In this document: positions 1 through 64,000 of the stretch, piece by piece
How positions within the stretch are numbered: position 1 is the first letter of the stretch
Layout: the number at the start of each line of letters is the position of its first letter
Source of the DNA: Bdellovibrionales bacterium
GTDB taxonomy: Bacteria; Bdellovibrionota; Bdellovibrionia; Bdellovibrionales; UBA1609
DNA length: 64,000 nucleotides
Direction: 5' to 3'
NCBI GenBank assembly: GCA_965237565.1
Contig: OZ250145.1
Coordinates: 62,023-126,022, forward strand
Position numbers and translations under genes: made by a program
The notes under the pieces: model-generated
Database searches by the model: none
What the model saw: the letters and a program-made list of their open reading frames with translations, nothing else
What the model was told of the DNA's origin: nothing

Positions 1-2466
1 ATTACAATTCCTACGACCACCAAAAAACCACGCCCACTGAGAATTACAATTCCTATTGGTAGCTAGGGGGAGGGGGACTCGTGTGGGGTTGGAAGTATCT
101 TGCAACACATTTAGTAAACGAACTCCGCTAGGATTGCCGGGTGTAGCGTCTTTGTTGAAAAATAAAGCGTAGGGATTTTCTTGTGCTACACTTGCCCATG
201 GAACAGAAGAGGCTACTCGACCTCCTGCATCTCTTTCAAGAGCTACCCATATCTTTCCTGCACCCACATTTAAAGCTTTTTGAATATAGCTACTTACTCT
301 TTCAGAAAGAAAACTCACATTGTAATTGGAGGGAGCAAAAAACATACCCCTTGTCGCATTATTAATAAAATTATATTTGTTTTTTGCTTTACTGGCAAAA
401 AATTTGTTCCCATCGTCTGCTCTGTTTGCAGAAGCCTGCACTCTGTCAGGATCTGCTGAGTACATTTTTGCAAAATAATTTTTCAAGCTTTCCCAATTAC
501 CAATTTCTCTTCCCATTTCATAACAAGCATTTTCAGCATTTTCAAATGTGGTCCTTACAATTGTAGGAGCTGCATTGAGGTTTCTTGTATTCACTTTGAA
601 GGCAGGAATATAATTCCCGTTAAAGAAGCAAAGAACAGGCAATTTTTGATCGCAACTTTCTGCTTGAAAAGTATTTTCTGCAAAATTTTGAAACGATTTC
701 TCATTCACAATCTTCATGGCAATACAAGGAGGTTCTCCTAGAGGATTTTCAGCATTGCGAGGAAATCGGAATCGTGTTTTATACCCTTTGGTAGAGGTCC
801 CGTAATAGCCAACACTAGGATTGGCGCCACATTCTGGAATTTGGCTGTCCAGAGCTTCATCAAAGAGTCCATATATTCTCGTAGTCTGCGGTGCCTGCCC
901 CCCTACGGAAACAGAACGCTCCTTAGTGAAGAGAGGACCAAAGGTTCCCAAACCCAATCGATGACAAGATTTTGTGTGGCAGACTGTACAGGATACCTTA
1001 TCTTCTGGACCATTAAAGATTTTTTGTATTTTACAACTGGAAAAACTGCTTCCATCAGACAATTGTACGCCTACAAAAGGATAGGCCTGAGAATCTTTAC
1101 CTTTGCTGCAAATCGCAGAGCAAAGGTTTTGTACTGCCCAATTCCCCTTCGGTCTGCCTGTGAGCGAGGTACCACTTTGCTCAGTTGTGACTTTGAAACG
1201 ATCTCCACCATTGTAAAGATAGCGTTCTGTTCTCAAATTTTTGTTAGCTGGAATCGCAGAATCTTCACTTCGATCTTGGCTCACAGATGGAGAGGCATTC
1301 TGCATATTAATTCCATAAATTTGTCCATCCTTTTTGACCAAGTTGATACTGATTTTTTTTATTTTTTTCTGAGAGCCACTTCTGTTGAAAACACCAAATG
1401 AAAATTCAAGCGGATCAAAAGTACCTCTCAGGCCACTCAGGCTACTCGACCTACACCTAAATTCGTGGCTCGTACAACTTACTTTGGCATTTAGAGCGGA
1501 TACAGAACTCAAGACCCCTCTGCCATCTATTTGACCTACCTGAACAACATCTGCATTCAAACCACTGATTGAAAAATCATTGCATGTATTCTCTTCCATC
1601 AGAGAACTGTTGATGACATTTTGACTGAGTTGTTTCCCTGTTCCAGTCCCTGAAAACTGCACAACAACCCAATTACCTCCTTGGTTTCTTACATGGCATT
1701 CTCCTACACTGTTGGCCCACATAATATCTGATTGTGAACTCACATAGGGCAACTCCTCCGTTGCTGAACTCCCCTTTTTGCCATCCTGTTCATCATTATT
1801 GGCAGAACTGGACACAAAATTCGAACCAATACCGGTGATTTGAGTCTTTAGTTCAAAGAACACTTGTTTGGGATCTAGAGATTCATCCTTTGTTGTATCA
1901 ATAATATCCAAACTGGGAAATTTTCTGGGAATGATTTCAGCGATTACATAAGCTGGCTGGCTTGTTCTTGTCGAGCCTTGTTCTCCTAGATACTTTAAAC
2001 AACGACGAAATTTGCTATTTACAGAAAATGATGTATCTATTTTTTTGCAGTGGCTTGTATCGATCAACAACTTCCATTCAGATTGTGGAAAAAATACCTT
2101 CCAACGACTTTCTCCCCAATTGGAATTGTCTGCATTCATTCGAAGAAAATTCAGTCGCAAACTCTCCACTCCTGAGCTCTTTTGAGGGTTCTTAACCAGA
2201 GAACAAATACCAAATTCATTTCGCTGGGAGGCCTCGCCTGTCTGACTGATTTTCTTTTCGATCAACAAAGATCTGAGATTGTCGAGTATGACCATCCTTA
2301 GTGCTGGCTGGTAATTCACTTGAAGGATTGTGCTTTTCATCGTCTTTTTAAAATTCTGCATGTAATGTACCAAACCCATGGTACTCACACCCATCACCCC
2401 TAGTGCAAACAAGCCCCCTATAAGAGAACCCCTACTAGAAAGTAAAACTCGTTTTCTCGTTTTCAA
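1..2466 (-). CDS. Large prepilin-like (PilX/GspK-type N-terminus) Cys-rich surface protein with C-type-lectin-like motifs; 3'-partial, >822 aa; not in the ORF track
   Basis: Manual translation gives an open frame from TTG 2466 to base 1, with an AGGAGG RBS at 2475-2480. N-terminus MKTRKRVLLSSRG|SLIGGLFALGVMGVSTMGLVHY (basic leader, Gly, hydrophobic helix). Later motifs CDQKLPVLC, FENAENACYEMG and IWVAL. Confidence 0.8.
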   Translation of the reverse strand, partial: MKTRKRVLLSSRGSLIGGLFALGVMGVSTMGLVHYMQNFKKTMKSTILQVNYQPALRMVILDNLRSLLIEKKISQTGEASQRNEFGICSLVKNPQKSSGVESLRLNFLRMNADNSNWGESRWKVFFPQSEWKLLIDTSHCKKIDTSFSVNSKFRRCLKYLGEQGSTRTSQPAYVIAEIIPRKFPSLDIIDTTKDESLDPKQVFFELKTQITGIGSNFVSSSANNDEQDGKKGSSATEELPYVSSQSDIMWANSVGECHVRNQGGNWVVVQFSGTGTGKQLSQNVINSSLMEENTCNDFSISGLNADVVQVGQIDGRGVLSSVSALNAKVSCTSHEFRCRSSSLSGLRGTFDPLEFSFGVFNRSGSQKKIKKISINLVKKDGQIYGINMQNASPSVSQDRSEDSAIPANKNLRTERYLYNGGDRFKVTTEQSGTSLTGRPKGNWAVQNLCSAICSKGKDSQAYPFVGVQLSDGSSFSSCKIQKIFNGPEDKVSCTVCHTKSCHRLGLGTFGPLFTKERSVSVGGQAPQTTRIYGLFDEALDSQIPECGANPSVGYYGTSTKGYKTRFRFPRNAENPLGEPPCIAMKIVNEKSFQNFAENTFQAESCDQKLPVLCFFNGNYIPAFKVNTRNLNAAPTIVRTTFENAENACYEMGREIGNWESLKNYFAKMYSADPDRVQASANRADDGNKFFASKAKNKYNFINNATRGMFFAPSNYNVSFLSERVSSYIQKALNVGAGKIWVALERDAGGRVASSVPWASVAQENPYALFFNKDATPGNPSGVRLLNVLQDTSNPTRVPLPLATNRNCNSQWAWFFGGRRNCN

Positions 2467-2511
2467 TTACCAAACCTCCTGTTTATAAGCTATTTTCCTT
2501 GCCCTAGTTCC

Positions 2512-3876
2512 TCAATGAGCTGGTATGAATCGAATGACCACTTGCTCAAAGCTAGTCGCAACTGTAGCGTTTGCATCAGCCGGAATAAATATTCTTTTCG
2601 GCTCAATATTGGTGTATAGACAAGTGCCTGTTTCTCCCGCCTCGTTCTCACAAGTCTGGTCTGCATTGTCGGGCGAACAGCTCTTTGTTAACACCCCTCC
2701 AACCACCATTTGATTATCCTTTACGCAATGTCCTCCATCCAGACGATCCATCAAATAAGACACTTTTACCATATCTGAGGCGTGCGTATTCACAGAGACT
2801 CCGCCTCCTCCGCTTCGTCTGATATATTCTAGGCTATGCGTACAATCCACAGTGTCCTGTACAGTGATCGACTCTCCAACAAGAAGAACTTCCCTGTTAT
2901 TGTCACTCAATATATTGGCCTTCACAGAATAAGTCTTCTTATCACTACTTCCTTCTTTCGGTAATTCACTCCTCAACAAAGAGAGATCATACATAGCTCC
3001 TGGTCCTCTATTGGTTATTGTCAACTCTAATGGTGCATCACCTTGTGAATCTACCGAGCTTCCCTGTGCCAACTGGTCATCACCTCGGCATCCAGGATAA
3101 AGGTTCGCTCCCGAGGAGGAAGCACAAGATAGTTCACATTTTGGACGACTCGTGACCTCGACAACAAAGGAAGTCAAAGGCCTTCTCACACCTGCGTAAA
3201 CAATTTGATCTGCTTGAGCATCAGATTGGCTAGGTATTTTCACGTTAATCAACACAATCCAGTAATCTTGATCCACGCGCGAAATGTACTCACATATGGT
3301 GTTCTCTACCAAACCACCTTCCGCATCCTTACAACGTGTAGAAGGAGCAGAAGGAACATCACAGACATAGTCACTGATGACTTGCAAAGTGGAACTATCC
3401 CGACAAACCGCTCTTGGGATTTCACCGATCAAGCCCTTTATGTGAGAGTCTTTCCAATTCACCAAATTAAAAGTGAGTTCAAATTCTTGTCCTCCCGTTT
3501 GGGAGCCACTCATAGTCACGGTGCCTGCAAATTGTAATTTTTCGCCATTTTTGACATTGGATAATCGAAAATCTGTCAACTTAGCTTGGCCATCGTTCCA
3601 TTTGCATTTGCGATCTCCTTCTCCTTCCCATCCACCCTGTCGACACAAGATAAGATTGTTAGAAACCAAGTAGCTGCCCAGAATGAGAGCATACTTGGGG
3701 GAAAAGGCATCCGAGTTAACATCTTTTTGCTTGCTAGATATAAAATTTACAGCATTTTGTTGCGTAACAAAAATCGTACCCGCAACACTAGCCGAAACGA
3801 GAAGAGACAGGACGATCGCGGCCGAGCCTTTGGGTGATTGAAGGTGTTTTCTCAATCTTTTTATATTATCTTTCAT
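2512..3876 (-). CDS. Prepilin-like (PilX-type) Cys-rich protein with an Ig-like (DUF11/CARDB-like) segment
   Basis: Likely ATG at 3876 with GGGAG RBS (track start 3945). N-terminus MKDNIKRLRKHLQSPKG|SAAIVLSLLVSASVAGTIFV. Motif LTITNRGPG...LLVGESITVQDTV. Many Cys. Confidence 0.7.
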   Translation of the reverse strand: MKDNIKRLRKHLQSPKGSAAIVLSLLVSASVAGTIFVTQQNAVNFISSKQKDVNSDAFSPKYALILGSYLVSNNLILCRQGGWEGEGDRKCKWNDGQAKLTDFRLSNVKNGEKLQFAGTVTMSGSQTGGQEFELTFNLVNWKDSHIKGLIGEIPRAVCRDSSTLQVISDYVCDVPSAPSTRCKDAEGGLVENTICEYISRVDQDYWIVLINVKIPSQSDAQADQIVYAGVRRPLTSFVVEVTSRPKCELSCASSSGANLYPGCRGDDQLAQGSSVDSQGDAPLELTITNRGPGAMYDLSLLRSELPKEGSSDKKTYSVKANILSDNNREVLLVGESITVQDTVDCTHSLEYIRRSGGGGVSVNTHASDMVKVSYLMDRLDGGHCVKDNQMVVGGVLTKSCSPDNADQTCENEAGETGTCLYTNIEPKRIFIPADANATVATSFEQVVIRFIPAH

Positions 3877-4064
3877 AGCTACACTCCCTATTCTGGTTAC
3901 CAACATGTCAATTCTAACAGCTAGTACGGATCTGATGCCAAACAACTATAATCAAAAAATAAATAAATAAATTGATTTATCATTTTGAAACACTTCATTT
4001 GTACAGAATACAAAAAATATTTCAATGAATAGACAGTAAAATGAAAACAAAACTATAGCACTTC

Positions 4065-4562
4065 TTAATTCTTGTCTGGAGGAACAGGCTTTTTATAGAT
4101 ATTTTCACAAGAAATGAAGAAAAATTCTTTGCTATTTAGTTCGTAGGGTTGCAGACAATAGGAATCAGCAATGAGTAAGACTTGCCCATTATTATCCAAC
4201 TCTACAGAACGTTCCAAAACACAGTAGGTGCGAGTAACGGATTGATCTGCCAAACCAATTCGAACGGGAACTTCATTGAAACGAATCGTCTCATCTAGAT
4301 TAAATAGCTTTTTCCACAAACCACAGCCTGCCTCCTCCCCTTCGCCGGGCTGATAATCAAAAATTCGAACATTATCGGCGATACTGCAAGAAACTGGCTG
4401 ACCATATTGGTTGATCCAAGTTTTCTTTTCTTGACTGTACTGGTACTGACTGCAATGAGTCCCGCCTGTTTCAAGGGATTGGAGCTTGCATGAAGATGCA
4501 AAGCATACAGACCCCGCCACCAAGAAAACAATTTTATACATTTGACGAAAATTCAAGAACAT
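4065..4562 (-). CDS. Hypothetical Cys-rich lipoprotein
   Basis: Hydrophobic signal ending FASS-C, followed by six further Cys. Confidence 0.65.
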   Translation of the reverse strand: MFLNFRQMYKIVFLVAGSVCFASSCKLQSLETGGTHCSQYQYSQEKKTWINQYGQPVSCSIADNVRIFDYQPGEGEEAGCGLWKKLFNLDETIRFNEVPVRIGLADQSVTRTYCVLERSVELDNNGQVLLIADSYCLQPYELNSKEFFFISCENIYKKPVPPDKN

Positions 4563-4593
4563 TCCAACCCTTAACAGTTATAAGCAATAGCCA

Positions 4594-6591
4594 CTAATAT
4601 CCTATCACAATTCTAGGCTTTCTTTTCGTTTTTCTCTGTTTTACAAGTGAGAATTCCATCTTAGCTTTCACTTGTCTGGAATCGACGGTGACCACTTTAT
4701 CTCGGTAGTTACGCTTTCTGAGCATTAATGTTACAACCTGATTCTGAGGCAACTGAATCACCGTTGGCGTAAGATATGGAACTTTCTTATCGTTGAGATA
4801 AATCATCGCTCCAGAAGGTTTAGTCGCTATAAAAATTTTCCTAGTGGCAGGAGTTGCAATTGACCTAGTGGGTGTAGGAGGACCCTGAAGAGATCCCCGA
4901 GCAGGACGATGATTCACAATGGCTCCGGGTCTTTTTGGCTGGGCAACAGCTACTTTGGATTTTTTTGGAGACTCCGCTGGAGACTGTTTTTCAGCCCATG
5001 CCCCGATCTTTTCAGAGAGATAGTGACGAATATCTGACCGGAAGAAAAAAGCTGAAAAGCCAATGGAAGCAAGAAAGATTGAGGCAATTGCAATGGGAAA
5101 GATTTTTTTTGCTCTTCCCTTCCTCTTTTTGGATTTTGTTGCCTTTTTCCCCATACCACGATCGATAATCAAACTAGAATTCGTCTTTCCAATTTGACTC
5201 CTCCGGGTCAAGGGTATGATTTTGCGAAGAGGGTCCAAACCCGTAACTACCACGTTGTCATATAAACTCTTACTCAAACTTTTTATTTCAGAACCAACAG
5301 AGTGGGAGATCAATTCATCAGTGAATTTTGTTTTTGTCAATTCTTCCGATTGTTCACTCAGATCCGCTTCTGTTTCTGTGTATTGCATGTGATCAGTAAA
5401 ACTTCTGTAAATCTGTTCCGCTTCTGTTTTTGTTTCCTCTTTTTCGTCATGAATCAATTCATACGTCTCTTCTTCTTGGATTTTGCTAGGATTCTGGGTT
5501 TTTTCATGCTTTTTTTCAAGATCTTCCCTATGACCAATAAACGAGGAACTTTCATCCTCTGCAACAGAATAGTTAATGGAGCTGTTTCTCAAAAATCTAG
5601 ATGCTGCGTATGTTTCAGCCAAAGCTTCTGAATACATTTTTAACTTTTCTCTTTCTTCTAAAATTTCCTCCATGTAAATCGCTCGAATAAAAGAGCTAAA
5701 TTGATTTTGCGTAAAATTGGGATATTCTGTATTCAAAAAAACAGAGAGGTCATTCGCCATTTCTACGACAGTTTGGTATCTCAAATTACTGTTAACATGT
5801 AAGGCCCTATTTACAATCTCTATAACTTTATCCGGAACATTTGGATTGATCCTTTTCAAATCAGGAATATTGCATAGCTTGATCTTTTTCATTAACTTGA
5901 TTTCGGTGGAGGCTGTAAAAAGTTTTTGGCCGGCTAGCAATTCCCACAGTATATTTCCAATCGAAAAAATATCTGTTCTTTTATCCAGCACTTCTCCTCC
6001 CACTTGTTCCGGACTCATGTATTCGAACTTGCCTTTTAACACTCCGGCCCTTGTGGCTTCGGAATCACTCATTTTGGCAATACCAAAATCAATGACCTTT
6101 ACGTCCCCATTAAAACTAATCATTATATTTTGCGGACTAATGTCCCGGTGAATAATATTCAAAGGTTGCCCTGTAACACTATCCGTACAATTGTGGGCAT
6201 GATCCAATCCCCAGCAGATATTCCTAATAATGTGTATACATTTTTCCACACTCAGTCGCATCTTCTGGCTAGTTAGCTTTTTAATTAATTGTCGCAGGTT
6301 GCAACCGGAAATATACTCCATACAGATAAAATACTGGTCCTTTTCTAAACCGAATTCATAAATAGAACCAATGTTGCTGTGATTGAGATTGGTTACAATC
6401 TTACCCTCATTTTGAAACATCTTGTTAAATTCTTTATTGTTGGAATGAGTAGGTAATATTCTTTTAATGATGATAAACTTGTGTGCACTTTTTACAGAAC
6501 CTGTACAGCCAAGAAAAATCTCAGCCATTCCTCCGACAGCAATTTTTTTAAATAATTTAAATTTACCAAAATCTGTTACTTTTAATTTCAT
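4594..6591 (-). CDS. Hanks-type Ser/Thr protein kinase with TM helix and C-terminal PEGA-like domain
   Basis: GGMAEIF, IIIKR, HRDISPQN, DFG, GKFEYMSPEQ; TM IFPIAIASIFLASIGFSAFFF; PEGA-like IATKPSGAMIYLND..TP. Confidence 0.95.
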   Translation of the reverse strand: MKLKVTDFGKFKLFKKIAVGGMAEIFLGCTGSVKSAHKFIIIKRILPTHSNNKEFNKMFQNEGKIVTNLNHSNIGSIYEFGLEKDQYFICMEYISGCNLRQLIKKLTSQKMRLSVEKCIHIIRNICWGLDHAHNCTDSVTGQPLNIIHRDISPQNIMISFNGDVKVIDFGIAKMSDSEATRAGVLKGKFEYMSPEQVGGEVLDKRTDIFSIGNILWELLAGQKLFTASTEIKLMKKIKLCNIPDLKRINPNVPDKVIEIVNRALHVNSNLRYQTVVEMANDLSVFLNTEYPNFTQNQFSSFIRAIYMEEILEEREKLKMYSEALAETYAASRFLRNSSINYSVAEDESSSFIGHREDLEKKHEKTQNPSKIQEEETYELIHDEKEETKTEAEQIYRSFTDHMQYTETEADLSEQSEELTKTKFTDELISHSVGSEIKSLSKSLYDNVVVTGLDPLRKIIPLTRRSQIGKTNSSLIIDRGMGKKATKSKKRKGRAKKIFPIAIASIFLASIGFSAFFFRSDIRHYLSEKIGAWAEKQSPAESPKKSKVAVAQPKRPGAIVNHRPARGSLQGPPTPTRSIATPATRKIFIATKPSGAMIYLNDKKVPYLTPTVIQLPQNQVVTLMLRKRNYRDKVVTVDSRQVKAKMEFSLVKQRKTKRKPRIVIGY

Positions 6592-6637
6592 AACTTCGTT
6601 TATCCAAGTTGTTTAAACAGCTATTTCCACCTATAAT

Positions 6638-6665
6638 CTATCGGTTAGACAGGAAAATAACTTTA
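6638..6665 (-). promoter_or_regulatory. Putative sigma-28 (FliA)-like promoter for the kinase gene
   Basis: Minus strand reads TAAAGTTA-N12-ACCGATAG, versus consensus TAAAGTTT-N11-GCCGATAA; ~45 nt upstream of the kinase ATG. Confidence 0.5.
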
Positions 6666-7273
6666 TGAAGAGAATCGCTTTGACAGGTATCATGGGTGCT
6701 GGAAAGTCCACTTTTGGTTCCATCATCACAGAATGGAAAATTCCATTCATATCCGCTGATAGTCTAGCACGAAAAGCTCTGATTCCTCATTCAAAAATCT
6801 ATCCCCAACTTTTGCAACTTCTGGGAAGCAACTACTTGAATCCAGATGGTTCCTTCAATAGGCACTTGATCGCTCGAAAAGCTTTTCAACATCCCCCGCT
6901 CTTGTCTCAAATTGAGTCAATCATCCATCCTTTTGTGTGGGAGGCTTTGCTCGAAAAACAAAATTTTTTTTCCGCCAAGGAAAAAGAGGCTGTGTTTTGT
7001 GAAATTCCCCTCTTGTTCGAAAAAAAATTAGATAACTTCTTCGACCTCAACATCCTTTTAGCCATTGAACCAAAACAACAAAAAATGCGCCTAGAAAGAA
7101 ACCGCCATTTCAGTGAAAAAGAAATACAAACTAGAATGAAGTTTCAATCCTCTCAAGAAGAAAAAATCAAAAAAGCTGATTATATAATATGGAATAATTC
7201 TTCAATGAAAGAATTAGAAAAAAACATTCAAGACTTGATGGAAAAATTGGGTATTGATATAAAGAAGGACTAG
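6665..7273 (+). CDS. coaE: Dephospho-CoA kinase
   Basis: IALTGIMGAGKST P-loop, IIHP, EIPLLFE, ADYIIWN. Confidence 0.95.
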   Translation: MKRIALTGIMGAGKSTFGSIITEWKIPFISADSLARKALIPHSKIYPQLLQLLGSNYLNPDGSFNRHLIARKAFQHPPLLSQIESIIHPFVWEALLEKQNFFSAKEKEAVFCEIPLLFEKKLDNFFDLNILLAIEPKQQKMRLERNRHFSEKEIQTRMKFQSSQEEKIKKADYIIWNNSSMKELEKNIQDLMEKLGIDIKKD

Positions 7274-7279
7274 CTTTAG

Positions 7280-10018
7280 ATGTTCAAACTAATTGAATGG
7301 ACAAACTTTCAAGATAAAAAAGAAATTTTATCCAAATTTGATCCGGAAAAGAGTTTATGGATCACTTCAGATATTAAATCCAAAATATTTATCTTAGGGC
7401 AACTCAGACAAAGAGGCTTGTCCTTAAGCGAAAAGTGTGTTGTAAGAGCCTCAGATTTTTGGAGATCTCTTTTACTAAAGACCAATTTACAAAAGCAGGT
7501 GGTTTCCGAGTCTCTTTTGGTTTTTATTTATGAAGAGTGGGCCAAATCCCAAAAGCAAGATTGGAAAAAAACTCGTGAAACTGGACGAATAGTCTGTCAA
7601 TTTTTAGACGCCAGCATCCATCTGATCAAGCATCCCAACAGAGATTCTTTAATGCAGGAGTGGTTTCAAATAAAAAAACAAAAATGGAAGTGGTGTTATG
7701 AGTTGGCCATTCATTTTTGGCACCACTTGGAAAACAAGAACATGATTGCTTCTTCTTGGGCTGATGCCTATTTACTAGATCAGGTAAAAATGGATTCTTT
7801 TCATTTTGAAGAAATAATTTTTGATTTGCATTTTGATATCAGCCCCCTGGAAGCTGGGCTAATCACAGAAATAGCTTCGAAAACAAAATCTAAAATAAAA
7901 ATTCTTGCACCCCTTTGTTTCAAAAATAACAAATGGGAAATAGCCGACGCTGTTTATGCATGCTTTCATGAGAAAAAACCAAAAGAAGAGCCTCACGAGG
8001 AAAAACCAATCATTGAGTCAATATCTATCAGAAGATTTGCCTCCCAATTGGCTGAAATCAAAGACATTGTTAGTGAAGTGAGAAAAGCCCTTAAGAGAAA
8101 TGTATCTCCTTCTCGAATTGCAATCATCAGTCCACAGGTCGAAAACTATTGGCCCGGGCTGAGCAGTTATTTTCGCATAGAAAATATACCTGCCAACAAA
8201 AGAGAAACAGTCCCCCTATCCAGCTTTCCCATGATTCAATTCTGGCTTGCCCAAATGTGGACTCATCTATCTGTGGTGAAATATGAAAATCTAGAATGCA
8301 TGGCTCGCCATCAGAACACAGAAACTCATTTTGGCAAATTTCAATCCCGCTTCTATTACGCAACTCAAGTTAAGCAAATTCCTTCTGATCTAATTGATCA
8401 AAAACAATTAAAAAATAAAAATGAAACTGTTGATTATTTCAAATTTAAGGAATGGGCTTTGCAGTTTTATTCTAAGAAAGATGACTCTCCCCCTGTTACT
8501 CAAGCTGTTGAAGAGTGCGTACATGAACTGTCCCAATCGGCCAAGGCTCTCGCAAGAGAATCAATACGCTGGAAAAATTGGCTATCTTTTTTGGAAACAT
8601 CCTTTCGCAGTAAAGAAGTGACAAAAAAAAACGAAAATCCCAATGGGGTTCATTGCTTGAGCTTTAATGCTATAGGATGGCTGGATGCAGATTTTGTTTA
8701 CATTGCTGGTCTCAATGAACAAAATATGGCTCCGCAACATTCTTCTCCAATACCTCTAGCAGACGCTCTTTCCATTCAAAAAGATTTGGGCTTTTTTTTA
8801 CAATCCACTCCTCATGATAAATTAGAAAAAATCATCTCCCAATTCATAGATCGAAATCAAAAACAAATTATTTTATCTTTTGCTTCTAGTGATTTTCATG
8901 GAAATCATTTTAACCCTTCCAGTTTGTGGCTGAAGAAAGCTTTGTCCTATAAAAAACCTCACCAAGAGATGGATACTCCCGGCACTACTTTGTGGGACGA
9001 AAAACAAAAGAGAAAAAAGGTTTCCGAAATTCTAGTCGATCAAAAATTTCAAAACTCTAACAAATCTCTCATTGAAAAATCAATTGAGGAGGATATGGGC
9101 AGGAGCAAGCTCCCCTCTTTCCAGCCAAACAGCTTAAAAAAATTGTCTGCTTCTTCCCTAGCTGATTATGTAAGATGCCCTTTCATTTTCGCAAGCAAAA
9201 ATTTGTTCGGACTGTGGGATGAACCCATTCAAGACGTAAATATGAGTTTTTTGGATCGAGGTCGTTTGATTCATAAAATTTTTGAAAAATTAAAAAAGGA
9301 AAAAGAATCCGATATCTCAGAATCAGATATTTTGTATCTGATAGAAAGCATAAAAGAAGATAAAGAATTTGAGTCACAACTGAGGTTCTTACACCCGGTT
9401 TCTTGGGAAATAGAGAAAAAATCCATCCTAAAAATTGCACAACTTTTTTACCTCCACGAGAAAAACAAAAAAGAAATACTGAAAGGATACGAAACTATTG
9501 GTTGTGAAGTCGAATTTTGTGGTGCTTGGAGCTTCGAAAAAAAATCTTTGCAAGCCATAGGAGACATTCCTTTCAAGGGGAAAATAGACCGTCTGGATGC
9601 GAGTCAAGATAGTTATTTACTCATCGATTACAAAGGCTCTTTAGCTACAGGATCAATTGCCAACAAATGGGCGAGTGAGGGAAATTTCGGCTTGGCTTTT
9701 TACATGCAAGCAATTGAAAAAGGTCTTACCTCCCTACCCCCTCACGATGTAAAAGTGGCTTTGTATATGAGCTACAAAGATTTCACCTACCAAGGCTTTG
9801 CTCTAAAAGAAGAACCATTCATTCACTGGATCGGAAAGAGAAAAAAATCCCTACTCTCTCCGGAACAAAAAATTTCTATCCAAGAAGAAAGTAATCACAA
9901 AATCAATGATTTTATTTTACACATTCAAGCGGGGCAATTCCCCCCGGAACCGCAAAAGAAAAGTATTTGCGAGAATTGTAGATGGAGAAATATATGTCGA
10001 GCCACTCACCTCAACTAA
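7280..10018 (+). CDS. addB: AddB-like subunit with C-terminal PD-(D/E)XK nuclease and Fe-S cysteines
   Basis: LSASSLADYVRCPF, GRLIH, GKIDRLD...IDYKG, CENCRWRNIC; overlaps the downstream helicase gene. Confidence 0.8.
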   Translation: MFKLIEWTNFQDKKEILSKFDPEKSLWITSDIKSKIFILGQLRQRGLSLSEKCVVRASDFWRSLLLKTNLQKQVVSESLLVFIYEEWAKSQKQDWKKTRETGRIVCQFLDASIHLIKHPNRDSLMQEWFQIKKQKWKWCYELAIHFWHHLENKNMIASSWADAYLLDQVKMDSFHFEEIIFDLHFDISPLEAGLITEIASKTKSKIKILAPLCFKNNKWEIADAVYACFHEKKPKEEPHEEKPIIESISIRRFASQLAEIKDIVSEVRKALKRNVSPSRIAIISPQVENYWPGLSSYFRIENIPANKRETVPLSSFPMIQFWLAQMWTHLSVVKYENLECMARHQNTETHFGKFQSRFYYATQVKQIPSDLIDQKQLKNKNETVDYFKFKEWALQFYSKKDDSPPVTQAVEECVHELSQSAKALARESIRWKNWLSFLETSFRSKEVTKKNENPNGVHCLSFNAIGWLDADFVYIAGLNEQNMAPQHSSPIPLADALSIQKDLGFFLQSTPHDKLEKIISQFIDRNQKQIILSFASSDFHGNHFNPSSLWLKKALSYKKPHQEMDTPGTTLWDEKQKRKKVSEILVDQKFQNSNKSLIEKSIEEDMGRSKLPSFQPNSLKKLSASSLADYVRCPFIFASKNLFGLWDEPIQDVNMSFLDRGRLIHKIFEKLKKEKESDISESDILYLIESIKEDKEFESQLRFLHPVSWEIEKKSILKIAQLFYLHEKNKKEILKGYETIGCEVEFCGAWSFEKKSLQAIGDIPFKGKIDRLDASQDSYLLIDYKGSLATGSIANKWASEGNFGLAFYMQAIEKGLTSLPPHDVKVALYMSYKDFTYQGFALKEEPFIHWIGKRKKSLLSPEQKISIQEESNHKINDFILHIQAGQFPPEPQKKSICENCRWRNICRATHLN

Positions 10019-12255
10019 AATTGCAAATCATTAGAGCAGGAGCAGGAACGGGAAAGACCACCGCATTGGTGCAAAATCTGATGAGTCGCATTCGGAATTA
10101 CTATCAAGAAAAAAACAAATTTCCAAGGGTAGCTGTTTCCACTTTCACCCGCAAGGCCACTCGTGAATTGAAGGAACGTTTGATATGGGAGGCCATCAAA
10201 TCCAAGGATAAAGAACTGATTCAGTATATGAGCCACTCTCCCCTTCTCCAAATGGCGACTCTTCATGGCATCTTCAATCGACTGTTACAAATTCATGGGC
10301 ATTTTATTGGACTCAGCCCTGGCTTCAAGATCATGGAAGAGAAAGAATCACAGCAGTTGCTCAGAGGGATTTTAAAAAAAGAAATATTGGAACACCAAAG
10401 AGGACTTCCTTTGCTGGAACATTATTCCTTTGATGAAGTCGCTTCGCTGGTAAACAAATACATCGCCTATGCAGGAGAATATCCTTCTACGCAACCGGCA
10501 AGCTCGGAGGAGCTAAAGCAGTACTGGCTTCAGGAAAAAGAGAAAGTTTTGCAAGAAAAAATGACGGATAACAAAAGAAATTCTCTATTACAAAAATTGG
10601 ATGATGAGAAAAATCTCTTTCCTCTTTTTTCCAGTTTGTCTTCTGAATTGTCCAAGTTGGCTGAAAAAGTCTGGCAAGACTGCAAGCAAGAAAAAATTGA
10701 GAGATCACAAATCACAATGAGTGATCTAGAAATATTGACTCTGGAATTGGTACAAAAGAAAAATTCACCGGCGATTTTTTCTCAGAATCAATGGGATTTT
10801 TGGTTTGTGGATGAGTACCAAGATACCAGCTTTCTGCAACAAAAAATACTGGACTTTCTAAGCCAAGACAGTTGCGTTTTTCTTGTGGGTGATCCACAAC
10901 AAAGTATTTATTATTTTCGCGGAGCAGAAGCTTCTGTCTTTTCCAAAAAAGCAAAAGATTTGCAAAATATGAAGGGAGGAAAACTAACAGAACAGAGAAA
11001 AAATTTCAGATCAGATGCTGAGTTGATTGCTTTCTTCAATAATTTTTTTCCAGAACCATTCGAGAAAATGGAAACTCCTCAAAAAACGTATGAAAAAGAA
11101 AAAGAAGTGGCTCGAATCATTTGGATTCATAATTCAGAAAAAAAAGCTGACAAAAATGAAATAGAATACGAAGAGGCCCATCATAGGGTGAAGTATTTTC
11201 TCTCCAAAGGAGTCAGAGCAGAAAATATCACCATATTAAGCCGAAGAAACAAAAAACTGCATGAATTGGCCCAGTATCTAAAAAATAAAAATATACCTGT
11301 TCAGTTGCATTCAGCCGGCAATTTTGAAAACAAAAGAGAAATCAAAGATGCTTTATTTCTACTTTATTTTTTGCTAAATCCCAACAACGATGAAAACCTC
11401 ATCGGACTTCTAAGAACTCCTTATTGCCGTATTCCAGATGAAAGCTTAGCAAAATGGGTCGAAAAAAAACAAGCTCTCAATCGATACACTCCCCTGTGGT
11501 CCATTTGTTTGAATGAGGGAAAAACACAAAACGTCATAAAGAAACTTACTGATTTTTTAGAGCAAACAAAATGGATCGGTATTACAGAAAGCTTTCAAAC
11601 TGCAATAGAATCCTTAGGCTTTATTGATTTGGCTTATTATCAAGATCCAACCGGCCTGCGGGAAGCCAATTTATGGAAACTCATTTACCAGATCAAACAA
11701 TATGAACGAATGGGATCTAGTTCTTTGTGGGCATTTGTGGATCGTTTCTCAAGACAAAATCTTGGGCTGTCAGGAGGCGAAGATGTGTATGAATCTCATC
11801 AAGTGGTCTCCGCTCTTGAAACTTCCAGTATACAGATGATGACTGTCCACGGAGCCAAAGGTTTGGAATTTGATCACGTCATTTTGCTTGGCTTATGTGA
11901 TGGCTTCAAAAAACAAGTTGGATTTCAATATTTTATAGAAGAAAAGGACAAAAAAAGATGGTCCTTATGTGTAAAATCTGATCTGCAACAAAAAAGAATC
12001 AAATCTCAATTTCATCAAAAAGCTCTGGAAAAAGAACAGGAATTGGAAATGAAAGAATCGGATCGTCTTCTCTATGTAGCCCTAACTAGGGCCAAAAAAA
12101 CTGTTACATTGGTGGGAGCTGGCAAAGCAGAAAATCACTCATGGGCAAAGCGTTTTCCCTTTTTTTCTACTCTTCAAGAGGGCTTGGTCGAAAAGGAACA
12201 GTATTCCTATTTTGTGCAAAAAATCCAATGCCTGGAAAAACTTCCCTCAAGCTAG
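9982..12255 (+). CDS. addA: AddA-like UvrD/SF1 helicase without a C-terminal nuclease domain
   Basis: AGAGTGKT, TFTRKATRELKER, VDEYQDT, VGDPQQSIYYFRGA, NFRS, MTVHGAKGLEF, RLLYVALTRAK; ends ~50 aa after motif VI. Confidence 0.85.
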   Translation: MEKYMSSHSPQLKLQIIRAGAGTGKTTALVQNLMSRIRNYYQEKNKFPRVAVSTFTRKATRELKERLIWEAIKSKDKELIQYMSHSPLLQMATLHGIFNRLLQIHGHFIGLSPGFKIMEEKESQQLLRGILKKEILEHQRGLPLLEHYSFDEVASLVNKYIAYAGEYPSTQPASSEELKQYWLQEKEKVLQEKMTDNKRNSLLQKLDDEKNLFPLFSSLSSELSKLAEKVWQDCKQEKIERSQITMSDLEILTLELVQKKNSPAIFSQNQWDFWFVDEYQDTSFLQQKILDFLSQDSCVFLVGDPQQSIYYFRGAEASVFSKKAKDLQNMKGGKLTEQRKNFRSDAELIAFFNNFFPEPFEKMETPQKTYEKEKEVARIIWIHNSEKKADKNEIEYEEAHHRVKYFLSKGVRAENITILSRRNKKLHELAQYLKNKNIPVQLHSAGNFENKREIKDALFLLYFLLNPNNDENLIGLLRTPYCRIPDESLAKWVEKKQALNRYTPLWSICLNEGKTQNVIKKLTDFLEQTKWIGITESFQTAIESLGFIDLAYYQDPTGLREANLWKLIYQIKQYERMGSSSLWAFVDRFSRQNLGLSGGEDVYESHQVVSALETSSIQMMTVHGAKGLEFDHVILLGLCDGFKKQVGFQYFIEEKDKKRWSLCVKSDLQQKRIKSQFHQKALEKEQELEMKESDRLLYVALTRAKKTVTLVGAGKAENHSWAKRFPFFSTLQEGLVEKEQYSYFVQKIQCLEKLPSS

Positions 12256-12311
12256 GCAGGGGGAAACCCTTGGCAGGAAGGAAAACTTCGGCAGGAAGGA
12301 AAACTTCGGCA
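12255..12311. repeat. Three ~18-bp tandem units, each with a mini-hairpin
   Basis: ggcagggggaaaccctt / ggcaggaaggaaaacttc / ggcaggaaggaaaacttc / ggca. Confidence 0.85.
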
Positions 12312-12438
12312 ATTTTATGAGAAATTCTTCTCTATTTTTTGCACCGTATTATTACGGAACAATTTGAACATCCTCCTTGAAAGAAAAGCCTCTCCAGTAT
12401 AAATAACTCCACAGAACTCGAAACAAAGAGCTCACCAA

Positions 12439-13353
12439 ATGAAGAAATTTTTGTGGTTGAAACTCGCTGTCCTATTGCTGACCGGTTTTTTTTCCTTGTC
12501 TGTCGCCTTGTTGTGGTTTTTCGCCACTCAACAAAATCCAACAAGCCCTTACTCTCTTTTTTTATCCTACTTTACATTCGGAGTCCTACTCAGTTCCCTA
12601 GTCTGTTTTCTGGTATTCTTATCCATTTTCTTCTATCTCAAATCGTATCTGCAAGCATCTGAATTCTTACTTGGCTCTTTTCAGCAGATGGACCGGAGAG
12701 AGAAAAAAAAAATGCTAGGCCGTTTGGCTCGCATGGACAATAAATATTTGGATCCCATTCGGAAAACAATCACTGATCAAATATTTTCAAACAATAAAGA
12801 GACAAGATCCCAGTCGCCTGCAAAAGACCCTCACTTCTCAGAGATTTTACATCAAGCCACAGAACAAAGTCATCGAATCTATCCTGATTTGCAAATAGAG
12901 GAAGAATTGAATGCAGACATTCGCTTGCCTGTTTTCTCGGAGTCTATTTTTCAATCCCTATGGGAGTTGATCAAGAACACAAATCAAGCTTTACCCGCTG
13001 GTCAAAAAAAGGGGAAATTACGAATACGCACTTTTAAACAAAGCAATTGGTTTTGTTGTGAACTCGAAGACAATGGGGAGGGGATGAAAGAAAGCGAAAT
13101 CCCCCAAGCCAGTCGACTCTACTTCTCTACAAAGGAGAATTCAGTCGGAGCGGGACTCACTTTGGTTGAATCCGTTCTTTCTCGTCTCGGAGGAATTATG
13201 AAATTGCATTCTTCTGATGGGAAAGGTTTTTTGGTGTCCTTGCTCATCCCCTTGGACTACATAGACCATGTACAAAATCTCAAACACTCTGGAAGAAAAA
13301 GAAATCAGGTCCCCCCTAGCCATCCTGAACTCGCGGAGGCGAACAATCATTGA
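12439..13353 (+). CDS. Membrane sensor-kinase-like protein (2 TM + HATPase_c) lacking the H-box histidine
   Basis: N box ELIKN, G1 EDNGEGM, F box YFSTK, G2 GAGL. The DHp-like segment EKKKMLGRLARMDNKYLDPI has no His. Confidence 0.8.
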   Translation: MKKFLWLKLAVLLLTGFFSLSVALLWFFATQQNPTSPYSLFLSYFTFGVLLSSLVCFLVFLSIFFYLKSYLQASEFLLGSFQQMDRREKKKMLGRLARMDNKYLDPIRKTITDQIFSNNKETRSQSPAKDPHFSEILHQATEQSHRIYPDLQIEEELNADIRLPVFSESIFQSLWELIKNTNQALPAGQKKGKLRIRTFKQSNWFCCELEDNGEGMKESEIPQASRLYFSTKENSVGAGLTLVESVLSRLGGIMKLHSSDGKGFLVSLLIPLDYIDHVQNLKHSGRKRNQVPPSHPELAEANNH

Positions 13354-14345
13354 ATCAACTATCTGATTGGATTCGCCAATTAAAAGAAGAAAATTCTTTC
13401 CACTCCTCTATTGAGTTTTTTGTCAAAAAAGCCAATTTTCCTGTTCTCTACTTGGAATACCAAGAAGACAAGGCTTGCCTGCATCTTAAGTATGAAAATT
13501 GTCTTCAGTCTCAAAATTTTCAATCCGCTCCTATTTACATGTCAGATCCTCTTTTTTATTCAGCAAAACTATACAAATCAAAAGCTCTGCCAGTCTTCCA
13601 TAATCGCATTCAAGAGTGGCTGGGACAAAAAGATTATGAGATTCATATTATCGCCTTCAATCATCAAGTGATCTCCCTATTCGTGTATCTTCCAAAAAGT
13701 CCTTTCATAAAAGAGCAATTTTTCATTTTAAATAATCATGTGAAAAATTTTTTGTGGCGAAAAAAATGGAAAGATGAGAACCAGCTAGACGAATTGACAT
13801 CCTATCTAAATCAAAAATCATTTTTGAAACAATTATTTATTGAACTTTCTAGAGCCAGGAGACTGTCTTTGCCTGTAAGCCTTTTGCTTATGGAAATTGA
13901 TCAATTTAAAACTCTGCAATCCATCTACGGAGCTCATCAAACAGATCTTCTGATGAAGGCCTTGTCCAAAAACCTTCGGATGGACACCAGAACCTATGAC
14001 ATCATGGGAGCTTGGCCGGAAGGGCAATTGGCTATGATTTTACCTCATACATCCGAGAGAAGCGCCGGAACGAAGGCAGAAAAAATTCGATGGATGGTTC
14101 GATCATCTGATTTTTCAGAAATCTTTCCTTCTCAACATCGCTTGACCATCAGTTTGGGTTTGGCTGAATACCCAAAAGTGAGCCGTTCCGCAGAGAGCCT
14201 TTTTCAGTCGGCTCGAAAAGCTCTCCTCTTTGCTAAGGAAACCAACGAGGGCAACATGACAGCCGTGGCCACTTCCCCCAAGAAGTTTAAACCTGATTTT
14301 TCGGTCTTAAATGATCCTCTGAATCAGCTACGGGACCTTACGTAA
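13350..14345 (+). CDS. Degenerate GGDEF-domain protein (CdgA-like c-di-GMP receptor candidate)
   Basis: DELTSYLN, LLMEIDQFK, RTYD I-site, A-site reads PEGQL instead of GGDEF, LTISLGLAEYP. Confidence 0.85.
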   Translation: MNQLSDWIRQLKEENSFHSSIEFFVKKANFPVLYLEYQEDKACLHLKYENCLQSQNFQSAPIYMSDPLFYSAKLYKSKALPVFHNRIQEWLGQKDYEIHIIAFNHQVISLFVYLPKSPFIKEQFFILNNHVKNFLWRKKWKDENQLDELTSYLNQKSFLKQLFIELSRARRLSLPVSLLLMEIDQFKTLQSIYGAHQTDLLMKALSKNLRMDTRTYDIMGAWPEGQLAMILPHTSERSAGTKAEKIRWMVRSSDFSEIFPSQHRLTISLGLAEYPKVSRSAESLFQSARKALLFAKETNEGNMTAVATSPKKFKPDFSVLNDPLNQLRDLT

Positions 14346-15512
14346 ATGAAAGCCCATCTCGAAAGCAATCTCTCCTCCCTACGTAAAAATATTCAAACTC
14401 TTTGTCGACTCAATGGAAAAGATAGTTTTTTTTGTCCAATGATAAAAGCCAATGCCTACGGCCACGGAGTTTTCAAAATAGCAGAAATGATTCAATCGCT
14501 AGGCATAAAAAAAGTAGGGGTGATTTCGATAGAAGAAGCTTTGCAATTAAAAGAATTTACAGATCAGTTAGAAATCTATATTTTTGGACCTTTTCAAAAT
14601 GAAACAAGTATCCAGATTTTGCAGTCCTACTCATTCATTCCTGTGATCGGACAATGGGAAGATTTAAAAAATTTATCCCGACTGCAAAAAAAATCAATCC
14701 CCTTTCATTTAAAATTTAACACAGGCATGAACCGCATTGGATTCCAAGCCAAGGAAGCACAGAAGGTGGCAGATTATGTGAAAAAGCATTCGCATTTGCA
14801 AGTAAAAGGCATCTCCTCGCACCTAAGCGAAGGAGAAGTGGGAGGCTCTACAGAAAACAACCAGACAAGAAAACAAATCAATTTGTTTAAAAAAATATAC
14901 AAATTCTTCCAATCCTCCTTCCCTGAACAATCGCTGGAATCCCACTTGTTAAACAGTGCGGGCTGGTGGTCTTTATGGAGCCACTCTCAGTTCGATCCCC
15001 TTCTTGGTTTTCGGCCAGGGATTTGCCTTTACGGACTAAAACCTCCAGTGATTTTTGATTCAAAAATTGCCGAACAAAAATATCATTCTGCAAAGTTGGA
15101 GACTGTTGCTCGCTTGAAGGCATTCATCATTCAATGCCATGAACTCTCTAGTGGCGAAGGAGTGTCTTACGGAAGAACTTGGATCGCAGACCAACCCTCA
15201 CTCGTAGCTACTGTTTCTATGGGCTATGCTGACGGTTTGCTCTACAGATTATCCAACAAGGGACATGTGCTATTTAGGGAAAAAAAAGTTCCCATTGTGG
15301 GAAGCATTTGTATGGATTTTTTTATGATAGATGCTACGGAAGCTTGGGATGGGAAAGCTATCTGCAAAGGAGAGGAAGTGGTGATTTTTGGCCAGCAAGG
15401 AAATCATTTTCTCTCAGTAGAAGAACAAGCAAAAAATGCTGGCTCTCTCTCTTACGAATTGTTGAGTGGATTAGGAAATAGAGTAGAGAGAGTGTATACA
15501 AATTCTCATTAG
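14346..15512 (+). CDS. alr: Alanine racemase
   Basis: IKANAYGHG (PLP lysine), HLKFNTGMNRIG, VSYG, GYADG, VGSICMD. Confidence 0.97.
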   Translation: MKAHLESNLSSLRKNIQTLCRLNGKDSFFCPMIKANAYGHGVFKIAEMIQSLGIKKVGVISIEEALQLKEFTDQLEIYIFGPFQNETSIQILQSYSFIPVIGQWEDLKNLSRLQKKSIPFHLKFNTGMNRIGFQAKEAQKVADYVKKHSHLQVKGISSHLSEGEVGGSTENNQTRKQINLFKKIYKFFQSSFPEQSLESHLLNSAGWWSLWSHSQFDPLLGFRPGICLYGLKPPVIFDSKIAEQKYHSAKLETVARLKAFIIQCHELSSGEGVSYGRTWIADQPSLVATVSMGYADGLLYRLSNKGHVLFREKKVPIVGSICMDFFMIDATEAWDGKAICKGEEVVIFGQQGNHFLSVEEQAKNAGSLSYELLSGLGNRVERVYTNSH

Positions 15513-15528
15513 AAAATGGAGCGAAGTT

Positions 15529-17043
15529 TTGTTTAAAAATGCCTTGGTAAGTGTTGCTAATAAAGAAGGTTTGGTGGATTTTATTCGTCCGCTTTCCAAG
15601 CAAGGTATGCGAGTGGTCTCAACAGGAGGAACGGCTTCCTTGTTGAAAAAAGCCGGCATCCCTGTCACAGAAGTGAAGGAACAGACTGGTTTTGCAGAAG
15701 TCATGGACGGACGAGTGAAATCTTTGCACCCCTATATTCACATGCCTCTTTTGGCTAGGAAATCCAATCAGAGTGATCAACAAATTTTGGAAAAAGCAAA
15801 ACTTTCTCCCTTTGATTTGTTGGTCTGTAATTTATATCCCTTTGAAGAAAAGATGCGATCCGAAGAGAAAAATTTAGTGGAATGGATTGACGTGGGTGGT
15901 TCCTCTTTGTTGCGAGCAGGGGCCAAAAATTTTGAGCAAGTATGTGTTTTGTGTGATCCCACTGATTACCCATCTGTTCTGAATGCGAAAACAGTTCCTC
16001 AGTTGGAGGAAAGAAAAAGACTGGCCGGCAAAGCCTTTTCGCTTTTGGCCCGCTACGATACCTGTGTAGCCAGTTGGATGGGAAAAAGTTGGAAAGAAAA
16101 TGGAGACCTGTGCCTTCTCGCTAGCTTTTCTCAGTCCTTGCGCTATGGGGAAAATCCTGATCAAAAATCAGCTTGGTTTCAACTCAATCATTCTGGCATT
16201 CACCAAGCTCATTGCTTGCAAGGAAAAAAACTTTCTCTGAACAATGTTCGTGATCTAGATTCAGCGGTTTTACTCATCAGAAAATTTACGGAACCAGCCT
16301 GTGCGATCATCAAGCATAGCAATCCTTGCGGACTGGCTCAGGCAAAGGATTTGGAATCAGCCGTTGACCGAGCTCTAAAGGCTGATCCTGTGAGTGCGTT
16401 TGGAGGCATTGTAGCTGTGAATCATGAGATAGATTCTGACACCGCAAAACGACTTTCTTCCCTTTTTCTAGAAGCTATTATTTCCCCTTGCTACTCCTCA
16501 TCTGCCTTGGAAATTTTTCGATCAAAGAAAAATCTTCATGTAATACAGTGGCCCGAAATGCTTCATCCATCCAACAACTCAATGAAAGTGCAATCAGTGG
16601 ATGGGGGGCTCTTGGTGCAAGAAGAACAAAAACTCGTTGATAGCTGGCAAAATAGTTGGAAACAAATAGGGCAAAAGCCCACCGCTTCCATTCAATCGGA
16701 CTTACTAATGGCTTGGAAAGTATGTGCACATCTCAAAAGCAATGCGATTGCTTTGGTGGCTCAACAACAAACTCTTGGTCTGAGCATGGGACAGGTTAGC
16801 CGTGTTTCTGCTGTGGAATCATCCATCAAAAACTGGAAATTATTTCATCCCCAAGCTCCCATACCTGTTCTAGCAAGCGACGGATTTTTCCCCTTTCCAG
16901 ATGCGATTCAAATAGCAGAAAAATCTGGTATCAAATGGATCATTCAACCGGGAGGATCCATTAGAGATGAAGAAATCACTTCCACAGCTCAAAATTTATC
17001 AATCAATATGATTTTTACTGGACAGAGATGTTTTTTACACTGA
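15529..17043 (+). CDS. purH: AICAR transformylase/IMP cyclohydrolase
   Basis: ALVSVANKEG, STGGT, GRVKSLHP, LRYGENPDQ, KHSNPCG, ASDGFFPF, QPGGSIRD. Confidence 0.97.
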   Translation: MFKNALVSVANKEGLVDFIRPLSKQGMRVVSTGGTASLLKKAGIPVTEVKEQTGFAEVMDGRVKSLHPYIHMPLLARKSNQSDQQILEKAKLSPFDLLVCNLYPFEEKMRSEEKNLVEWIDVGGSSLLRAGAKNFEQVCVLCDPTDYPSVLNAKTVPQLEERKRLAGKAFSLLARYDTCVASWMGKSWKENGDLCLLASFSQSLRYGENPDQKSAWFQLNHSGIHQAHCLQGKKLSLNNVRDLDSAVLLIRKFTEPACAIIKHSNPCGLAQAKDLESAVDRALKADPVSAFGGIVAVNHEIDSDTAKRLSSLFLEAIISPCYSSSALEIFRSKKNLHVIQWPEMLHPSNNSMKVQSVDGGLLVQEEQKLVDSWQNSWKQIGQKPTASIQSDLLMAWKVCAHLKSNAIALVAQQQTLGLSMGQVSRVSAVESSIKNWKLFHPQAPIPVLASDGFFPFPDAIQIAEKSGIKWIIQPGGSIRDEEITSTAQNLSINMIFTGQRCFLH

Positions 17044-17086
17044 TTGTCAAAATGACAACAATACCTGAAATGAGGACAATAACATC

Positions 17087-18850
17087 ATGACATCCCTTCC
17101 TTCATCTGAGAATAGACGATTCTTGATAAGGCATTGTGATTTTATCATCGGCCCGATGAGCGAGTCGGAGATAAGGACTGAACTAAAAGAAGGACGTTTT
17201 TCTCACTTTACAATGGCTTGCTTGCCTTACCAAGAGTGTTGGCTTTTTCTCGCAAACTACCCAGAATTTTCCGAGATAGATACAGAAAAAATAAAAGATC
17301 TTCCCAATAAGGAAGCCCCTAGTAGTAAAATAACCACTACACCCCAAACAGTCTCTGCGTACCAGACTGTGACTCTCTCCAAAGACTCCATTGACAGTCT
17401 TCTGGGAGAAACAACACGCAAAGTTCTAAGAAACAAAACCATCACGGAAGAACTCATTTCATCTGGAGAGGTGCAAGAACTACCTTATACCCATATAGAG
17501 GGAAAATCGATACCTTCTGGATCGCCAAAGATAGAAGAGAAAACTCAGAAATGGACATCCCTAGCAGGGATTCTCATTGGAATTTTGGTCGCTGCCGGAA
17601 TCTTGCTAAAATTTTTCTCCGACCAAACTCCGATTCTTGAAAGAAAATTTCTCACCCAAGTGGGTCTCAATTATTTTCGATCTGGAATGTATGAACATGC
17701 GATTCAAAAATTCAAGGAGGTCCAAAAAAAAAGTCAATTGAACAAAGAAAGCTTATTTTTGTTCCGAATATCCCAACTCCAACTACACGGAGATATCTAT
17801 GAAGGACAAAAAATTCTAGAATCTGATTCCGCCAAAGATCTAAGCCCTGACATAACGAAAATGATCGAAAACTTAATAAAAATAAAAACAGGTGACCTAG
17901 GTGAAGTTGCGGATTCCTTTAGTGAGATAGCAAAAATGAGTAAGACAACAGATGTAAAACTTGCAGCTCTAGCCAATCTAGTATTGCTGTCTGCCCGAAA
18001 CGGCGAGTGTAGGAAATTGGATCGCTACAGACAAGAAAGCCTCTCCATTGACAAAACAAATAATCATTTGCTCAACTTCATGTTTTCCAATTGCATTTTA
18101 TTATCAAAGAAAGCCTCTAAGAAACAAATGAAGGAAGCACAAGAAATTTTAGAAACAATGAGCCAAAAATCCCAAAGCTACTACCAAGAGTCTCTATTGG
18201 GATTGGCTTATCTACATGACAAAAAGAATCAACCAGAGAAGACTCTTTCTCTGATTCAAAAATTACTAGACAGCAACCCTCGTGCTACAAACAATTACCA
18301 ATACAGTATTTTTATCGACAAACAAATTTTCTCTTGGCCTCAAATGATTCCTCTTTGCAAAAGTCTTTATAAATCTCAAGAAAACAATGGATTTTACGTC
18401 GCCCTGTATGCCTACTGTCTTGCTCACTCTGATAATCAGCAATCGGCTCTTCCCTTGATACAAAAAGCGAATGTGATCGATTCCTCAAACACCTTAATTA
18501 AAGCAACCAACTCCTTTATCAATAGCCTCCTAAACTTGACAAATGAATCCCTGCTACTTCTCTCTGATTCCATCAAATCAAACATAGGAAACCAATACCA
18601 ACTGCCCTACATTTTAGAAGCTCAGATGTGTGAAAAAAATCAAGATTGGCAATGTGCGGTTAAGAATTGGTTATTGGTCTTAAATAAAAATCCAAATTCT
18701 CTTTCTGCTCTGGGAGGCATGGCCTACTCCAAGTACCAACAGAGGCTCTATGAAGAGGCTGAAGAGTACACCCGAAGAGGAAAAAAACAGGACAGAGAAG
18801 GAAAGTATGGTCCTTTGTCATTCGTCAATCTGGAACTGGAAGTTCAATAA
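17087..18850 (+). CDS. GYF_2-like domain + TM + TPR-repeat protein
   Basis: N-terminal IIGPMSESEIRTELKEG...W; one TM LAGILIGILVAAGILL; TPR-like helices such as NPNSLSALGGMAYSKYQQRLYEEA. Confidence 0.7.
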   Translation: MTSLPSSENRRFLIRHCDFIIGPMSESEIRTELKEGRFSHFTMACLPYQECWLFLANYPEFSEIDTEKIKDLPNKEAPSSKITTTPQTVSAYQTVTLSKDSIDSLLGETTRKVLRNKTITEELISSGEVQELPYTHIEGKSIPSGSPKIEEKTQKWTSLAGILIGILVAAGILLKFFSDQTPILERKFLTQVGLNYFRSGMYEHAIQKFKEVQKKSQLNKESLFLFRISQLQLHGDIYEGQKILESDSAKDLSPDITKMIENLIKIKTGDLGEVADSFSEIAKMSKTTDVKLAALANLVLLSARNGECRKLDRYRQESLSIDKTNNHLLNFMFSNCILLSKKASKKQMKEAQEILETMSQKSQSYYQESLLGLAYLHDKKNQPEKTLSLIQKLLDSNPRATNNYQYSIFIDKQIFSWPQMIPLCKSLYKSQENNGFYVALYAYCLAHSDNQQSALPLIQKANVIDSSNTLIKATNSFINSLLNLTNESLLLLSDSIKSNIGNQYQLPYILEAQMCEKNQDWQCAVKNWLLVLNKNPNSLSALGGMAYSKYQQRLYEEAEEYTRRGKKQDREGKYGPLSFVNLELEVQ

Positions 18851-18867
18851 ATCAACGGAACGCTCTA

Positions 18868-19338
18868 TTATTTGAAATAAAATTTTAGAATTTGGTAAAT
18901 TTTCTCGCCTCGTGCTGTGTGAAGTTCAGATTTTTCACCTTTTTTCTTTCCGATCAAACTTCTAGCTAAGGGAGATCTTATCGAAATTTTTCCTTGGTTC
19001 ACATCGGATTCATCCTCTCCCACTATTTGATAACTTACTTTTTTTCCCTCATCATCTTCCAAATCAACATACGCACCAAATGTGATACGATCCGCTTTAA
19101 TTTTGGACGTATCCACCACCTCTGCATTCGCCAAAGTCTCACCAATAGAGGCAATGCGCCCTTCAATATGGCCTTGCCGTTCTTTCGCAGCGGCATAATC
19201 TGCGTTTTCACTCAGATCTCCGTGTTCACGAGCTACCTTTATAGCCGCAATAATCTTGATTCTTTCCTCTTCTACCAAATGCTTTAACTCAGCTTCTAAA
19301 AAAATCTTCCCTTGCAATGTAATGGGTTTGCGACTCAT
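18868..19338 (-). CDS. greA: Transcription elongation factor GreA
   Basis: AREHGDLSENADY, YQIVG, ISIRSPLARSLIGK. Start moved to ATG 19338 (GAGG RBS), giving 156 aa. Confidence 0.95.
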   Translation of the reverse strand: MSRKPITLQGKIFLEAELKHLVEEERIKIIAAIKVAREHGDLSENADYAAAKERQGHIEGRIASIGETLANAEVVDTSKIKADRITFGAYVDLEDDEGKKVSYQIVGEDESDVNQGKISIRSPLARSLIGKKKGEKSELHTARGEKIYQILKFYFK

Positions 19339-19549
19339 CTGATTCATCCTCGTTGAAAAAAAAGCCCACAAGATAGTATCACAAAACCACTCAAAAGGAC
19401 AATAAGCTAAAAACAATGAGTCCTTCTTTGCGAGGGATTCATCGAAAAATAATCATCTGGAGTGATTTTTACTCAACTTTTGAAGACACTTGTCGGAAAT
19501 ATCTCACCTGTTCTATAGGCAATAGCCAAGCTATCTATGAGAAATATCC

Positions 19550-20677
19550 ATGAAAACAAATCTTTTACAAATTTTCTCTATAGCCAACACTCCAAAAAGC
19601 CGATTTCCAGATGAGCCAGATAAAAAATACTTTATCGACTGCCTGCCCATGAAAGCAAAAAACAAGATGAGCCAACTGAACAAGCAACTGAATGAGCAAC
19701 TGAATGGCTTAGCCAAAAAAATTTATTCCACCAAACGTATTTTGCTAACCACCCACAAAATGCCCGATGGAGATGGATTGGGCTCTTTAGTGGGAATGTA
19801 TCACGGACTGAGAAAGATTGGAAAAGAGGTCCGAATCGTCACGGTAGATAAAACTTCAAAAAGATATCATTTTATTCTGAATGGAATTCCCATTGAAAGT
19901 TTTGACAATTTAAAAAACCCCATCGAAAAAATAGAAATCGCCCTCATTTGTGACACAAATGATCGTCGGCTCATTGAACCACTCTATGAAGAGTTAGAAA
20001 AGAAATCTGAAAAAATTATTTTCATAGATCACCATCCGGTTTTAAATAAAAAATATGCCCCTACCTTGGAATCAATCATTCATACAAGAGCTGCGAGTAC
20101 GGGAGAGATTTGCTATTTTTTGCTGAAACAAATGAACATTGCATTCGATCCGTCTATTGCTATGGGTATTTATACAAGTGTGCTATTTGACACGCAACGA
20201 TTTCATTTTGTTAAAAATTCTAGTACATCTTATGAAATTTGTGCTGAAATCTTTCAATACATTGAGAACAATGAATTGTTTTACAATCAACTGTTTGGAA
20301 TGAGTTCTAAGGAGAAAATCAATCTGCTAGCCGAAGTAATCAAAAGAACTGAGTACTTTCACACAGATGAAGTGGCAATTTTACAGATCACAAAAGCGGA
20401 ACTTGAGAAAAATGGTATGGAAGTCACAGAAGCTTGCAACTTCATTGATATGATAATGGAAGTTCGTTCCACAAAACTGGCTGTGATGATTGTGAAATTA
20501 TCAGAGAACAATTACAAACTAAGCTTCCGAAGCAGGGACTTAAACGTATCCAAGTTGGCTGAGCTATTTGGCGGTGGAGGCCACCGTAATTCTTCTGGAG
20601 CTATACTCGTTAATTATACAAAAGACGTAAAACAAGAAATTTTGAATCTTATTCAAACTCTCCAATTGGTTGCCTAG
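19550..20677 (+). CDS. nrnA: DHH/DHHA1 phosphoesterase (NrnA-like); true start probably 19649 or 19667
   Basis: THKMPDGDGLGS, IDHH, DT, SFRS, GGGGH. Confidence 0.85.
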   Translation: MKTNLLQIFSIANTPKSRFPDEPDKKYFIDCLPMKAKNKMSQLNKQLNEQLNGLAKKIYSTKRILLTTHKMPDGDGLGSLVGMYHGLRKIGKEVRIVTVDKTSKRYHFILNGIPIESFDNLKNPIEKIEIALICDTNDRRLIEPLYEELEKKSEKIIFIDHHPVLNKKYAPTLESIIHTRAASTGEICYFLLKQMNIAFDPSIAMGIYTSVLFDTQRFHFVKNSSTSYEICAEIFQYIENNELFYNQLFGMSSKEKINLLAEVIKRTEYFHTDEVAILQITKAELEKNGMEVTEACNFIDMIMEVRSTKLAVMIVKLSENNYKLSFRSRDLNVSKLAELFGGGGHRNSSGAILVNYTKDVKQEILNLIQTLQLVA

Positions 20678-20749
20678 ATACAATTATCCAATTGGTTGCC
20701 TAGATACAACTATCCACTCGCAAATACACAGCCACTCGCAAATACACAA
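20661..20749. repeat. Back-to-back 26-bp and 18-bp tandem duplications
   Basis: tccaattggttgcctagatacaa(t/c)ta x2 (20661-20712), then ccactcgcaaatacaca(g/a) x2 (20714-20749). Confidence 0.9.
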
Positions 20750-20798
20750 ATCAAAATTGACAGCCAATAGAAAATATGTCTTAAAGTATTCAGAAAAT

Positions 20799-22343
20799 AT
20801 GGATTACTTTTATATCACCACCCCTCTTTATTATGTGAACGATAAGCCACACATTGGTACAAGCTACAGCACTGTCATGGCTGACATTTTGAAAAGCTAT
20901 CACCAGTTATTAGGTTATGAGAGTTTTCTCATGACGGGTACGGATGAACACGGTCAAAAATGCAGTCAATCTGCAAAAAAACAAGGAACTTCCCCCCAAA
21001 GCTATTGTGACAAAATGTCCAAACAGTTCGAATCGACGTGGAAATCACTCCACATTTCCTACGATCTGTTTTTTCGAACCACTCACCCCAATCACAAACA
21101 AGCAGTCCAAAAATGCTTGCAAGAGCTTTATGATAAAAATCTTATTTATCAATCTATTTACGAAGGTTGGTACTCAGTTAGAGAAGAAATTTTTTACCCC
21201 AAAAAAGATGTGAAAGAAAGCGACAAAAAGGAAAAAGATTTCGTTAAAATAAAAGAAAAAAATTATTTTTTTAAAATGTCTCAATACCAAAAAACTTTGA
21301 TTCAATATATTCAGGAACATCCTGATTTTATCCAACCTGCACACAGAAAAAACGAAGTATTGGGATTTTTAAAACAACCATTGGAAGATTTATGTATCAG
21401 TCGTCCCAAAAATCGATTGGATTGGGGAATTGAACTTCCTTTTGATAATGATTTTGTCACCTATGTGTGGGTAGACGCCTTGCTGAATTACGTTACAGGT
21501 GTTGGCTATCAACAAGCAAAGCAATCAGAAAAATTTCAAAAATGGTGGATGAAAGCAAAGGTGATCCATCTGATAGGAAAAGATATTCTCATCACTCATT
21601 GTGTTTATTGGCCTTGTCTCTTATTGGCTCTTGGCTTGCAGCTTCCAAAAACCATTTTGGCTCACGGATGGCTACTAAATCAAGAAAACAAAAAGATGAG
21701 CAAATCCTCTGGAGATGTGATGGATCCAAAGCAATTATTAAAAATCTTTGATTCTGATAGCATTCGTTATTTTTTAGCCAGTAGTATGTCAATAGGAAGT
21801 GATGCCCCCATTTCTCATGAACTGATTGCTCGTCGAATTGGTGAAGATCTGTCAAATAATCTAGGTAATTTGTTGAGACGAACCACAAAAATGATTCACC
21901 AACATTTTGATTCTCGGATTCCAGAAAGACAAGAAAATACAAAAGACCAAGCAAGCAGGCAACTGAAGAATCTAGCAATAGAAACAGCTGAATCTGTAAA
22001 AAAAGATGCACTGGATTTGCGTGTTCACCTAGCCAGTAAGAAAATCATTCACTTGCTCACCAAAACGAACCAATACATGGAACAAATGGCCCCATGGAAA
22101 TTAATTAAAAAAAATAAAAAACAAAGCGCTCTCGTTTTGCGAACTGCATTGGAAACTCTTTATCTAAGTGCTGTGTTGCTCAAACCTTTCATGCCAAACA
22201 AAATGGCTCAACTATTAGATAGCTTGTCTTGCCCTGATGAATGGCCGGTGGAACATCTCAAAAAAGGGATATTTCCAAAAGCAGGTGTGTTGATCCAAGA
22301 CATTCCCCCTCTATTTCCAAAAATAACATTGCAAACAGAATGA
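20799..22343 (+). CDS. metG: Methionine--tRNA ligase (short form, no Zn-knuckle Cys, no C-terminal dimerisation domain)
   Basis: YITTPLYYVNDKPHIG, GTDEHGQK, YVWVDAL, KMSKS. Start moved to ATG 20799. Confidence 0.96.
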   Translation: MDYFYITTPLYYVNDKPHIGTSYSTVMADILKSYHQLLGYESFLMTGTDEHGQKCSQSAKKQGTSPQSYCDKMSKQFESTWKSLHISYDLFFRTTHPNHKQAVQKCLQELYDKNLIYQSIYEGWYSVREEIFYPKKDVKESDKKEKDFVKIKEKNYFFKMSQYQKTLIQYIQEHPDFIQPAHRKNEVLGFLKQPLEDLCISRPKNRLDWGIELPFDNDFVTYVWVDALLNYVTGVGYQQAKQSEKFQKWWMKAKVIHLIGKDILITHCVYWPCLLLALGLQLPKTILAHGWLLNQENKKMSKSSGDVMDPKQLLKIFDSDSIRYFLASSMSIGSDAPISHELIARRIGEDLSNNLGNLLRRTTKMIHQHFDSRIPERQENTKDQASRQLKNLAIETAESVKKDALDLRVHLASKKIIHLLTKTNQYMEQMAPWKLIKKNKKQSALVLRTALETLYLSAVLLKPFMPNKMAQLLDSLSCPDEWPVEHLKKGIFPKAGVLIQDIPPLFPKITLQTE

Positions 22344-22386
22344 AAAACATGCTTGTAGTGTCTGGAATGATTGGAATGAAAATCAA

Positions 22387-22617
22387 ATGAAGAAAAAAGA
22401 CGAATTTATCAAACAAGTGAACGAGCTTTACGAAGTAGACATTGGCGACTTCAAAAGAAAACTCATTCTTTATCTTACACGCCTAGAGGAGAGCCTAGAA
22501 AATTCCTCCTTGCAACCGCAGTTCGATGAAATCAGAATGCTGATTACATGTAACAATACAAGGGAAATAAACGAATTGAGAGAACAGGTTCTGGAAAGTA
22601 TCAAACAAATCGAGTAG
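22387..22617 (+). CDS. Small helical hypothetical protein (76 aa)
   Basis: ORF fills the gap between metG and the convergent mvaD; no recognised motif. Confidence 0.55.
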   Translation: MKKKDEFIKQVNELYEVDIGDFKRKLILYLTRLEESLENSSLQPQFDEIRMLITCNNTREINELREQVLESIKQIE

Positions 22618-22626
22618 CTCCCATGT

Positions 22627-23595
22627 TTACGAAGAACCGATGACTGTAAATTCACAAGAGAGTTGGCTCAATAGGTCTTGAGCCATCTTTTTCTGATCAG
22701 GGCGATAGAGCAGATGAACATGAGATCCAGCATCCATCGTAACCAAAGGACCATCTTTTTTCTTCTCCCAAAATGTTTCCACTGTCTTAAGAATTTTTTG
22801 GCTTTCTTTATTCCTGTAATAAATGGGAGGCGAGCTGGTTTCGTAAAGCCTGTGAAGGTCTTGAAATTCTTCCCAAGTAATTTCAAAACAAAGTCTCCAT
22901 TTTTTTTCATTCAAAGCCGTCAAGAGTGCAGAAAGTCTTTTTTCAGATCTTTTTACACGATCAGAAAAAAAAGGACTGCTCAAAACTCTTTGATGGGCTT
23001 CGGAGGAAGACACTGACTTATGTTTTTCACTTGTGAGAATCAATTGGTGCATTAGGTGGGGAAAAGGCAGATCAATTTTACGGGCTGATTCTTTCTCCCA
23101 AAAACTCCAAGGCCGAAAAAAGGAACGACAAGAGGAACCGGAACCACGGCGACTGAGCGCAGACAAATCATGATCTGTGAGCGCCTCTATTCCCTCTCGC
23201 CTAGAGGGATTCGAAAGGGACAAGGCCATTTGGTAAGTGGCCAAAGTTAGGGCGCAAAAACTGGAAGCAGAACTAGCCACCCCCGCAGAGACAGGAAAAT
23301 TATTAGCCGATTCAATGAGATAGGAATCCGAAATTTTCCATTGATCTTTTAAAAATTGGAAAAAATTCAAAAACCTTTGGCTCGCTAAGAGAGACAAATC
23401 AAGTGCCAAGAATTCCTTTCTCTTAAGAGGTCCCCAGTGATCTCTTCCCACCAAACTTTTACGAATACGAACACAAGTCACCAAGTGGTCCAGAGTGTAG
23501 GATAGAGAAGCACTGATCGGGAGATTGCTTTGATCTTTTTTCCCGATATATTTAATGAGTGCAATATTGGAAGGAGCTAGAGCTTGCCAAGACAT
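22627..23595 (-). CDS. mvaD: Diphosphomevalonate decarboxylase
   Basis: APSNIALIKYIGK, NNFPVSAGVASSAS, RRGSGSSCRS, TMDAGSHVH. Confidence 0.93.
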   Translation of the reverse strand: MSWQALAPSNIALIKYIGKKDQSNLPISASLSYTLDHLVTCVRIRKSLVGRDHWGPLKRKEFLALDLSLLASQRFLNFFQFLKDQWKISDSYLIESANNFPVSAGVASSASSFCALTLATYQMALSLSNPSRREGIEALTDHDLSALSRRGSGSSCRSFFRPWSFWEKESARKIDLPFPHLMHQLILTSEKHKSVSSSEAHQRVLSSPFFSDRVKRSEKRLSALLTALNEKKWRLCFEITWEEFQDLHRLYETSSPPIYYRNKESQKILKTVETFWEKKKDGPLVTMDAGSHVHLLYRPDQKKMAQDLLSQLSCEFTVIGSS

Positions 23596-23615
23596 AGGGA
23601 AAATTCTCCAGATTT

Positions 23616-24581
23616 TTATAACTTAAAGTGATCCTCTGGTTTTGTTTTATCTTTTGTCTTTGTCCTCAAAATAGGATGATCTTTTTCCAGTTCCTCTTTT
23701 TCATGCTCATTCATTCCATAAGTGAGCTGACTGGAATCAGCCACAATGGTTTCTTCTTTGAGAGCGAGTTTTATTTCCTCTCTATTTTTTGGATCAAAAA
23801 AAACGCAAACCACCTCCGCACCCATAGCGCCACAGCCCTTGGCCACAATGACCGAAGAAATGCCATCAATTTTTTTCAGTAGCTTGTTTGTCGCCTCATG
23901 CACAAGACGTAAATTTGCCAAGCGGTCCGAGTATTCTTTCACCGCAGAAACAAAAGCATCTCGATCAAATTGATCCATAGCATTCATAGCTTCTCTTGCA
24001 ATGCGAGACAGCTCGGGCCACTCCCCTCTAGAAGAAAGATCCGTCAAATACTCCCATGTTTTCAAAGTGGCCCCTGTGCGAACCAATAGAAAATCCAAAT
24101 GTAAAAACGGCCAAGTAATGGAACGAACAGAAAAAGGCTCACAGGTAAATAAACAAACACCACCCACCCACTGAGAAACAATGTCTGCCCCTCCCGGTTT
24201 ATAACCCTCGAATTGGAGCTTTCTATAAGAACGCCACATTTGCGACAGATCAGTTTCTACCAAGGAACATTTCTTCAGAATAAGACTCAACAAATAGACT
24301 AGGTCGAACTGGGCACTGGATAAACCAAAACCTCCTTTTCCACCGTGCGGATCAATCGTTTTGATATGATAATTTTGAGTGATTTCCTCATGCTTTTTCA
24401 TCCACTGGCCGGCAGCACTATCAAAATGAAAAACCGTTCCCTCGCCATTGTTCTTTTTTTTTACAATGGAAAACCAAAATCTGGGGTGAGTGTTAATCAA
24501 AATAGAGGGAGCTCCCTCTAAAACTGCATACTCTCCAATCAAAAATGTTTTACTCGGAAAAGAAATGTATCGAGTGTCCAT
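23616..24581 (-). CDS. GHMP kinase, (phospho)mevalonate kinase-like
   Basis: PSKTFLIGEYAVL, GFGLSSA, GADI, KGCGAMGAE; mevalonate-cluster context. Confidence 0.8.
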   Translation of the reverse strand: MDTRYISFPSKTFLIGEYAVLEGAPSILINTHPRFWFSIVKKKNNGEGTVFHFDSAAGQWMKKHEEITQNYHIKTIDPHGGKGGFGLSSAQFDLVYLLSLILKKCSLVETDLSQMWRSYRKLQFEGYKPGGADIVSQWVGGVCLFTCEPFSVRSITWPFLHLDFLLVRTGATLKTWEYLTDLSSRGEWPELSRIAREAMNAMDQFDRDAFVSAVKEYSDRLANLRLVHEATNKLLKKIDGISSVIVAKGCGAMGAEVVCVFFDPKNREEIKLALKEETIVADSSQLTYGMNEHEKEELEKDHPILRTKTKDKTKPEDHFKL

Positions 24582-24584
24582 GTT

Positions 24585-26009
24585 TTAATCTGAATCCTTT
24601 TGCAATTGATCGAGCCACTTTTTGGGACTCTCTTTTAGCTCCCGAAGAGCGAGAAGAGCTTGCCTTTGGTGTTTGTCTCTTATTTTTTTAAGAGTTGCCA
24701 TAGGATTCACCGTCTTTTTTCTCAGTGCCCTCAGGGCCTCAATGGCTTGAGAAAGAGAAATACGTCTCTTGAATTCAAAAACCATTTCCAAATGTTTCTG
24801 AATGATGGGTATTTCCGATCCTTTTGCCCCAGCTCCCAAGGTGAGATTTTTGATATGCAATTTCATATGTCCTTCAATGATACCCAAGGTAGTTAAAGCT
24901 CGCAAAGCACCAAGGTTTTGCACTAAAGCCACCCCCGCACAAATACGAGCGAGACCATTTGCACCTTTTACTTTCAACATTTTTAGACACATTTTGGCCG
25001 TTGGGTGAAGACGTGTCATTCCTCCCACCGTACCCACCATCAAAGGAGCACAAAAACAACCAATCAGTTTGCCATCTGTTACTCGCCAATTGGTAATGGA
25101 TTGGTATCGCCCCTTTTGAGCCGCATAGGCATGAACACCGGCTGAAACGGCTCTCCAATCATTGCCAGTCGCAATCAAAATGCCGTCAATGCCATTCATC
25201 GCACCCTTGTTGCTGGTACTCGCCCGATACGGATCCGTCTCTGCAAACAAAGAGGCTTGTTCAATTTTTTCCATTAATTCTGGTTCTAGATCCGACATAA
25301 CAATCTCAGCCTTAATCAAGCGAGTGTCAGACAAATTGGAAACGATGCAAACAGATACTTTTTCCTCCGTTTCTGATTCAACGAAGGTACGCAGATACTC
25401 ACAAACCTGATTGACAATATTCGCTCCCATTGCATCACAAGTATTAATGAAAACGTGAATCACAGCCATTTCTCCCTTCTGAGAAGAATGTATTTTTGGA
25501 TCAACAATCAAACGACGCACAGTAAATCCTGTGACCCCTCCTCCTCGTTTGTGCATCGAGGACATTACATTCTGATGAATTTTTTCGATCCAGATTTTTT
25601 TATTCTCTTGAATAATTTTTTCTAATTTTTCGAAATTTTTTACCTGTGCTATCTGTATTTGACCAATCACTCCTTGGCCTTGCACAGAAGTTTTAATAAA
25701 ACCCTTCTCACTCACCCAACGAGCTGTCTTGCTGGCGGCAGCGATAATGGAAGTTTCTTCAACAGCCATTGGGATCACCACTCTTTGGCCATCAATGCAA
25801 AAATTGGTAGCCACTCCTAGGGGAAGCTGAAAGTAGCCAATTACGTTTTCAATAAATTTTTCAGCTAGATCAGTCTTCTTTAGTCCTCCTGATTTTAAAT
25901 ATTTCACATCCTCTGAACTCAAAGCTCCCATTTTCATCAAACGGGAAAATCTCTCGTTTAGAGATAATTTTGAAAACCCTTTGAAAAACGATTTCATTTG
26001 CTTGTTCAT
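24585..26009 (-). CDS. mvaA: Class II HMG-CoA reductase
   Basis: ENVIG, PMAVEETSIIAA, DAMGAN, NKGAMNG, GNDWRA, GHMKLH. ATG 26009 overlaps the fni stop. Confidence 0.95.
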   Translation of the reverse strand: MNKQMKSFFKGFSKLSLNERFSRLMKMGALSSEDVKYLKSGGLKKTDLAEKFIENVIGYFQLPLGVATNFCIDGQRVVIPMAVEETSIIAAASKTARWVSEKGFIKTSVQGQGVIGQIQIAQVKNFEKLEKIIQENKKIWIEKIHQNVMSSMHKRGGGVTGFTVRRLIVDPKIHSSQKGEMAVIHVFINTCDAMGANIVNQVCEYLRTFVESETEEKVSVCIVSNLSDTRLIKAEIVMSDLEPELMEKIEQASLFAETDPYRASTSNKGAMNGIDGILIATGNDWRAVSAGVHAYAAQKGRYQSITNWRVTDGKLIGCFCAPLMVGTVGGMTRLHPTAKMCLKMLKVKGANGLARICAGVALVQNLGALRALTTLGIIEGHMKLHIKNLTLGAGAKGSEIPIIQKHLEMVFEFKRRISLSQAIEALRALRKKTVNPMATLKKIRDKHQRQALLALRELKESPKKWLDQLQKDSD

Positions 26010-27049
26010 TCCCATTTCCAATCCCCAAACTTTCTCATCTCATCTATATTCTTACACCCTGAACAAAATAAAGCGATCTTTAATTCTTGTTCCAAACGAG
26101 AAAAAGTTTTCTCCAAAACATTCTCTCCTTGCAAGGCAGCTTGTATCACCGAACGAGCAAGACTAATGCGATGGGCTTTCAAAACCAAAGCCTTAGCCGC
26201 ATCACAACCACTCCTCACCCCACCGGAGGCCCATATTTCATAATCTTTGTCGATCTCCTTGGCAAAACAAAGGGAATCCACTGTAGAAATTCCCCAATCT
26301 TTAAAAGCATCTGACACACCAAAAAACAAATCATCTTTACTGGTTCTCTCTCCCTCAATACGTCCCCAGTGGGTCCCCCCATAACCGCTAATATCTAAGG
26401 CAAAAAGCCCCATCCCTACCAAGGACTTCATACTTTGTTTGGAAAAACCACAACCTGTTTCCTTCAAAATGACCGGTACAGAAAGTTTTTTGCAAAGAAG
26501 CCGAAGAGCCTTCAATCCCCCAGCAAATTGAGGGGTCCCCTCTGGTTGAAGAGCTTCTTGGAGAGGGTTGCTATGCACCACCATGGCCGAAGCTGATAGG
26601 GAAGCTACCAATTTTTCCACCACTGAAACATCGGTTCGAATCAACTGAGAGAGACCTATATTGCCTAGTAAAATCAAAGAGGGACAGGCTTTACGAATAC
26701 TTTCCCATTCTTTGCCAGCACTGGGATCAAAAATTTGTCTTCTCTGAGATCCCACACCCATCACCCAAGACCTTTTTTCACAAACACGAGCAATGGATTG
26801 ATTGATGCGCAAAGAACCTTCCCAACCTCCCGTCATCCCGCTAACAACAAAAGGAGTGGCCACCTTTTTTTCGAAAATTTCGGTGGAAATATCCACTTCT
26901 GAAAAATCCATCTCGGGCAGGGCTGAATGCATCAAGCGTATGCGCTGGAATCCACTGGCTCCAAGAGCTTCATTTTCTGCTCTCAAGGATAGATGCACAT
27001 GATCTTTTTTACGACGTGTAAACTGGGATGTGGGGTCTGTCTTTTTCAC
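26006..27049 (-). CDS. fni: Type 2 (FMN) isopentenyl-diphosphate isomerase
   Basis: RKKDH, SGMTGG, GVGSQR, NPLQEALQPEG, KETGCG, GGTHW, SGGVRSG. Confidence 0.96.
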   Translation of the reverse strand: MKKTDPTSQFTRRKKDHVHLSLRAENEALGASGFQRIRLMHSALPEMDFSEVDISTEIFEKKVATPFVVSGMTGGWEGSLRINQSIARVCEKRSWVMGVGSQRRQIFDPSAGKEWESIRKACPSLILLGNIGLSQLIRTDVSVVEKLVASLSASAMVVHSNPLQEALQPEGTPQFAGGLKALRLLCKKLSVPVILKETGCGFSKQSMKSLVGMGLFALDISGYGGTHWGRIEGERTSKDDLFFGVSDAFKDWGISTVDSLCFAKEIDKDYEIWASGGVRSGCDAAKALVLKAHRISLARSVIQAALQGENVLEKTFSRLEQELKIALFCSGCKNIDEMRKFGDWKWE

Positions 27050-27068
27050 AAAAAGGGACTCTCAAATG

Positions 27069-27425
27069 CTACGATTTCTCTGCCGGCGAGACTTGCTTAA
27101 CCAATTGAGAAAAGCCACTGGCATCTTGAACAGCTAGATCGGCCAGCATTTTTCTATTCAAACGAACCTCGGCCTTTTTAAACAAGCTAATTAAAACAGA
27201 GTAGGTGGTTCCATTCAAACGAGCGGCTGCATTGATCCTCTGATTCCATAGACGACGTTGCGTTCTCTTCAAAGTTCGGCGATCTCGATACTGGTAAGCC
27301 AAAGCTCGATCCGTTTTTTCAACCGCTACGGTAAAACAACGACTATTGGAAGAGTAAAATCCCTTCGCTCTGGCAAGAATCTTCTTATGCCTTCTTCTTC
27401 TGACAAATCCTGTTTTCACTCTCAT
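27069..27425 (-). CDS. rplT: 50S ribosomal protein L20
   Basis: MRVKTG..RRRRHKK, RINAAAR, LNRKMLADLA. Confidence 0.98.
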   Translation of the reverse strand: MRVKTGFVRRRRHKKILARAKGFYSSNSRCFTVAVEKTDRALAYQYRDRRTLKRTQRRLWNQRINAAARLNGTTYSVLISLFKKAEVRLNRKMLADLAVQDASGFSQLVKQVSPAEKS

Positions 27426-27438
27426 AAAAAAACCCTTC

Positions 27439-27660
27439 TCAATTCACTCCAAGTAATTTTCTCACCGCCAAAGTACAAGACTTGGCTACGTAGGCAGTTC
27501 GTCCCAATTTCCGTTTTCTTTTGGGTGATTTATTGAGCAACAAATGTCTTTTATGTTGCCGTTTTCTTTTTATTTTGCCATTTCCCAACAAGCGAAATCT
27601 TTTCTTGGCTCCTGAATGTGTTTTCACCGACTGTATTCCTTCAACGAATTTATCCGACAC
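27439..27660 (-). CDS. rpmI: 50S ribosomal protein L35
   Basis: KTHSGAKKRF...HLL; immediately upstream of rplT. Confidence 0.93.
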   Translation of the reverse strand: MSDKFVEGIQSVKTHSGAKKRFRLLGNGKIKRKRQHKRHLLLNKSPKRKRKLGRTAYVAKSCTLAVRKLLGVN

Positions 27661-27952
27661 TCTGGGCGAGCTAGGACATAAAGGAAACCACTATGGCTTG
27701 AAATCAGGTCTTAGGCAAGCCCAAAACAGCTCTTTTATGAATGGAAAGCTAGGTCTCCATTTTTTGACTTGCCTGTCAGAAGCGAGAAGGGCATCATGCA
27801 AAGAAATTCATCATTGAGCGAAACATTATCCAGAGCAAAACATTCCTGAACTCTGGACATTTAAAAATTTCGGTGATAGCTTGATTCGTTCGAGTGGCTC
27901 CTCTATGTGGTGGAATCAACCTGCCATTTTGGAGCAAGCCTTTGGAGTGAAG

Positions 27953-28066
27953 ATGAAGGTCAGAACCTCTATAAAGAAAATTTGTAAAGATTGTCATGTG
28001 ATTCGCAGGAGAAACGTTTTGCGAGTGATCTGCAAAAATCCAAAGCACAAGCAAAGGCAGGGTTAA
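27953..28066 (+). CDS. rpmJ: 50S ribosomal protein L36 (Zn-binding type)
   Basis: [14 protein letters not shown]...[11 protein letters not shown]; GGAG RBS before ATG 27953. Confidence 0.97.
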
Positions 28067-28071
28067 ATTTT

Positions 28072-28446
28072 ATGTCTCGTATAGCTGGAGTGGATTTACC
28101 GAAGGACAAAAGGTTGGAAGCCGCACTGACTTACATTTATGGAATCGGGCGTGTGAGTGCTCGTGAGATTTGCAAAAAAGCGGGTTTCCCCGATTCGACT
28201 AGAACGAAAGATCTTACAGATCAAGATGTGGCAAAACTGAGAGCCTTTATCGAAAAAAATTATAAAGTAGAAGGGGATATGCGAAGAGAAATGGGACTTT
28301 CAATCAAGAGACTGATTGATTTATCTTGCTATCGAGGCTTACGACACAAAAAAGGACTCCCTGTTCGAGGACAAAGTACGAGACAAAATGCTAGGACCAG
28401 AAAAGGCCCTAAAAAAACAATCGCCAATAAGAAAAAAGCTATTTAG
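28072..28446 (+). CDS. rpsM: 30S ribosomal protein S13
   Basis: [32 protein letters not shown]. Confidence 0.98.
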
Positions 28447-28460
28447 ATAAGGGAGCTTCA

Positions 28461-28847
28461 TTGTCTGCTAGAAAGCCAAAAAAGAAGAAGGTAAAAAAGA
28501 ATGTTCCGGTTGGAAATTGTCACATTAACGCCGGCTTTGGAAATACTCATGTTACTTTTACCAATCCGGCCGGTCAGGTGGTTTGCTGGTCTTCTGCTGG
28601 CATTTTGGGTTTCAAAGGATCACGTAAAGGCACTCCATTTGTAGCCCAAGCCGTGGCTGAAGATGCGGTTCGAAGAGCCAAGGAATGTGGAATGAAAACA
28701 GTGAACGTTTTTTTGAAGGGACCGGGAGCAGGAAGAGAAATGACTGTTCGTACATTGGCCAGTGCGGGATTGAGTATCAATGTTTTACGGGATATCACAC
28801 CGATTCCTCATAATGGTTGTCGCCCCCCAAAAAGAAGAAGAATCTGA
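28461..28847 (+). CDS. rpsK: 30S ribosomal protein S11
   Basis: [35 protein letters not shown]. Confidence 0.98.
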
Positions 28848-28885
28848 AAAATAGAGCCTATGAATAAAATGAATGAAGGAGAAAA

Positions 28886-30457
28886 ATGAAGGAGAAGAAT
28901 GAAATGAAAAAAATGGAAATCAAATCTCACTACTATAAATACTGGACGGATCTCATAAGACCAAAGGGTTTTGACGTAGATAAAGACTCTCTCAGTTCTA
29001 CCTACGGCAAATTCCATATTCGACCGTTGGAAAGAGGTTACGGACTTACTTTGGGAAACGCAATTCGCCGAGTCCTCCTCAGTTCCATGATGGGTTCTGC
29101 CGTATCTGCCGTAAAATTTGATGGAATTTTACATGAATTTACTTCTATTCCCAACGTTTTAGAAGACGTAACGGACATCATTTTAAATCTGAAGCAAGTG
29201 CGTTTTCAGCAAGAAGACGCCGAAGACAAAAAAATGAAAATCAGTAAAGAGGGGCCAGGAAACGTAACGGCTAAGGATATTGAGTTGGTTTCTGGCATCG
29301 AGGTCATCAATCCCTCTCAAGTCATTGCAACGCTCGGGAAAAATGCCAAGTTTCGATGTGAAGTTTTGGTTACGTTTAACCGGGGTTATATTGAGTCTGA
29401 ACAGAAGAAAGAATATTTGCCCGTGGGATTCATTCCCATTGATTCCATTCATTCACCCATTCGTCGTGTAAACTACATGGTTGGTAACGCTCGTGTGGGG
29501 CAGAAAACAGATTACGACGCCCTCACTTTAGAAGTGTGGACGGATGGTTCTATCTCTCCAGAGCAAGCTGTCCCATTGGGATACAAAATTCTGAAAGAGC
29601 AAATTCAAGTTTTCATGAACTTTAATGAAGACATTGAGCCAAAAGAAAAACCGAGTAGCGAGAAAACCCCTCAAGTAAACAAAAATCTTTTTCGCCCTGT
29701 GGAGGATTTGGAATTATCTGTGCGGAGTGCAAACTGTTTGAAAAATGCTCGCATTCGATATATCGGAGATTTGGTTGTGAAAACAGAACAAGAAATGCTT
29801 AAGACAAAAAATTTTGGTAGAAAATCACTCAATGAAATCAAAGATATGATTAGAGAAATGGGCTTATCTCTTGGGATGATCGTGGAAGGTTGGCCTCCCA
29901 AAGACTTAAGCGCCTATGGAATGAAAAAAGAAGAAACAGATGATCCGCCGGCTTCCCCTTCTTTTACTTCTCCCATGCAAAACCAGAAGAGAAACCTAGA
30001 AGTAGGTACTCCATCTGGTTATGAAACTTCCCAACAATCTTCCGCTTCACAGCGTTTCACACAAGAGACACAAACTCCAACACAAACTCCAACACAAACT
30101 CCAACACAAACTCCAACACAAACTCCAACACAAACTCCAACACAAACTCCAACACAAACTCCACCTAAAGACACATACAGTTCACCGGAAGTAAAACTAG
30201 AAGGCGTAGGTAATGGTGATAACTTAGCGGCTTGGGGAGAAACCAAAAAACCTGAAGTGACAGCAGAAACAGAGGGTTATGTGGAAACCACAGCAATCTC
30301 AAAGCGAACAAACCTCTCTGAAAAGGAGAAAGAAGAAGTATTGAAGACTGAAAATGCTCAGGAAGATAAAGAAGCCACTTCAGCCTTGAAGAGTGCTTAT
30401 GAAGAAAGGGAGAAAAAAGACAACTCATCATCTGATTCCGATGGAAAAGAAGAATAA
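28886..30457 (+). CDS. rpoA: RNA polymerase alpha subunit with long C-terminal extension (alternative start 28904)
   Basis: [45 protein letters not shown]; ~180 extra residues after GWPP. Confidence 0.97.
30068..30163 (+). repeat. Perfect 12-bp x8 in-frame tandem repeat in rpoA encoding (TQTP)8
   Basis: acacaaactcca repeated eight times with no mismatch. Confidence 0.97.
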
Positions 30458-30489
30458 GAAAAACTGGTAAGGAGATTTTTTAATCAATC

Positions 30490-31017
30490 ATGCGACATCG
30501 AATGCAAAAAAACCCTTCTTTTGGACGACATAGAGGCCCTCGTGAGGCTCTCATCAGAGGTTTGGTAAAAACTTTGGTAGAGAAGGAGAGAATCAAAACC
30601 ACTTTAGCAAAGGCTCGATGTTTACGTCCCTATATTGAAAGGGCTATCACGATAGGGAAAAAAGGAGATATTCATTCTCGACGAATCCTAGCTTCTCGCT
30701 ACCCAGATAAAAAAACTATTCAGAAAATCATCAAGGACCTATCTCCTCGTTTCATTAATAGACCTGGTGGCTTTACACGGATCATCAAACTGGGTCCTCG
30801 TCCGGGAGATCAAACTTCCTTGGCTTTTTTGGAATTCGTAGACTACAAAATGAAAGCTCCCGTAGTGAAAAAATCGAGCGAAGAGAAAAAAACAGCAAAA
30901 CCCGTCACAACACCAGAAGGAAAAAAAATCAAGAAGCAACAACAAAGAAAAATAGACACGAAAAGAAAACGAAAACGCCAACAAAGACAAAAATCCAGAC
31001 GGATCAATCGAGATTAA
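30490..31017 (+). CDS. rplQ: 50S ribosomal protein L17 with basic C-terminal tail
   Basis: MRHR, RIKTTLAKA, RPGGFTRIIKLGPRPGD. Confidence 0.97.
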   Translation: MRHRMQKNPSFGRHRGPREALIRGLVKTLVEKERIKTTLAKARCLRPYIERAITIGKKGDIHSRRILASRYPDKKTIQKIIKDLSPRFINRPGGFTRIIKLGPRPGDQTSLAFLEFVDYKMKAPVVKKSSEEKKTAKPVTTPEGKKIKKQQQRKIDTKRKRKRQQRQKSRRINRD

Positions 31018-31035
31018 TGTCGACTCTTACGAAAA

Positions 31036-31596
31036 ATGTTTAAATCCACGCGTTTTCTCATTGTCATTATATCTCTTCTCCTTTTGCTCCCAATAGGAGG
31101 AATATTTTTCTACCGATACTTACAGAAAAAAAATGAATTGCCAGAGCATATTCAAAAAATTCAAAATATAAAAAAGGGAGATATTCAACTCACTGTTTAT
31201 GATTTGAATGAGAATGCAATTCATATTTCTTCTTTTTTGGATAAAGTTTTGGTTATCAACTTATGGGCCACTTGGTGCGCTCCCTGCATTGAAGAACTCC
31301 CTTCCCTAAATAATTTGGCCAGAACTTTTCCAGATCAGCTAGTGATTTTGGCAATCTCGACAGAACGTACAGATGTGATTGAAAATTTTCTTATGGCTTT
31401 TCGAAATTTGCATTCCAATTTCATTCCAGCAAATGTAGACCAAAAGACTTTGCGAAAATCTTTCACTATGCGAGCTTTCCCAGAGACGTATATTTTGGAT
31501 AAAAATGGGAAGCTTTCTCACAAAATACTAGGTCCGCAGAAATGGGATTCTAAAAAATGGAAACAAAAAATCAAATTGCTTGTTGAAGCCGATTGA
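31036..31596 (+). CDS. TlpA/ResA-family membrane-anchored thiol:disulfide oxidoreductase
   Basis: N-terminal TM, NLWATWCAPCIEELPSL, FPETYILD. Confidence 0.9.
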   Translation: MFKSTRFLIVIISLLLLLPIGGIFFYRYLQKKNELPEHIQKIQNIKKGDIQLTVYDLNENAIHISSFLDKVLVINLWATWCAPCIEELPSLNNLARTFPDQLVILAISTERTDVIENFLMAFRNLHSNFIPANVDQKTLRKSFTMRAFPETYILDKNGKLSHKILGPQKWDSKKWKQKIKLLVEAD

Positions 31597-31612
31597 GACT
31601 TCATCTCTGGTC

Positions 31613-32263
31613 TTACACTTCTTGCATCAAGCTATCTTTGATGCGAGAAGAAACCTCCTCGGGGGAACCCTGTCCATCAATCTCAGTTAACAGGTTTTTG
31701 TCCTTGTAATAAGAAATCAAAGGAGCCGTCTGATCCAAGTAAGCTTGAAGCCTCGTTTGAACAACATCCTCTTTGTCGTCGTTTCTGTGTACCAATTTTT
31801 CACCCGTTTTATCACAAATGCCTTCGATTGTAGGGGGGGAAAATTGAATATGGTAAACATGACCGCTTTTCTCAGAGACTCGCCGGCCCACTAGCCTCTC
31901 AAGCAAAACAGATTTCGATACCTGTAAATGCAACACTCGATTGAGTTTCAAATCCATCTGAGATAACAATTCATCAAGAGCCTCCGCCTGAGCCAAAGTC
32001 CTCGGGAATCCATCAAAAATAAAATCCCTTTTTGAAGATTTTTTTAACAAAACCTCTTTGATCAATCCAATAACAACTGAATCTGGAACTAATTTGCCTT
32101 GATCCATATAAGAAGCTGCCTCCAAACCCAAGGCGCTTCTTTCTTTCACAGCTGAGCGAAAAAGATTGCCCGTACTGATGTGACGGAGCTGAAAATGGGA
32201 AATCAAATAACTAGATTGTGTCCCTTTCCCTGTTCCGGGAGCTCCAAAAAGAATGAGATTCAA
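31613..32263 (-). CDS. adk: Adenylate kinase
   Basis: GAPGTGKGTQ, HISTG, FDGFPRT, LID domain. Confidence 0.98.
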   Translation of the reverse strand: MNLILFGAPGTGKGTQSSYLISHFQLRHISTGNLFRSAVKERSALGLEAASYMDQGKLVPDSVVIGLIKEVLLKKSSKRDFIFDGFPRTLAQAEALDELLSQMDLKLNRVLHLQVSKSVLLERLVGRRVSEKSGHVYHIQFSPPTIEGICDKTGEKLVHRNDDKEDVVQTRLQAYLDQTAPLISYYKDKNLLTEIDGQGSPEEVSSRIKDSLMQEV

Positions 32264-32386
32264 ATTTCATCTCCCCAAGAAGTACATAGAAAAATTTTCC
32301 CTTCAAGTGACACATTTACAAAGGCATACACATTGCTGTGACAATTATACAAATATTGGTATGTCGGCTGCGTACATGTGGATACG

Positions 32387-33700
32387 TCAATATTGAACAC
32401 GACGACTCTTTACTCGTACACCTTTCATCAAGCCTTCATATCGAGCAGTCAAGAGATGGGACTGGATTTGTTGCGTGGTATCCAAGGCGACACCAACCAA
32501 AATCAAAAGACTGGTCCCTCCAAAATAAAAAGAGATACCCATTTCATTAATCAACAAGGTAGGAATGATACAAACGATGCTTAGATAGATAGAGCCAGCA
32601 ACTGTTAAACGATCCAAAATTCGTTTTACATAATCGGCCGTACTTTTGCCAGCACGAATACCCGGAACAAAACCACCATATTTTTTCAAATTATCAGATA
32701 CCTCGGTGGGATTAAAAACTGCCTCCGTATAAAAGAAGCAAAAGAAAACAATCAAAACGATAAATAAGATATTAAACAAAGAACCTTGAGGAGTCAGAAT
32801 GTTCCCCAGATTTTGCGCCCAAGGTTGATCCACGTACTGAGCCAAAGAGGCGGGGAAAAACAATAAGCTGGAAGCGAAAATAGGGGGGATGACACCTGCA
32901 AAATTCACTTTCAAAGGTAGATGAGAACCTTGGGTAGCCGGCTGCTTGCTCATGGACCTTTGCGAATACTGAATGGGAATTCTTCTTTGGCCTACCTCTA
33001 TGAAAATAATAATCCCCACAACCAAGAGCATAAATAAAATCAAGGCCAGGAAAATTCCATTGCTAATCTGGCCCTGTCCAATCATTCTAAAGAGATTCAT
33101 TGTAGCTGAAGGGATTCCCGCTGCAATACCAGCAAAAATAATCAAAGAAGCACCATTCCCCACACCCCTGTCGTTGATCTGTTCTCCAAGCCACATAATG
33201 AAACAAGCTCCAGCTGTCAGAGTAATGATCGTAAAGACTTCGAAAGAGAGAAATCCAATCATCGGACTGATCACCAAAGGACGACCGTCTGATGCAGTTT
33301 GTGTCAAAAGCATTTTTGCAAATCCATAACCCTGAACAATAGAAAACAAGATAGTGGAATAACGAGTGTATTGATTGATTTTTCTACGACCTGCCTCTCC
33401 CTCTTTCTTTAGTTGTTCCAGATAAGGAATACCTGTTTGAAGCAACTGGAAAACGATGGAAGCAGTAATATATGGCATGATCCCCAAGGCAAAAATACTA
33501 AATCTTTCTAAGGCGCCTCCCGTAAAAGTGTTGAGCATATTTAAAATGCCACCACCTTGGTTGGCAAAAAAAGCGAGTAGAGCTTCACGATCCACTCCGG
33601 GCGTTGGGACCTGCACGCCCACACGGTAAATAACTAGCACGGCTAAAGTGAAAAAGATTTTTTGCCTGAGTTCTTTCGGAAAAGACAAATTTTGCATCAT
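32387..33700 (-). CDS. secY: Preprotein translocase SecY
   Basis: FSIFALGIMPYITASI, WLGEQI, GNGASL, VIPPIFASS, PGIRAG, FGGTSLLI. Confidence 0.99.
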   Translation of the reverse strand: MMQNLSFPKELRQKIFFTLAVLVIYRVGVQVPTPGVDREALLAFFANQGGGILNMLNTFTGGALERFSIFALGIMPYITASIVFQLLQTGIPYLEQLKKEGEAGRRKINQYTRYSTILFSIVQGYGFAKMLLTQTASDGRPLVISPMIGFLSFEVFTIITLTAGACFIMWLGEQINDRGVGNGASLIIFAGIAAGIPSATMNLFRMIGQGQISNGIFLALILFMLLVVGIIIFIEVGQRRIPIQYSQRSMSKQPATQGSHLPLKVNFAGVIPPIFASSLLFFPASLAQYVDQPWAQNLGNILTPQGSLFNILFIVLIVFFCFFYTEAVFNPTEVSDNLKKYGGFVPGIRAGKSTADYVKRILDRLTVAGSIYLSIVCIIPTLLINEMGISFYFGGTSLLILVGVALDTTQQIQSHLLTARYEGLMKGVRVKSRRVQY

Positions 33701-34182
33701 GAACGCACGTTTCCGCCCGGTTTCTGAATAGAAGCTGAACGCATATTGATAACTTCTGCATGGCCACCAGCTTTTTCAATCAAATTTTTCGCCGACTGAG
33801 TAAACTTGTGAGCCTTCACTGTAATAGATTTGTTTAATTTTCCTTTGGTCACAATCTTAATCAAGGATCTTTTCCTTACCAACCCCGCTTTACACAAACT
33901 GGAAGGATCTACTTCAGAACCAAACCGGTTCAAATCTGAAAGACCTACGAGATCATAATGAGTTTTGAAACGTTTGTTGGTAAATCCAAATTTTGGCAAG
34001 CGACGAACCAGTGGAACTTGCCCCCCTTCAAAACCTCTTTTCAAACTGAAACCAGAACGAGATTTTTGGCCTTTGTGTCCCTTGGTAGAAGTGCCTCCGC
34101 GACCACTTCCTATTCCTCTTCCCAAACGACGCCTTTTCTGACGAGAACCGGGAGCAGGTTTTAATTGAGCCAAAATATTCAT
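33697..34182 (-). CDS. rplO: 50S ribosomal protein L15
   Basis: GRGIGSG, GHKGQKSRSG, FEGGQVPL.RRLPK.GF. Confidence 0.98.
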   Translation of the reverse strand: MNILAQLKPAPGSRQKRRRLGRGIGSGRGGTSTKGHKGQKSRSGFSLKRGFEGGQVPLVRRLPKFGFTNKRFKTHYDLVGLSDLNRFGSEVDPSSLCKAGLVRKRSLIKIVTKGKLNKSITVKAHKFTQSAKNLIEKAGGHAEVINMRSASIQKPGGNVRS

Positions 34183-34186
34183 ATCA

Positions 34187-34375
34187 TCACTCCTTATCTA
34201 CAGACTCCACAGACAAAAGATGCTTCACTTTGTTGATCTGCCCTTGTACCGCCGAGTGGGAAGAAAGCACAACAGATTGGCCAATTTTTCTCAAGCCCAA
34301 ACATCTCACAGCTGCCTTTTGTTGTTTTGTACTGCCAATTAAACTTCTTTTCAGAACGACCTTTACCTGACTCAT
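34187..34375 (-). CDS. rpmD: 50S ribosomal protein L30
   Basis: [25 protein letters not shown]; operon position. Confidence 0.95.
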
Positions 34376-34947
34376 TCTTTCACCTTTTGTTTTTCTTCAT
34401 GTTCTTTCTCACTCGAATCTTTTTCGTTCACTAGCTTTTTTTCTTTTTTCGATGCAAAAAATTTCTTATTTTCATTCACATGTTCTTCCATCAAAATCAA
34501 CTGTTTCAAACCATTGAGAGTCGCATTCACGACATTGCGAGGATTACGACTGCCAATTCTTTTTGTCAGTATGTCTTTTACACCGATACATTCAAGCACA
34601 GCCCGAACCGGACCGCCAGCAATCACCCCTGTTCCGGCAGAGGCAGGCCTCATGATCACAGAAGAAGCACCAAACTTCCCAGTAATCTCATAAGGGATGG
34701 TTCTTTGATCTTTTAAAAACACTTTTATGAAAGATTTCCTCGCAAGGCGGGTAGCTTTGTTAATTGACTCAGGAACTTCACTCGCTTTTCCCGTGCCAAC
34801 ACCCACTTGGCCTTTTCCATCCCCTACTACCACCAATGCGGAAAAAGAAAATCGGCGCCCACCCTTTACCACTTTCGTGACGCGATTGATGGTCACCACT
34901 CTTTCATTAAACTTTTCTTGCGTGTTTTGCCGTCTTTGTACTTGCAA
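34372..34947 (-). CDS. rpsE: 30S ribosomal protein S5 with charged C-terminal tail
   Basis: [30 protein letters not shown]. Confidence 0.98.
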
Positions 34948-34955
34948 AATTCCCC

Positions 34956-35327
34956 CTAAAAAATCAAACCATTCGAGCGAGCTGCATCGGCCAAAGCCTT
35001 GACTCGACCATGATAAAGAAAACCATTTCGATCAAAAACCACTTTTTGAATTTTTTTTGTTTGTGCCAATTTCGCTATCTTTTTTCCAAGCGCTCCAGCA
35101 CCCTTGCAATTTGCTTTCTCTCCTTCCAAGAGAAGAGTGCTAGACTCCGTCAACACATGGCCAGAAACGTCATCCACAAGCTGTGCATAAATGTGCTTTT
35201 GAGAACGAAACACCACCAATCGAGGTCTTTCCTTTGTACCGAAAATTTTTTTCCTCAAACGAGCTTTATTTCTCAATCGCCTTTTCAACTTCAAAGGCAT
35301 ATTTTTATGAATCTCAATACGAATCAT
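34956..35327 (-). CDS. rplR: 50S ribosomal protein L18
   Basis: [33 protein letters not shown]. Confidence 0.98.
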
Positions 35328-35329
35328 TT

Positions 35330-35872
35330 TTATTTGTCTCCACTCGATTTTCCCGCTTTGCGGCGAATGACCTCATCACTATAACGAATTCCCTTCCCTA
35401 AATAAGGTTCCGGTTTTCTCCAACTTCTAATCTTGGCAGAAAATTGACCGACTATGGCTCGATCCGCTCCCGATATGATAATACTACTCTTCTCTACTTT
35501 TACTGTGATTCCTTCTGGAATCTCCATTTTCACGGGATGAGAATATCCCAGCTTCATATTCAAAAATTTACCAGACACGCTGGCTTTATAACCCACCCCT
35601 TTGAAAAGAAGAATTTTCTTCCAACCCTCAGATACACCCACCACAGCATTATGAATCAACATACGATAAAGACCATGATAGCAACGACTTTTGATTTCAT
35701 TATTTTTACGCAACAAAACAACTGTCCCATCTTTTACCTGCACCGATATCACTGGATTCACTGAAATCTTTAAAAGAGTTTGTGCCGATTTTACACTCAC
35801 CTCATTGTCCTTGCTTACCTGAACTTCTACTCCGCTGACAATTGTAACTGGCTTTTTTCCAATTCTAGACAT
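35330..35872 (-). CDS. rplF: 50S ribosomal protein L6
   Basis: [31 protein letters not shown]. Confidence 0.98.
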
Positions 35873-35883
35873 TTTTCAACTCC

Positions 35884-36273
35884 TCAATACACACGGCACA
35901 AAACTTCGCCACCCACATTGGATTGCTTAGCGAATTTTCCGCTCAAAATACCTTTGTTCGTACTCAATACCAAAAGACCATAACCAGAAAGTACTTCTGG
36001 GATTTGGCTAGATCTTAGATATTGACGACAGGAAGATTTACTGACTCGGTCAATTTTCTGGATGGCTGGACGGCCTTGTTCATTATATTTTAAATAAATT
36101 CTCATAATGCCTTGCTTGCCATCGTCCACGATTTTGTAATTTTTAATATAGCCATGAAGTTTTAATTGTTCTGCAATTCCTTCCTGCATTTTGGAACTGG
36201 GGATGTCCACCTTTTTGTGCTTTGCCAAAACAGCGTTTCTAATTCGAGTGCAAAATTGACTAATTGTATCCAT
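35884..36273 (-). CDS. rpsH: 30S ribosomal protein S8
   Basis: TRIRNA, GYIKNY, LSTNKG, GGEVLCRVY. Confidence 0.97.
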   Translation of the reverse strand: MDTISQFCTRIRNAVLAKHKKVDIPSSKMQEGIAEQLKLHGYIKNYKIVDDGKQGIMRIYLKYNEQGRPAIQKIDRVSKSSCRQYLRSSQIPEVLSGYGLLVLSTNKGILSGKFAKQSNVGGEVLCRVY

Positions 36274-36293
36274 TTTTTAAAAAACTCTCTCCA

Positions 36294-36836
36294 TTAATTC
36301 TTTTTAAAAGGCATGCCCAAGGACTCTAACAAAACACGGGCCTGTTGATCCGTATTCGCAGTTGTGCAAATTGTGATATTCATCCCGCGAATCACATCCA
36401 CCTTATCATAATCCACCTCTGGAAAAATGATTTGCTCCTTAATACCCATACTGTAATTTCCATGACCATCAAAGCTTTTTGGCGACAAGCCCCTAAAATC
36501 TCTAACTTGTGGAAGAGAAAAGTGAATCAGTCGCTCCAAAAAAGTCCACATTCTTTCGGATCGTAATGTCACACAGACTCCAAGGGGAACTCCCTTTCTG
36601 AGCTTAAAATTAGCTATCGCTTTTTTGGCCTTTGTGATCACCGCTTTTTGACCAGCAATCAGAGAAAGATCTCTAGCAACATTGGTAAGAATTTTTGGTG
36701 TTTTTACCGCTTGTGGAATACACATATTCAAAACAATTTTTTGAACGGTCGGGACCTGCATCAAATTGCTAAAGGCCAATTTTTTTTTCAATTCAAATTT
36801 TATTTTTTTTGCATATTGCACTTGGATCAAGCTCAT
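36294..36836 (-). CDS. rplE: 50S ribosomal protein L5
   Basis: KIVLNM, GQKAVITKAKK, FKLRKG, RDFRG, FDGHGNY. Confidence 0.98.
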   Translation of the reverse strand: MSLIQVQYAKKIKFELKKKLAFSNLMQVPTVQKIVLNMCIPQAVKTPKILTNVARDLSLIAGQKAVITKAKKAIANFKLRKGVPLGVCVTLRSERMWTFLERLIHFSLPQVRDFRGLSPKSFDGHGNYSMGIKEQIIFPEVDYDKVDVIRGMNITICTTANTDQQARVLLESLGMPFKKN

Positions 36837-37204
36837 TACAAAACCTCCTGAGCCATTGAGATAATTTTAATGAAACTCTTGGCTCTCAGTTCCCTAGCGA
36901 CAGGACCGAAAATACGAGTCCCAACAGGCTCTTTGTTGTTATTAATAAGAACTGCAGAATTTTCATCAAAACGAATGGAAGTACCGTCCGAACGTTGAAT
37001 CTTTTGGACAGTTCTTACGATCACTGCACGTGACATATCTCCTTTTTTCACCTTTGAGTTGGGCAAAGCATTCTTCACCGAAACCACAATAATATCTCCA
37101 ATACCAGCTGTACGTCTACGGGATCCTCCAAGCACCTTTATACACTGAACGATGCGGGCTCCAGAATTGTCAGCTACTTTCAAACGAGATTGCATCTGAA
37201 TCAT
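36836..37204 (-). CDS. rplN: 50S ribosomal protein L14
   Basis: [29 protein letters not shown]. Confidence 0.99.
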
Positions 37205-37476
37205 AACTCCGGTCCCTGTTGGTTTTGCTCCACAATTTCAAACAATTTCCACCTTTTTGTTTTACTCACCGGACGAGTTTTATAAATTTTTACAACGTCG
37301 CCTATTTTTGCCTGATTCTTCTCATCATGGACCTTAAAAACAGACTTCCTGCGAATATATTTTTTGTACTTCGAGTGCTTCATCAAGCGGTAAATCAAAA
37401 CAGAGATAGTCTTGTCTGCTTTATCAGAAATAACCTGACCTTTTACAATATTGATCTGACCACGAGTTTTTTCCAT
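37201..37476 (-). CDS. rpsQ: 30S ribosomal protein S17
   Basis: [26 protein letters not shown]. Confidence 0.97.
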
Positions 37477-37914
37477 CTATGAATCTTCCTTTTTTATCTT
37501 GAGAAAATCAAACCACCCTTTTTTCTTTTTGGGCTGAGAAGATTTGTCCTCTGTTGCTTTTTTTTTCTCTATTGTTTCTTTACGTTTTTTCAATTTCAAT
37601 TTTTCAGCCTGCAAGATTTGCACTTGTTTTTCTTTTTTGACTTGTGCTTGTTTTTTAAATGAAAGTTTTTGCATTTTCTGTTTTGGCAACTCCGAAGAAG
37701 GAGTCTCCTTTGGTTTTTTGATCACAATTTTTGGCAAACCAGATAAAGCGGTTTGTATCCTAGAGATATCATGCTTGAAATTTCTCAGTTCCATCACATT
37801 GGAAAGTCTTTGCATTTTGTGTTTGATTTTTGCATTGAACAAATTTTGCCTCATTTGCACCAAACGTTTTCTCAGCTCTTGCTCTTGCAAATTTTTTATT
37901 TCTTCATATTTCAT
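37477..37914 (-). CDS. rpmC: 50S ribosomal protein L29 with ~85 aa basic C-terminal extension
   Basis: Located between rplP and rpsQ; first ~60 aa are L29-like (EL...L..LFN.K....L.N...LR..K.DISRIQT). Confidence 0.9.
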   Translation of the reverse strand: MKYEEIKNLQEQELRKRLVQMRQNLFNAKIKHKMQRLSNVMELRNFKHDISRIQTALSGLPKIVIKKPKETPSSELPKQKMQKLSFKKQAQVKKEKQVQILQAEKLKLKKRKETIEKKKATEDKSSQPKKKKGWFDFLKIKKEDS

Positions 37915-37918
37915 TGGA

Positions 37919-38326
37919 TCATATCCTAGCTAAAAACCTAGTTTTAAATGGCAGTTTATGAGAAGCCAAACGGAAAGCTTCACGAGCTTGCTCCGAAGTG
38001 ACCCCCTCAATTTCAAACAAAATTCGACCCGGTTTTATCATGGCCACCCAAAATTCCATGTTTCCTTTTCCAGAACCCATCCGCACTCCTATTGGTTTTT
38101 TTGAGATCGGCTTATCGGGAAAGATTCGTATCCATACCTTCCCTCCTCGTTTGATGGAACGAGAAATAGCGATACGACTGGCTTCAATTTGACGATCTGT
38201 CATTCGACCTGCCGACAAACTGACCAAGCCAAAATCACCAAAAGAAAGTTCTGTACCTCTTTTGGCTTGTCCTCGCAATCTCCCTCGATGGATTTTTCTC
38301 CATTTCATTTTCTTAGGACTTAACAC
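37919..38326 (-). CDS. rplP: 50S ribosomal protein L16
   Basis: [32 protein letters not shown]. Confidence 0.98.
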
Positions 38327-38981
38327 TTTTTTCCACTCCTGAAATTTCCTTTATCAAATAAACATCCCCATAGTAGATCCAAACTTTCACACCAATCATT
38401 CCATAAGTTGTGAGTGCTTCCGCGAAGCCATAATCAATGTTGGCTCGCAAAGTGTGAAGAGGAACACTTTTTTCGTTGTACCACTCTGAACGGGCAATCT
38501 CCGCACCATCCAAACGACCCGAAACACGAATCTTGATGCCTCTCACCCCTTGACGAATCGCCGCGACAATTGCCTTCTTTAGAGATCGTCTCCAAGAAAC
38601 TCTTTTCTGGAGTTGCAAGGCAATGTTTTCCGCAACTAACTGGCTGTCCATGTCTGGTTTTCTCACTTCTTGAATGCTGACGGACACTTTGTTTTTTGTC
38701 TGCTTTTGAATGTCTTTTTCCAAAGCATCAATGCCCACTCCCTTTTTGCCGATAACAAAACCCGGACGAGCTGTGAAGATTGTCAGCTTGATTTGCTCTC
38801 CAGTTCTCTCAATTTCAATCTTTGAAACACCTGAATTTTTGAGCTTGTTCTTCACATAGCGACGAAGACGATAATCTTCATAAATATTATCCGCAAACTT
38901 CTGCCCAGAAGCATACCATTTGGAATCCCAGTTACGAATGACACCCACTCTTAATCCAATAGGACTTACCTTCTGACCCAT
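38313..38981 (-). CDS. rpsC: 30S ribosomal protein S3
   Basis: [37 protein letters not shown]. Confidence 0.99.
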
Positions 38982-38983
38982 TA

Positions 38984-39316
38984 TTACCTCTCGTCTAGTA
39001 CAATATAAACATGGCTTTGCTTTTTCTTTCTCCGAGCCGCTTGACCTTTAGAGTCCGGACGAAACCTTTTTAAATGTGGCCCCTGATTAACATAAATATT
39101 TTTAATATAGAGATTATCTATATCAATTGTTTTTCTACTTTCAGCGTTGGCCACTGCTGATTGAAGCAAAGACTTAATCAAATCTGCTGATTTTTTCTTG
39201 GAAATGGAAAGCAATCCGAGAGCCTCATTCACACCCTTTCCACGAACCAAATCTGCTACCAAGCGGGCTCTTTGAGTTCCCACTCCTACATACTTTAAAG
39301 ACGCCTTTAATGCCAT
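38984..39316 (-). CDS. rplV: 50S ribosomal protein L22
   Basis: ARLVADLVRGK, SAVANAE, GPHLKRFRP. Confidence 0.97.
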   Translation of the reverse strand: MALKASLKYVGVGTQRARLVADLVRGKGVNEALGLLSISKKKSADLIKSLLQSAVANAESRKTIDIDNLYIKNIYVNQGPHLKRFRPDSKGQAARRKKKQSHVYIVLDER

Positions 39317-39334
39317 GAAACAATTCTCCTGTAA

Positions 39335-39619
39335 TTACTTTCTTTGCACTTGGGATTTCTTGCCCGTAACATGGGTATTAAAAATCCTCGTAGGTGCAAA
39401 TTCTCCAAATTTGTGTCCAATCATATTTTCCGATACAAAAACAGGAATGAATTTCTTGCCGTTATGAATAGCAAAAGTCAAACCCACAGCATCAGGAGTA
39501 ATGAGAGATCTCCTAGACCAAGTTTTAATGACCTTCTTTTCTCCTGTTTTTTTGGCCTCGTCGATTTTTTCGAGCAAATGATAATCTACAAAAGGACCTT
39601 TTTTCACTGATCTAGACAT
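39335..39619 (-). CDS. rpsS: 30S ribosomal protein S19
   Basis: [30 protein letters not shown]. Start moved to ATG 39619. Confidence 0.98.
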
Positions 39620-39632
39620 AGTTACTTCCCGT

Positions 39633-40469
39633 TTAAGAGTCCGACCCCTTAGCATAACGACGACGAACAATCATTTTATCCGTTCGTTTGTTGTTCCGAG
39701 TTCGATAACCTTTACATGGCTTCCCCCAAGGAGTCATGGGATGATTGCCTTTCCCGACGGCTTCCCCTCCTCCCATGGGATGATCAATGGGGTTCATTGC
39801 CGTTCCACGCACACCAGGTCTCCATCCTCTCCAGCGACTTTGCCCCGCCTTTCCCCAACGAATGTTTTCATTGTCCGTGTTTCCTAGCTGACCGATAGAA
39901 GCCCTGCAAGCAGACAAGACACGGCGAAGTTCTCCAGAAGGCATCTTGATTTGGCAATACTTTTCATCCTTGGCCGCCAAGACCGCTTCTGTTCCCGCAC
40001 TACGGGCCACTTGTCCCCCCTTCCCGGGTTTCAGCTCAACATTATGAATCACTGTACCAGCTGGAATCTTAGAAAGAGGCAAGTTGTTGCCCGGCTGAAT
40101 ATCAGCCAGATCACTGGACAATACTTCTTGTCCCACATGCAAAGCCAAGGGCGCCAAAATGTAAGATTTGCTTCCATCTTTGTAGACAATGAGAGCGATA
40201 TAACAGGTCCTATTGGGGTCGTATTCAATAGCCAACACCCGTGCCACAATGTCGGTCTTCAGTCTTTTGAAATCAATTTCTCGGTAATTTCTTTTATGAC
40301 CTCCTCCGTGGTGACGAACAGTAATTCGACCACGATTGTTACGGCCTGCCTTTTTTCTCAAGGCTTGAAGCAACGATTTTTCAGGCTTCGCCTTTGTGAG
40401 CTCTTTAAAATCAAATATCGATTTTTTGCGAGTGGAAGCTGTGTAGGGTTTTAAAAATCTCATTCCCAT
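39633..40469 (-). CDS. rplB: 50S ribosomal protein L2
   Basis: [34 protein letters not shown]. Confidence 0.99.
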
Positions 40470-40471
40470 TA

Positions 40472-40750
40472 TTAGTTCCCCTCGAAGAGGCTGATTTTTT
40501 CACCAGCTACCAATCGGACAATTGCTTTTTTCCAATACTTCACTCGTCCATAACCATGTTTTGAACGACGAGCACGTCCTCGACAAATCGCTGTTCTCAC
40601 GGATTCCACTTTTACATCAAAATACTTTTCAACATGAGCTTTAATTGTTGTCTTATTCGCAGAACGAGATACTTCAAATACGTGAGTGTTCTTACTTGCG
40701 AATAGATTATTTTTTTCTGTTAAAAGAGGACGTTTAATCACATAACTCAT
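40472..40750 (-). CDS. rplW: 50S ribosomal protein L23
   Basis: [24 protein letters not shown]. Confidence 0.96.
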
Positions 40751-41385
40751 CTTTTTATTCCCTCAGCAAAACGTTTTGTCAAAGCCAAAACTCCTCGCTG
40801 ACTCATAACCAGATGACCGTAGCGAAGCAAATCAAAAGCATTTAAGGCTTTGACTGGTAAAAATTGAAAAGACCTGAGGTTTTTACAAGCTCTTTGAAAC
40901 AAAAATTCTGCTTCTTGGTCCACCAACAAGGCTTTCCCTAGACCAAACAACTTCAATCTTTCAGACAATTCTTTCGTTTTTCCCTCTTCCGATTTCATAT
41001 CCTCCACGACAAAAATTCTTTTTTCCTTCCATAAGTGAGAAAGAGCTTGTTTTAAACCAGATGCTTTCACTTTCTTCGGCAAGGAATAGTTATATTTTCT
41101 AGGACGCGGACCAAATGTTACTCCGCCAGCTTCATTCAGAGGAGAGCGAATAGAACCTTGACGAGCATTTCCCGTTCCCTTTTGACGAAAGGGCTTTTTC
41201 CCTCCCCCTCTAACCTCACCTCTCGTTTTGGCTTTGTGAGTCCCTTGTCTCCGCGAGGCTCTTTGCCAACGAATGATTTCGTGAATATTGTGTAAAGACA
41301 CTTCCTGCATAAAAATGCTTTCTGGCAGTTCTAATTCACCCACTGTTTCTTTTTTCCAATTCAAAAGTTTTGCTTTCACCATCAT
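40747..41385 (-). CDS. rplD: 50S ribosomal protein L4
   Basis: RQGTHKAKTRGEVRGGGKKPFRQKGTGNARQGS. Confidence 0.98.
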   Translation of the reverse strand: MMVKAKLLNWKKETVGELELPESIFMQEVSLHNIHEIIRWQRASRRQGTHKAKTRGEVRGGGKKPFRQKGTGNARQGSIRSPLNEAGGVTFGPRPRKYNYSLPKKVKASGLKQALSHLWKEKRIFVVEDMKSEEGKTKELSERLKLFGLGKALLVDQEAEFLFQRACKNLRSFQFLPVKALNAFDLLRYGHLVMSQRGVLALTKRFAEGIKR

Positions 41386-41418
41386 TAACTTTTCGCCTTA
41401 CTTTGGTTTTTTACCTTG

Positions 41419-42195
41419 TTAGATTTTGTGTAAGTACACTAAGGAATTCCTAGCTCCAGCAACGGAACCTTTTACAACAATTAATTGCTCATCCGGAATG
41501 ACATCAATCACTCGCACATTTTTCAAACTTGTTTGCCTCACACCATAGTGGCCCGGCATTTTTTTCCCAGGCATTACACGAGCCGGCTCTGTCCGGTTTC
41601 CAATAGAACCGGAAGTCCGATGCGTTTTGGCTCCGTGAGAGGCCGGTCCGCCTTTAAAGTGCCATCTCTTTACCACGCCTGCAAAACCATGTCCCTTTGA
41701 AACACTTGTCAGCTTCAGCATGTCCCCTTTTTGAATAGAATGAATGGAGACAGGCTGAGCCACTTTTATATTCTCGCTAGGGCTCTGTCTGACCTCGCGA
41801 ATGTAACGAGCCCCTTGTTCAAAACCAGCAGGAGATAAATGTTTTTTTATAGCCTTTGAACATCGTTCGTTCTTTTGGGGAACAAAGGCTATTTGTATGC
41901 TCTCGTATCCATCCCTTTGCTTGGTCTTGACCTGAGAAACAAATGAAGTAGGCATTTTTAAAAACGTTACAGCTAGGCAAGTTCCTTTTTCATCGTAAAC
42001 GGAGGACATTCCCTTTTTAAAAGCATAGAGCCCATTGAGTTTCACAGTTTCTATTTCTGCCTGTTTGGATTCTGTGGCTCCTACTTGTTTGGATTCCGTG
42101 GCTCTTGCTTCCGTTTTCTTGGACTCGGTAGTTTCTTTGTCAATTTTGGATTCAAAGTTTTTCTTTGAGTTTGGAATCTGATCTTTTTTAGTCAT
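41419..42195 (-). CDS. rplC: 50S ribosomal protein L3 with repetitive N-terminal extension
   Basis: [35 protein letters not shown]. Likely ATG 42195; ~50 aa N-terminal tail with ATESKQ repeats. Confidence 0.96.
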
Positions 42196-42517
42196 TTTTG
42201 CTTCTCGTAAAAATAACAACATCCACTCCAGCCGGAAGATCTAGCTTCATCAATTGGCTAACAGTCTGAGGAGTTGGTTCCGAGATCTCCAAAAGCCGTT
42301 TGTAACAACGAATCTCGAATTGTTCTCTAGATTTTTTATTTACATGAGGAGATCGCAAAACTGTGTAGCGATTAATTTTTACAGGCAAAGGGATGGGACC
42401 AGCCACATTGGCTCCCGTCCTCTTGGCCGTATCTACAATCCCGCGGACGGACTGGTCCAAGAGCTTGTGATCGAAGCCTGTGAGACGAATTCGTATTCTC
42501 TGTCCTTCCATTTCCAT
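42188..42517 (-). CDS. rpsJ: 30S ribosomal protein S10
   Basis: [29 protein letters not shown]. Confidence 0.98.
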
Positions 42518-42783
42518 TTGTTCTAACCTGCCTACGAGTGATCAAATCCTCTCCTGTTACAATTGCCACGTATCCCCTAAACGAAATGGGAACTTCCTTA
42601 TCCAGCACTTTCTTATTGTTAAGCAAGATAGCGGGCTCCCTACTAAAACCAACAACGCATGTCGGACCCAGCTCATCTTGTCAAATACAGAGCCAAGAGA
42701 TATAATGCAACGTGTGAAGCTACCCCATTCCTTTTTTTCAAGTCAAGTCTCATCTAGCGGGTATTTGTAAGAAACTTTTTTCA

Positions 42784-42858
42784 GGTCACGTAGCTCAGTT
42801 TGGATAGAGCAACAGTTTCCGGAACTGTAGGTCGTGGGTTCGAATCCTACCGTGACCA
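42784..42858 (+). tRNA. tRNA-Arg(CCG), CCA not encoded
   Basis: Acceptor ggtcacg/cgtgacc, D-stem gctc/gagc, anticodon stem acagt/actgt with loop ttCCGga, T-arm gtggg-ttcgaat-cctac. Confidence 0.96.
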
Positions 42859-43076
42859 CTTAAAATAAGTAATACCAACAAGTTAGAGAATATACTTGCC
42901 TATAACTATTACAAACTATTACACCCCTTATCCACATCCCTAGCTTGCAAAGAGGCTTGAGGGGGAAAAGCTGTGTTTTTTTCACTAGCCCTTGAAAGAA
43001 ATCTAGGAGTCTTTGTCACTCTCTTCTCTGTGCTACAATCAATGAAGAAACACATTGTAAAATAAGAACTCCACTT

Positions 43077-44267
43077 ATGAATTTGATTACCAGCCTTTTG
43101 TTACTTTTGATCTGTTCTAGGCTCTTTGGCCGTCTCTTCAAATTGCTAGGGTTTCAGGAAATCATCGGCGAAATCCTAGGAGGACTCTTGATTGGACTGA
43201 CTCAATTCGTGAGTCCCAGTCAGGAACTTAGTGGCATTGTGGAGCTATCAATTTTTCTGCTCATATTTTCTGCTGGCCTCGAAATGAGTCTGAAAGATAT
43301 CTTTTCTGCAATTAGAAAAAAAGCTCTCATCTGTACCTTTGTTAGCTTTTCTATTTCTTTTTCAACCGGCGCAGTTTTGGCTTATCTGATAGGATTGAAA
43401 TTAATATCCATTCTCGTGGTAAGCCTTTGTTTTTCCATCACTGCTTTGCCCATAGTTGTGAGTCTCATTCAAAATTTCAAAATCACAGACTCCAGAGTGG
43501 GACACTTGATCGTAGCTTCAGCTGTCTTGACAGATATCATTGCACTTCTCTTCTTGGGAATCGCCTTTGATATGGGAAAAACCAATACAACATTAGAATT
43601 TTTGCAAACTTTTGCCATAAAGGGATTTAAAATGGCTGTATTTTTTATCACAGTCATGATCGTTAATAAATTTTTAAAATTTGAATTTTCCCATGTACAC
43701 AAAACAGAAAAATTATTTGGTCGAATGATTGATTACCTAGGCTCTGAAGCCGTTTTTGGGGTGGGGGTGGTTTTTGTTCTTTGTTTTTCCACGCTCAGCG
43801 AATCCCTTGGTTTTCATTTTATTATTGGTGCTTTCTTTGGCGGACTCTTGTTGAATAAAGATATTATTGGGACCAATGCCTTTCGTTCTATGAGCAACAC
43901 CCTAGATGCAGTAACAAAACATTTTCTTACTCCCATTTTCTTCGCCTACATTGGTTTGCATTTTTCAATAGAAGCTTTTGAAGTATGGCAGACACTTCTT
44001 TTGGTGGTCGTAGGAGCTTTTATTAGCAAAATTTTTGGTTGTTGGTTGGGTGGTCGATTGGCCGGCATCAGTAACAGGGAATCCTTGCAAATGGGTATTG
44101 TACTAAACTCTAGAGGGGTACTAGATCTGATTGTGGCCAACTTGGCTTTTTCAAAGGGTTATATTCAGTCTGACATTTTTTCTATTCTGATATTTTTGGG
44201 TGTTAGCAGTGTGATTCTCAATCCTATTTTATACAGGCGAATGATTGCTCCTGCACAAACGAAGTAA
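43077..44267 (+). CDS. CPA2-family cation/proton antiporter (NapA/KefB-like)
   Basis: ~12 TM; GEILGG, LIFSAGLE, SITALP, AVLTD, GAFFGGL, NSRG. Confidence 0.9.
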   Translation: MNLITSLLLLLICSRLFGRLFKLLGFQEIIGEILGGLLIGLTQFVSPSQELSGIVELSIFLLIFSAGLEMSLKDIFSAIRKKALICTFVSFSISFSTGAVLAYLIGLKLISILVVSLCFSITALPIVVSLIQNFKITDSRVGHLIVASAVLTDIIALLFLGIAFDMGKTNTTLEFLQTFAIKGFKMAVFFITVMIVNKFLKFEFSHVHKTEKLFGRMIDYLGSEAVFGVGVVFVLCFSTLSESLGFHFIIGAFFGGLLLNKDIIGTNAFRSMSNTLDAVTKHFLTPIFFAYIGLHFSIEAFEVWQTLLLVVVGAFISKIFGCWLGGRLAGISNRESLQMGIVLNSRGVLDLIVANLAFSKGYIQSDIFSILIFLGVSSVILNPILYRRMIAPAQTK

Positions 44268-44327
44268 AACTCTCTCTGCATATCTGTAAGAAGCTATACC
44301 CCCTTTCACGATTCGCACAAGATGACT

Positions 44328-45089
44328 CTATTTTTTACAAATGGGAACCAGTTGTAATCCCTCTTTTCCAAAATTGCAGATAGGTACAGACCAAATCATC
44401 CTTGCTTCATTCACGCAAAAAACTTTGAGAACTGTAGATGCCTCCTGATGGGAAGAACTCTTCCAACCGCAAACCAAGAGGCTTCCCTCTTCAGAACAAG
44501 TGGCTATACCACTGGCTTGAAAATTTGACTCACAAACAGCTTGGTAGGATTTGTCTTCTTTAATTGGTGCTGTGTTTTTCAAGCATTTCGCGTTACCCTG
44601 ATTGCAGGAAGGAATAATGTTTTGTAAAGCATGATCCTCTTCATTTACGCAAACAGCTTTGCTCTCCTTGCATTTGGGAACGCCATTTGAACAAATCGGT
44701 TCCCCTGTTACACAATTCACCTTTTTTTCAAAATTTTTGGAGTCCCTTTGCCCTTTTTCTGACTTGTCATCTAGATCCTCTGTCTCTTCACAATTTTCTT
44801 TTTTCTCACCCACAAGGACTTGGTAAGCATCTGATTTTGTCTTTGTAAGGAAAGTGATTTCATAGTTATCAGCTTTGTATTCTTTTTCTTCTTCCTTAAT
44901 GGCGAAAGGGAAATCCCCGCCTAAGCCAAAAAAATATTCGATCAAACTTATACAAGATTTTGGCTTGAGATGTATTTCTTCTCCACCACTTTTTGTGAGT
45001 ATAAGTTCCTCATCTGTTTGATTTATGACTGTATGAATTTTGCATCCCATTAAGAACGAACACAAAAAAATAATCGCAAAAAATTTCAT
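44328..45089 (-). CDS. Cys-rich hypothetical lipoprotein
   Basis: ATG 45089 MKFFAIIFLCSFLMG-C lipobox; many Cys in repeated C-x(5-7)-C / VPxC motifs. Confidence 0.7.
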   Translation of the reverse strand: MKFFAIIFLCSFLMGCKIHTVINQTDEELILTKSGGEEIHLKPKSCISLIEYFFGLGGDFPFAIKEEEKEYKADNYEITFLTKTKSDAYQVLVGEKKENCEETEDLDDKSEKGQRDSKNFEKKVNCVTGEPICSNGVPKCKESKAVCVNEEDHALQNIIPSCNQGNAKCLKNTAPIKEDKSYQAVCESNFQASGIATCSEEGSLLVCGWKSSSHQEASTVLKVFCVNEARMIWSVPICNFGKEGLQLVPICKK

Positions 45090-45181
45090 TTTTTCTCCCT
45101 CATCTTTGCACGGCAAAGTCCGACTGAAAGCAAAACAATTTGGAAACCACTTTTTTGCCTCATTGGATAAAAAACTCAGAG

Positions 45182-45859
45182 CTAGAAACTGAGATTAAGC
45201 CAAAGTCCAACAGATAGGAACCAAGTCTGATAAAATAAAATATCACTTATTTTTTCTGACTCATTCTTTGTAGCCGTAACAGATTCACCGTAATCTATGC
45301 GAACGACCGAGAACAGAGGCTTGTAAACACCCAATTCCAAATTCAAAGAAAGCTTGTCAATTAAAATAAATCGATAGCCTATATGAAATGTGGGACCATG
45401 ATTGAAAATATTTATTGTGTAGGTTTCATCTTCGGGCAAAGTTTGCCTTCCTATATCGGCTGAGAGAATAATATCCCTTTCCACTCTTCCGTCACTTGGA
45501 ACCATCAAGCGATAACCCGCTTCTAGGTAAGGACCTTGATACATGTTTATTCCCCAACCGAAACTTCCATCAAAAATCACGGAATTTGTTAAAGCTCTCG
45601 TAACCAAATGTAATTCACTAGCTTCCATACCTAGCTGGGGCCCTACCCTCCGATAAGTATCTATGAAAAAATCCATTGCAAATCCAGCACCCAATTCAGT
45701 GTAAATCTGAGAACTAAAATGATATCGTCCTTGCAAAGCAATCTGAACAGGAAATTCTGTTCCAAAGCTGAGTTCGAAACGATCATTCCCTGAAACGAAG
45801 GCCATAGAAGAAAAAGGTACAAAAATGAGAAAAATCAAAAAATATTTAAACCGACCCAT
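45182..45859 (-). CDS. Small outer-membrane beta-barrel protein
   Basis: Signal peptide (SSMA), alternating strands (LEAGYRL, FHIGYRF, LNLELGVY), C-terminal beta-signal LWLNLSF. Confidence 0.75.
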   Translation of the reverse strand: MGRFKYFLIFLIFVPFSSMAFVSGNDRFELSFGTEFPVQIALQGRYHFSSQIYTELGAGFAMDFFIDTYRRVGPQLGMEASELHLVTRALTNSVIFDGSFGWGINMYQGPYLEAGYRLMVPSDGRVERDIILSADIGRQTLPEDETYTINIFNHGPTFHIGYRFILIDKLSLNLELGVYKPLFSVVRIDYGESVTATKNESEKISDILFYQTWFLSVGLWLNLSF

Positions 45860-45969
45860 TGCTTTCCCTCCTATTCACAAAAAGACACCAACACCAGTTA
45901 GGACTCTACCATCATTGGATTCAACAGACTATTTATAACAAGCCATAGGTCATGAAAAAGCCAAAATAT

Positions 45970-47310
45970 TTATAAAAGAGACTGAATACTTCTTTCCACA
46001 ACTGGTCTATTTTCTGGTGATACATAGATGCGATCAACCAGTTGGACGTGGTCCAATTGATTGAATGCTTTCATCTTTTCTCGAAGTTTTACAGCTGATT
46101 TCTTTTCCTCATCCAAAAAAATATAAATGGGATAATTTTCCTCTGCTTCCGGTACCAAATAAAGCCGTCTTATATGAGCCATTGAATTGGTGTGAATAAA
46201 ATGAATTTTGTTCTTCTCTAAGAAGATTTTTATTTTTTCTAACGTTTTACTTGGTTCTTGTTGTTTCAAATAAGGATATTGAATCTCATAAACTCTCTCA
46301 TAAGGTTTTTTTTCAATAATTCTCCTTGCCCATTCATTACTCTTGCTTGCCCCTCTGAGATTTTCAAACAAAGTATCATCTGTGCAGAAAATGTATTCAT
46401 CTAGAGAAATAGGAATATGAAAATCACAATCCGGACTGGAAAAATAACGACAAAGCATTGCGTCCATCGCAACCATCTTGTTGTGAAAATACACAACCAA
46501 TCCCATGTGTCGTCGACCCAATAGGAAATTTTCAACACTGTATAAAGCACGTGGTCCAATAGCCAAAAAAACTTTTTCTTTTTGAATATATAATTCTAGA
46601 TTGTTCAATATCCACTCGTGATCACAGAGTCCGTAGTTGGTACCGCAAAAATAAGAATCCCTCCGCAGGTAATCCATGCGATCTACATCCAAATCAGAGC
46701 TAATGATTTGTTTCAACAGAGGTCTAAAATCCAAACCATCTGAAATAAAAAAATTCTTATCCGGCAATGAAACTCTGTCATCTATCAAAGAGGCCACACA
46801 TAAAGGATCAACATCCATGGAGCGAATCATATCGGCTAGATCGGATTCTAAAATAAATTTGATTGTGTAATGCTCGTGAGTCGCTTTCTTCTCAGAAGCT
46901 ACTGATTCTTTTTTGAAAGCCTGGATAGGAAGAGCTGATAGCAAAGGCATAGCTGCCTCAGAGATATGAGACAAGGGACCATGACCTACATCATGCAAAA
47001 GAGCGGCGATCCTTAGCAACTGACGAAATTGCTTTCTTTTTTGCGAGTTGAGTATTTTGCCGTCAGAAAACAAGGAATCAAAAGCCCGCCCTGCCAGATG
47101 AGAAACTCCCAAAGAATGTAAGAAACGATTGTGAACGGCGCCGGGAAAAGCAAACTCAGAAAAACCTAACTGACGAATGTATCGAAGTCTTTGGAAGATC
47201 AGGGAATCAAGCACACGAGACTCGGCGTCGGAAAAAGTAATGTGCTTATGTACGGGATCCAGTATTCTCACAAGCCACGGGAAGCTACTAAAACGAAAAA
47301 TACCCGTCAA
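45970..47310 (-). CDS. HD-domain phosphohydrolase (SAMHD1/YwfO-like dNTPase family)
   Basis: DPVH, FQRLRYIRQLG, HNRFLHSLG, LLHDVGHGPLSH, DVDRMDYL.RD, VYFH. Confidence 0.9.
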   Translation of the reverse strand: MTGIFRFSSFPWLVRILDPVHKHITFSDAESRVLDSLIFQRLRYIRQLGFSEFAFPGAVHNRFLHSLGVSHLAGRAFDSLFSDGKILNSQKRKQFRQLLRIAALLHDVGHGPLSHISEAAMPLLSALPIQAFKKESVASEKKATHEHYTIKFILESDLADMIRSMDVDPLCVASLIDDRVSLPDKNFFISDGLDFRPLLKQIISSDLDVDRMDYLRRDSYFCGTNYGLCDHEWILNNLELYIQKEKVFLAIGPRALYSVENFLLGRRHMGLVVYFHNKMVAMDAMLCRYFSSPDCDFHIPISLDEYIFCTDDTLFENLRGASKSNEWARRIIEKKPYERVYEIQYPYLKQQEPSKTLEKIKIFLEKNKIHFIHTNSMAHIRRLYLVPEAEENYPIYIFLDEEKKSAVKLREKMKAFNQLDHVQLVDRIYVSPENRPVVERSIQSLL

Positions 47311-47493
47311 GTGCAGAAAATGAAATTTTCTTACTTGATCTTACAATAAAAATCAAATTACGTGGCAAGGCTAAAATTAATGCACTAAATTAGCCTCTAA
47401 AAAATACAAAAAAAATTACGTCTTAATTTGTGAGGAGTTGCGAGCAATTGCTCAGAAACAGAGAGCTTTCTTTCTATTGACCACAAAGAAAAA

Positions 47494-47889
47494 ATGATTA
47501 GTCTCTGCCTCTACGTTCTTCAAAAAAGGAATCAGATGATAATAAATATTTCCAAAATCTGTTTTGTGATTGCTTTGTTTTTTACACTCTCTTCTTCCAA
47601 GGCTTCAAAAAGCCCAGCCACTCAACAAACTTGGCTGAATCAACAAGCTCCGGTCATTCAAGGAAATTTACAAGTTCTCACTACTTTTGAGGAAAAGGAA
47701 TACTGGAAAAATGAAGCAAACAGGTTGTTAGAACAAATCAATCAAAAACACTTTGGAGAAAGTGAATTTCTCAAAGCCCAAAGAGAATTGATGCATGTTA
47801 ACCGTCCACTCATGGGAGTTGTAAAACACGAGGCCGATTCGCTTTCCCAAAAAGAGTATGAAAGAAAAATATTAGGGACTCGTTATTGA
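47494..47889 (+). CDS. Hypothetical secreted protein (start possibly 47536)
   Basis: Hydrophobic signal ending SKA; helical mature part. Confidence 0.55.
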   Translation: MISLCLYVLQKRNQMIINISKICFVIALFFTLSSSKASKSPATQQTWLNQQAPVIQGNLQVLTTFEEKEYWKNEANRLLEQINQKHFGESEFLKAQRELMHVNRPLMGVVKHEADSLSQKEYERKILGTRY

Positions 47890-47911
47890 ATGCTTTGAAA
47901 TTTCTTTACAG

Positions 47912-48295
47912 TCATTTTTCCAAAAAAGCGATCGCCTCTATCTCTATTCCAACCCCTTTGGGAAGCTCCGAAACGGCAACACAAGAACGAGCTGGAAAGG
48001 GAGGCGTAAAATACATACTGTACACCTCATTGACAATGGAAAAGTCTTTCATTTTGACTAAATAGATTGTGGTCTTAATGATGTGCTGAAAATTCATACC
48101 GGCAGATTGTAAAACAGCATCAATATTCTCCATCACTTTTTTTGTCTGTAGGGCTATCTCACCTCTCACCAATTCTTTTGTTTGCGAATCCATAGGAATT
48201 TGCCCAGAAAGAAATAAAAATGGTTCCAGCCAAAGAGCTTGAGAGTAGGAACCGATAGGCTGAGGAGCTTTCTGAGATAAAATAACTTTTTTCAT
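47912..48295 (-). CDS. ridA: RidA enamine/imine deaminase
   Basis: APQPIGSYSQA, SGQIP, VNEVY, PARSCV, IEIEAIA. Confidence 0.95.
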   Translation of the reverse strand: MKKVILSQKAPQPIGSYSQALWLEPFLFLSGQIPMDSQTKELVRGEIALQTKKVMENIDAVLQSAGMNFQHIIKTTIYLVKMKDFSIVNEVYSMYFTPPFPARSCVAVSELPKGVGIEIEAIAFLEK

Positions 48296-48309
48296 GTATT
48301 TAACCGCCC

Positions 48310-49743
48310 TTATTCATAATCTGTGTCACCATCTACAAAGTCCAACTGGTATTTCCGCAAGCGATATCTAAAAGCTCTCAATGACAAACCTAGCAAGCTG
48401 GCTGCTTCTGTCTTCACTCCATTAGCTTTCTTAATTGCTTGTAGCAAAAGATCTTTTTCTATATCTCCAACTACCTCTTCCATGTTGAAGCCCTCCTCCG
48501 AGAGAGAAATCTGAGGAATTGGAACAGTCTCTGTCGATAAAGAAAGAATCTGATTTTTAAAAAGTGGAACAACTTCTTCCTTGGTAATGATATCTCCTTC
48601 GCTTAAAACGAGTAATCTTTCAACCAAATTTTCCAACTCACGAACGTTTCCCATATAATTATACTCTTGAAATAATTGCATAATTTCGTCAGATAAATTG
48701 ATTTCCATACTTCGATGTAATTTTTGTTGGTGCTTTTTCAGGAAATACCGAATCAAGAGGGGAATGTCTTCTTTTCTTTCTCTCAGAGGAGATATATGTA
48801 TATTCACCACATTTAAACGATAATACAAATCCTCTCTAAACGATCCTTCTTTTATCATATGTTCCAGTTCCCTATTGGTAGCTGCAATCAAACGTACTTT
48901 TATTTTTTTATCTTGTACTGCACCTACTTTTCGAATGACTTTTTCTTGCAAAGCTCTGAGAAGTTTGGGTTGAACAGGCAAAGGCATGTCCCCAATTTCA
49001 TCTAAAAATAGACTTCCTCCGTCTGCAGATTCAAAAAAACCTTTTTTGTCTTCAATTGCACCTGTGAAGGAACCTTTTTTATGACCAAACATCTCGGATT
49101 CAAGTAACTCATCTGGAATGGCTCCACAATTTACAGGTATGAAAATAGAATCTTTTAACTGGCTACTGTTATGAATGGCCCGAGCTATTACTTCTTTCCC
49201 TGTTCCACTTTCTCCAGTAATCAAAACATTGCTCGTGGAATGAGAAAGTTGCTCAATCGTCTTATGGATTTTACGCATAGCTGAAGACTCACCAATGAGC
49301 GGAATTTTTGATATTCCTTGTTCCCCCTTCTCATCAGGAAATTCCACATCTTCCTTTGTGTCCTGTAATTTGAGGCTTGAAAGAATGAGATTTTTAATCT
49401 CGTTCACGTTGAAGGGCTTAATGATATAGTCATAGGCTCCCATCTTCATAGCCTTTACAGCAGTCTCTGTCGTGTCAAAGGCTGTGATCATTATGAAAAT
49501 GCTATGGGGATTGATCTTCTTGGCTTCTTTCAGGAGATCCAAGCCAGATGCATGAGGCATTTTTAAGTCAGAAATAATCATATCGAAAGACTTTTGATTT
49601 ATTAAGTGCAGAGCCCTTCGACCATCTTCAGCCAAGGTGACTTCAAACGTATCTTCCGAATCAAAGGAAATTTTTTTTATTAGGATTTGAAAAAATTCAC
49701 AAATAGATTTTTCATCATCCGCAACAAGAATTTTTTTATACAT
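48310..49743 (-). CDS. pilR: Sigma-54-dependent response regulator PilR
   Basis: REC (ADD, D, T, K), GESGTGKE, GSFTGA, FLDEIG, FREDLYYRLNV, HTH; follows pilS. Confidence 0.88.
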   Translation of the reverse strand: MYKKILVADDEKSICEFFQILIKKISFDSEDTFEVTLAEDGRRALHLINQKSFDMIISDLKMPHASGLDLLKEAKKINPHSIFIMITAFDTTETAVKAMKMGAYDYIIKPFNVNEIKNLILSSLKLQDTKEDVEFPDEKGEQGISKIPLIGESSAMRKIHKTIEQLSHSTSNVLITGESGTGKEVIARAIHNSSQLKDSIFIPVNCGAIPDELLESEMFGHKKGSFTGAIEDKKGFFESADGGSLFLDEIGDMPLPVQPKLLRALQEKVIRKVGAVQDKKIKVRLIAATNRELEHMIKEGSFREDLYYRLNVVNIHISPLRERKEDIPLLIRYFLKKHQQKLHRSMEINLSDEIMQLFQEYNYMGNVRELENLVERLLVLSEGDIITKEEVVPLFKNQILSLSTETVPIPQISLSEEGFNMEEVVGDIEKDLLLQAIKKANGVKTEAASLLGLSLRAFRYRLRKYQLDFVDGDTDYE

Positions 49744-49752
49744 ACCGACTGA

Positions 49753-51429
49753 TTAAGCACTTTCTCTTTGTGCCAACTCCCTAACAGAAAAAGTGGAATG
49801 AATAGGGAAACGAAGTGTACACACCACTCCCTTTGGCTGATGATTCTCTAGAAAAATCTCACCTTTATAGAGCAAGACAAATTTACGTGCAATGGCCAAA
49901 CCAAGACCACTTCCACCTGATTTTCTTGAATAAAATGGATTGTAAATATAAGGAAAATCTGCATTTTTTATTCCTGTTCCATTGTCTTTTATTTTGATTG
50001 TGACCCATTTATCGTCGTCAAAAGTTTCTATCTTCAAATTAGGTTTTTGAGAATCTTTCATAGCTTCACAAGCATTCTTAACCACATTCAAAAAGATTTG
50101 TTTGAAGCGATCAAGGTTTCCTTCAATCAATCCCTGTGCTTTCAATGTAATGTGAAGGGTGATAGCCTCCCATTGTGGAGTCACACGGACCTGATCCAAT
50201 ACGCTCTCCAAAACAGAATTCACCGAAAAAACCTCTAGCTTCTCAGTTCTAGATAGAGAGGATTCGTTGCTTGTATAATCCATAAAGTCTCCAATGATCT
50301 TGTTCAGTCTGCTCACTTCTTGCAATACAATATCCATCAATTTTCTATTTTGAGAACGAAGGGGTTCATTCCACTCCATGAGCTGAATGCTTCCGCTGAT
50401 GCTGGAAAGAGGGTTTCTTAACTCATGAGCGATGCCAGTTGCCATTTTTCCAATGTGAGCAAATCTTTCCTCTTCTCTTTCTGATTTCTCCCTTTTGTGA
50501 CGTGTAGTACAGTCTTGAAAGAAAATAAGATATTTATTGGACCCTCCCTTAGTGAGAGTAAAAGGTGATGCAAAGGCTTCTATTATTTTTTGTTCGCTTG
50601 ACTCAGAAGGATACGCAAACTCGAAATGATTCATGTGCGTACCTTCCTGCTGAGATGTGTGTAAATCCAAATCGGGAAATATGCTCTTTAAAGGAGCAGA
50701 AAAAGTGGGAGGTAACTGGAGAGTTTTAAGCGCTGATGGATTTGCGTAAATAACAAAATTGTCTTCATTTACAATAAAAAGCCCCATCTTCATCTTTTCT
50801 ACAACTAATTCGCTAAAATTTTCTAGCTCATCAAATGCCCTATTGACCATTGATAAAGACCAATTCATTTTTCTCACTTGGGAGCCAAAGAGACCGCTCA
50901 ATCCCGCTACACTTAAAAAGATAAAATTGTTGATGGCAAAATTTACTAGAAGAGAACCACCTACTTCATCGGAATTCAAAATGAGAACCCATGAAAATAA
51001 CAAGGAAATAAAAAGTGCATGTAAAAAAGCCCCTCTGTATTGGCTCACCAAACCTGTGCCAACAATTTGAAGCAGGTATACAAAAATCAGTATGGGCTGT
51101 GAAACAGGAAGGACGACACTCAAACAAAGAGTCATCAAAAGAGTTTCCAGTAGTAAGAAAAACCAAAAGAAATGAAATGACTTTTTGATCTTGTTATGAA
51201 AGAAAAAATATAGAGCATCCTTTAATAGGGATAGAAAAAGCATTGAATAAATAAAAACCCAAACGCTTAGATTGAGAAATAGAGGTTGAAAAAACTGATA
51301 AAAGACAAAGCCCAATAACAAAAAAGAATGAATAATAGAATGCAAGCAATAAACAAAAAAGTATTTACTCTCTGGCTGGTGAAAAAAAGAAGATATGGTA
51401 TGAGTACGGAATGCCCTTATATCTCTCAT
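49753..51429 (-). CDS. pilS: Sensor histidine kinase PilS
   Basis: 6 TM, PAS, IAHELRNPL, NVVKNA, DNGTG, GSGLGL; follows pilC. Confidence 0.88.
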   Translation of the reverse strand: MRDIRAFRTHTISSFFHQPESKYFFVYCLHSIIHSFLLLGFVFYQFFQPLFLNLSVWVFIYSMLFLSLLKDALYFFFHNKIKKSFHFFWFFLLLETLLMTLCLSVVLPVSQPILIFVYLLQIVGTGLVSQYRGAFLHALFISLLFSWVLILNSDEVGGSLLVNFAINNFIFLSVAGLSGLFGSQVRKMNWSLSMVNRAFDELENFSELVVEKMKMGLFIVNEDNFVIYANPSALKTLQLPPTFSAPLKSIFPDLDLHTSQQEGTHMNHFEFAYPSESSEQKIIEAFASPFTLTKGGSNKYLIFFQDCTTRHKREKSEREEERFAHIGKMATGIAHELRNPLSSISGSIQLMEWNEPLRSQNRKLMDIVLQEVSRLNKIIGDFMDYTSNESSLSRTEKLEVFSVNSVLESVLDQVRVTPQWEAITLHITLKAQGLIEGNLDRFKQIFLNVVKNACEAMKDSQKPNLKIETFDDDKWVTIKIKDNGTGIKNADFPYIYNPFYSRKSGGSGLGLAIARKFVLLYKGEIFLENHQPKGVVCTLRFPIHSTFSVRELAQRESA

Positions 51430-51432
51430 TAT

Positions 51433-52647
51433 TTACACTCCCGACACAACACCGGCCATTTTAAATATGGGCAGATACAAGGAAATAACAATAAATCCAA
51501 CCATTACACCTAATACAACAATCAAAAATGGATTGATTAAATCAGAAATCGAATCAGCCGTCGTGCTTACTTGTTCTTCATAAAATTCAGCAACCTTTTC
51601 TAAAGTTGCATCCACATTTCCTGACTCCTCCCCGATTGCCACCATATGCGAAACTAATGGAGGAATCACAGATTCGTTTTTTAAGGCATTTGAAATAGTA
51701 TCCCCTTTGCCTACTTGATTTCTGATTCTTTGTATGGCCGTTTCAATAAAAAAATTGTTTGCCGTAAAAGAAGACGTATCCAAGGCTTCTAAAATATTCA
51801 CACCTGAAGCCATCAAGCAAGATAAAGTCCTTGTAAAACGAGCAATACTATTTTTAATGGCCAGACCGCCAAAAATGGGGAGCATCATGATTATTTGGTC
51901 TTTCAGTACTCTCCCACTTGGCGAACGAAGATACATGAGACCAACGAAGGGAAGAACGATAAAAACCACTGCAACCAACACGAGATTGTTGCCTAGAAAA
52001 CTGCTAGCACTTAGTAACAACTGAGTCATGATAGGGAGTTCTACGTTCGACTCAAGAAAAACACCAGCCAACTGTGGAACAACAAAAATAATCAACAAGG
52101 TGACAATAGAAACCCCAATGAGGAGAATAAACCCTGGATACATCATCGCTTTCATTACTCGGGATCTTATTTTCTCAGTCTGTTCGATATATCCAGCCAG
52201 TTGCTCAAGCATACGATCCAGATTACCACTCGTCTCACCTGAGCGAATCAAGCTAACAAACAGCTGACCAAAAACAGAGGGATAATTCGCTAAAGCCTCT
52301 GAGAGGGATTGTCCTCTCTTGATATCCTGTATTATGCTATTGGTGACTTGTTTCAAAACCATTGATTGACAGATTTCTCTTACAATTTGGAGTCCCTGCA
52401 CAATAGGAATTCCAGCTTTTACAAGAAAAGCCAATTGTCTCGTGAACTCGACCAAAGATTTTAATTTAACTGTTTGCTCCCCGCTACCCAGAGCAAAGAT
52501 AGATTTCTCCATGTGGATAGAGATGGGTTCTAAATTTTTAGAGTTCAATCTCTCTATGACATCTGTTCTTGAGTCAGCTTTCAGTTTGCCTGAAAATGTT
52601 TTCCCACTCTCGGCTTTAGCTCTAAATCTAAAAGTTCTCATTTTCAA
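51433..52647 (-). CDS. pilC: Type IV pilus platform protein PilC
   Basis: FTRQLA, GETSGNLD, AMMYP, GEESG, LYLPIF. Confidence 0.95.
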   Translation of the reverse strand: MKMRTFRFRAKAESGKTFSGKLKADSRTDVIERLNSKNLEPISIHMEKSIFALGSGEQTVKLKSLVEFTRQLAFLVKAGIPIVQGLQIVREICQSMVLKQVTNSIIQDIKRGQSLSEALANYPSVFGQLFVSLIRSGETSGNLDRMLEQLAGYIEQTEKIRSRVMKAMMYPGFILLIGVSIVTLLIIFVVPQLAGVFLESNVELPIMTQLLLSASSFLGNNLVLVAVVFIVLPFVGLMYLRSPSGRVLKDQIIMMLPIFGGLAIKNSIARFTRTLSCLMASGVNILEALDTSSFTANNFFIETAIQRIRNQVGKGDTISNALKNESVIPPLVSHMVAIGEESGNVDATLEKVAEFYEEQVSTTADSISDLINPFLIVVLGVMVGFIVISLYLPIFKMAGVVSGV

Positions 52648-52679
52648 TAATCTCCAATTGAAAAAATTGTTTTCACACT

Positions 52680-53765
52680 CTACGCAGTTTTCCTACCACC
52701 CTTTTTTCTCGTGAGCATCTCATCCAACTCAGCGTGATCTCCACTCACATTGAAGGCTGCGTCTTCCGTAATCAAACCCGACTTCAATAGTTCAAACAAA
52801 GATTGATTCATCGTGATGAATCCGCTGGTCCTTTGCGTTTGCATAATACTATAAATTTGATTTTGCTTTCCTTCTCTTATTAAATTCCTCACAGAGGGAG
52901 GAAACAACAAAACTTCCACAGCTGGCACTCTCCCCTTTCCATCAGCGGTTGGTAGCAAGCTCTGACACATGATACCCTGAAGAACGGAGCTGAGTTGGTA
53001 CTGAACCAACTTGCGCTCTTCCCCTGAAAACACTCCTGTGAGCCTTTCAATGGCACTACAAGCACTGTTCGTATGAAGAGTTCCAAAAGCCAAGTGTCCC
53101 GTTTCCGCAATTTGCAAAGCGTTTTCAATTGTTTCTCTATCTCTCATCTCACCTAGCAAACAAACATCCGGGTCCATTCTCAGAGCAGCCTTCAAAGACA
53201 TCGCAAAACTTTCAACATCCAGACCCACTTCTCTTTGATTCACAATGGCTTTCTCATGTGGATACACAAATTCAATAGGATCTTCTATCGTGATGATATG
53301 ACATTTTCTTGTTTTGTTAATTTCATTAATTATGGAAGCCAAAGTGGTGGATTTTCCCGAACCCGTTGGACCAGTGATTAATATCAAGCCATAAGGTTTT
53401 TTACTTAGTTCGTGAAGAACTGGAGGGAGTCCAATATCAGAGAGTTTCGGAATGTGTGTGGGGATGTGACGGAAGGAACCCGCCACGGTTTGTTTTTGGT
53501 GGTAGAGGTGACCACGAAAACGACCATATTTTTCTATCCCAAAACTGAAATCCAAATCCTTGTGAGATTCAAAATGAGCTTTCTGTTCGTCCGTAATAAT
53601 TGAATAACAAAGCTCCTTACTCTGTTGTACTGTCAAAGGATCTACATTCAGACGAATGATCTCTCCATTCACCCTCAAGCCAGGGGCTGTCCCTGGGGTA
53701 ATATGGATATCAGATGCCAATTCTCGCACAGCAGTTTTCAGAATTTGCACTAATGAGATCCTCAT
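52680..53765 (-). CDS. pilT: Type IV pilus retraction ATPase PilT
   Basis: ASDIH, GPTGSGKSTT, TIEDPIE, GEMRD, AETGH, TLHT, SVRNLIRE. Confidence 0.96.
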   Translation of the reverse strand: MRISLVQILKTAVRELASDIHITPGTAPGLRVNGEIIRLNVDPLTVQQSKELCYSIITDEQKAHFESHKDLDFSFGIEKYGRFRGHLYHQKQTVAGSFRHIPTHIPKLSDIGLPPVLHELSKKPYGLILITGPTGSGKSTTLASIINEINKTRKCHIITIEDPIEFVYPHEKAIVNQREVGLDVESFAMSLKAALRMDPDVCLLGEMRDRETIENALQIAETGHLAFGTLHTNSACSAIERLTGVFSGEERKLVQYQLSSVLQGIMCQSLLPTADGKGRVPAVEVLLFPPSVRNLIREGKQNQIYSIMQTQRTSGFITMNQSLFELLKSGLITEDAAFNVSGDHAELDEMLTRKKGGRKTA

Positions 53766-55544
53766 TTATTCATCCTCCAAGGTGCCGTAAAGAACTTCCT
53801 CAATAGACGTAATACCTTTCGATAGTAACTTTAGTGCCTGTGCTCTTAGAGTTTGCAGATTGCTTCTTTCGATCGCCAATTTCTTCATTTTTCTAGGGGA
53901 AATTCCTTGCAGAATTCCTTGTTTCAATTCGCTTGAAATCTCAAGCATTTCAAAGACAGCTACTCGACCTTTGTAGCCCGTATTGTTGCAATCCCTACAA
54001 CCTTCTCCCTTCATTATCTTGGGTAAAGCTTGTTCGGCATCTGCCTGTGAAAAGCCCAAGTTCACTAAGATCTTTGTATTTACCTTGTCATAAACTTTGC
54101 AATCGAGACACAAGACACGAACCAAACGTTGAGAGATAACTAAAGATGTATTTTCTGCCACACTGTACGCAGGGATACCAATATCCAATAAACGAGTGAT
54201 GGTTGAAGTTACATCATTGGTATGCAAAGTACTCAGAACCAAATGGCCTGTCGCAGCTGCGTGATAGGCCATATTAGCTGTTTCTATATCCCTAATTTCT
54301 CCAACTAAAATGACATCAGGGTCTTGACGCAGAAAGGAGCGCATAGCTGATGCAAAACCAAAACCAATTTTTGGATTCACTTGCACCTGATTGATCCCAG
54401 GCAACTTAAATTCTACGGGGTCCTCGACCGTAGACAAGTTTTTACTTATTGTGTTCAAATCCACCAAGCCGGAATAAAGAGTGGTTGTCTTTCCACTTCC
54501 TGTAGGTCCTGTAACCAATATGAAGCCTTGGCTTTGGCCTAAATATTTACGAAAAAGTCCCAGTTGTTCTTTATCCATACCCAAATTATTAATTCTGTTC
54601 GTCACAGATGATGTATCTAAAATTCTAAGAACGATCTTTTCCCCACTAATAACCGGAATACAACTCACCCGAAAACTAACTGTCTTCCTTCCGCATTTTA
54701 CTTTCAAACGACCATCTTGAGGCAATCTCTTCTCACTAATATCCATACCTGTGAGAACTTTCACACGATTGATGATAGCTGAGGCAGAACTAAGAGGAGG
54801 GCTTAAAAATTCACACAAACGGCCATCAATTCTGTAGCGAACACGAAAACTTTTCTCGTAGATTTCCAAATGAATGTCAGAACAATCCGTTTGAATTCCC
54901 TCACTAATCAGGTAATTCGTACTTTGAATAACAGGATTACTATTTATTTCATCAAGGTCTACGAAAGGGAGTTCTGGCTCCACACTTTTTGCATTTTTTG
55001 ATTCCATGGCGAAAAACACATTCTTCATGTTTTGCTCCTTGGAATAATAGATCTCAATGAATTCCTTAATTTTATCTAGGTCAGCGACCACCATTTCTAC
55101 CTTAGAGTTGGTCACTGAAGACACGTCCCCCTTTGCTTCCACATCTCCTGGATCAAAAGAGGCCACAATAATGGTCCCTTCCACTTCTGTAAGAGGAATG
55201 ATATTGTACTTCTCACAAATTCTTTTAGGGACTTTCATAATCACATTTGGATCGGGTTCAAATTCAGACAAATTGACTTTTTGAACATTGTATTGCTTGG
55301 CTAAGTGATTTGCTATGTCGATTCCTGACAAGTGGCCAGAGCTAGCCAAGGCATCCATAAATTCTCTTCGATTTTTTCCGCTCAGGTTTTGAATCTTATC
55401 CAATTCAGCAGGAACAAGAGTCTCTGTATGCACTCGAAGACGTAGACTCTGGTCTTTATGCCCTTGTTTGGGCTTTGCTTTACTCCTCTGGTTTGGAACA
55501 AAGCTAGTCTTCGTGGCTAGATTTCCCTTCCGTTTCAACGTCAT
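53766..55544 (-). CDS. pilB: Type IV pilus assembly ATPase PilB
   Basis: SDIH, MDISEKRLPQDGR, GPTGSGKTTT, LRQDPD, GEIRD, CLDC...CRDC, GYKGR. Confidence 0.95.
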   Translation of the reverse strand: MTLKRKGNLATKTSFVPNQRSKAKPKQGHKDQSLRLRVHTETLVPAELDKIQNLSGKNRREFMDALASSGHLSGIDIANHLAKQYNVQKVNLSEFEPDPNVIMKVPKRICEKYNIIPLTEVEGTIIVASFDPGDVEAKGDVSSVTNSKVEMVVADLDKIKEFIEIYYSKEQNMKNVFFAMESKNAKSVEPELPFVDLDEINSNPVIQSTNYLISEGIQTDCSDIHLEIYEKSFRVRYRIDGRLCEFLSPPLSSASAIINRVKVLTGMDISEKRLPQDGRLKVKCGRKTVSFRVSCIPVISGEKIVLRILDTSSVTNRINNLGMDKEQLGLFRKYLGQSQGFILVTGPTGSGKTTTLYSGLVDLNTISKNLSTVEDPVEFKLPGINQVQVNPKIGFGFASAMRSFLRQDPDVILVGEIRDIETANMAYHAAATGHLVLSTLHTNDVTSTITRLLDIGIPAYSVAENTSLVISQRLVRVLCLDCKVYDKVNTKILVNLGFSQADAEQALPKIMKGEGCRDCNNTGYKGRVAVFEMLEISSELKQGILQGISPRKMKKLAIERSNLQTLRAQALKLLSKGITSIEEVLYGTLEDE

Positions 55545-55584
55545 GATACACCTTAGTCTTGTTCGTTGGAGATCCTTCCACTTC

Positions 55585-55611
55585 CTATCGGCTGGATGGA
55601 TAAGAATTTAA
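55585..55611 (-). promoter_or_regulatory. Putative sigma-28 (FliA)-like promoter for the pilB operon
   Basis: Minus strand TTAAATTC-N11-GCCGATAG, ~40 nt upstream of the pilB ATG. Confidence 0.55.
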
Positions 55612-55628
55612 ATATTTTTTATACTTTC

Positions 55629-55706
55629 GCTTGCTAATAAGCATTGGGTACAAACTTGCCGATGACCATTGGATACAAGCTTGCTAATGATTCAATTTGG
55701 ATACAA
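55629..55706. repeat. Three degenerate ~25-bp tandem repeats between ribF and pilB
   Basis: gcttgctaataagcattgggtacaa / acttgccgatgaccattggatacaa / gcttgctaatgattcaatttggatacaa. Confidence 0.8.
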
Positions 55707-55709
55707 AAA

Positions 55710-56639
55710 CTAGAAAATTTGAAAATATCTCTTAGCGACCTGAATGTCCTTTTTAATTTGATGGATCAATTCCCTAGAATGAGAGAATTTTTTTTCAGGT
55801 CTTATGTATTGGAGAATCTCAAACTCACATTTTGGTTCTTGCCACTGAATGTTTTTCTCAATCACATGAATTTCTATTTTTTTTAAACCCTTGGAGGAAA
55901 AAGTTGGTCCTACTCCAATATTAACAACTGACTGGAATAATTGATTTTTTACTTTCAATCGAGCGATATACACTCCATTTGCTGGAAGCAGTTGATTTTC
56001 CTCAACTTGCAAATTAATCGTTGGAAATCCCAATTTTTGAGCCAAGCCCTTTCCCTTGGAAACCAAAGCGATAATGGAAAAGGGCCTCCCCAGTAAGTGA
56101 GAAACAAGATCCCATTTCCCAGATGCGACGGCACTTCTGATTAAAGAACTGGACACAATCAGACCTTTTTGCCTCACAGGAGCTATAATTTTCACAGCAA
56201 ATTGATAATGTTGTCCCAGTTTCTGCAACAATTCACTGGAGCCTTCGTTGTTGGCACCAAAACGAAAATCATGTCCGACAACAATGAGACTGGGCTGAAT
56301 AAAATCAACAATGTGTTTTTTTATAAACTCCATGGGAGAGAGCTTAGAAAAAGCCTCTGAAAAAGTTTCTATAATCAAAGCATCTAAACCCAACTGGCTG
56401 AGCATTTGTTTCAACTGTAAAGTCGAACAAAGTCTTTTGGTTTTTTTGTCTGGAGAGAGCACGTGAGAGGGATGAGGATCAAATGTATAAAGCAAAGATG
56501 AACAGTCCGTTGCATCAGCTGATTGAATCACAGAGTCAATCAGCTTTTTGTGTCCCACGTGCAATCCATCGAAATTGCCGATCGTTAAAACAGCACCTCT
56601 ATCCAAGTGATAGGATTGGCCACCTTCTATAATTTTCAT
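55710..56639 (-). CDS. ribF: Bifunctional riboflavin kinase/FAD synthetase
   Basis: IGNFDGLHVGH, TFDPHP, VGHDFRFG, SSSLIR, LGFPTIN, GPTF, IRPEKKF. Confidence 0.97.
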   Translation of the reverse strand: MKIIEGGQSYHLDRGAVLTIGNFDGLHVGHKKLIDSVIQSADATDCSSLLYTFDPHPSHVLSPDKKTKRLCSTLQLKQMLSQLGLDALIIETFSEAFSKLSPMEFIKKHIVDFIQPSLIVVGHDFRFGANNEGSSELLQKLGQHYQFAVKIIAPVRQKGLIVSSSLIRSAVASGKWDLVSHLLGRPFSIIALVSKGKGLAQKLGFPTINLQVEENQLLPANGVYIARLKVKNQLFQSVVNIGVGPTFSSKGLKKIEIHVIEKNIQWQEPKCEFEILQYIRPEKKFSHSRELIHQIKKDIQVAKRYFQIF

Positions 56640-56656
56640 ATTTCTATCTCAGAAGC

Positions 56657-57133
56657 TTATTTTTTTTCAAAAAGAACATAGGCACACAATTCCACCTGAA
56701 CAGCCACCTCACCTTTTACGCTTGCCACTCCTTCACTCCAATAAAAATTTGATTTTTTTCGATTGATCTTTAGCCTGATATCCAATACATCCCCGGGCAG
56801 GACCGGCTTTTTGAATCGAATATTTTTTGATCCGGCAAAAAATAAGCTTTTAATGGCTGGATCCCCTCGCATTCCACAACAACACAAGGCCCCTGCTTGG
56901 CCAATGGCTTCCACAATCAACACACCCGGCATAATGGGATTGCCAGGAAAGTGACCAGTGAAAAATGGCTCATTGGCTGTCACATTTTTTTGGGCCAGAA
57001 TCACTCGCCCAATGCGTTTCCCCACTTCTTCCTCAGTAATTTGTTTTACCAGATCTACCAAGAGAAAAGGATATCTATGAGGTATGAGTTTTTGTATGCT
57101 CTCAGTTCTCAGAGGAAAATAGGAAGTCGCCAA
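56657..57133 (-). CDS. fabZ: 3-hydroxyacyl-ACP dehydratase
   Basis: IPHRYPFLLVD, FFTGHFP, MPGVLIVEA, FKKPVLPGD. Confidence 0.96.
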   Translation of the reverse strand: MATSYFPLRTESIQKLIPHRYPFLLVDLVKQITEEEVGKRIGRVILAQKNVTANEPFFTGHFPGNPIMPGVLIVEAIGQAGALCCCGMRGDPAIKSLFFAGSKNIRFKKPVLPGDVLDIRLKINRKKSNFYWSEGVASVKGEVAVQVELCAYVLFEKK

Positions 57134-57146
57134 GAGAAGAAACTCC

Positions 57147-57710
57147 TTATCTCATCTTATGCTTTTTCTTATAGGCAAAGATGACTTTATCTGTCAGATC
57201 CAAACGAGGACTCACCCACAAAGCTCCGTCTCTGTTCCTTATAACAGATACTTTTTCTCTCCGAGCGATTCTACTCACAACGTTTGTGATCCTTTTCAAT
57301 ACTTCTTTTCTCATATTCGCTTCCATTTTCTGAAACTCCAACTCCTTTGTTTTCACAAACTGTTCTAAGGAGAGTTGCATTTTTTGCATCTCTTCATATT
57401 TTTTTAATTTTTCTTCTTCCGATAGCAAAACAACATCTTTTCTGAGTTGATTCGCCCTTTTTTGGTATTCCTCACTCTTTTTACGAATGACAGATTGTAT
57501 TTTTTTTTGTTGCTTTTCTAGTTGTCGAAACATTTTTTTTTGTTCTCCCGTTTTTTCGACACACTCATTAATGCTCACATAAGCAATATTCAGATCGGAA
57601 TCTTTTGATTTGCTTTTCTCACTATCTTTGTTTGCAAAACCCAGCGGATGTACAGCCAAAAACATGAAAGCAAAGACAAACAAAAAAATATTTTTTAATC
57701 TTTGGTACAT
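57147..57710 (-). CDS. skp: Skp/OmpH periplasmic chaperone
   Basis: Signal peptide, IAYV, long coiled coil, DLTDKVI; downstream of bamA. Confidence 0.85.
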   Translation of the reverse strand: MYQRLKNIFLFVFAFMFLAVHPLGFANKDSEKSKSKDSDLNIAYVSINECVEKTGEQKKMFRQLEKQQKKIQSVIRKKSEEYQKRANQLRKDVVLLSEEEKLKKYEEMQKMQLSLEQFVKTKELEFQKMEANMRKEVLKRITNVVSRIARREKVSVIRNRDGALWVSPRLDLTDKVIFAYKKKHKMR

Positions 57711-57788
57711 AATCTCCTCCTTCTAAAAAATTCGCAAAAAATCTTCGTTCCAGATAATAAAACACACTTTATCACGTTCACACAACAA

Positions 57789-60230
57789 TTAAAATGGAAG
57801 TCCCATCGCAAAGTTGAAATGGAAGCGACTTTCTCCCTGTTCTTCTCTAGGACGAAAAGGGAATCCCCACTCTATGCGAATAGGAGCCAAAGGAGTAAAT
57901 ACTCGTATGCCAAATCCCCAATTCGCCCTTAAATCGATGGATTCTATTTCATCATAAGCGGAACCGACATCCAGAAATACGATACCCAAGAAACGAGCTT
58001 TCGGGAAGATAGGAATTTGCAACTCTATATTTGTATAAAACTCCCGCATGCCTCCATAAATCAACTGGCTCAACTGTTTGGGATTTGGATGCCCATATTT
58101 TACAGCCTTTCTAAAAATTGTATCCGACTGTTTTCTTGGACCTACAGAAAAATATTGAAACCCCCTCAGTTGATTGATTCCTCCTAAAAGAAATAGGCGA
58201 TCAAAAGGTACGGAAGGGTCAGAATCTTCGAAATCAAAATACTGGCTATATGTAACATTGGTCCGAAAGACAAGGTCCCACATCAATTTCTGATAGAATC
58301 GAAAATAGCCAGACAAAGTCGTGTAGTTAAATTTTCCAAATAGTCCATTATAAGCCAAAGAGCCACGAGAATGGATTCCAGACGTTGGAAAGAGTCGATC
58401 ATCCCTCGTATCGTACTCTAGACTTCCTTCGATTGGATCACGAAATCCGCTCGCTTCTTTTTCTGAAAAAAGAATTCTGTCTATGTTACTTTTTATATTC
58501 ACTCGTTCCAGTTTATAATTCAAAAACAGTCTGAAAGAATCTGTCAGAAAACGACCCAATGTGATGCCTGTACCAATTTTTTGTTCCGAAAACCCGCGAT
58601 GATTCCTACTCTTTTCCAAACTAACTAGGCAGGCCTGCTGAGCTAGACCCAAATCTTGTTGGCCGTTTTTGTTTTCTTTTAGAGCCCTCTCATATATTTC
58701 ACAATCACCGAAAAAGGAACGGGAACTTTCATCCCAATTGTTAAGGGAAAAACTGGTTCCAAAATACCACTTCGAATCTAAGAAAAAAGGATCAGAAAAC
58801 GCAAAATTAATAAACTGACGAGTCTTGCTGAGATTAGTGTCCAAACCAAAATTGTAGCCCTTTCCAAAAAGATTCAATTTGTGCAGTCTCAAATTAATGG
58901 AAAAACCAAAGCTGGCATCAAACTGAACACCCAATTCAAAAACTCCTGTGTTCTCTCTTTCTTTCACAATCACATCTATATCTACCAAATCATCCCTATC
59001 TTTAATTGTCTTTGGTAGAATTTCCACTTCATCAAAAAATCCAAGTCTTTTGATATTCGCAAGGGATTGATCTTTTTTTGTCTCGTTGTAGAGGTCTGTT
59101 TCAAAAATTCTTACTTCTCTCCGAATAACTTTATCTCTTGTATATTGATTTCCTTTTATGTGGATCATTCCAATCTTGACCTTTTTGCCCTTTTGAATAT
59201 TAAAAAGAACATGAATAACCTTATCATCCCCAGGTTGATTAAAAAATTTTGGGACTACATTTACGAAAGCATATCCTTTGTCTCCATATTTTTTTTGAAT
59301 CCGTTCAATATCTTTTTGAAATTTTCCATAGGAAAAAATTTCCAACTCTTTTGTTTGCAAACCTTCCTTTAAATAATCCTCTGTGAAAACAAGCTCTCCA
59401 CCAAAATTGATAGAACCAAGCTTGTAGGAATCTCCTTCTGTAATGGAAATATAAATTGTGAGATCTTTTCGGTCGGGTGAGATAAAAACTTCTGGCTTCT
59501 CAATATGGACCTTCCAGTATCCTCTATCCAAGTAGATGAAGCGGATATTGTTTAAATCTTTTTCTAAACTTTCCTCGTTGTAGATACCTGTAGAAGAAAT
59601 AAAACTAAATAATTCCCTTTCCTTATTGGACATGAAAGATCTTAATTCATCAGAAGGAATAGACTCATTACCAATAAAATGAATTCTATTGATTGTAATT
59701 TTTTCATTCTCCTGAATGTGAATGACTAATTGAACGAATCCAAGATGGGATATTTTTTTGATCGAATGAGAAATTTCTACCAGATAGTAACCTTTTTTCT
59801 CATACTCCGTCCTCAATCGATCCATGGCTTCTCTGATTTTTTTATGATCCAAAAAAGTATAACGGAAAACACGAAAAATTTCGTCCAGCTCTTTTTTACT
59901 CAAATCATCATTGCCTTTGTAAATGATTTTTTCAACAATGGGCTTTTCTTTTACTTTGTAAACAAGAACCACCGCACCTTTTTTATCTCTGTTTAAAGAA
60001 ACATCGATGTTGTAAAACCAGCCCGTACCAAATAGATTTTTAACATCTTTTTGTACTTTCCAAAGGCTATAGGATTGCTTCCTCTTCGAAGAGAGCTTGG
60101 AGCGAATGGCTGAAGCTTCAACAGTTTGATTTCCTTTGATGATAATTTTACTAATGCGATTGGAAAGAGCCAATGGAGACCATGAAAAGAAAATTAAAAA
60201 ACAAAGAAGGAGGAAAGATCGAAATCTCAT
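57789..60230 (-). CDS. bamA: Outer membrane protein assembly factor BamA
   Basis: POTRA repeats (GN..TRDKVIRRE, LGFF), LRGF, C-terminal FAMGLPF; likely ATG 60230. Confidence 0.95.
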   Translation of the reverse strand: MRFRSFLLLCFLIFFSWSPLALSNRISKIIIKGNQTVEASAIRSKLSSKRKQSYSLWKVQKDVKNLFGTGWFYNIDVSLNRDKKGAVVLVYKVKEKPIVEKIIYKGNDDLSKKELDEIFRVFRYTFLDHKKIREAMDRLRTEYEKKGYYLVEISHSIKKISHLGFVQLVIHIQENEKITINRIHFIGNESIPSDELRSFMSNKERELFSFISSTGIYNEESLEKDLNNIRFIYLDRGYWKVHIEKPEVFISPDRKDLTIYISITEGDSYKLGSINFGGELVFTEDYLKEGLQTKELEIFSYGKFQKDIERIQKKYGDKGYAFVNVVPKFFNQPGDDKVIHVLFNIQKGKKVKIGMIHIKGNQYTRDKVIRREVRIFETDLYNETKKDQSLANIKRLGFFDEVEILPKTIKDRDDLVDIDVIVKERENTGVFELGVQFDASFGFSINLRLHKLNLFGKGYNFGLDTNLSKTRQFINFAFSDPFFLDSKWYFGTSFSLNNWDESSRSFFGDCEIYERALKENKNGQQDLGLAQQACLVSLEKSRNHRGFSEQKIGTGITLGRFLTDSFRLFLNYKLERVNIKSNIDRILFSEKEASGFRDPIEGSLEYDTRDDRLFPTSGIHSRGSLAYNGLFGKFNYTTLSGYFRFYQKLMWDLVFRTNVTYSQYFDFEDSDPSVPFDRLFLLGGINQLRGFQYFSVGPRKQSDTIFRKAVKYGHPNPKQLSQLIYGGMREFYTNIELQIPIFPKARFLGIVFLDVGSAYDEIESIDLRANWGFGIRVFTPLAPIRIEWGFPFRPREEQGESRFHFNFAMGLPF

Positions 60231-60320
60231 ACTTTTATTCTTCCATATAGTTTTTGAAAAGACTCTACACACAAAGGCGTCAAGCTATCTTGAAAGAAAG
60301 ATCTTGTCAAAAGCACACTC

Positions 60321-61010
60321 TTAACTATTTTCAAAATATCCATCTTTCATATTCAAAACTCTGGGGAAGGCCTTCGCAAATAGAGGATCATGACTGGCTG
60401 AAACGAAAGTAATGCCAAAACGGGCTCTTAACTCAAAAAAAATATCTAGCACATTCATGGAATTTTTTGCATCCAAATTCCCCGTAGGTTCATCGGCAAG
60501 AATGATTTCCGGTTCGTTCATAAGTGCACGAGCAATAGCCACTCTTTGTTGCTCCCCACCACTGAGCTCAGAGGGAAAATGATTTTTTCGTGTAGAAATT
60601 TCAAGCAGATCAATCAAATATTCAGCTCGTTTCTTAGATTCTCTGAAATTTTTTTTTGCAATTTGTCCAGCAATCATAATATTTTCCAAGGCACTAAATT
60701 CATTAAGCAAGTAGTGAAATTGAAAAATAAAGCCTATTTTTTTACTTCTAAATTCTGCCAACTCAGTATCGCTCAAAGCATTCAAATTTTTTCTATAATA
60801 AAAAATATATCCTTTCGTTGGACGATCTAAGGTTCCTAAGATATGCAGAAAGGTACTCTTCCCAACCCCCGAACCGCCAGTGATACAAATGGCCTCCTTT
60901 TTATTCACATTGAGATCAATCCTTTTCAACACTTCTACAGTGCTTTCCCCTTTTGTGAAATTTTTGCTCAGCGATCTCACCTTTAAAATGCCTAATTCAC
61001 TCACAAGCAA
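60321..61010 (-). CDS. lolD: Lipoprotein-release ABC ATPase LolD
   Basis: GGSGVGKST, GFIFQFHYLL.EFSALEN, LSGGEQQR, ADEPTGNLD. Confidence 0.93.
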   Translation of the reverse strand: MLVSELGILKVRSLSKNFTKGESTVEVLKRIDLNVNKKEAICITGGSGVGKSTFLHILGTLDRPTKGYIFYYRKNLNALSDTELAEFRSKKIGFIFQFHYLLNEFSALENIMIAGQIAKKNFRESKKRAEYLIDLLEISTRKNHFPSELSGGEQQRVAIARALMNEPEIILADEPTGNLDAKNSMNVLDIFFELRARFGITFVSASHDPLFAKAFPRVLNMKDGYFENS

Positions 61011-62211
61011 GACCTTCTGTTACAGAGAGCTTGAGAGCCCTCCAAGCTGGAAAAATACAAGAAAGAAAACAAATCACTTGAGAAGAAAGAAAAATAAAAA
61101 ACAAATCCAATACCCTTACGTCCGTAATGATCGTATTAATTTTGTATACATCGGATGGAATGAGTTGCCAAATATTTTGAACACCGACGAAAAGTTTTGA
61201 TAACAACCAGCCAGTACCAATGCCAACACTCGTTCCAATCAAACTGATAAAAACACCCTCTATTAAAACCAGTATAAAGATAAAAATGGAAGAAGCTCCC
61301 ATAGCTTTTAGAATGCTAATTTCTCTAATTTGATTGAGAACAGAAATAGATAAGTGAGAAGATACATTAAACGCTCCTGCCAAAACAAGAATCATCAAAA
61401 TAAAAAATATGAGGAACTTTTCTTGACGAACAGCGTGAAAATAACTCGCATGAACATTGGTGACAATACTTTGCCAATCACTCACTCTGTAATTCAATCC
61501 CAATCGTTGGGCCCATTCGAAACGTAAGTTCTCCGCTTGCTTCGAATTTTTGAGAAGGAAACGTAGCCCCGAAATGGCTATTGGTTGACCGATGAAATCT
61601 CTAGCTGTCTGAATATTTATGAGAATATGACGAGAATTAAATTCATGAAATCCAAAATCTAAGATCCCCTCCACACGAATGCTTTGGTGGTTGGATATGG
61701 AGCTTCCCGCAGAATTGATCTCAGGAGACACGAGTATGAAAGTATCTCCCAATTTGAGAGAAAATTTTTTGGCTAAACCTTTTCCGATGACTGCGGAATT
61801 TTTTTTAGTGAGCTCAAAATTTCCTGAAATCAAACGTTTTTTGATTTGCAAGGTTTGGTGGATTTTTGAGGAATCAATTCCCTCAACCAAAACTCCAGAT
61901 AAACGCCCATTGTATGTCAATAGAGCTTTTAGGGACAAAAAAGGAGCATAAGAAGAAATTTGATCTCTTTTTGCCTTTATTTTATTCAACAATTTTTTTT
62001 CAGTTGTTATTTTCTTAGACATCACAACCAAATGGCCTGTCATATCTACAATGGCCCGTTTCACTGTTGTCTCATAACCACTATAAACAGACATAACCAA
62101 CACTAGGCTTGCGGTCGCCAAGATGAGACTAAATATGCTCACAAGAGGGGTAAAACGAATAAAATGGCGACGAGAAAGAAAGAACCTTTTTATCCACAAA
62201 AGAAAATACAA
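60997..62211 (-). CDS. lolE: Lipoprotein-release ABC permease LolC/E
   Basis: FtsX/MacB-type topology, EISILKAMGA, DVY, IFPAWRA; upstream of lolD. Confidence 0.88.
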   Translation of the reverse strand: MYFLLWIKRFFLSRRHFIRFTPLVSIFSLILATASLVLVMSVYSGYETTVKRAIVDMTGHLVVMSKKITTEKKLLNKIKAKRDQISSYAPFLSLKALLTYNGRLSGVLVEGIDSSKIHQTLQIKKRLISGNFELTKKNSAVIGKGLAKKFSLKLGDTFILVSPEINSAGSSISNHQSIRVEGILDFGFHEFNSRHILINIQTARDFIGQPIAISGLRFLLKNSKQAENLRFEWAQRLGLNYRVSDWQSIVTNVHASYFHAVRQEKFLIFFILMILVLAGAFNVSSHLSISVLNQIREISILKAMGASSIFIFILVLIEGVFISLIGTSVGIGTGWLLSKLFVGVQNIWQLIPSDVYKINTIITDVRVLDLFFIFLSSQVICFLSCIFPAWRALKLSVTEGLACE

Positions 62212-62212
62212 T

Positions 62213-63326
62213 CTATTCCTCCTTAGTTTTTAGCCAAGTTGAAATCAAAGGATCCAAATGACCATTGAGTACAGACTCTACGTCTCTAATCTCTAGTTGC
62301 GTCCGATGGTCTTTGGCCATCTGATAAGGGTGCAAGATATAAGACCGAATTTGACTGCCCCATTCGTTGGCTTTCTTAGAGGATTCCACGGATTGTTTCT
62401 CTTTTTTTCTTTTTTCTTCCTCCTTGTTGTAAAGAGCTGCCTTTAACATTTTCATTGCCTGATGACGGTTGGAATGCTGGCTTCGTTGGTTTTGGCATTG
62501 GACAACAACATTCGTGGGCAGGTGTGTGATTCGTATGGCACTATTTGTTTTGTTCACATGTTGCCCACCGGCTCCACTGGCACGATAGGTGTCCACTCGA
62601 AGATCTTCTTCCTTGATCTCCACTTTAATGTTGTCCTCCAATTCCGGCCAAGAAAACACACTGGCAAAACTTGTATGGCGACGAGAATTGGCATCAAAGG
62701 GACTGATACGAACCAAGCGATGCACACCCGTTTCCGATTGCAAATAACCATATGCAAAAATGCCTTTAACCAGAAAACTAGTTGAACGAATACCAGCTTC
62801 TTCCGACTCACTCACAAATAAAATATCCACAGCAAATTTTTTTTGCTCCGCCCACTTGAAATACATTCTTTGAAGGATTTGCGCCCAATCAGCCGCTTCC
62901 GTTCCCCCGGCACCTGCATGGATAGAAACATAGCAATTATTTTTATCATGAGGACCATTTAAGAGATGCTTTAATTCCAAAGCTCTTAACTGCTCAGTCA
63001 GCTCAAAGTATTCCTTTTTCAATTCAGAAAAAGCTTGGTCGTTTGGTTCTTCTTCTAAGAGTGCAATTAGAATGGCACTTTCTTCAAGTTTTTCATCGAG
63101 AGCTGTCCACTCTATAAGAATTTTTTCGATTGAAGTTTTCTCTTTTGCCAGTCGATTTAATTTTTGATGATCTTTCCATGTAGAGGAATCTTGGCTCTTT
63201 TGTTCCAATTCTTTGAGCCGAGATTTTTGGGCATCCAGATCAAAGATACCTCCATAAATCACTCAATTTCTTCTGATCCTTCTTCAATTGGATCTTCAAT
63301 TCATGAATTTCTGTTTCAATCCTCAT
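62213..63326 (-). CDS. prfB: Peptide chain release factor 2, translated via programmed +1 frameshift (~370 aa)
   Basis: 28-codon upstream frame MRIETEIH...LWRYL from ATG 63326 ends in CTT TGA. Main frame has GAGGTEA, SPF and GGQ. Confidence 0.97.
63240..63253 (-). promoter_or_regulatory. prfB +1 frameshift signal
   Basis: GGAGG-TAT-CTT-TGA: internal SD plus slippery CUU UGA. Confidence 0.95.
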
Positions 63327-63435
63327 TGGTACTCTCCATATTTGATGTTTGTTTTTTCGTCAACATTTTTACATGCACCAAAAAAAGCAAATGATTCCCC
63401 AGTTTTCTTTCTGACTGATTTTGCCTCGTGATCTT

Positions 63436-63843
63436 TCAATTCCCATGCAGTCTTTCAAACACGTCATCTTGAAGATGATACATAACTTCAGCAGAAGGAC
63501 CACCTTTTTCATGCTCAAAACCAAGCAAATGCAAAATCCCATGCAAAATGAGATAGTGGAGCGGATGAGAATGAATCGCTGACAAGCAAATGGCCAGCTC
63601 ACCAAGGGAAGAACTTTCAACAGGTGCGAAACTCAAAATATCTGTTACAGAATTTTTCTTTCTAAATTCTTTATTCAAGCTCCTAATATGTCTCTCACTA
63701 ATAAAGGCCAAAATGAGTTTTTTTTTCAAAAGTCGGGGCCGAATTTTTTTCCTGCTCAATTCAGTGGAGACTTTTTTTACCCATGAAGCCAAATCCTTCT
63801 CATCAATGGTTTCGCCAGACTGATTTACAATTTCCAGCTTCAC
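63436..63843 (-). CDS. ybeY: rRNA maturation RNase YbeY
   Basis: LNKEFRKKNSVTDILSF, LGELAI, HGILHLLGFEH; likely GTG 63843 with GGAG RBS. Confidence 0.9.
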   Translation of the reverse strand: MKLEIVNQSGETIDEKDLASWVKKVSTELSRKKIRPRLLKKKLILAFISERHIRSLNKEFRKKNSVTDILSFAPVESSSLGELAICLSAIHSHPLHYLILHGILHLLGFEHEKGGPSAEVMYHLQDDVFERLHGN

Positions 63844-64000
63844 GCTGGGTTCTCCCAGTTGCTTGTTTTTATCTTTAAAATGCTTATGCATTCGCTAGCC
63901 TGTGGCAATCGAAGCCAAAGGGCCAAACGAAAATAAAAGAAGATAGAAGAAAATATCACAAGAAATAGCGTGACTGCCTTAGCTATATCTTCGTTCATAG

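Follow-up and report, generated by a model that had tools for sequence, protein, structure and literature searches.

A giant pilin-like protein family of Bdellovibrionota as a candidate subunit of a three-pilin tip complex

The window, the whole 64-kb stretch of DNA analysed here (G000:C1:62023-126022), begins inside a large gene whose product is called giant pilin in this report. The open reading frame listing gives a minus-strand frame of 822 codons with a TTG start (window 1..2466), which is truncated by the window edge, with no stop up to the window's first base. A Shine-Dalgarno sequence, AGGAGG (2475..2480, minus strand), lies 8 nt 5' of the TTG (2464-2466). We retrieved the remainder of the gene (G000:C1:61189-62022), and the entire gene, G000:C1:61189-64488(-), encodes 1099 aa plus a stop. 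Thus, about 277 codons lie outside the window, and these cover the end of module A, the whole of module B and the C-terminus. Full-length homologues were found in a search of 5.8 billion clusters (26 at E<=1e-104), and 22 of the 24 cysteines are kept in at least 26 of the 27 aligned sequences. Because of these homologues and conserved cysteines, we regard the frame as a real gene. This confirms the minus-strand frame of more than 822 codons noticed in an earlier, sequence-only reading, whose quoted strings were all found, including the N-terminus MKTRKRVLLSSRG followed by SLIGGLFALGVMGVSTMGLVHY. No Pfam or NCBIfam model matches the protein, and hmmscan returned 0 families at E<=10.

Giant pilin starts with a basic leader, MKTRKRVLLSSRG (2428..2466, minus strand), of 13 residues and net charge +5, which ends in a family-invariant Gly; this Gly13 is the putative cleavage site of prepilin peptidase. 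The leader is followed by a hydrophobic alpha1-N, SLIGGLFALGVMGVSTMGLVHYM (2359..2427, minus strand), which has Gly, not Glu, at +5 and contains the ~20 hydrophobic residues, SLIGGLFALGVMGVSTMGLVHY, expected of such a segment. The structural model predicts helices for residues 18-24 and 29-69, with pLDDT below 50 as far as residue 52. Among 50 diverse family members, all have Gly-1, the N-terminal consensus is GxSLxExLxA, and Gly-1 with a short basic leader is kept wherever the N-terminus is intact. The N-terminus of distant members is a typical prepilin signal, G|F-S/T-L-I/V-E, and one of them is named 'prepilin-type N-terminal cleavage/methylation domain-containing protein' at its source. 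Glu5 is present in 61 of 93 distant members, whereas it was found in 0 of 35 close members, and its loss was mapped as one event to one clade (support 1.0). Phe+1 is also gone in this close clade (35/35 members without Phe+1 and Glu5), and the +1 residue in giant pilin's clade is Ser.

Over its positions 1-58, the family profile matched type IV pilins of known structure (E 5.2e-5 and 1.1e-4), and over positions 1-57 it recovered ordinary small pilins in two genomes without the family. N_methyl (PF07963) scored above the cut-off in 4 of 38 distant members and at E<=1 in 2 of 27 close members; giant pilin itself matched no pilin model, N_methyl included (E<=10). Neither the Tad nor the TadE model matched the cassette genes, that is, giant pilin and the partner described below, at E<=10. 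At the family level, these profile comparisons establish that the N-terminus of giant pilin is homologous to pilins, and its signal is, judged by sequence, of the T4aP/T2SS type and not of the Tad type. The class III-like signal without Glu5 that had been proposed is therefore retained in its basic leader, Gly-1, hydrophobic alpha1 and pilin matches of the family profile, but it gained no N_methyl match. As Phe+1 and Glu5 were lost in the clade, giant pilin might have lost the ability to be processed or polymerised.

The rest of alpha1 and an alpha/beta 'head' with 3 conserved Cys occupy residues 37-215 (1822..2358, minus strand; pLDDT 70-89 over residues 51-215). The model places a helix at 29-69 and strands at 131-134, 154-159, 172-182 and 202-212, an order of predicted secondary-structure elements that is compatible with a pilin head. 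Fold searches with the whole model were occupied by the beta-sandwich, so that Foldseek returned only Ig-like tandem matches; a Foldseek search with a sub-model gave nothing at E<=0.001. A beta-rich region follows at residues 241-440 (1147..1746, minus strand), where recent paralogues differ most from one another; extended to about residue 500, it gave generic Ig-like beta-sandwich matches. Next is a Cys-rich middle domain (residues 441-535; 862..1146, minus strand) in which the family's best-conserved motif lies, C-T-V-C-[HY]-T-K-[AS]-C-H-R-x-G-L-G-T-F-G-P (residues 493-511, window 934-990); C493, C496, K499 and C501 of this motif are invariant in 50 sequences. A haem-binding reading of C-T-V-C-H (493-497) was rejected, because many members, and also the majority consensus of the 50, have Tyr in place of His. 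In sequence alignment, residues 536-631 (574..861, minus strand) form module 0, CIAM...C..LPVLCF, with 4 conserved Cys; the string CIAMKIV...FQAESCDQKLPVLC corresponds to its residues 581-613 (window ~628-726). Thus, like the modular pilins of PMC8179133, giant pilin consists of a pilin-type N-terminus and then ~860 residues of beta-sandwich and alpha/beta modules.

Two further modules follow. Module A (residues 632-875; 1..573, minus strand), which leaves the window, is a putative diverged C-type-lectin-like module according to alignment and hhalign. It has a helix with the conserved C648, a FINNA-RG-F-AP motif, WVAL and the end ...LPYLC869K, and a 43-residue insertion (residues 794-836, window 1-87 and beyond) is seen only in this protein. 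The strings pointed out before lie here: TTFENAENACYEMG is residues 640-653, MFFAP 708-712 and KIWVAL 738-743 (window ~238-255). Modules A and B align with each other by hhalign (E 9.7e-5), and a WIGL-like WVAL occurs at residues 740 and 957. C648/C869 and C894/C1039 are kept in 27/27 sequences at the places expected for helix 1 and the last strand, so their pairing as the disulfides C648-C869 and C894-C1039 may be proposed from the alignment. C-type lectin-like domains were the commonest structural neighbours of module B, and in language-model features they were the nearest named clusters to both modules. Against a canonical C-type lectin profile, itself built from 3 sequences of the same order, hhalign gave E 0.024-0.035, compared with 0.1-0.66 for control regions. 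Module 0 was dropped as a C-type lectin remnant, its E of 0.087-0.23 being too near these controls. Lectin_C (PF00059) had 0 matches at E<=10 in giant pilin and in a six-frame search of the genome, and canonical Lectin_C domains occur in 4 of 151 genomes of the order. A PDB sequence search with modules A+B gave one irrelevant match (E 1.5). Taken together, several weak but concordant lines make it probable that both C-terminal modules are diverged folds of the C-type-lectin-like kind. The proposal of such modules agrees with the helix Cys, WVAL and structural neighbours, but is backed neither by a Lectin_C match nor by sugar-site motifs. EPN, QPD and WND calcium/sugar-site motifs are absent from modules 0, A and B; glycan binding by giant pilin, as in the proposed pilus-tip glycan adhesin, is not supported.

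Directly upstream of giant pilin is a partner gene, a 477-codon ORF (2512..3945, minus strand) whose likely start is Met codon 24 (window 3876). Its N-terminus, ...SPKG|SAAIVLSLLVSASVAGTIF, is pilin-like and without Glu5. A match of the partner to NERD (E 0.15) was below the cut-off and treated as noise. The partner is directly upstream of giant pilin in 17/17 related loci with upstream DNA (18 pairs), and no other conserved neighbour was found at related loci. In distant relatives, the partner, giant pilin and then a 331-337-aa pilin form one operon (4/4 loci), and N_methyl was above the cut-off in 3/3 of the third genes scanned. A homologue of this third gene (E 3.6e-12) is found here at G000:C1:807940-809211, a single-copy, Glu5-bearing pilin of 423 aa (N_methyl 22.1 bits), which is apart from the cassette in this genus. 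Of 40 relatives, exactly the 13 with giant pilin have it and the remaining 27 do not, counts that come from related genomes and represent very few independent events. Hence the presence and absence of the third pilin track those of giant pilin, and the pairing with the partner is strict. In the genomes with 5 or 3 cassettes, the third pilin still occurs only once.

The giant pilin family is patchy in Bdellovibrionota, with members of 850-1800 aa. It is restricted to one phylum, with 19 of 300 other genomes sampled carrying it, and ~175 of its protein clusters lack any annotation. In the contig scan for homologues, a single-protein query gave no match and an alignment query gave matches. The cassette is present in 5 copies in one genome (G011) and in 3 in another (G012); genome sizes in the genus are 1.3-2.3 Mb. 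The most variable parts in recent paralogues are the beta-sandwich region and the C-terminal half of the partner, not the lectin-like modules. Therefore, variable paralogues, which the sequence-only reading had suggested looking for, exist as multiplied cassettes, but their variation peaks outside the lectin-like modules. In four paralogues, variation in the partner C-terminal half followed that in giant pilin residues 241-440 with rho 1.00, that in residues 1-70 with rho 0.99, and all regions after residue 441 negatively, in only 6 non-independent pairs. Such a pattern equals that of physical linkage interrupted by recombination near residue 440; since it comes from linkage and six non-independent pairs, we rejected it as evidence of contact between the partner and residues 241-440.

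The genome encodes 2 A24 prepilin peptidases, 7 T2SSE-type ATPases over the cut-off and 4 secretins. pilB-pilT-pilC are inside the 64-kb window. The T2SS operon comes with a G-H-I-J-K set of its own, and the Tad locus with small pseudopilins of its own, a lone TadG and a TadZ-TadA fusion; this TadG, at 517-519 kb, is the only gene over the Tad cut-off. For T4aP there are two orphan pilins only. The cassette adjoins no pilus machinery. Two congeners that lack both the cassette and the third pilin keep a PilT orthologue (61-68% identity), which indicates that T4aP can exist without the cassette. Phyletic assignment of the cassette to one machine failed, because PilT is kept in both of these congeners. 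PilY1 was over the cut-off in 0 of 41 relatives and also in none of 14 control genomes. Its absence therefore says nothing specific, and the idea that the cassette replaces PilY1 was discarded.

We consider it probable, although well short of certain, that giant pilin acts as a modular minor pilin, joining two other pilins in a complex for the priming and capping of a type IV filament. The short basic leader and hydrophobic alpha1 would anchor giant pilin in the inner membrane, prepilin peptidase would cut after Gly13, and the mature protein would join the Glu5-less 477-aa partner and the Glu5-bearing 423-aa pilin. These three subunits would prime, then cap, a type IV filament, and the ~860 residues past the pilin head would project from its tip as the binding part. 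This part would be stabilised by ~11 disulfides and would contain Ig-like beta-sandwiches, the Cys-knotted middle domain and two modules in tandem that are probably C-type-lectin-like. The 22 conserved cysteines make export of giant pilin plausible. Loss of Glu5 fits a capping position, as was argued for GspK and PilA in PMC9934059. Cleavage, filament incorporation, tip position and adhesion are what we infer from these features. Among T4aP, Tad and T2SS, T4aP is slightly favoured as the filament, and the ligand may be a prey or host surface. As for the suggested pilin-lectin fusion for recognition, a probable modular pilin and a candidate adhesive tip survive, but glycan binding is not supported. 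Duplication and divergence of the cassette could then yield alternative tips. More tentatively, it is possible that in this small-genome genus the pilin itself incorporates the adhesin and that the single-copy Glu5 base pilin takes interchangeable two-protein caps, with specificity in the beta-sandwich and the C-terminal half of the partner and a common function in the conserved lectin-like modules. The caps, partner plus giant pilin, would have multiplied by duplication, up to five times, with recombination reshuffling them. Such caps would be the T4a-type equivalent of the Myxococcus Kil 'adaptable tips' and would help to determine the range of prey or hosts.

Other assignments were weighed against the three-pilin complex. 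The cassette might be the tip complex of a Tad (Kil-like) pilus, a Bdellovibrionota counterpart of the KilL-KilM-KilN 'Tips'. Its layout matches that in PMC12075869, where heterotrimeric tips with one large pilin bearing a module of unknown fold come in four paralogous clusters and tip-like complexes are predicted in Bdellovibrio. A TadZ-TadA fusion is present here as in B. bacteriovorus (10.64898/2026.07.08.737194), the clade has Ser at +1 and the Tad-locus pseudopilin of the same genome starts ...QRG|SLTVQF, and a TadG-like gene (Tad domain E 3.2e-9) lies ~1.3 kb away from one distant cassette. However, the ancestral N-terminus G|F-S/T-L-I/V-E matches N_methyl and T4a pilins, the cassette proteins match neither Tad model at E<=10 as noted, the family HMMs miss the TadG and TadE/F-like ORFs of the genome at E<=1, and the Tad system is already equipped with a TadG. 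We therefore regard the Tad assignment as rather unlikely.

It is also unlikely, in our estimate, that the pilin signal has decayed to a plain membrane anchor and that giant pilin is a disulfide-rich surface or periplasmic binding protein without a filament. This reading is favoured by the loss of both Phe+1 and Glu5 throughout the 35 close members, the missing Pfam N_methyl match of giant pilin, the separation of the third pilin from the cassette in the genus and the low model confidence for the N-terminal 52 residues. Against it, the retention of Gly-1 and the basic leader in all intact N-termini is unexpected for a mere anchor. Furthermore, GspK-type and PilA-type tip pilins are assembled despite having no Glu5 (PMC9934059), and the Glu5-bearing third pilin is kept with an identical phyletic pattern. 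A role as a T2SS pseudopilus-tip component or cargo-docking subunit appears highly improbable: N_methyl-type signals are common to T2SS pseudopilins and the genome has a complete T2SS operon, but this operon is ~115 kb from the cassette and already includes genes for G, H, I and J and for a K-like protein of 423 aa without Glu5, and a periplasmic pseudopilus is not expected to bear large adhesive modules.

Candidates for recognition by predators include T4aP, Tad pili and fibre adhesins, according to PMC12075869 and 10.64898/2026.07.08.737194. The giant pilin family adds a concrete, testable candidate for how Bdellovibrio-like predators recognise or hold their targets. If it forms a true tip complex, the 'modular pilin' principle reaches predatory diderms, and defined regions become available for specificity swaps; if it is just another large minor pilin, the gain is annotation for those unannotated clusters.

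Modular pilins are established as tip adhesins, as described in PMC8179133 and PMC9934059. In Streptococcus sanguinis, PilB is a pilin with vWA, PilC is a pilin with Ig-like and ConA-like lectin folds, and PilA-PilB-PilC form a tip complex (same sources). Like these, giant pilin has an N-terminal pilin module with bulky Ig-like and putative lectin-type folds and a Glu5-less pilin as partner, and a three-pilin tip complex is proposed for it. Unlike them, it is more than twice the size, lacks Glu5 itself, has 22 conserved cysteines and extra modules without a database signature, and belongs to a diderm predator lineage. Its gene is away from pilus operons, in up to 5 cassette copies per genome.

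In PMC12075869, KilL-KilM-KilN of Myxococcus xanthus are likewise three minor pilins, one of them large and modular with an unknown fold, in dispersed paralogous clusters of a predatory bacterium, with the idea of exchangeable tips. A corresponding layout is seen here in the three-gene cluster of 4/4 distant loci and in the 5 and 3 cassette copies. In contrast, the Kil proteins are described as homologues of TadE/F/G, whereas the signal of giant pilin is of the N_methyl (T4a/T2SS) type, and no homology of the family to the TadG of this genome was detected. With GspK/PilX, giant pilin shares the absence of Glu5 and hence a putative tip position. It differs in that its Glu5 loss is secondary, other family members keeping Glu5, and in being 3-5x larger. 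PilX_N (PF14341) found nothing in the whole genome at E<=10, so the earlier placement in the PilX/GspK class stands in the absence of Glu5 but not in a PilX_N match. The Glu5-less 477-aa partner may be a better K analogue. Like C-type lectin-like domains, the two tandem modules have a helix Cys, a later W-V-A-L strand and a C-terminal ...LC strand. We take IPR001304 to be the C-type lectin-like entry. Dataset S1 of PMC8179133 already contains a pilin + IPR001304 architecture in 3 proteins. In summary, the giant pilin family is unnamed, but its design is already known from other bacteria.

The ORF listing held a minus-strand frame of 822 codons at window 1..2466, with a TTG start and open past the first base of the window. 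The window corresponds to G000:C1:62023-126022, in which G000 is its single-contig genome (1,331,856 bases, 94.18% complete). Retrieval of the flank, which the sequence-only reading had proposed, gave the complete gene at G000:C1:61189-64488(-), encoding 1099 aa (the giant pilin); roughly one quarter of its length falls beyond the window edge, and with it the lectin-like module that has the better support. AGGAGG is located 8 nt 5' of the TTG start, and the GC content of the gene (0.40-0.42) is similar to that of the adjoining sequence. The frame observed by the sequence-only reading to run off the window edge is confirmed, and all residue strings quoted by that reading were found where it had placed them.

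At E<=10, neither Pfam nor NCBIfam had a model matching the giant pilin. A search of 5.8 billion clusters found 26 more homologues of 1044-1278 aa, none of which is named or has a Pfam domain. A close-family profile of these 27 sequences matched 175 representatives among 1.84 billion proteins at E<=0.001, 129 of which reach E<=1e-30. Lengths of 850-1050 aa are frequent among these representatives, and some have 1500-1845 aa. When the protein itself was used as query, the giant pilin was present in 13/40 relatives: 12/14 genomes of the same genus, 1/10 from other genera of the family and 0/16 from other families of the order, and identity was 22-41% even inside the genus. It is single-copy in G000, and two relatives, G011 and G012, have five and three copies, respectively. 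The 27-sequence profile detected the family in 5/120 other genomes of the order and 19/300 other genomes of the phylum; therefore, its distribution is patchy. Genome size in the genus is 1.3-2.3 Mb, compared with 2-4 Mb in most of the order. A family without name or domain signature, confined to Bdellovibrionota, is novel here.

The N-terminus places this family among pilins. Distant members of the family start with a canonical class III signal, e.g., ...KG/FSLVE... or ...QG/FTILE... (the slash follows position -1), and in its source record one of them is named 'prepilin-type N-terminal cleavage/methylation domain-containing protein'. Starts in the giant pilin's own group read ...[KR]G/S-x-L-[IV]-[SG].... 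N_methyl matched 2/27 close members at E<=1 and 9/38 distant members at E<=0.01, four of the latter above the curated cut-off. Alignment of 50 diverse members showed an invariant Gly at -1 and the majority consensus GxSLxExLxA. Positions 1-58 of the corresponding profile matched solved type IV pilins, namely Geobacter PilA-N (9egp, E 5.2e-5), 7tgg (E 1.1e-4), a PilA (0.047) and TcpA (0.12), and in two genomes lacking the family this profile retrieved only small ordinary pilins, via positions 1-57. In a census of 138 members of at least 800 aa, a signal could be recognised in 128 but not in the other 10; Glu was found at +5 in 0/35 close members vs 61/93 distant members. The sequence-only reading was right that the signal is class III-like and lacks Glu5. 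In a midpoint-rooted FastTree of 63 sequences (every second close member and 45 random distant members of at most 1250 aa), proteins without Glu5 grouped as a single 21-tip clade (support 1.0), and 31/42 tips outside it kept Glu5. The loss is thus secondary inside a true pilin family, which is a novel element here. AlphaFold modelled the full-length protein with pLDDT 70.2 and pTM 0.63; a helix at residues 29-69 is followed by strands, and residues 1-52 have pLDDT <50. This predicted order is compatible with a pilin head.

The C-terminal part contains modules A (residues 632-875) and B (876-1045). They are weakly related in the close alignment (hhalign E 0.011); in the 50-member alignment, the comparison, spanning 130 columns, gave E 9.7e-5 (probability 58%), vs E 0.09-0.67 for six control region pairs. 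A tandem duplication is the likely origin of the two. The sequence-only reading had noticed strings resembling the end of a C-type lectin fold, followed by others resembling the opening motifs of a second one. Folded alone, residues 630-1045 had pLDDT 60.8 (78-91 across residues 844-930). In a comparison of this model with all 48,161 PDB representatives, 38 of the best 50 rows were C-type lectin-like domains, including SP-A, SP-D, conglutinin, tetranectin, langerin and PLA2R; two of the 38 were assigned by inference from chain ranges. In language-model features, Lectin_C clusters were 29/30 neighbours for each module (scores 0.89-0.91 for B and 0.90-0.91 for A). Canonical Lectin_C domains occur in 4/151 genomes of the order; a profile built on three of them gave E 0.024-0.035 for A and B, vs 0.087-0.23 for module 0 (residues 536-631) and 0.1-0.66 for other control regions. 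Furthermore, the conserved pairs C648/C869 and C894/C1039 are placed like the outer disulfide of C-type lectin-like domains, and two WVAL strands like their WIGL strand. Against this fold, the Lectin_C model had no match at E<=10 in the giant pilin or the genome, Foldseek found nothing with the 630-1045 model, a PDB sequence search with A and B found nothing relevant, and the modules have no EPN, QPD or WND motif. We regard a C-type-lectin-like fold as rather probable for module B and somewhat less so for module A. Ca-dependent sugar binding is unlikely. That the modules are C-type-lectin-like rather than ConA-like is likely, and is new here.

Of the 24 cysteines, 22 are kept in at least 26 of the 27 sequences, and the other two lie inside a 43-residue insertion unique to the giant pilin among the aligned homologues. 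The insertion (residues 794-836 in module A; window 1-87 and past the window edge; pLDDT <50) carries an internal near-repeat, NRNCNSQW/RRNCNSQF. The most conserved motif of the family is C-T-V-C-[HY]-T-K-[AS]-C-H-R-x-G-L-G-T-F-G-P (residues 493-511, window 934-990). Its C-T-V-C-H resembles the CXXCH of a haem c site, but this is accidental, as many members, and most of the wider family, have Tyr in place of the His; the motif more probably forms a disulfide or metal knot. A second giant ORF with 77 cysteines (962 aa, G000:C1:976039-978927 (+), outside the window) has a Gly and hydrophobic start, ...SQSG/VGLIGVMISAAVMV; it was not matched by the family HMM and its neighbours are housekeeping genes.

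Immediately 5' of the giant pilin on the minus strand is a 477-codon ORF (window 2512-3945), the partner, whose pilin-like start, ...SPKG/SAAIVLSLLVSASVAGTIF, also lacks Glu5. In 17/17 related loci with upstream DNA (18 pairs), the gene immediately 5' of the giant gene is a partner homologue; an 18th related locus, with only 20 bases upstream, was left out. Clustering of all ORFs of the 17 loci revealed no further conserved neighbour. Just upstream of this two-gene cassette, on the same strand (window 4065-6591), are the gene of a Ser/Thr protein kinase of 665 aa (Pkinase E 3.9e-40) and a 165-aa ORF whose N-terminus is hydrophobic; these two, NAD kinase and CorA are not conserved beside the cassette and were ruled out as members. 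Farther along, on the plus strand (window 7280-12255), the genes of a 912-aa PD-(D/E)XK nuclease and a 757-aa UvrD-type helicase share 37 bases and form an AddAB/RecBCD-like pair.

In distant loci (two in G137, one each in G061 and G112), the order is a partner of 407-465 aa, a giant pilin of 847-958 aa with Glu5 and a pilin of 331-337 aa; three of the third genes were scanned, and each scored above the N_methyl cut-off. No more than about 6 kb from the three-gene operon, distant relatives have large fibre-like Peptidase_S74 chaperone-domain proteins and RCC1-repeat proteins (loci L076:46-3354, L076:14849-18436, L074:1408-3990 and L075:15968-18658), which may be a chance arrangement. The G000 homologue of the third gene (E 3.6e-12) lies far from the cassette, at G000:C1:807940-809211; this 423-aa third pilin starts ...RKG/FSLVEVIISL (N_methyl 22.1 bits). 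Among the 40 relatives it is distributed exactly like the giant pilin (the same 13 present and the same 27 absent), these genomes being kin, so that the pattern represents few independent events. The congeners G009 and G010 lack both, and the profile search also found no family member there. The third pilin is single-copy even where the cassette numbers five or three, a finding consistent with several cap pairs sharing a single base pilin. Also novel here is the division into multiplied two-gene cassettes and a shared third pilin.

Variable paralogues, which the sequence-only reading had advised looking for, exist in G011: four recent copies are 78-87% identical overall and one old copy is 28-29% identical. 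Among the recent copies, residues 241-440 are the most divergent (52-74% identity), and the head (86-98%), module A (74-95%), module B (90-100%) and the C-terminus (94-100%) are more alike. Their partners are 84-100% identical in the N-terminal half and 39-77% over residues 261-477, save one window of one pair at 97%. Identity ranks break near residue 440 of the giant pilin; the variable half of the partner tracks residues 1-440 (rho 0.99-1.00) and not residues 441-end (rho -0.35 to -0.66). The copies (L024, L026, L027 and L029) are mosaic, some module pairs being 100% identical and adjoining regions 52-76%. This suggests gene conversion among them, with a break near residue 440. Co-variation was rejected as a sign of contact between partner and giant pilin because physical linkage and recombination are expected to give the same. 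The candidates for setting specificity, if any region does so, are the beta-sandwich region and the C-terminal half of the partner, not the lectin-like modules.

G000 encodes all three type IV filament systems. For T4aP, pilB (592 aa), pilT (361 aa), pilC (404 aa) and a two-component pair lie on the minus strand at window ~48-55.5 kb (G000:C1:110332-117566), ~46 kb from the cassette, and a PilD-type A24 peptidase and a secretin near 891-897 kb. The T2SS operon (178-188 kb) comes with G, H, I and J of its own and a K-like protein that lacks Glu5. The Tad locus (490-500 kb) has a TadZ-TadA fusion, a second A24 peptidase and small pseudopilins, and a lone TadG is at 517-519 kb; the fusion-like protein (749 aa, G000:C1:496697-498946 (+), outside the window) has a counterpart in B. 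bacteriovorus reported in a preprint (10.64898/2026.07.08.737194). Besides the T2SS set and the third pilin, G000 has just two N_methyl pilins, both orphans; therefore, T4aP is the sole system without a visible minor-pilin set of its own. This and the N_methyl type of the ancestral signal tip the balance to T4aP. The assignment is weak, because PilY1 was not detected in any of 41 relatives (nor were PilX_N and PilY1 in G000), cassette-less congeners still hold PilT, and the layout also resembles the 'Tips' of the Myxococcus Kil Tad system, which PMC12075869 describes as also having three minor pilins, one of them large, in four paralogous clusters. The same source predicts tip-like complexes in Bdellovibrio. 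At E<=10, the Tad and TadE models had no hit among the cassette genes.

The architecture of the giant pilin falls within the published definition of modular pilins (PMC8179133). That survey reports more than 1,200 proteins in 264 architectures, and its Dataset S1 has pilin plus IPR001304 in three proteins. As described in PMC9934059, the lectin-bearing PilC sits in a three-pilin tip complex that is begun by a Glu5-less subunit.

Follow-up and report, generated by a model that had tools for sequence, protein, structure and literature searches.

The alpha subunit, through which bacterial RNA polymerase (RNAP) reads UP elements and contacts many activators, is to our knowledge treated as universally built from an N-terminal domain, a linker and a C-terminal domain (CTD), with a length of about 330 aa. 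In an uncultured Bdellovibrionales bacterium with a small genome of 1.33 Mb, the longest open reading frame of rpoA (28886..30457, forward strand) codes for 523 aa. The gene lies within a stretch of 64,000 nucleotides of contig OZ250145.1, which was analysed as a whole and is hereafter called the window. An initial annotation had reported a long repetitive tail behind the CTD and likened it to the tail of eukaryotic RNA polymerase II (Pol II). The locus thus raises the question whether such a tail is real, how widely it is shared among relatives and what it might do.

Apart from its length, the window ORF is an otherwise canonical RNA polymerase alpha, with the N-terminal, insert and C-terminal domains all present. 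Using Pfam, RNA_pol_L was located at aa 46–239 (PF01193, 7.2e-22) and RNA_pol_A_bac at aa 76–190 (PF01000, 4.6e-30), so that the N-terminal dimerisation and insert domains together occupy 29021..29602 (forward strand). RNA_pol_A_CTD matched at aa 260–323 (PF03118, 2.5e-25), within a CTD of aa 260–338 (29663..29899, forward strand) that ends in GWPP and is almost invariant in the alignment columns of 15 species of the genus. The NCBIfam RpoA equivalog NF003513 scored 454.6 bits against a cut-off of 302, spanning aa 17–349, and TIGR02027 scored 364.4 bits against 227.8. The true start is probably M7 (nt 28904), corresponding to a protein of 517 aa, because the start methionine of the relatives aligns with this residue; M7 is invariant in the genus alignment, and AGGAG is found 9 nt upstream of nt 28904. 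As in canonical bacterial RpoA, these domains score above the curated cut-offs, the gene is single-copy (one match in the whole genome) and rplQ follows. In contrast to the solved full-length chains, which measure 305–368 aa (best match 7ye1_A, 338 aa), the window alpha has 185 more residues past the CTD, and none of the solved alpha chains matched beyond query residue 348.

The gene is flanked by those for S13, S11 and L17 in an rpsM-rpsK-rpoA-rplQ cluster, with rpsD absent between rpsK and rpoA. rplQ (30490..31017, forward strand) starts 32 nt past the rpoA stop. For 27 of 33 loci the L17 start could be placed, and in 26 of these, long- and short-tailed, the rplQ start lies −4 to +56 nt from the rpoA stop; the exception, L031, has a distance of 160 nt. 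A fusion of rpoA with a neighbouring gene was ruled out as the origin of the tail, since the tight rpoA-rplQ junction is present in both tail types. A search against Rfam returned one distant tRNA as the only RNA element, and promoter-like and terminator-like sites were in no excess over shuffled sequences.

Behind GWPP (aa 335–338, ending at nt 29899) the frame runs on for 185 codons; the reported extension is real, and its annotated start at 29900 is exact. This tail (aa 339–523; 29900..30454, forward strand) is hydrophilic and predicted to be disordered, falling on the disordered side by charge-hydropathy, with a net charge of −12 over 185 aa. It consists of a proximal S/T/P/Q-rich segment (aa 339–391; 29900..30058, forward strand; STPQ fraction 0.43 over 53 aa, net charge −1), a repeat block of 36 aa with an STPQ fraction of 0.97, and a distal charged segment of 96 aa (aa 428–523; 30167..30454, forward strand). 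The latter had been described as an acidic stretch, which holds for its net charge of −10; it is really a polyampholyte, with 25 D/E against 15 K/R. When the tail alone was submitted to AF2 as a single sequence, no fold was obtained (pTM 0.16). The model contained one helix, a possible charged helix at aa 479–511 (30320..30418, forward strand; tail residues 141–173), predicted with low confidence (block-mean pLDDT 56–65) and absent from the full-length model. The latter, built with 15 sequences, was poor throughout (mean pLDDT 47, known domains included). Because both models are of low confidence, the evidence for disorder is compositional, not structural.

No Pfam domain above cut-off was found in the window tail; a match of pAdhesive_10 to aa 441–511 (E 0.0014, 19.3 bits against a cut-off of 27) was taken as chance. 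A tail-only homology search gave no RNAP-alpha domain or name among the 80 matches listed (E ≤ 0.01), the annotated ones belonging to unrelated families, e.g. CBM2 glycoside hydrolases and kinases; it revealed no genuine relative of the tail, and a search of the ESM Atlas with the tail gave no usable match. CBM2 cellulase/xylanase-type proteins have PT linkers, and such Pro/Thr-rich linkers of secreted glycoside hydrolases are similar in composition to the window tail; the matches carry cellulase/xylanase and CBM2 domains (PF00553 with PF00150 or PF00331). Those linkers, however, connect one folded domain of a secreted enzyme to another, whereas the window protein is cytoplasmic and nothing folded was found after its tail (the same pTM of 0.16 and single low-confidence helix).

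The repeat block was examined using TRF, which returned eight identical ACACAAACTCCA units at 30068..30163 (forward strand; period 12, 8.0 copies, 100% matches, score 192), translated as (TQTP)8 and in agreement with the initial annotation. A two-unit pattern matched the 1.33 Mb genome at seven positions, all inside the array, and the reversed control gave 0 matches. At the homologous place of the relative L003, the only one with an alignable island there, a single TQNPPP is found. Judged by this comparison and by the complete identity of its units, (TQTP)8 is a recent, species-specific slippage expansion of a single TQxP in the window species, as had been proposed. Near-identical tandem units of this kind are what is expected of a VNTR; the period of 12, being a multiple of 3, does not fit the on/off switching by slippage of a contingency locus.

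Contigs of two public runs, X1 and X2, which derive from one sample and are possibly the assembly's own source, were compared with the array. Both carry G for A at 30070 at full depth, and in low-depth contigs synonymous A>G changes are found in addition at 30115, 30118, 30127 and 30130; the perfection of the array thus holds for the assembly, perhaps not for every molecule. The short-read contigs break inside the array, none spanning 30100–30160, and cover the non-repeat tail parts on both sides (29600–30100 and 30160–30700), where X1 departs from the assembly at 2 letters on the left side and at none on the right. A repeat unitig of 42 nt had a depth of 462.5 versus 106 in X1 and of 310 versus 51.5 in X2, which fits several repeat copies and is not to be read as a copy number. 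Two runs from another organism and study, X3 and X4, matched only the CTD (29603–29885, at 90–95%) and rplQ, with the tail uncovered; the exact left-flank pattern of the array gave 0 matches in metagenome contigs. An assembly or annotation artefact, whether from an overlooked stop, a frameshift or a repeat that was collapsed or wrongly joined, could draw on the broken contigs and on the deviating base 30070, but it can hardly account for the tail: the same architecture is present in 15/15 independently assembled species genomes, both non-repeat parts are covered by the X1/X2 contigs, and an error in copy number cannot shift the frame because the period is a multiple of 3.

The alignment of RpoA from relatives, proposed together with the initial annotation, yielded tails of 110–251 aa in each of the 15 genus species searched, so that both the retention of the tail and its variable length are borne out. 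At fourteen loci from other genera (L017–L030) the alpha tails measure 11–35 aa, and of 80 related metagenome loci fetched, 76 were complete, all with tails of 12–44 aa. In a tree of the RpoA core the 15 genus species form one clade (support 99/92), whose sister genus, represented by G016, has an acidic tail of 66 aa (support 100/99). The tail extension goes back to the base of the genus-level clade. Long-tailed lineages mostly have small genomes (genus 1.3–2.3 Mb, G016 1.5 Mb, G020 1.6 Mb, G031 1.8 Mb); exceptions are G022, with a long tail at 3.1 Mb, and G018, G027 and G038, with short tails at 2.1–2.3 Mb.

Across the genus the tails are conserved in kind and not in sequence: hydrophobic residues are few, the middle is rich in S/T/P/Q, and the end has a net negative charge. 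The STPQ fraction is 0.40–0.57 over the 15 tails, and 13 of them fall on the disordered side by charge-hydropathy. Net charge is negative in 14/15 (L008, +1) and negative over the last 50 aa in every tail; of the three thirds, the last has the most negative charge in 13/15 and the middle one the highest STPQ fraction in 11/15. Tandem repeats (TRF score ≥50) were detected in 11/15 tails, with units differing by species (TQTP, PVTPT, PAEQAQ, TPKPDVLGPS, QTQTMSSPSVSEDQQ and others; some species have none) and with periods that are all multiples of 3. In-frame replication slippage is concentrated in the middle of the tail, a hot spot that accounts for the species-specific repeats.

Short islands stand out from this background. 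The only conserved one of the window tail (aa 423–450, TQ.PP..Y.SPE...VGNGD...AW; 30152..30235, forward strand) is common to L003 alone, where blastp of the tails against each other aligned 30 aa at 50% identity (E 1.5e-6, small database) with an invariant Trp. The motif F[GHR]F[SA] occurs at tail positions 19–37 in 8/15 species and [TSHP]Y[TNA][VIF] in 6/15 tails; both, chosen post hoc, occur solely within one subclade of 9 species, where their spacing from GWPP is similar, and are missing from the window tail. In L002, L004 and L005 the C-terminus has an acidic run, after which come an aromatic residue and Q. Such islands within otherwise unalignable tails would be expected of a docking platform, on which short linear motifs recruit lineage-specific partners to RNAP (regulators, RNA-processing or ribosome-coupling factors) and the repeats serve as spacers between motifs. 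This explanation is nevertheless considered quite unlikely, as the motifs were defined after inspection of the tails, are restricted to one clade and missing from the window tail, and are shared among related species, as descent would have it.

Selection was assessed from reading frames and substitution rates. The coding frame contains 0 stops in 15/15 tails, versus 0–24 in each alternative forward frame. The dN/dS analysis covered the 8 closest among the 105 genus pairs; 7 of them were saturated (dS above 1.2 or undefined), leaving L006/L007 as the one informative pair. Here omega was 0.03 for the core (332 codons) and 0.28 for the tail (171 codons; bootstrap 0.19–0.41; 0.25–0.36 in three sub-regions), the latter to be read with the downward bias on dN that comes from aligning low-complexity sequence. 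Tail dN was about 11 times core dN (0.191 versus 0.017).

These values bear on the proposal of a neutral VNTR, which had been put forward as the alternative to a functional tail. It holds for the (TQTP)8 block, with its single counterpart in L003. It does not hold for the tail as a whole, which is kept in 15/15 species with an open frame and a low omega; the tail is retained by selection and is therefore more than a neutral VNTR. In its wider form, the tail would be nearly neutral, tolerated low-complexity DNA, grown by slippage in lineages of small population and reduced genome and with no role in transcription, its frame being kept up only because premature stops would disturb rplQ expression or because sticky sequences would be purged. 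The general lack of alignable sequence past GWPP in the genus alignment, the high tail dN, the separate repeat of each species, a repeat-rich genome (255 TRF rows in 1.33 Mb), the closeness of rplQ and the small genomes of most long-tailed lineages (G022 excepted) are all in line with this. It is judged unlikely all the same: polarity alone would not constrain amino-acid changes, and the upper bootstrap bound of omega is 0.41; layout and composition are alike in most of the 15 species; and 330–750 extra bases retained in every one of 15 genomes of 1.3–2.3 Mb argue against dispensability. There are also conserved short islands, F[GHR]F[SA] (post hoc) and VGNGD..AW (with L003).

The tail had further been suggested to be a modifiable repeat like that of Pol II, whose Rpb1 subunit bears a repetitive, Ser/Thr/Pro-containing, disordered CTD. 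The window tail shares this general character, being likewise a repetitive, Ser/Thr/Pro-containing and apparently disordered tail on an RNAP subunit. It differs in sitting on another subunit, in a repeat unit that is not conserved within the genus, in inconsistent enrichment of [ST]P and in that no tail-specific kinase was found. In the window tail 12 [ST]P sites were counted versus 4.2 expected, and none of 1000 shuffles reached 12. With enrichment defined as an observed count reached by at most 22 of 1000 shuffles, only 5/15 tails are enriched and that of L012 has a single site; the [ST]P motif is thus not conserved, and the closest alignable relative lacks the TQTP array.

The Hanks-type kinase pointed out in the same window is present (4594–6588, reverse strand; Pkinase, E 4e-40), with one further Pkinase gene in the genome, but it is encoded 23 kb from rpoA on the opposite strand and shows no association with the tail: matches to it (E ≤ 1e-10) were found in 41/41 related genomes, short-tailed ones (11–35 aa where measured) included. 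No tail-specific kinase was found, kinase presence across these 41 relatives being independent of tail length. That such a kinase writes TP/SP sites on a Pol II CTD-like repeat and so regulates transcription would agree with the excess of [ST]P in the window tail, with the two Pkinase genes and with disordered S/T-rich tails being typical kinase substrates. We regard it as improbable, given a unit that changes from species to species (PAEQAQ, present 11 times in one of them, has neither Ser nor Thr), the rarity of [ST]P enrichment, the missing array in the nearest relative and a kinase encoded at a distance and irrespective of tail length; moreover, proline-directed phosphorylation is not a known property of bacterial Hanks kinases. 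(TQTP)8 is a local expansion and, as far as these comparisons go, not a conserved phosphorylation code, and the Pol II CTD analogy is not supported. A broader version holds that the tail is a fast-evolving disordered platform, present twice per enzyme and functionally analogous to the Pol II CTD, which recruits factors or drives RNAP clustering, is tuned by Ser/Thr phosphorylation or charge, and has the repeats as its adaptive, rapidly retuned part, the basic, acidic or P/T-rich tails of other phyla being independent inventions; this is highly improbable in our estimation.

The explanation favoured here, at a little under an even chance, is that the tail may be a selection-maintained, slippage-prone disordered spacer whose charged end tunes contacts of the alpha-CTD or of RNAP. 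The particular mechanism that can be drawn for it is more doubtful. Each enzyme would carry two extended flexible spacers with a charged, net-acidic end, which would fold back transiently on basic surfaces, the first candidate being the DNA-binding face of the tethered alpha-CTD. Fold-back would damp non-specific contacts between alpha-CTD and DNA or modulate contacts with partners. The repeat-bearing middle would set reach and solubility only, so that its sequence and length would be free to drift, and TP dipeptides would be a by-product of a Pro/Thr-rich spacer and not a kinase code. Several observations sit less well with this mechanism: the acidity is only mild (net −12/185 aa; the distal 96 aa, with 15 K/R, have −10), the L008 tail is net +1, the dN/dS estimate comes from one species pair with an alignment that lowers dN, and disorder was deduced from composition, the AF2 models being of low confidence.

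For action of a charged tail on those surfaces of RNAP that bind nucleic acids, the best precedent available is the tail of delta (RpoE) from Bacillus subtilis, which is disordered, negatively charged and physically on RNAP (PMC7749165); the window tail, also on an RNAP subunit, is predicted to be disordered and is mildly acidic. Unlike the window tail, that of delta belongs to a subunit of its own, which has a folded domain as well. The C-terminal region of delta (residues 91–173) has a net charge of −47 over 83 residues (PMC7749165). By comparison, the case for a DNA-mimic role of the window tail, with −12 over 185 aa, is weak. Delta also lacks a P/T/Q-rich repeat spacer and has no sequence relationship to the window tail. 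A replacement of a lost sigma70 region 1.1 by the tail was rejected: region 1.1 was found in 41/41 relatives, and the tail is therefore no substitute for a lost acidic module.

With 110–251 predicted disordered residues past the CTD in every searched species of the genus, the end of this enzyme can evidently bear extra fast-evolving modules, under detectable purifying selection despite a different repeat in each species. Should the tail tune the contacts of the CTD with DNA or with partners, it would be the cis-acting equivalent of factors such as delta, and a natural system in which to follow the evolution of disordered tails on a machine that is both essential and highly conserved. Should it be merely tolerated, it would show cleanly how slippage makes an essential protein grow in reduced genomes. 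In both cases its practical importance is limited, since the organisms are uncultured.

A search of literature full text, with supplements and subscription journals outside its scope, gave no relevant description of long or disordered C-terminal extensions of alpha. Among the 150 best RpoA cluster representatives at 50% identity, most measure 317–365 aa and about 9 have an overhang of at least about 90 aa past the CTD; 12 sequences were inspected individually. The long-tailed metagenome sequences P0084, P0101, P0142, P0152, P0154, P0165, P0194 and P0225, with overhangs of about 90 aa or more, are not alignable to the window tail, nor were they described in the full text searched. Elsewhere, long tails on alpha turn up sporadically and in other chemistries: Lys-rich and basic in P0154 and P0165, strongly acidic in P0194 and P0225, apparently helical (by eye) in P0101 and P0142, and, in P0084, 267 aa rich in A/P/S with its own repeat behind a GWPP-type CTD.

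The rpoA open reading frame (28886..30457, + strand, 523 aa) comprises the Pfam domains RNA_pol_L (aa 46–239), RpoA insert domain (aa 76–190) and RpoA CTD (aa 260–323), and scored 454.6 bits against the NCBIfam RpoA equivalog NF003513 (cut-off 302), spanning aa 17–349. It is the single rpoA copy of the genome (1.33 Mb, single contig), with the genes for S13 and S11 upstream and the L17 start 32 nt downstream. The CTD ends with GWPP (aa 335–338, nt 29899), followed in frame by 185 more codons (the tail, aa 339–523) and a stop at 30455–30457. Because the start Met of relatives aligns with M7 of the window protein, with AGGAG 9 nt upstream, the true length is probably 517 aa. The tail was divided into a proximal S/T/P/Q-rich part of 53 aa, a repeat block of 36 aa (97% S/T/P/Q) and a distal part of 96 aa with 25 D/E and 15 K/R (net −10). 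Tandem-repeat finder (TRF) detected period 12, 8.0 copies and 100% identity at 30068–30163, translating to (TQTP)8. Open reading frame, Pfam and TRF results thus bear out the tail (29900..30457) and repeat as located and described in the initial annotation.

For comparison, 41 genomes were used (own, genus, family and order), all of which contained rpoA; the sequence behind GWPP was taken from 33 loci. The tail asked after in relatives was kept in all 15 genus species, with lengths of 110–251 aa. In 14 loci of other genera (L017–L030) tails measured 11–35 aa and began with a conserved xGWDPN, and the eight genomes beyond the 33 loci had open frames of 346–372 aa, which implies short tails there too. 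Longer tails were present in four other lineages: acidic ones in G016 (66 aa) and G020 (88 aa), a (PT)n tail with an acidic end in G022 (160 aa), and a very acidic one with its own repeat in G031 (219 aa). All 76 complete genes from 80 related metagenome-contig loci had tails of 12–44 aa, and open frames were 340–409 aa among the 150 entries listed from a 301-genome phylum sample. In a maximum-likelihood tree built on the RpoA core, with all 33 rows retained, the 15 species of the genus formed a single clade (99/92) whose sister was G016 (100/99); G020, G022 and G031 were placed elsewhere. From these placements and the tail lengths, the long tail is dated to the base of the genus clade, with separate origins a few more times. 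The rplQ start lay −4 to +56 nt from the rpoA stop in 26 loci, long- and short-tailed alike (27 of the 33 loci had a placeable L17 start; the exception, L031, starts 160 nt past the stop). With rplQ this close in both tail types, the tail is no swallowed neighbouring gene and belongs to rpoA as an extension of it.

Alignment of the 15 genus proteins showed a highly conserved core with a nearly invariant CTD, and conservation ended at GWPP. Composition was shared behind that point: all 15 tails had an S/T/P/Q fraction of 0.40–0.57, just 9–20% hydrophobic residues and a net negative last 50 aa. Whole-tail charge was negative in 14/15 (L008, +1), the last third was the most negative in 13/15 and the middle third the richest in S/T/P/Q in 11/15. 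Tandem repeats with a TRF score of at least 50 occurred in 11/15 tails, with units differing from tail to tail (TQTP, PVTPT × ~21, PAEQAQ × 11, TPKPDVLGPS × 7.5, QTQTMSSPSVSEDQQ × 3.6, a 13-aa unit × 2.8 and EKSPV × 3.7, among others) and every period a multiple of 3. The window tail could be aligned to one other tail only, that of L003, over a 30-aa island with 50% identity (TQ.PP..Y.SPE...VGNGD...AW). At the position of (TQTP)8, L003 has one TQNPPP, which, with the 100% identity of the units, agrees with the slippage expansion suggested initially and marks the array as a recent, species-specific expansion inside an old tail.

A whole-genome search with a two-unit repeat pattern (≤2 mismatches) gave matches confined to this array. 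Across the genome's 1492 ORFs with ≥100 aa, the 40-aa window richest in S/T/P/Q (0.93) fell in the rpoA tail, which is therefore not just one among many such tails. The genome is repeat-rich (255 TRF rows in 1.33 Mb); outside the window it holds large coding-type tandem arrays, one with a 108-nt unit × 17.8 copies near 759.8 kb (G000:C1 759791–761707) and several Trp-rich ones of 15-nt period near 397–400 kb (G000:C1 397099–400477).

No in-frame stop interrupted any of the 15 genus tails, and each of the two other forward frames contained 0–24; at 38% genomic G+C, a stop is expected about every 15 codons of a random frame (estimate from base composition). Among the 8 closest of the 105 genus pairs, dS was unsaturated in L006/L007 only. 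For this pair omega (dN/dS) was 0.03 in the core (332 codons) and 0.28 in the tail (bootstrap 0.19–0.41; 171 aligned codons, 26 gap columns; proximal 0.36, middle 0.25, distal 0.28), non-synonymous change in the tail being ~11 times faster. The tail thus appears fast-changing but not neutral, on one pair whose low-complexity alignment pushes dN low. A neutral VNTR, the alternative raised initially, therefore fits the array as a recent expansion and does not fit the tail as a whole. That the tail is tolerated junk, its frame held open through polarity on rplQ, is considered unlikely. Overall, the comparison shows an alpha extension that is maintained by selection, compositionally constrained and prone to slippage.

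Short-read contigs of two public runs (one sample, possibly the source of the assembly itself) of more than 1 kb each covered 29600–30100 and 30160–30700; the array was bridged by none of them. They carried G at full depth at 30070 vs A in the assembly, and further A>G differences at 30115, 30118, 30127 and 30130 at low depth, all differences in the array being third-position synonymous A>G. These differences mean that the repeat units may not be fully identical, or may vary somewhat within the population. An artefact as the source of the tail is extremely improbable, the strongest argument against it being the tails in relatives.

By the charge–hydropathy line, 13/15 tails fell on the disordered side. 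The full-length AF2 model (15-sequence alignment) was poor throughout (mean pLDDT 47, tail 33–46) and was not relied on; the tail alone gave no fold (pTM 0.16) and a single helix at aa 479–511 in the E/K-rich end (block-mean pLDDT 56–65). No solved alpha chain was found to match past aa 348. When the tail alone was searched against 5.8 billion proteins, no RNAP-alpha was among the matches listed; those with an annotation belonged to unrelated families, including cellulases, xylanases and kinases.

As a tentative and rather doubtful mechanism, the P/T/Q-rich middle could act as a stretched-out spacer, largely indifferent to changes in its precise sequence or length, and the charged, net-acidic end as the working part. 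This end might fold back on basic surfaces, first the DNA-binding face of its own CTD, and would thereby weaken non-specific binding to DNA or adjust contacts with partners. A precedent for an acidic disordered RNAP tail is the C-terminal region of the delta subunit in B. subtilis, whose residues 91–173 have a net charge of −47 (PMC7749165); the analogy is weakened by the much lower acidity of the alpha tail. Substitution for a lost sigma70 region 1.1 was excluded, this region being present in 41/41 relatives. It scored 19–32 bits in the long-tailed genus vs 27–54 in most other relatives (G020 and G022 ~23, long-tailed G031 48); the lower scores may stem from nothing more than accelerated evolution in small genomes. 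That the tail is a series of docking motifs is judged quite unlikely: F[GHR]F[SA] occurs in 8/15 tails and a Y-T-V motif in 6/15, all in one subclade; both motifs were defined post hoc, and the window tail has neither.

The Hanks-type kinase tentatively linked at first to a modifiable, Pol II CTD-like tail is indeed encoded in the window (4594–6588, − strand; Pkinase, 4e-40) as one of two Pkinase genes of the genome. It lies 23 kb from rpoA on the opposite strand and has a match in 41/41 relatives, including short-tailed ones; by sequence, nothing ties it to the tail. TP and SP sites were not consistently enriched across the genus: [ST]P exceeded shuffles in 5/15 tails (at most 22 of 1000 reaching the observed count), the L012 tail has one such site and the L011 repeat lacks Ser and Thr. 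A phospho-code in the tail is very improbable.

Among the best 150 of the 50%-identity RpoA representatives (1994 proteins at E ≤ 1e-30; 12 sequences inspected), about 9 had at least 90 aa behind the CTD; long alpha tails are therefore rare but recurrent. One of the nine or so comes from a genus member, and another is a related tail of 267 aa with an A/P/S repeat; two are basic and Lys-rich, two strongly acidic and two helical-looking by eye, which leaves one further tail. The metagenomic representatives P0154 and P0165, from other lineages, have Lys/Ala/Pro-rich tails of ~160–180 aa with a histone H1-like look, the tails of P0194 and P0225 are strongly acidic, and P0103 (404 aa) apparently contains two tandem alpha-CTD copies. 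No description of long alpha tails was found in the literature searched, supplements and subscription journals being outside reach. With uncultured organisms and a function that is so far hypothetical, the finding carries moderate weight.

In the surroundings of rpoA, rpsD (S4) is absent between rpsK and rpoA (S11 stop 28847, rpoA start 28886). The rpsM-rpsK-rpoA-rplQ block (+, 27991–31017) faces an S10/spc/secY/adk block (−, 31613–42517), with a thioredoxin-like ORF (31036–31596) between them. L17 (30490–31017, +, 175 aa) has a basic tail of ~58 aa behind its Pfam domain, ending KSRRINRD; Lys/Arg-rich L17 tails occur across the order in nearly all of 30 loci with readable L17, many ending KKSRRINR, and are an order-wide trait without link to the alpha tail. 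A further extended ribosomal protein of this genome is L29 (37477–37914, −, 145 aa), with its domain at aa 3–56 only, followed by ~85 Lys-rich residues. The window also encodes GreA (18868–19413) and, at 22627–26018 (−), the mevalonate-pathway enzymes HMG-CoA reductase and diphosphomevalonate decarboxylase.

Follow-up and report, generated by a model that had tools for sequence, protein, structure and literature searches.

The rpmC gene of a Bdellovibrionales bacterium raises the question of why the ribosomal protein uL29 should carry a long Lys-rich extension that ends in a short cluster of basic and aromatic residues, and whether this tail might hold the ribosome at the inner membrane, as an initial annotation of the locus had proposed. 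We analyzed the gene within a window of 64,000 nucleotides, by which we mean the whole stretch of DNA under study (GenBank assembly GCA_965237565.1, contig OZ250145.1, positions 62,023 to 126,022), within the genome to which the window belongs (G000; a single contig of 1,331,856 bases with 38% G+C, 94% complete by marker genes), and in related genomes. All genomes used are metagenome-assembled, and the analysis was carried out in silico.

The product of the gene matches Ribosomal_L29 (Pfam PF00831) over residues 4-57, with 46.9 bits against a cut-off of 24.5, and rpmC lies in its expected place between rplP (uL16) and rpsQ (uS17) of the S10/spc cluster, in an order shared by the relatives (Table 1). 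The cluster as a whole reads L3-L4-L23-L2-S19-L22-S3-L16-L29-S17-L14-L5-S8-L6-L18-S5-L30-L15-SecY. Pfam was run on the L29, L14, L5, S17, S5 and L3 products, and the remaining cluster genes were named by reading and by their matches in the operons of relatives. The interval 37477-37735, to which the initial annotation had drawn attention, corresponds to the stop codon and residues 61-145, i.e. the extension, and the C-terminus of the 145-aa protein reads ...SSQPKKKKGWFDFLKIKKEDS. The description of this uL29 as an elongated protein with a Lys-rich extension and a terminal motif was thus borne out by the ORF, by Pfam and by conservation throughout the genus, and its organization into core, linker and terminal motif is confirmed. 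Elsewhere in the cluster, rpsN (uS14) is missing from its usual place between uL5 and uS8.

Table 1. Position in the window of the extended uL29, its parts, and other genes of the ribosomal protein cluster and its surroundings
Feature	Position	Strand	Basis
rpmC (extended uL29), 145 aa	37477..37914	-	ORF and PF00831 match; stop codon 37477-37479
uL29 core, residues 1-60	37735..37914	-	Pfam match, confident model, conserved
Lys-rich linker (about 68 aa), poorly conserved, residues 61-128	37531..37734	-	Composition, low pLDDT, identity 0.23
Terminal basic-aromatic motif KKKKGWFDFLKIKK, residues 129-142; proposed membrane-binding element	37489..37530	-	ORF translation
rplP (uL16), upstream neighbor	37919..38326	-	67-78% identity to the ORF at the same position in relatives' operons; own reading
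rpsQ (uS17), abuts the uL29 stop codon	37201..37476	-	Pfam PF00366
rplN (uL14), followed directly by uL5, no rplX between	36836..37204	-	ORF and Pfam
rplE (uL5)	36294..36836	-	ORF and Pfam
Gap of about 20 bases between uL5 and uS8	36273-36294		
secY-like ORF, 437 aa (translocon facing the exit face)	32387..33700	-	67-72% identity, same operon position in relatives; named by reading
RpoA-like ORF, 523 aa	28886-30457	+	
bL17, 175 aa	30490-31017	+	
uS5, 191 aa	34372-34947	-	
uL3, 267 aa	41419-42222	-	

Lys and Arg make up 34% of the tail after residue 60, and Asp and Glu 13%. AlphaFold2, run with an alignment of 17 sequences, modeled the core (residues 1-60) as three helices with block-mean pLDDT values of 86-97, while the tail was of low confidence (pLDDT mostly below 60), including a predicted helix at residues 90-118 and a short helix at residues 134-140 over WFDFLKI with a pLDDT of about 56-59. 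The terminal segment is too short to span a membrane and is rich in Lys/Arg and in large hydrophobic and aromatic residues. It had been likened to amphipathic membrane-targeting helices, and the signs of such a helix are mixed: a short one is modeled in G000 at low confidence, but the helical hydrophobic moment of the G000 motif (0.56, compared with 0.49-0.79 in orthologues) is unremarkable and the commonest variant of the motif, the Gly-rich WFGFFGS, is not predicted to be helical: in an orthologue with two such motifs, the model contained no helix anywhere in the tail. We also considered the hydrophobic moment as a discriminator and found that it is not useful alone, as 95 of 1243 ORFs, the FtsA terminus among them, passed the same generic filter for C-terminal amphipathic segments. 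"Basic-aromatic cluster" is, therefore, a safer label than "amphipathic helix", and we use it below.

A strict pattern built on the uL29 motif matched only 2 of the 3510 ORFs of the genome. One is uL29 itself. The other is a 343-aa ORF without a Pfam match (G000:C1:187475-188506, plus strand), in which KKRWFGFF stands where the first hydrophobic segment, apparently membrane-spanning, begins on its cytoplasmic side, and we count this second match in favor of a membrane role for the motif. As a side observation, a 103-aa ORF (G000:C1:250758-251069, minus strand), also without a Pfam match, ends in KKSKGNSFMNLFRKKKKAG, another candidate terminal membrane-binding motif.

The initial annotation had named a lack of conservation of the terminal motif among relatives as grounds for abandoning the membrane proposal. 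A search over 41 genomes recovered uL29 from 39. Within the genus of the window's organism (g1), it was recovered from G000 and from 13 of the 14 other genomes, the exception being G007, an assembly of 270 contigs that gave no uL29 match. All 14 proteins are extended (145-240 aa), and all 14 carry a homologous terminal basic-aromatic cluster; the same search in other genera (n=16) returned proteins of 62-73 aa, except for one of 97 aa. When the extended proteins were aligned (alignment A1), four zones could be distinguished after the core, namely the linker, a first motif, a Gly/Ser/Lys spacer and a second motif. Mean pairwise identity was 0.67 in the core, fell to 0.23 in the linker, rose to 0.51 in motif one, and was 0.30 in the spacer and 0.70 in motif two. 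Motif one is of the KKWFGF[FL]GS type, with variants that include KNWLGRLFGKKK, AKRFGRLFQWGKK, SRWVKRLVKK and RIWGWLRGRKK. Motif two, of the KRSFFRRKSG type, stands at the very end of 9 of the 14 uL29 proteins of the genus, and G000 uL29 has lost it altogether. The terminal motif is, thus, conserved behind a variable linker (0.51 and 0.70 versus 0.23), as the initial annotation had expected.

This pattern bears on whether the extension has any function at all. Neutral low-complexity growth at the end of a gene would be in keeping with an AT-rich genome (38% G+C) in which Lys-rich tails are many, and with the large variation in tail length. However, 14 of 14 species of genus g1 have kept an open frame over about 80-180 codons, conservation of the terminal residues matches that of the core, and about 30 clusters at no more than 50% identity keep the architecture. 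A functionless extension is already disfavored by these observations, and we regard it as highly improbable.

The distribution of the tail was followed further by a profile search of 1.84 billion representative proteins, which gave 746 proteins at E<=0.001. Combining the listed matches of 85-399 aa with the uL29 proteins of at least 85 aa from the loci yielded 79 distinct long uL29 proteins. Of the 79, 39 have a basic-aromatic cluster at the terminus, every one of them from the close clade; the remaining 40 of the matches listed and the loci are fragments or have tails, Ala/Lys/Pro-rich or acidic, that are practically devoid of aromatics. The basic Ala/Lys/Pro-rich uL29 tails of other bacteria share with the extended uL29 the same core followed by a basic low-complexity extension, but they have no or almost no aromatics and no conserved terminal motif. 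Linkers were measured in 32 of the 39 proteins, the 7 that were dropped, including that of G000, having been missed by the core-anchor pattern. The measured linkers range from 61 to 147 aa, with a median of 87.5, and contain 31% Lys and Arg, 11% Asp and Glu, and only 45 aromatics in 2995 residues. Aromatic residues are instead concentrated in the last 10-43 residues of the measured tails, and the second motif is present in 21 of the 32 sequences (about two thirds).

Divergent members of the set carry clusters such as WLGRLFGKKK, RFGRLFQWGKK and SRWVKRLVKK (hydrophobic moment 0.61-0.79), and further variants read GFFSRIFRRKK, SFLSKFFRRKK and GWFSFVNRFKR. Lipid-binding peptides typically conserve a physico-chemical pattern rather than a sequence. 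Since the divergent members likewise keep the pattern and not the sequence, their variation counts for a lipid-binding reading of the cluster.

The same alignment also offers an argument for a protein partner. The terminal motif might be a short linear docking peptide for, e.g., SecA, YidC, SecY, trigger factor or an unknown membrane protein, much as the C-terminal peptide of FtsZ is presented to FtsA on a flexible linker. The FtsZ of G000 has this layout, with a folded core, a linker and a conserved terminal peptide ending LLTELFKKF. Furthermore, residues W155, F178, R179 and K181, which are invariant in the 21 two-motif sequences, would suit a specific site, and identity in the second motif reaches 0.70. 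It would be unusual, however, for a specific protein-peptide interface to be reduced to composition and pattern, as it is in the divergent members, and G000 does without the second motif. We therefore consider a docking peptide quite unlikely.

Another explanation keeps the tail on the ribosome. It could be an extension that binds rRNA or neighboring ribosomal proteins near the exit, and that stabilizes or remodels the ribosome of a reduced, AT-rich genome with no role at the membrane. Basic plus aromatic residues are typical of RNA binders, so that the composition of the tail would also fit this function, and a strongly basic tail on a polyanionic ribosome could simply lie on rRNA. Basic low-complexity extensions are, moreover, widespread in the clade (at the N-terminus of L3 and the C-termini of S5 and L17), and the 40 long uL29 proteins mentioned above as lacking an aromatic cluster, most of them Ala/Lys/Pro-rich or acidic, are further examples of extension without such a motif. 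On the other hand, a linker of 0.23 identity and 61-147 aa that is modeled as disordered is ill suited to a fixed path on rRNA, conservation is confined to the extreme end, and the near-identical operons of sister genera without a tail make no general structural need apparent. We consider this explanation unlikely, though slightly less so than a docking peptide.

The window itself contains several extensions that may be noted separately. In the RpoA-like ORF, about 190 aa at the C-terminus form a low-complexity extension with a run of TPTQ repeats; the RpoA proteins of relatives in genera g37 and g3 (403-468 aa) have different extensions. bL17 has a very basic C-terminal tail, uS5 (191 aa here, 157-168 aa in g3 and 164-191 aa in g37) has a Lys/Glu-rich C-terminal tail, and uL3 has an N-terminal extension with ATESKQ-type repeats. 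The operons of g37 show similar but variable low-complexity extensions. No terminal aromatic motif was found on the extended bL17, uS5 or uL3 of the window.

The initial annotation had linked the tail to the absence of uL24, a neighboring exit protein, from the operon. The absence from the operon is real, because uL14 ends at position 36836 and uL5 starts there, but the protein itself has not been lost. An 87-aa KOW-type ORF resembling uL24 is encoded elsewhere in the genome (TIGR01079, E 2.4e-10, 41 bits, which is below the 53.7-bit cut-off); it lies at about G000:C1 798413-798676 on the plus strand, directly after an ORF read as bL28. Furthermore, all 30 of the 30 loci inspected across the order, those of SRP-containing relatives among them, show the same direct junction of uL14 with uL5, which indicates that the gap in the operon is ancestral and unrelated to the tail. 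Loss of uL24 was, therefore, rejected as a part of any system involving uL29. As a separate observation, the uL24 proteins of three g37 genomes end in short basic Leu-Phe stretches (KKKSLFSR, KKGLFNK and GRLFR). These are faintly reminiscent of the uL29 motif and occur on another exit-rim protein, and they are too short to interpret.

The signal recognition particle (SRP) is treated as an essential and near-universal factor for the co-translational insertion of membrane proteins. The initial annotation had pointed to ffh, ftsY, tig and rplX as the genes whose presence would matter here. The translocation genes tig, yidC and secA and the secY-like ORF are present in G000, rplX is present away from the operon as described above, and neither ffh nor ftsY was found. 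There was no match to ftsY in G000, the best match to ffh scored 15.5 bits, and the best match to the SRP54 GTPase domain scored 17 bits and consisted of short N-terminal stretches the size of a nucleotide-binding loop only. SRP RNA gave no hit in G000 at E<=10. Likewise, tblastn of G000 with the Ffh and FtsY proteins of two relatives gave no hit at E<=1e-3, while several neighboring genes were matched, and where the relative G022 has smc followed by ftsY, G000 has smc followed by a convergent gene.

These absences extend beyond one genome. Within the 41-genome set, Ffh exceeded the cut-off in 0 of 15 g1 genomes, in 0 of 1 from g3 and in 25 of 25 others, and the counts for SRP RNA were the same (0/15, 0/1 and 25/25); FtsY exceeded it in 0 of 15, 0 of 1 and 22 of 25, respectively. 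Among the 25 others, FtsY stayed under the cut-off in three: G020, which scored just below it and has the gene beside ffh, and the fragmented G024 and G035, which gave matches at the level of Ffh/FlhF only. Across the family, ffh was found in 78 of 109 genomes: it was not found in g1 (0/15), g37 (0/10) or g3 (0/4), versus 78 of 80 other family genomes, and the two remaining misses were one genome each in g41 and g42, which are 64% and 74% complete. Searches for the SRP54 domain and for SRP RNA likewise came up empty in 10 of 10 g37 genomes and 4 of 4 g3 genomes, whereas both were detected in 2 of 2 relatives that served as small-genome controls (1.2 and 1.6 Mb). Altogether, searches for ffh, ftsY, the SRP54-type GTPase domain (and so also flhF) and SRP RNA found none of them in any of the 29 genomes that make up g1, g37 and g3. 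These genomes measure 1.2-2.5 Mb, and 12 are single-contig assemblies (7 in g1, 3 in g37 and 2 in g3), so that missing contigs are an unlikely explanation. SRP is kept in relatives outside the three-genus clade, some of which have equally small genomes. The absence of SRP makes the extended uL29 more interesting than its sequence alone had suggested.

The order of events was assessed with a small FastTree phylogeny based on ribosomal proteins only (45 loci; 455 columns from uL14, uS17, the uL29 core and parts of uL5 and uL16). Genera g3, g37 and g1 formed one clade with a support of 0.992, within which g1 was monophyletic (0.974) and sister to g37 (0.928), and was thus nested in the SRP-less clade. 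The tail is restricted to g1. In g37, uL29 is 65-72 aa long in 9 of 10 genomes and 101 aa in the tenth, where the tail is Ala/Pro/Gly-rich and without an aromatic cluster, and in g3 it is 63-67 aa long in 4 of 4. The simplest history is a single loss of SRP on the common stem and, later, a single acquisition of the tail on the stem of g1. Because only one of the three SRP-less genera has the tail, it arose after the loss of SRP and was not required by it, and the co-occurrence of the two traits rests on a single evolutionary event. The idea that the tail goes with the absence of SRP is, therefore, weakened by two sister genera that lack SRP and yet have a short uL29.

Other places in which a comparable element might occur were inspected. 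In 20 of 20 genomes, drawn from g1, g37, g3 and the relatives with SRP, the YidC frames measured 509-584 aa and showed no long ribosome-binding C-terminal tail, and an Oxa1- or YidC2-like tail was set aside as a co-adaptation, the YidC of G000 ending shortly after its last hydrophobic segment. Three operons of g37 and g3 were read, and none of the other ribosomal proteins of their S10/spc/alpha clusters carried the motif. Searches for the tail as a separate or displaced piece, in the tail-less g3 or at other places in g1, gave no hit better than E 0.09-0.1.

We propose a model in which uL29 is a ribosome-borne membrane tether. In this model, rpmC would have acquired a disordered polybasic linker at its C-terminus (about 68 aa in G000, 61-147 aa in relatives), ending in a short aromatic and hydrophobic cluster among Lys and Arg residues, with a second cluster at the very end in most species. 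In the manner of the terminal targeting sequences of FtsA, MinD and FtsY, the cluster would partition into the interface of the anionic inner membrane and so keep the exit face of the 50S subunit dynamically in the vicinity of SecYEG and YidC. With no SRP, FtsY or SRP RNA, the ribosome itself would supply the step of membrane proximity that SRP and FtsY normally provide. Since the organism encodes mostly soluble proteins, any such tether must be weak or dynamic. We infer lipid binding, tethering and any link to the loss of SRP from the comparisons made here.

The position of uL29 on the ribosome speaks for the model. According to the available text of PMC4737761, the SRP NG domain and SecY loop 6/7 of E. 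coli both meet the ribosome mainly at uL29, and the extended uL29 is assumed by homology to occupy the same place at the tunnel exit. The terminal sequences of FtsY, FtsA and MinD are described, in the part of PMC6158289 available to us, as autonomous or transplantable membrane binders. Like the uL29 tail, the targeting sequences of these three proteins are short terminal segments, basic and hydrophobic or aromatic, that are set off by a flexible stretch, and the FtsA of G000, identified by Pfam, ends KIKRWMQELFP, which is comparable to the uL29 motif. They differ in that the uL29 motif is on a core ribosomal protein, is often duplicated, and in its commonest variant is Gly-rich and modeled as non-helical; its lipid binding is putative. 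The FtsY proteins of SRP-containing relatives have a segment just before the N domain, e.g. TFFGRIKSVF, GLWGRIKGVF or HFFGRVKKVF, that by reading fits [FLW][FW]G[RK][ILMV] in 8 of 11 cases and that we take, by inference, to be positionally equivalent to the E. coli helix. As an observation apart, FtsY in 10 of these 11 relatives opens, as judged by eye, with a hydrophobic stretch resembling a transmembrane segment, after which comes a variable linker, so that FtsY in these organisms appears to be membrane-anchored rather than only peripheral.

A functional parallel would be the mitochondrial ribosome. Where mitochondria have lost SRP, Mba1/mL45 and the tail of Oxa1 hold their ribosomes at the membrane, as stated in the accessible portion of PMC8321541. 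Common to both cases, as far as that portion describes the mitochondrial one, are the absence of SRP and a link between the exit region and the membrane through a ribosome-associated element, which in the case of uL29 is proposed. In contrast to mL45 and Mba1, a different protein is involved, and Pfam finds only the L29 domain in the extended uL29, which makes the likeness one of analogy and not of membership. It also departs from the mitochondrial Oxa1 tail, because YidC has no long tail in any of the 20 genomes and two SRP-less sister genera have no uL29 tail. Within bacteria, YqjD, ElaB and YgaM link the exit face of the 50S subunit (uL22, uL23, uL24 and uL29) to the membrane, and uL29, with other proteins of the exit rim, has been cross-linked to YqjD, a membrane protein (bioRxiv 10.1101/2024.08.16.608256, from the text available). 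As described there, these are separate C-tail-anchored proteins that inactivate stationary-phase ribosomes, whereas the extended uL29 would carry its element within the protein and has no transmembrane segment. Survival without SRP has been reported for laboratory E. coli given compensating changes (PMC8299109 and PMC10066597, in their available parts). Those cases are, as far as the available parts describe them, engineered depletions or suppressor mutants, unlike the natural, clade-wide loss in the Bdellovibrionales.

We place the probability that the tail acts as a membrane tether at the protein on which SRP and SecY dock, as a bacterial parallel to mitoribosome tethering, at roughly 0.45, i.e. 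somewhat short of even odds. The original proposal of uL29 as a membrane anchor is partly supported: conservation of the motif and the failure to find SRP components speak for it, while the retention of uL24, the uncertain helix and the tail-less, SRP-less sister genera go against parts of it. Counted against a tether are also the facts that g37 and g3 live without SRP and without the tail, which is thus not needed for such a life, that basic low-complexity extensions are common in the L3, S5, L17 and RpoA proteins of the clade, and that uL29 tails in other bacteria do without an aromatic motif. A broader version of the tether model, in which the clade discarded SRP and FtsY and one genus then moved membrane association onto uL29 by means of a lipid-binding motif like those of FtsY and FtsA, giving a self-targeting ribosome that evolved independently of mitochondria, is more tentative still; we regard it as possible, but doubtful.

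Neither SRP-less Bdellovibrionales nor a membrane-targeting tail on uL29 was found described in the full-text literature searched, a scope that did not take in subscription journals and supplements. An SRP-less clade among small-genome Bdellovibrionales, which is no tiny insect endosymbiont, is worth a study of its own, and the monophyletic set of 29 genomes offers a natural system for studying how membrane proteins are inserted without SRP. The SRP-less and tail-less genera g37 and g3 would serve as natural controls, in which some other compensation is to be sought. For insertion without SRP, the uL29 tail offers one concrete candidate answer that can be tested cheaply. To our knowledge, no bacterial ribosomal protein with a built-in membrane anchor is known so far; if the tail binds membranes, the extended uL29 would be the first, and it would represent an independent replay of the mitochondrial case.
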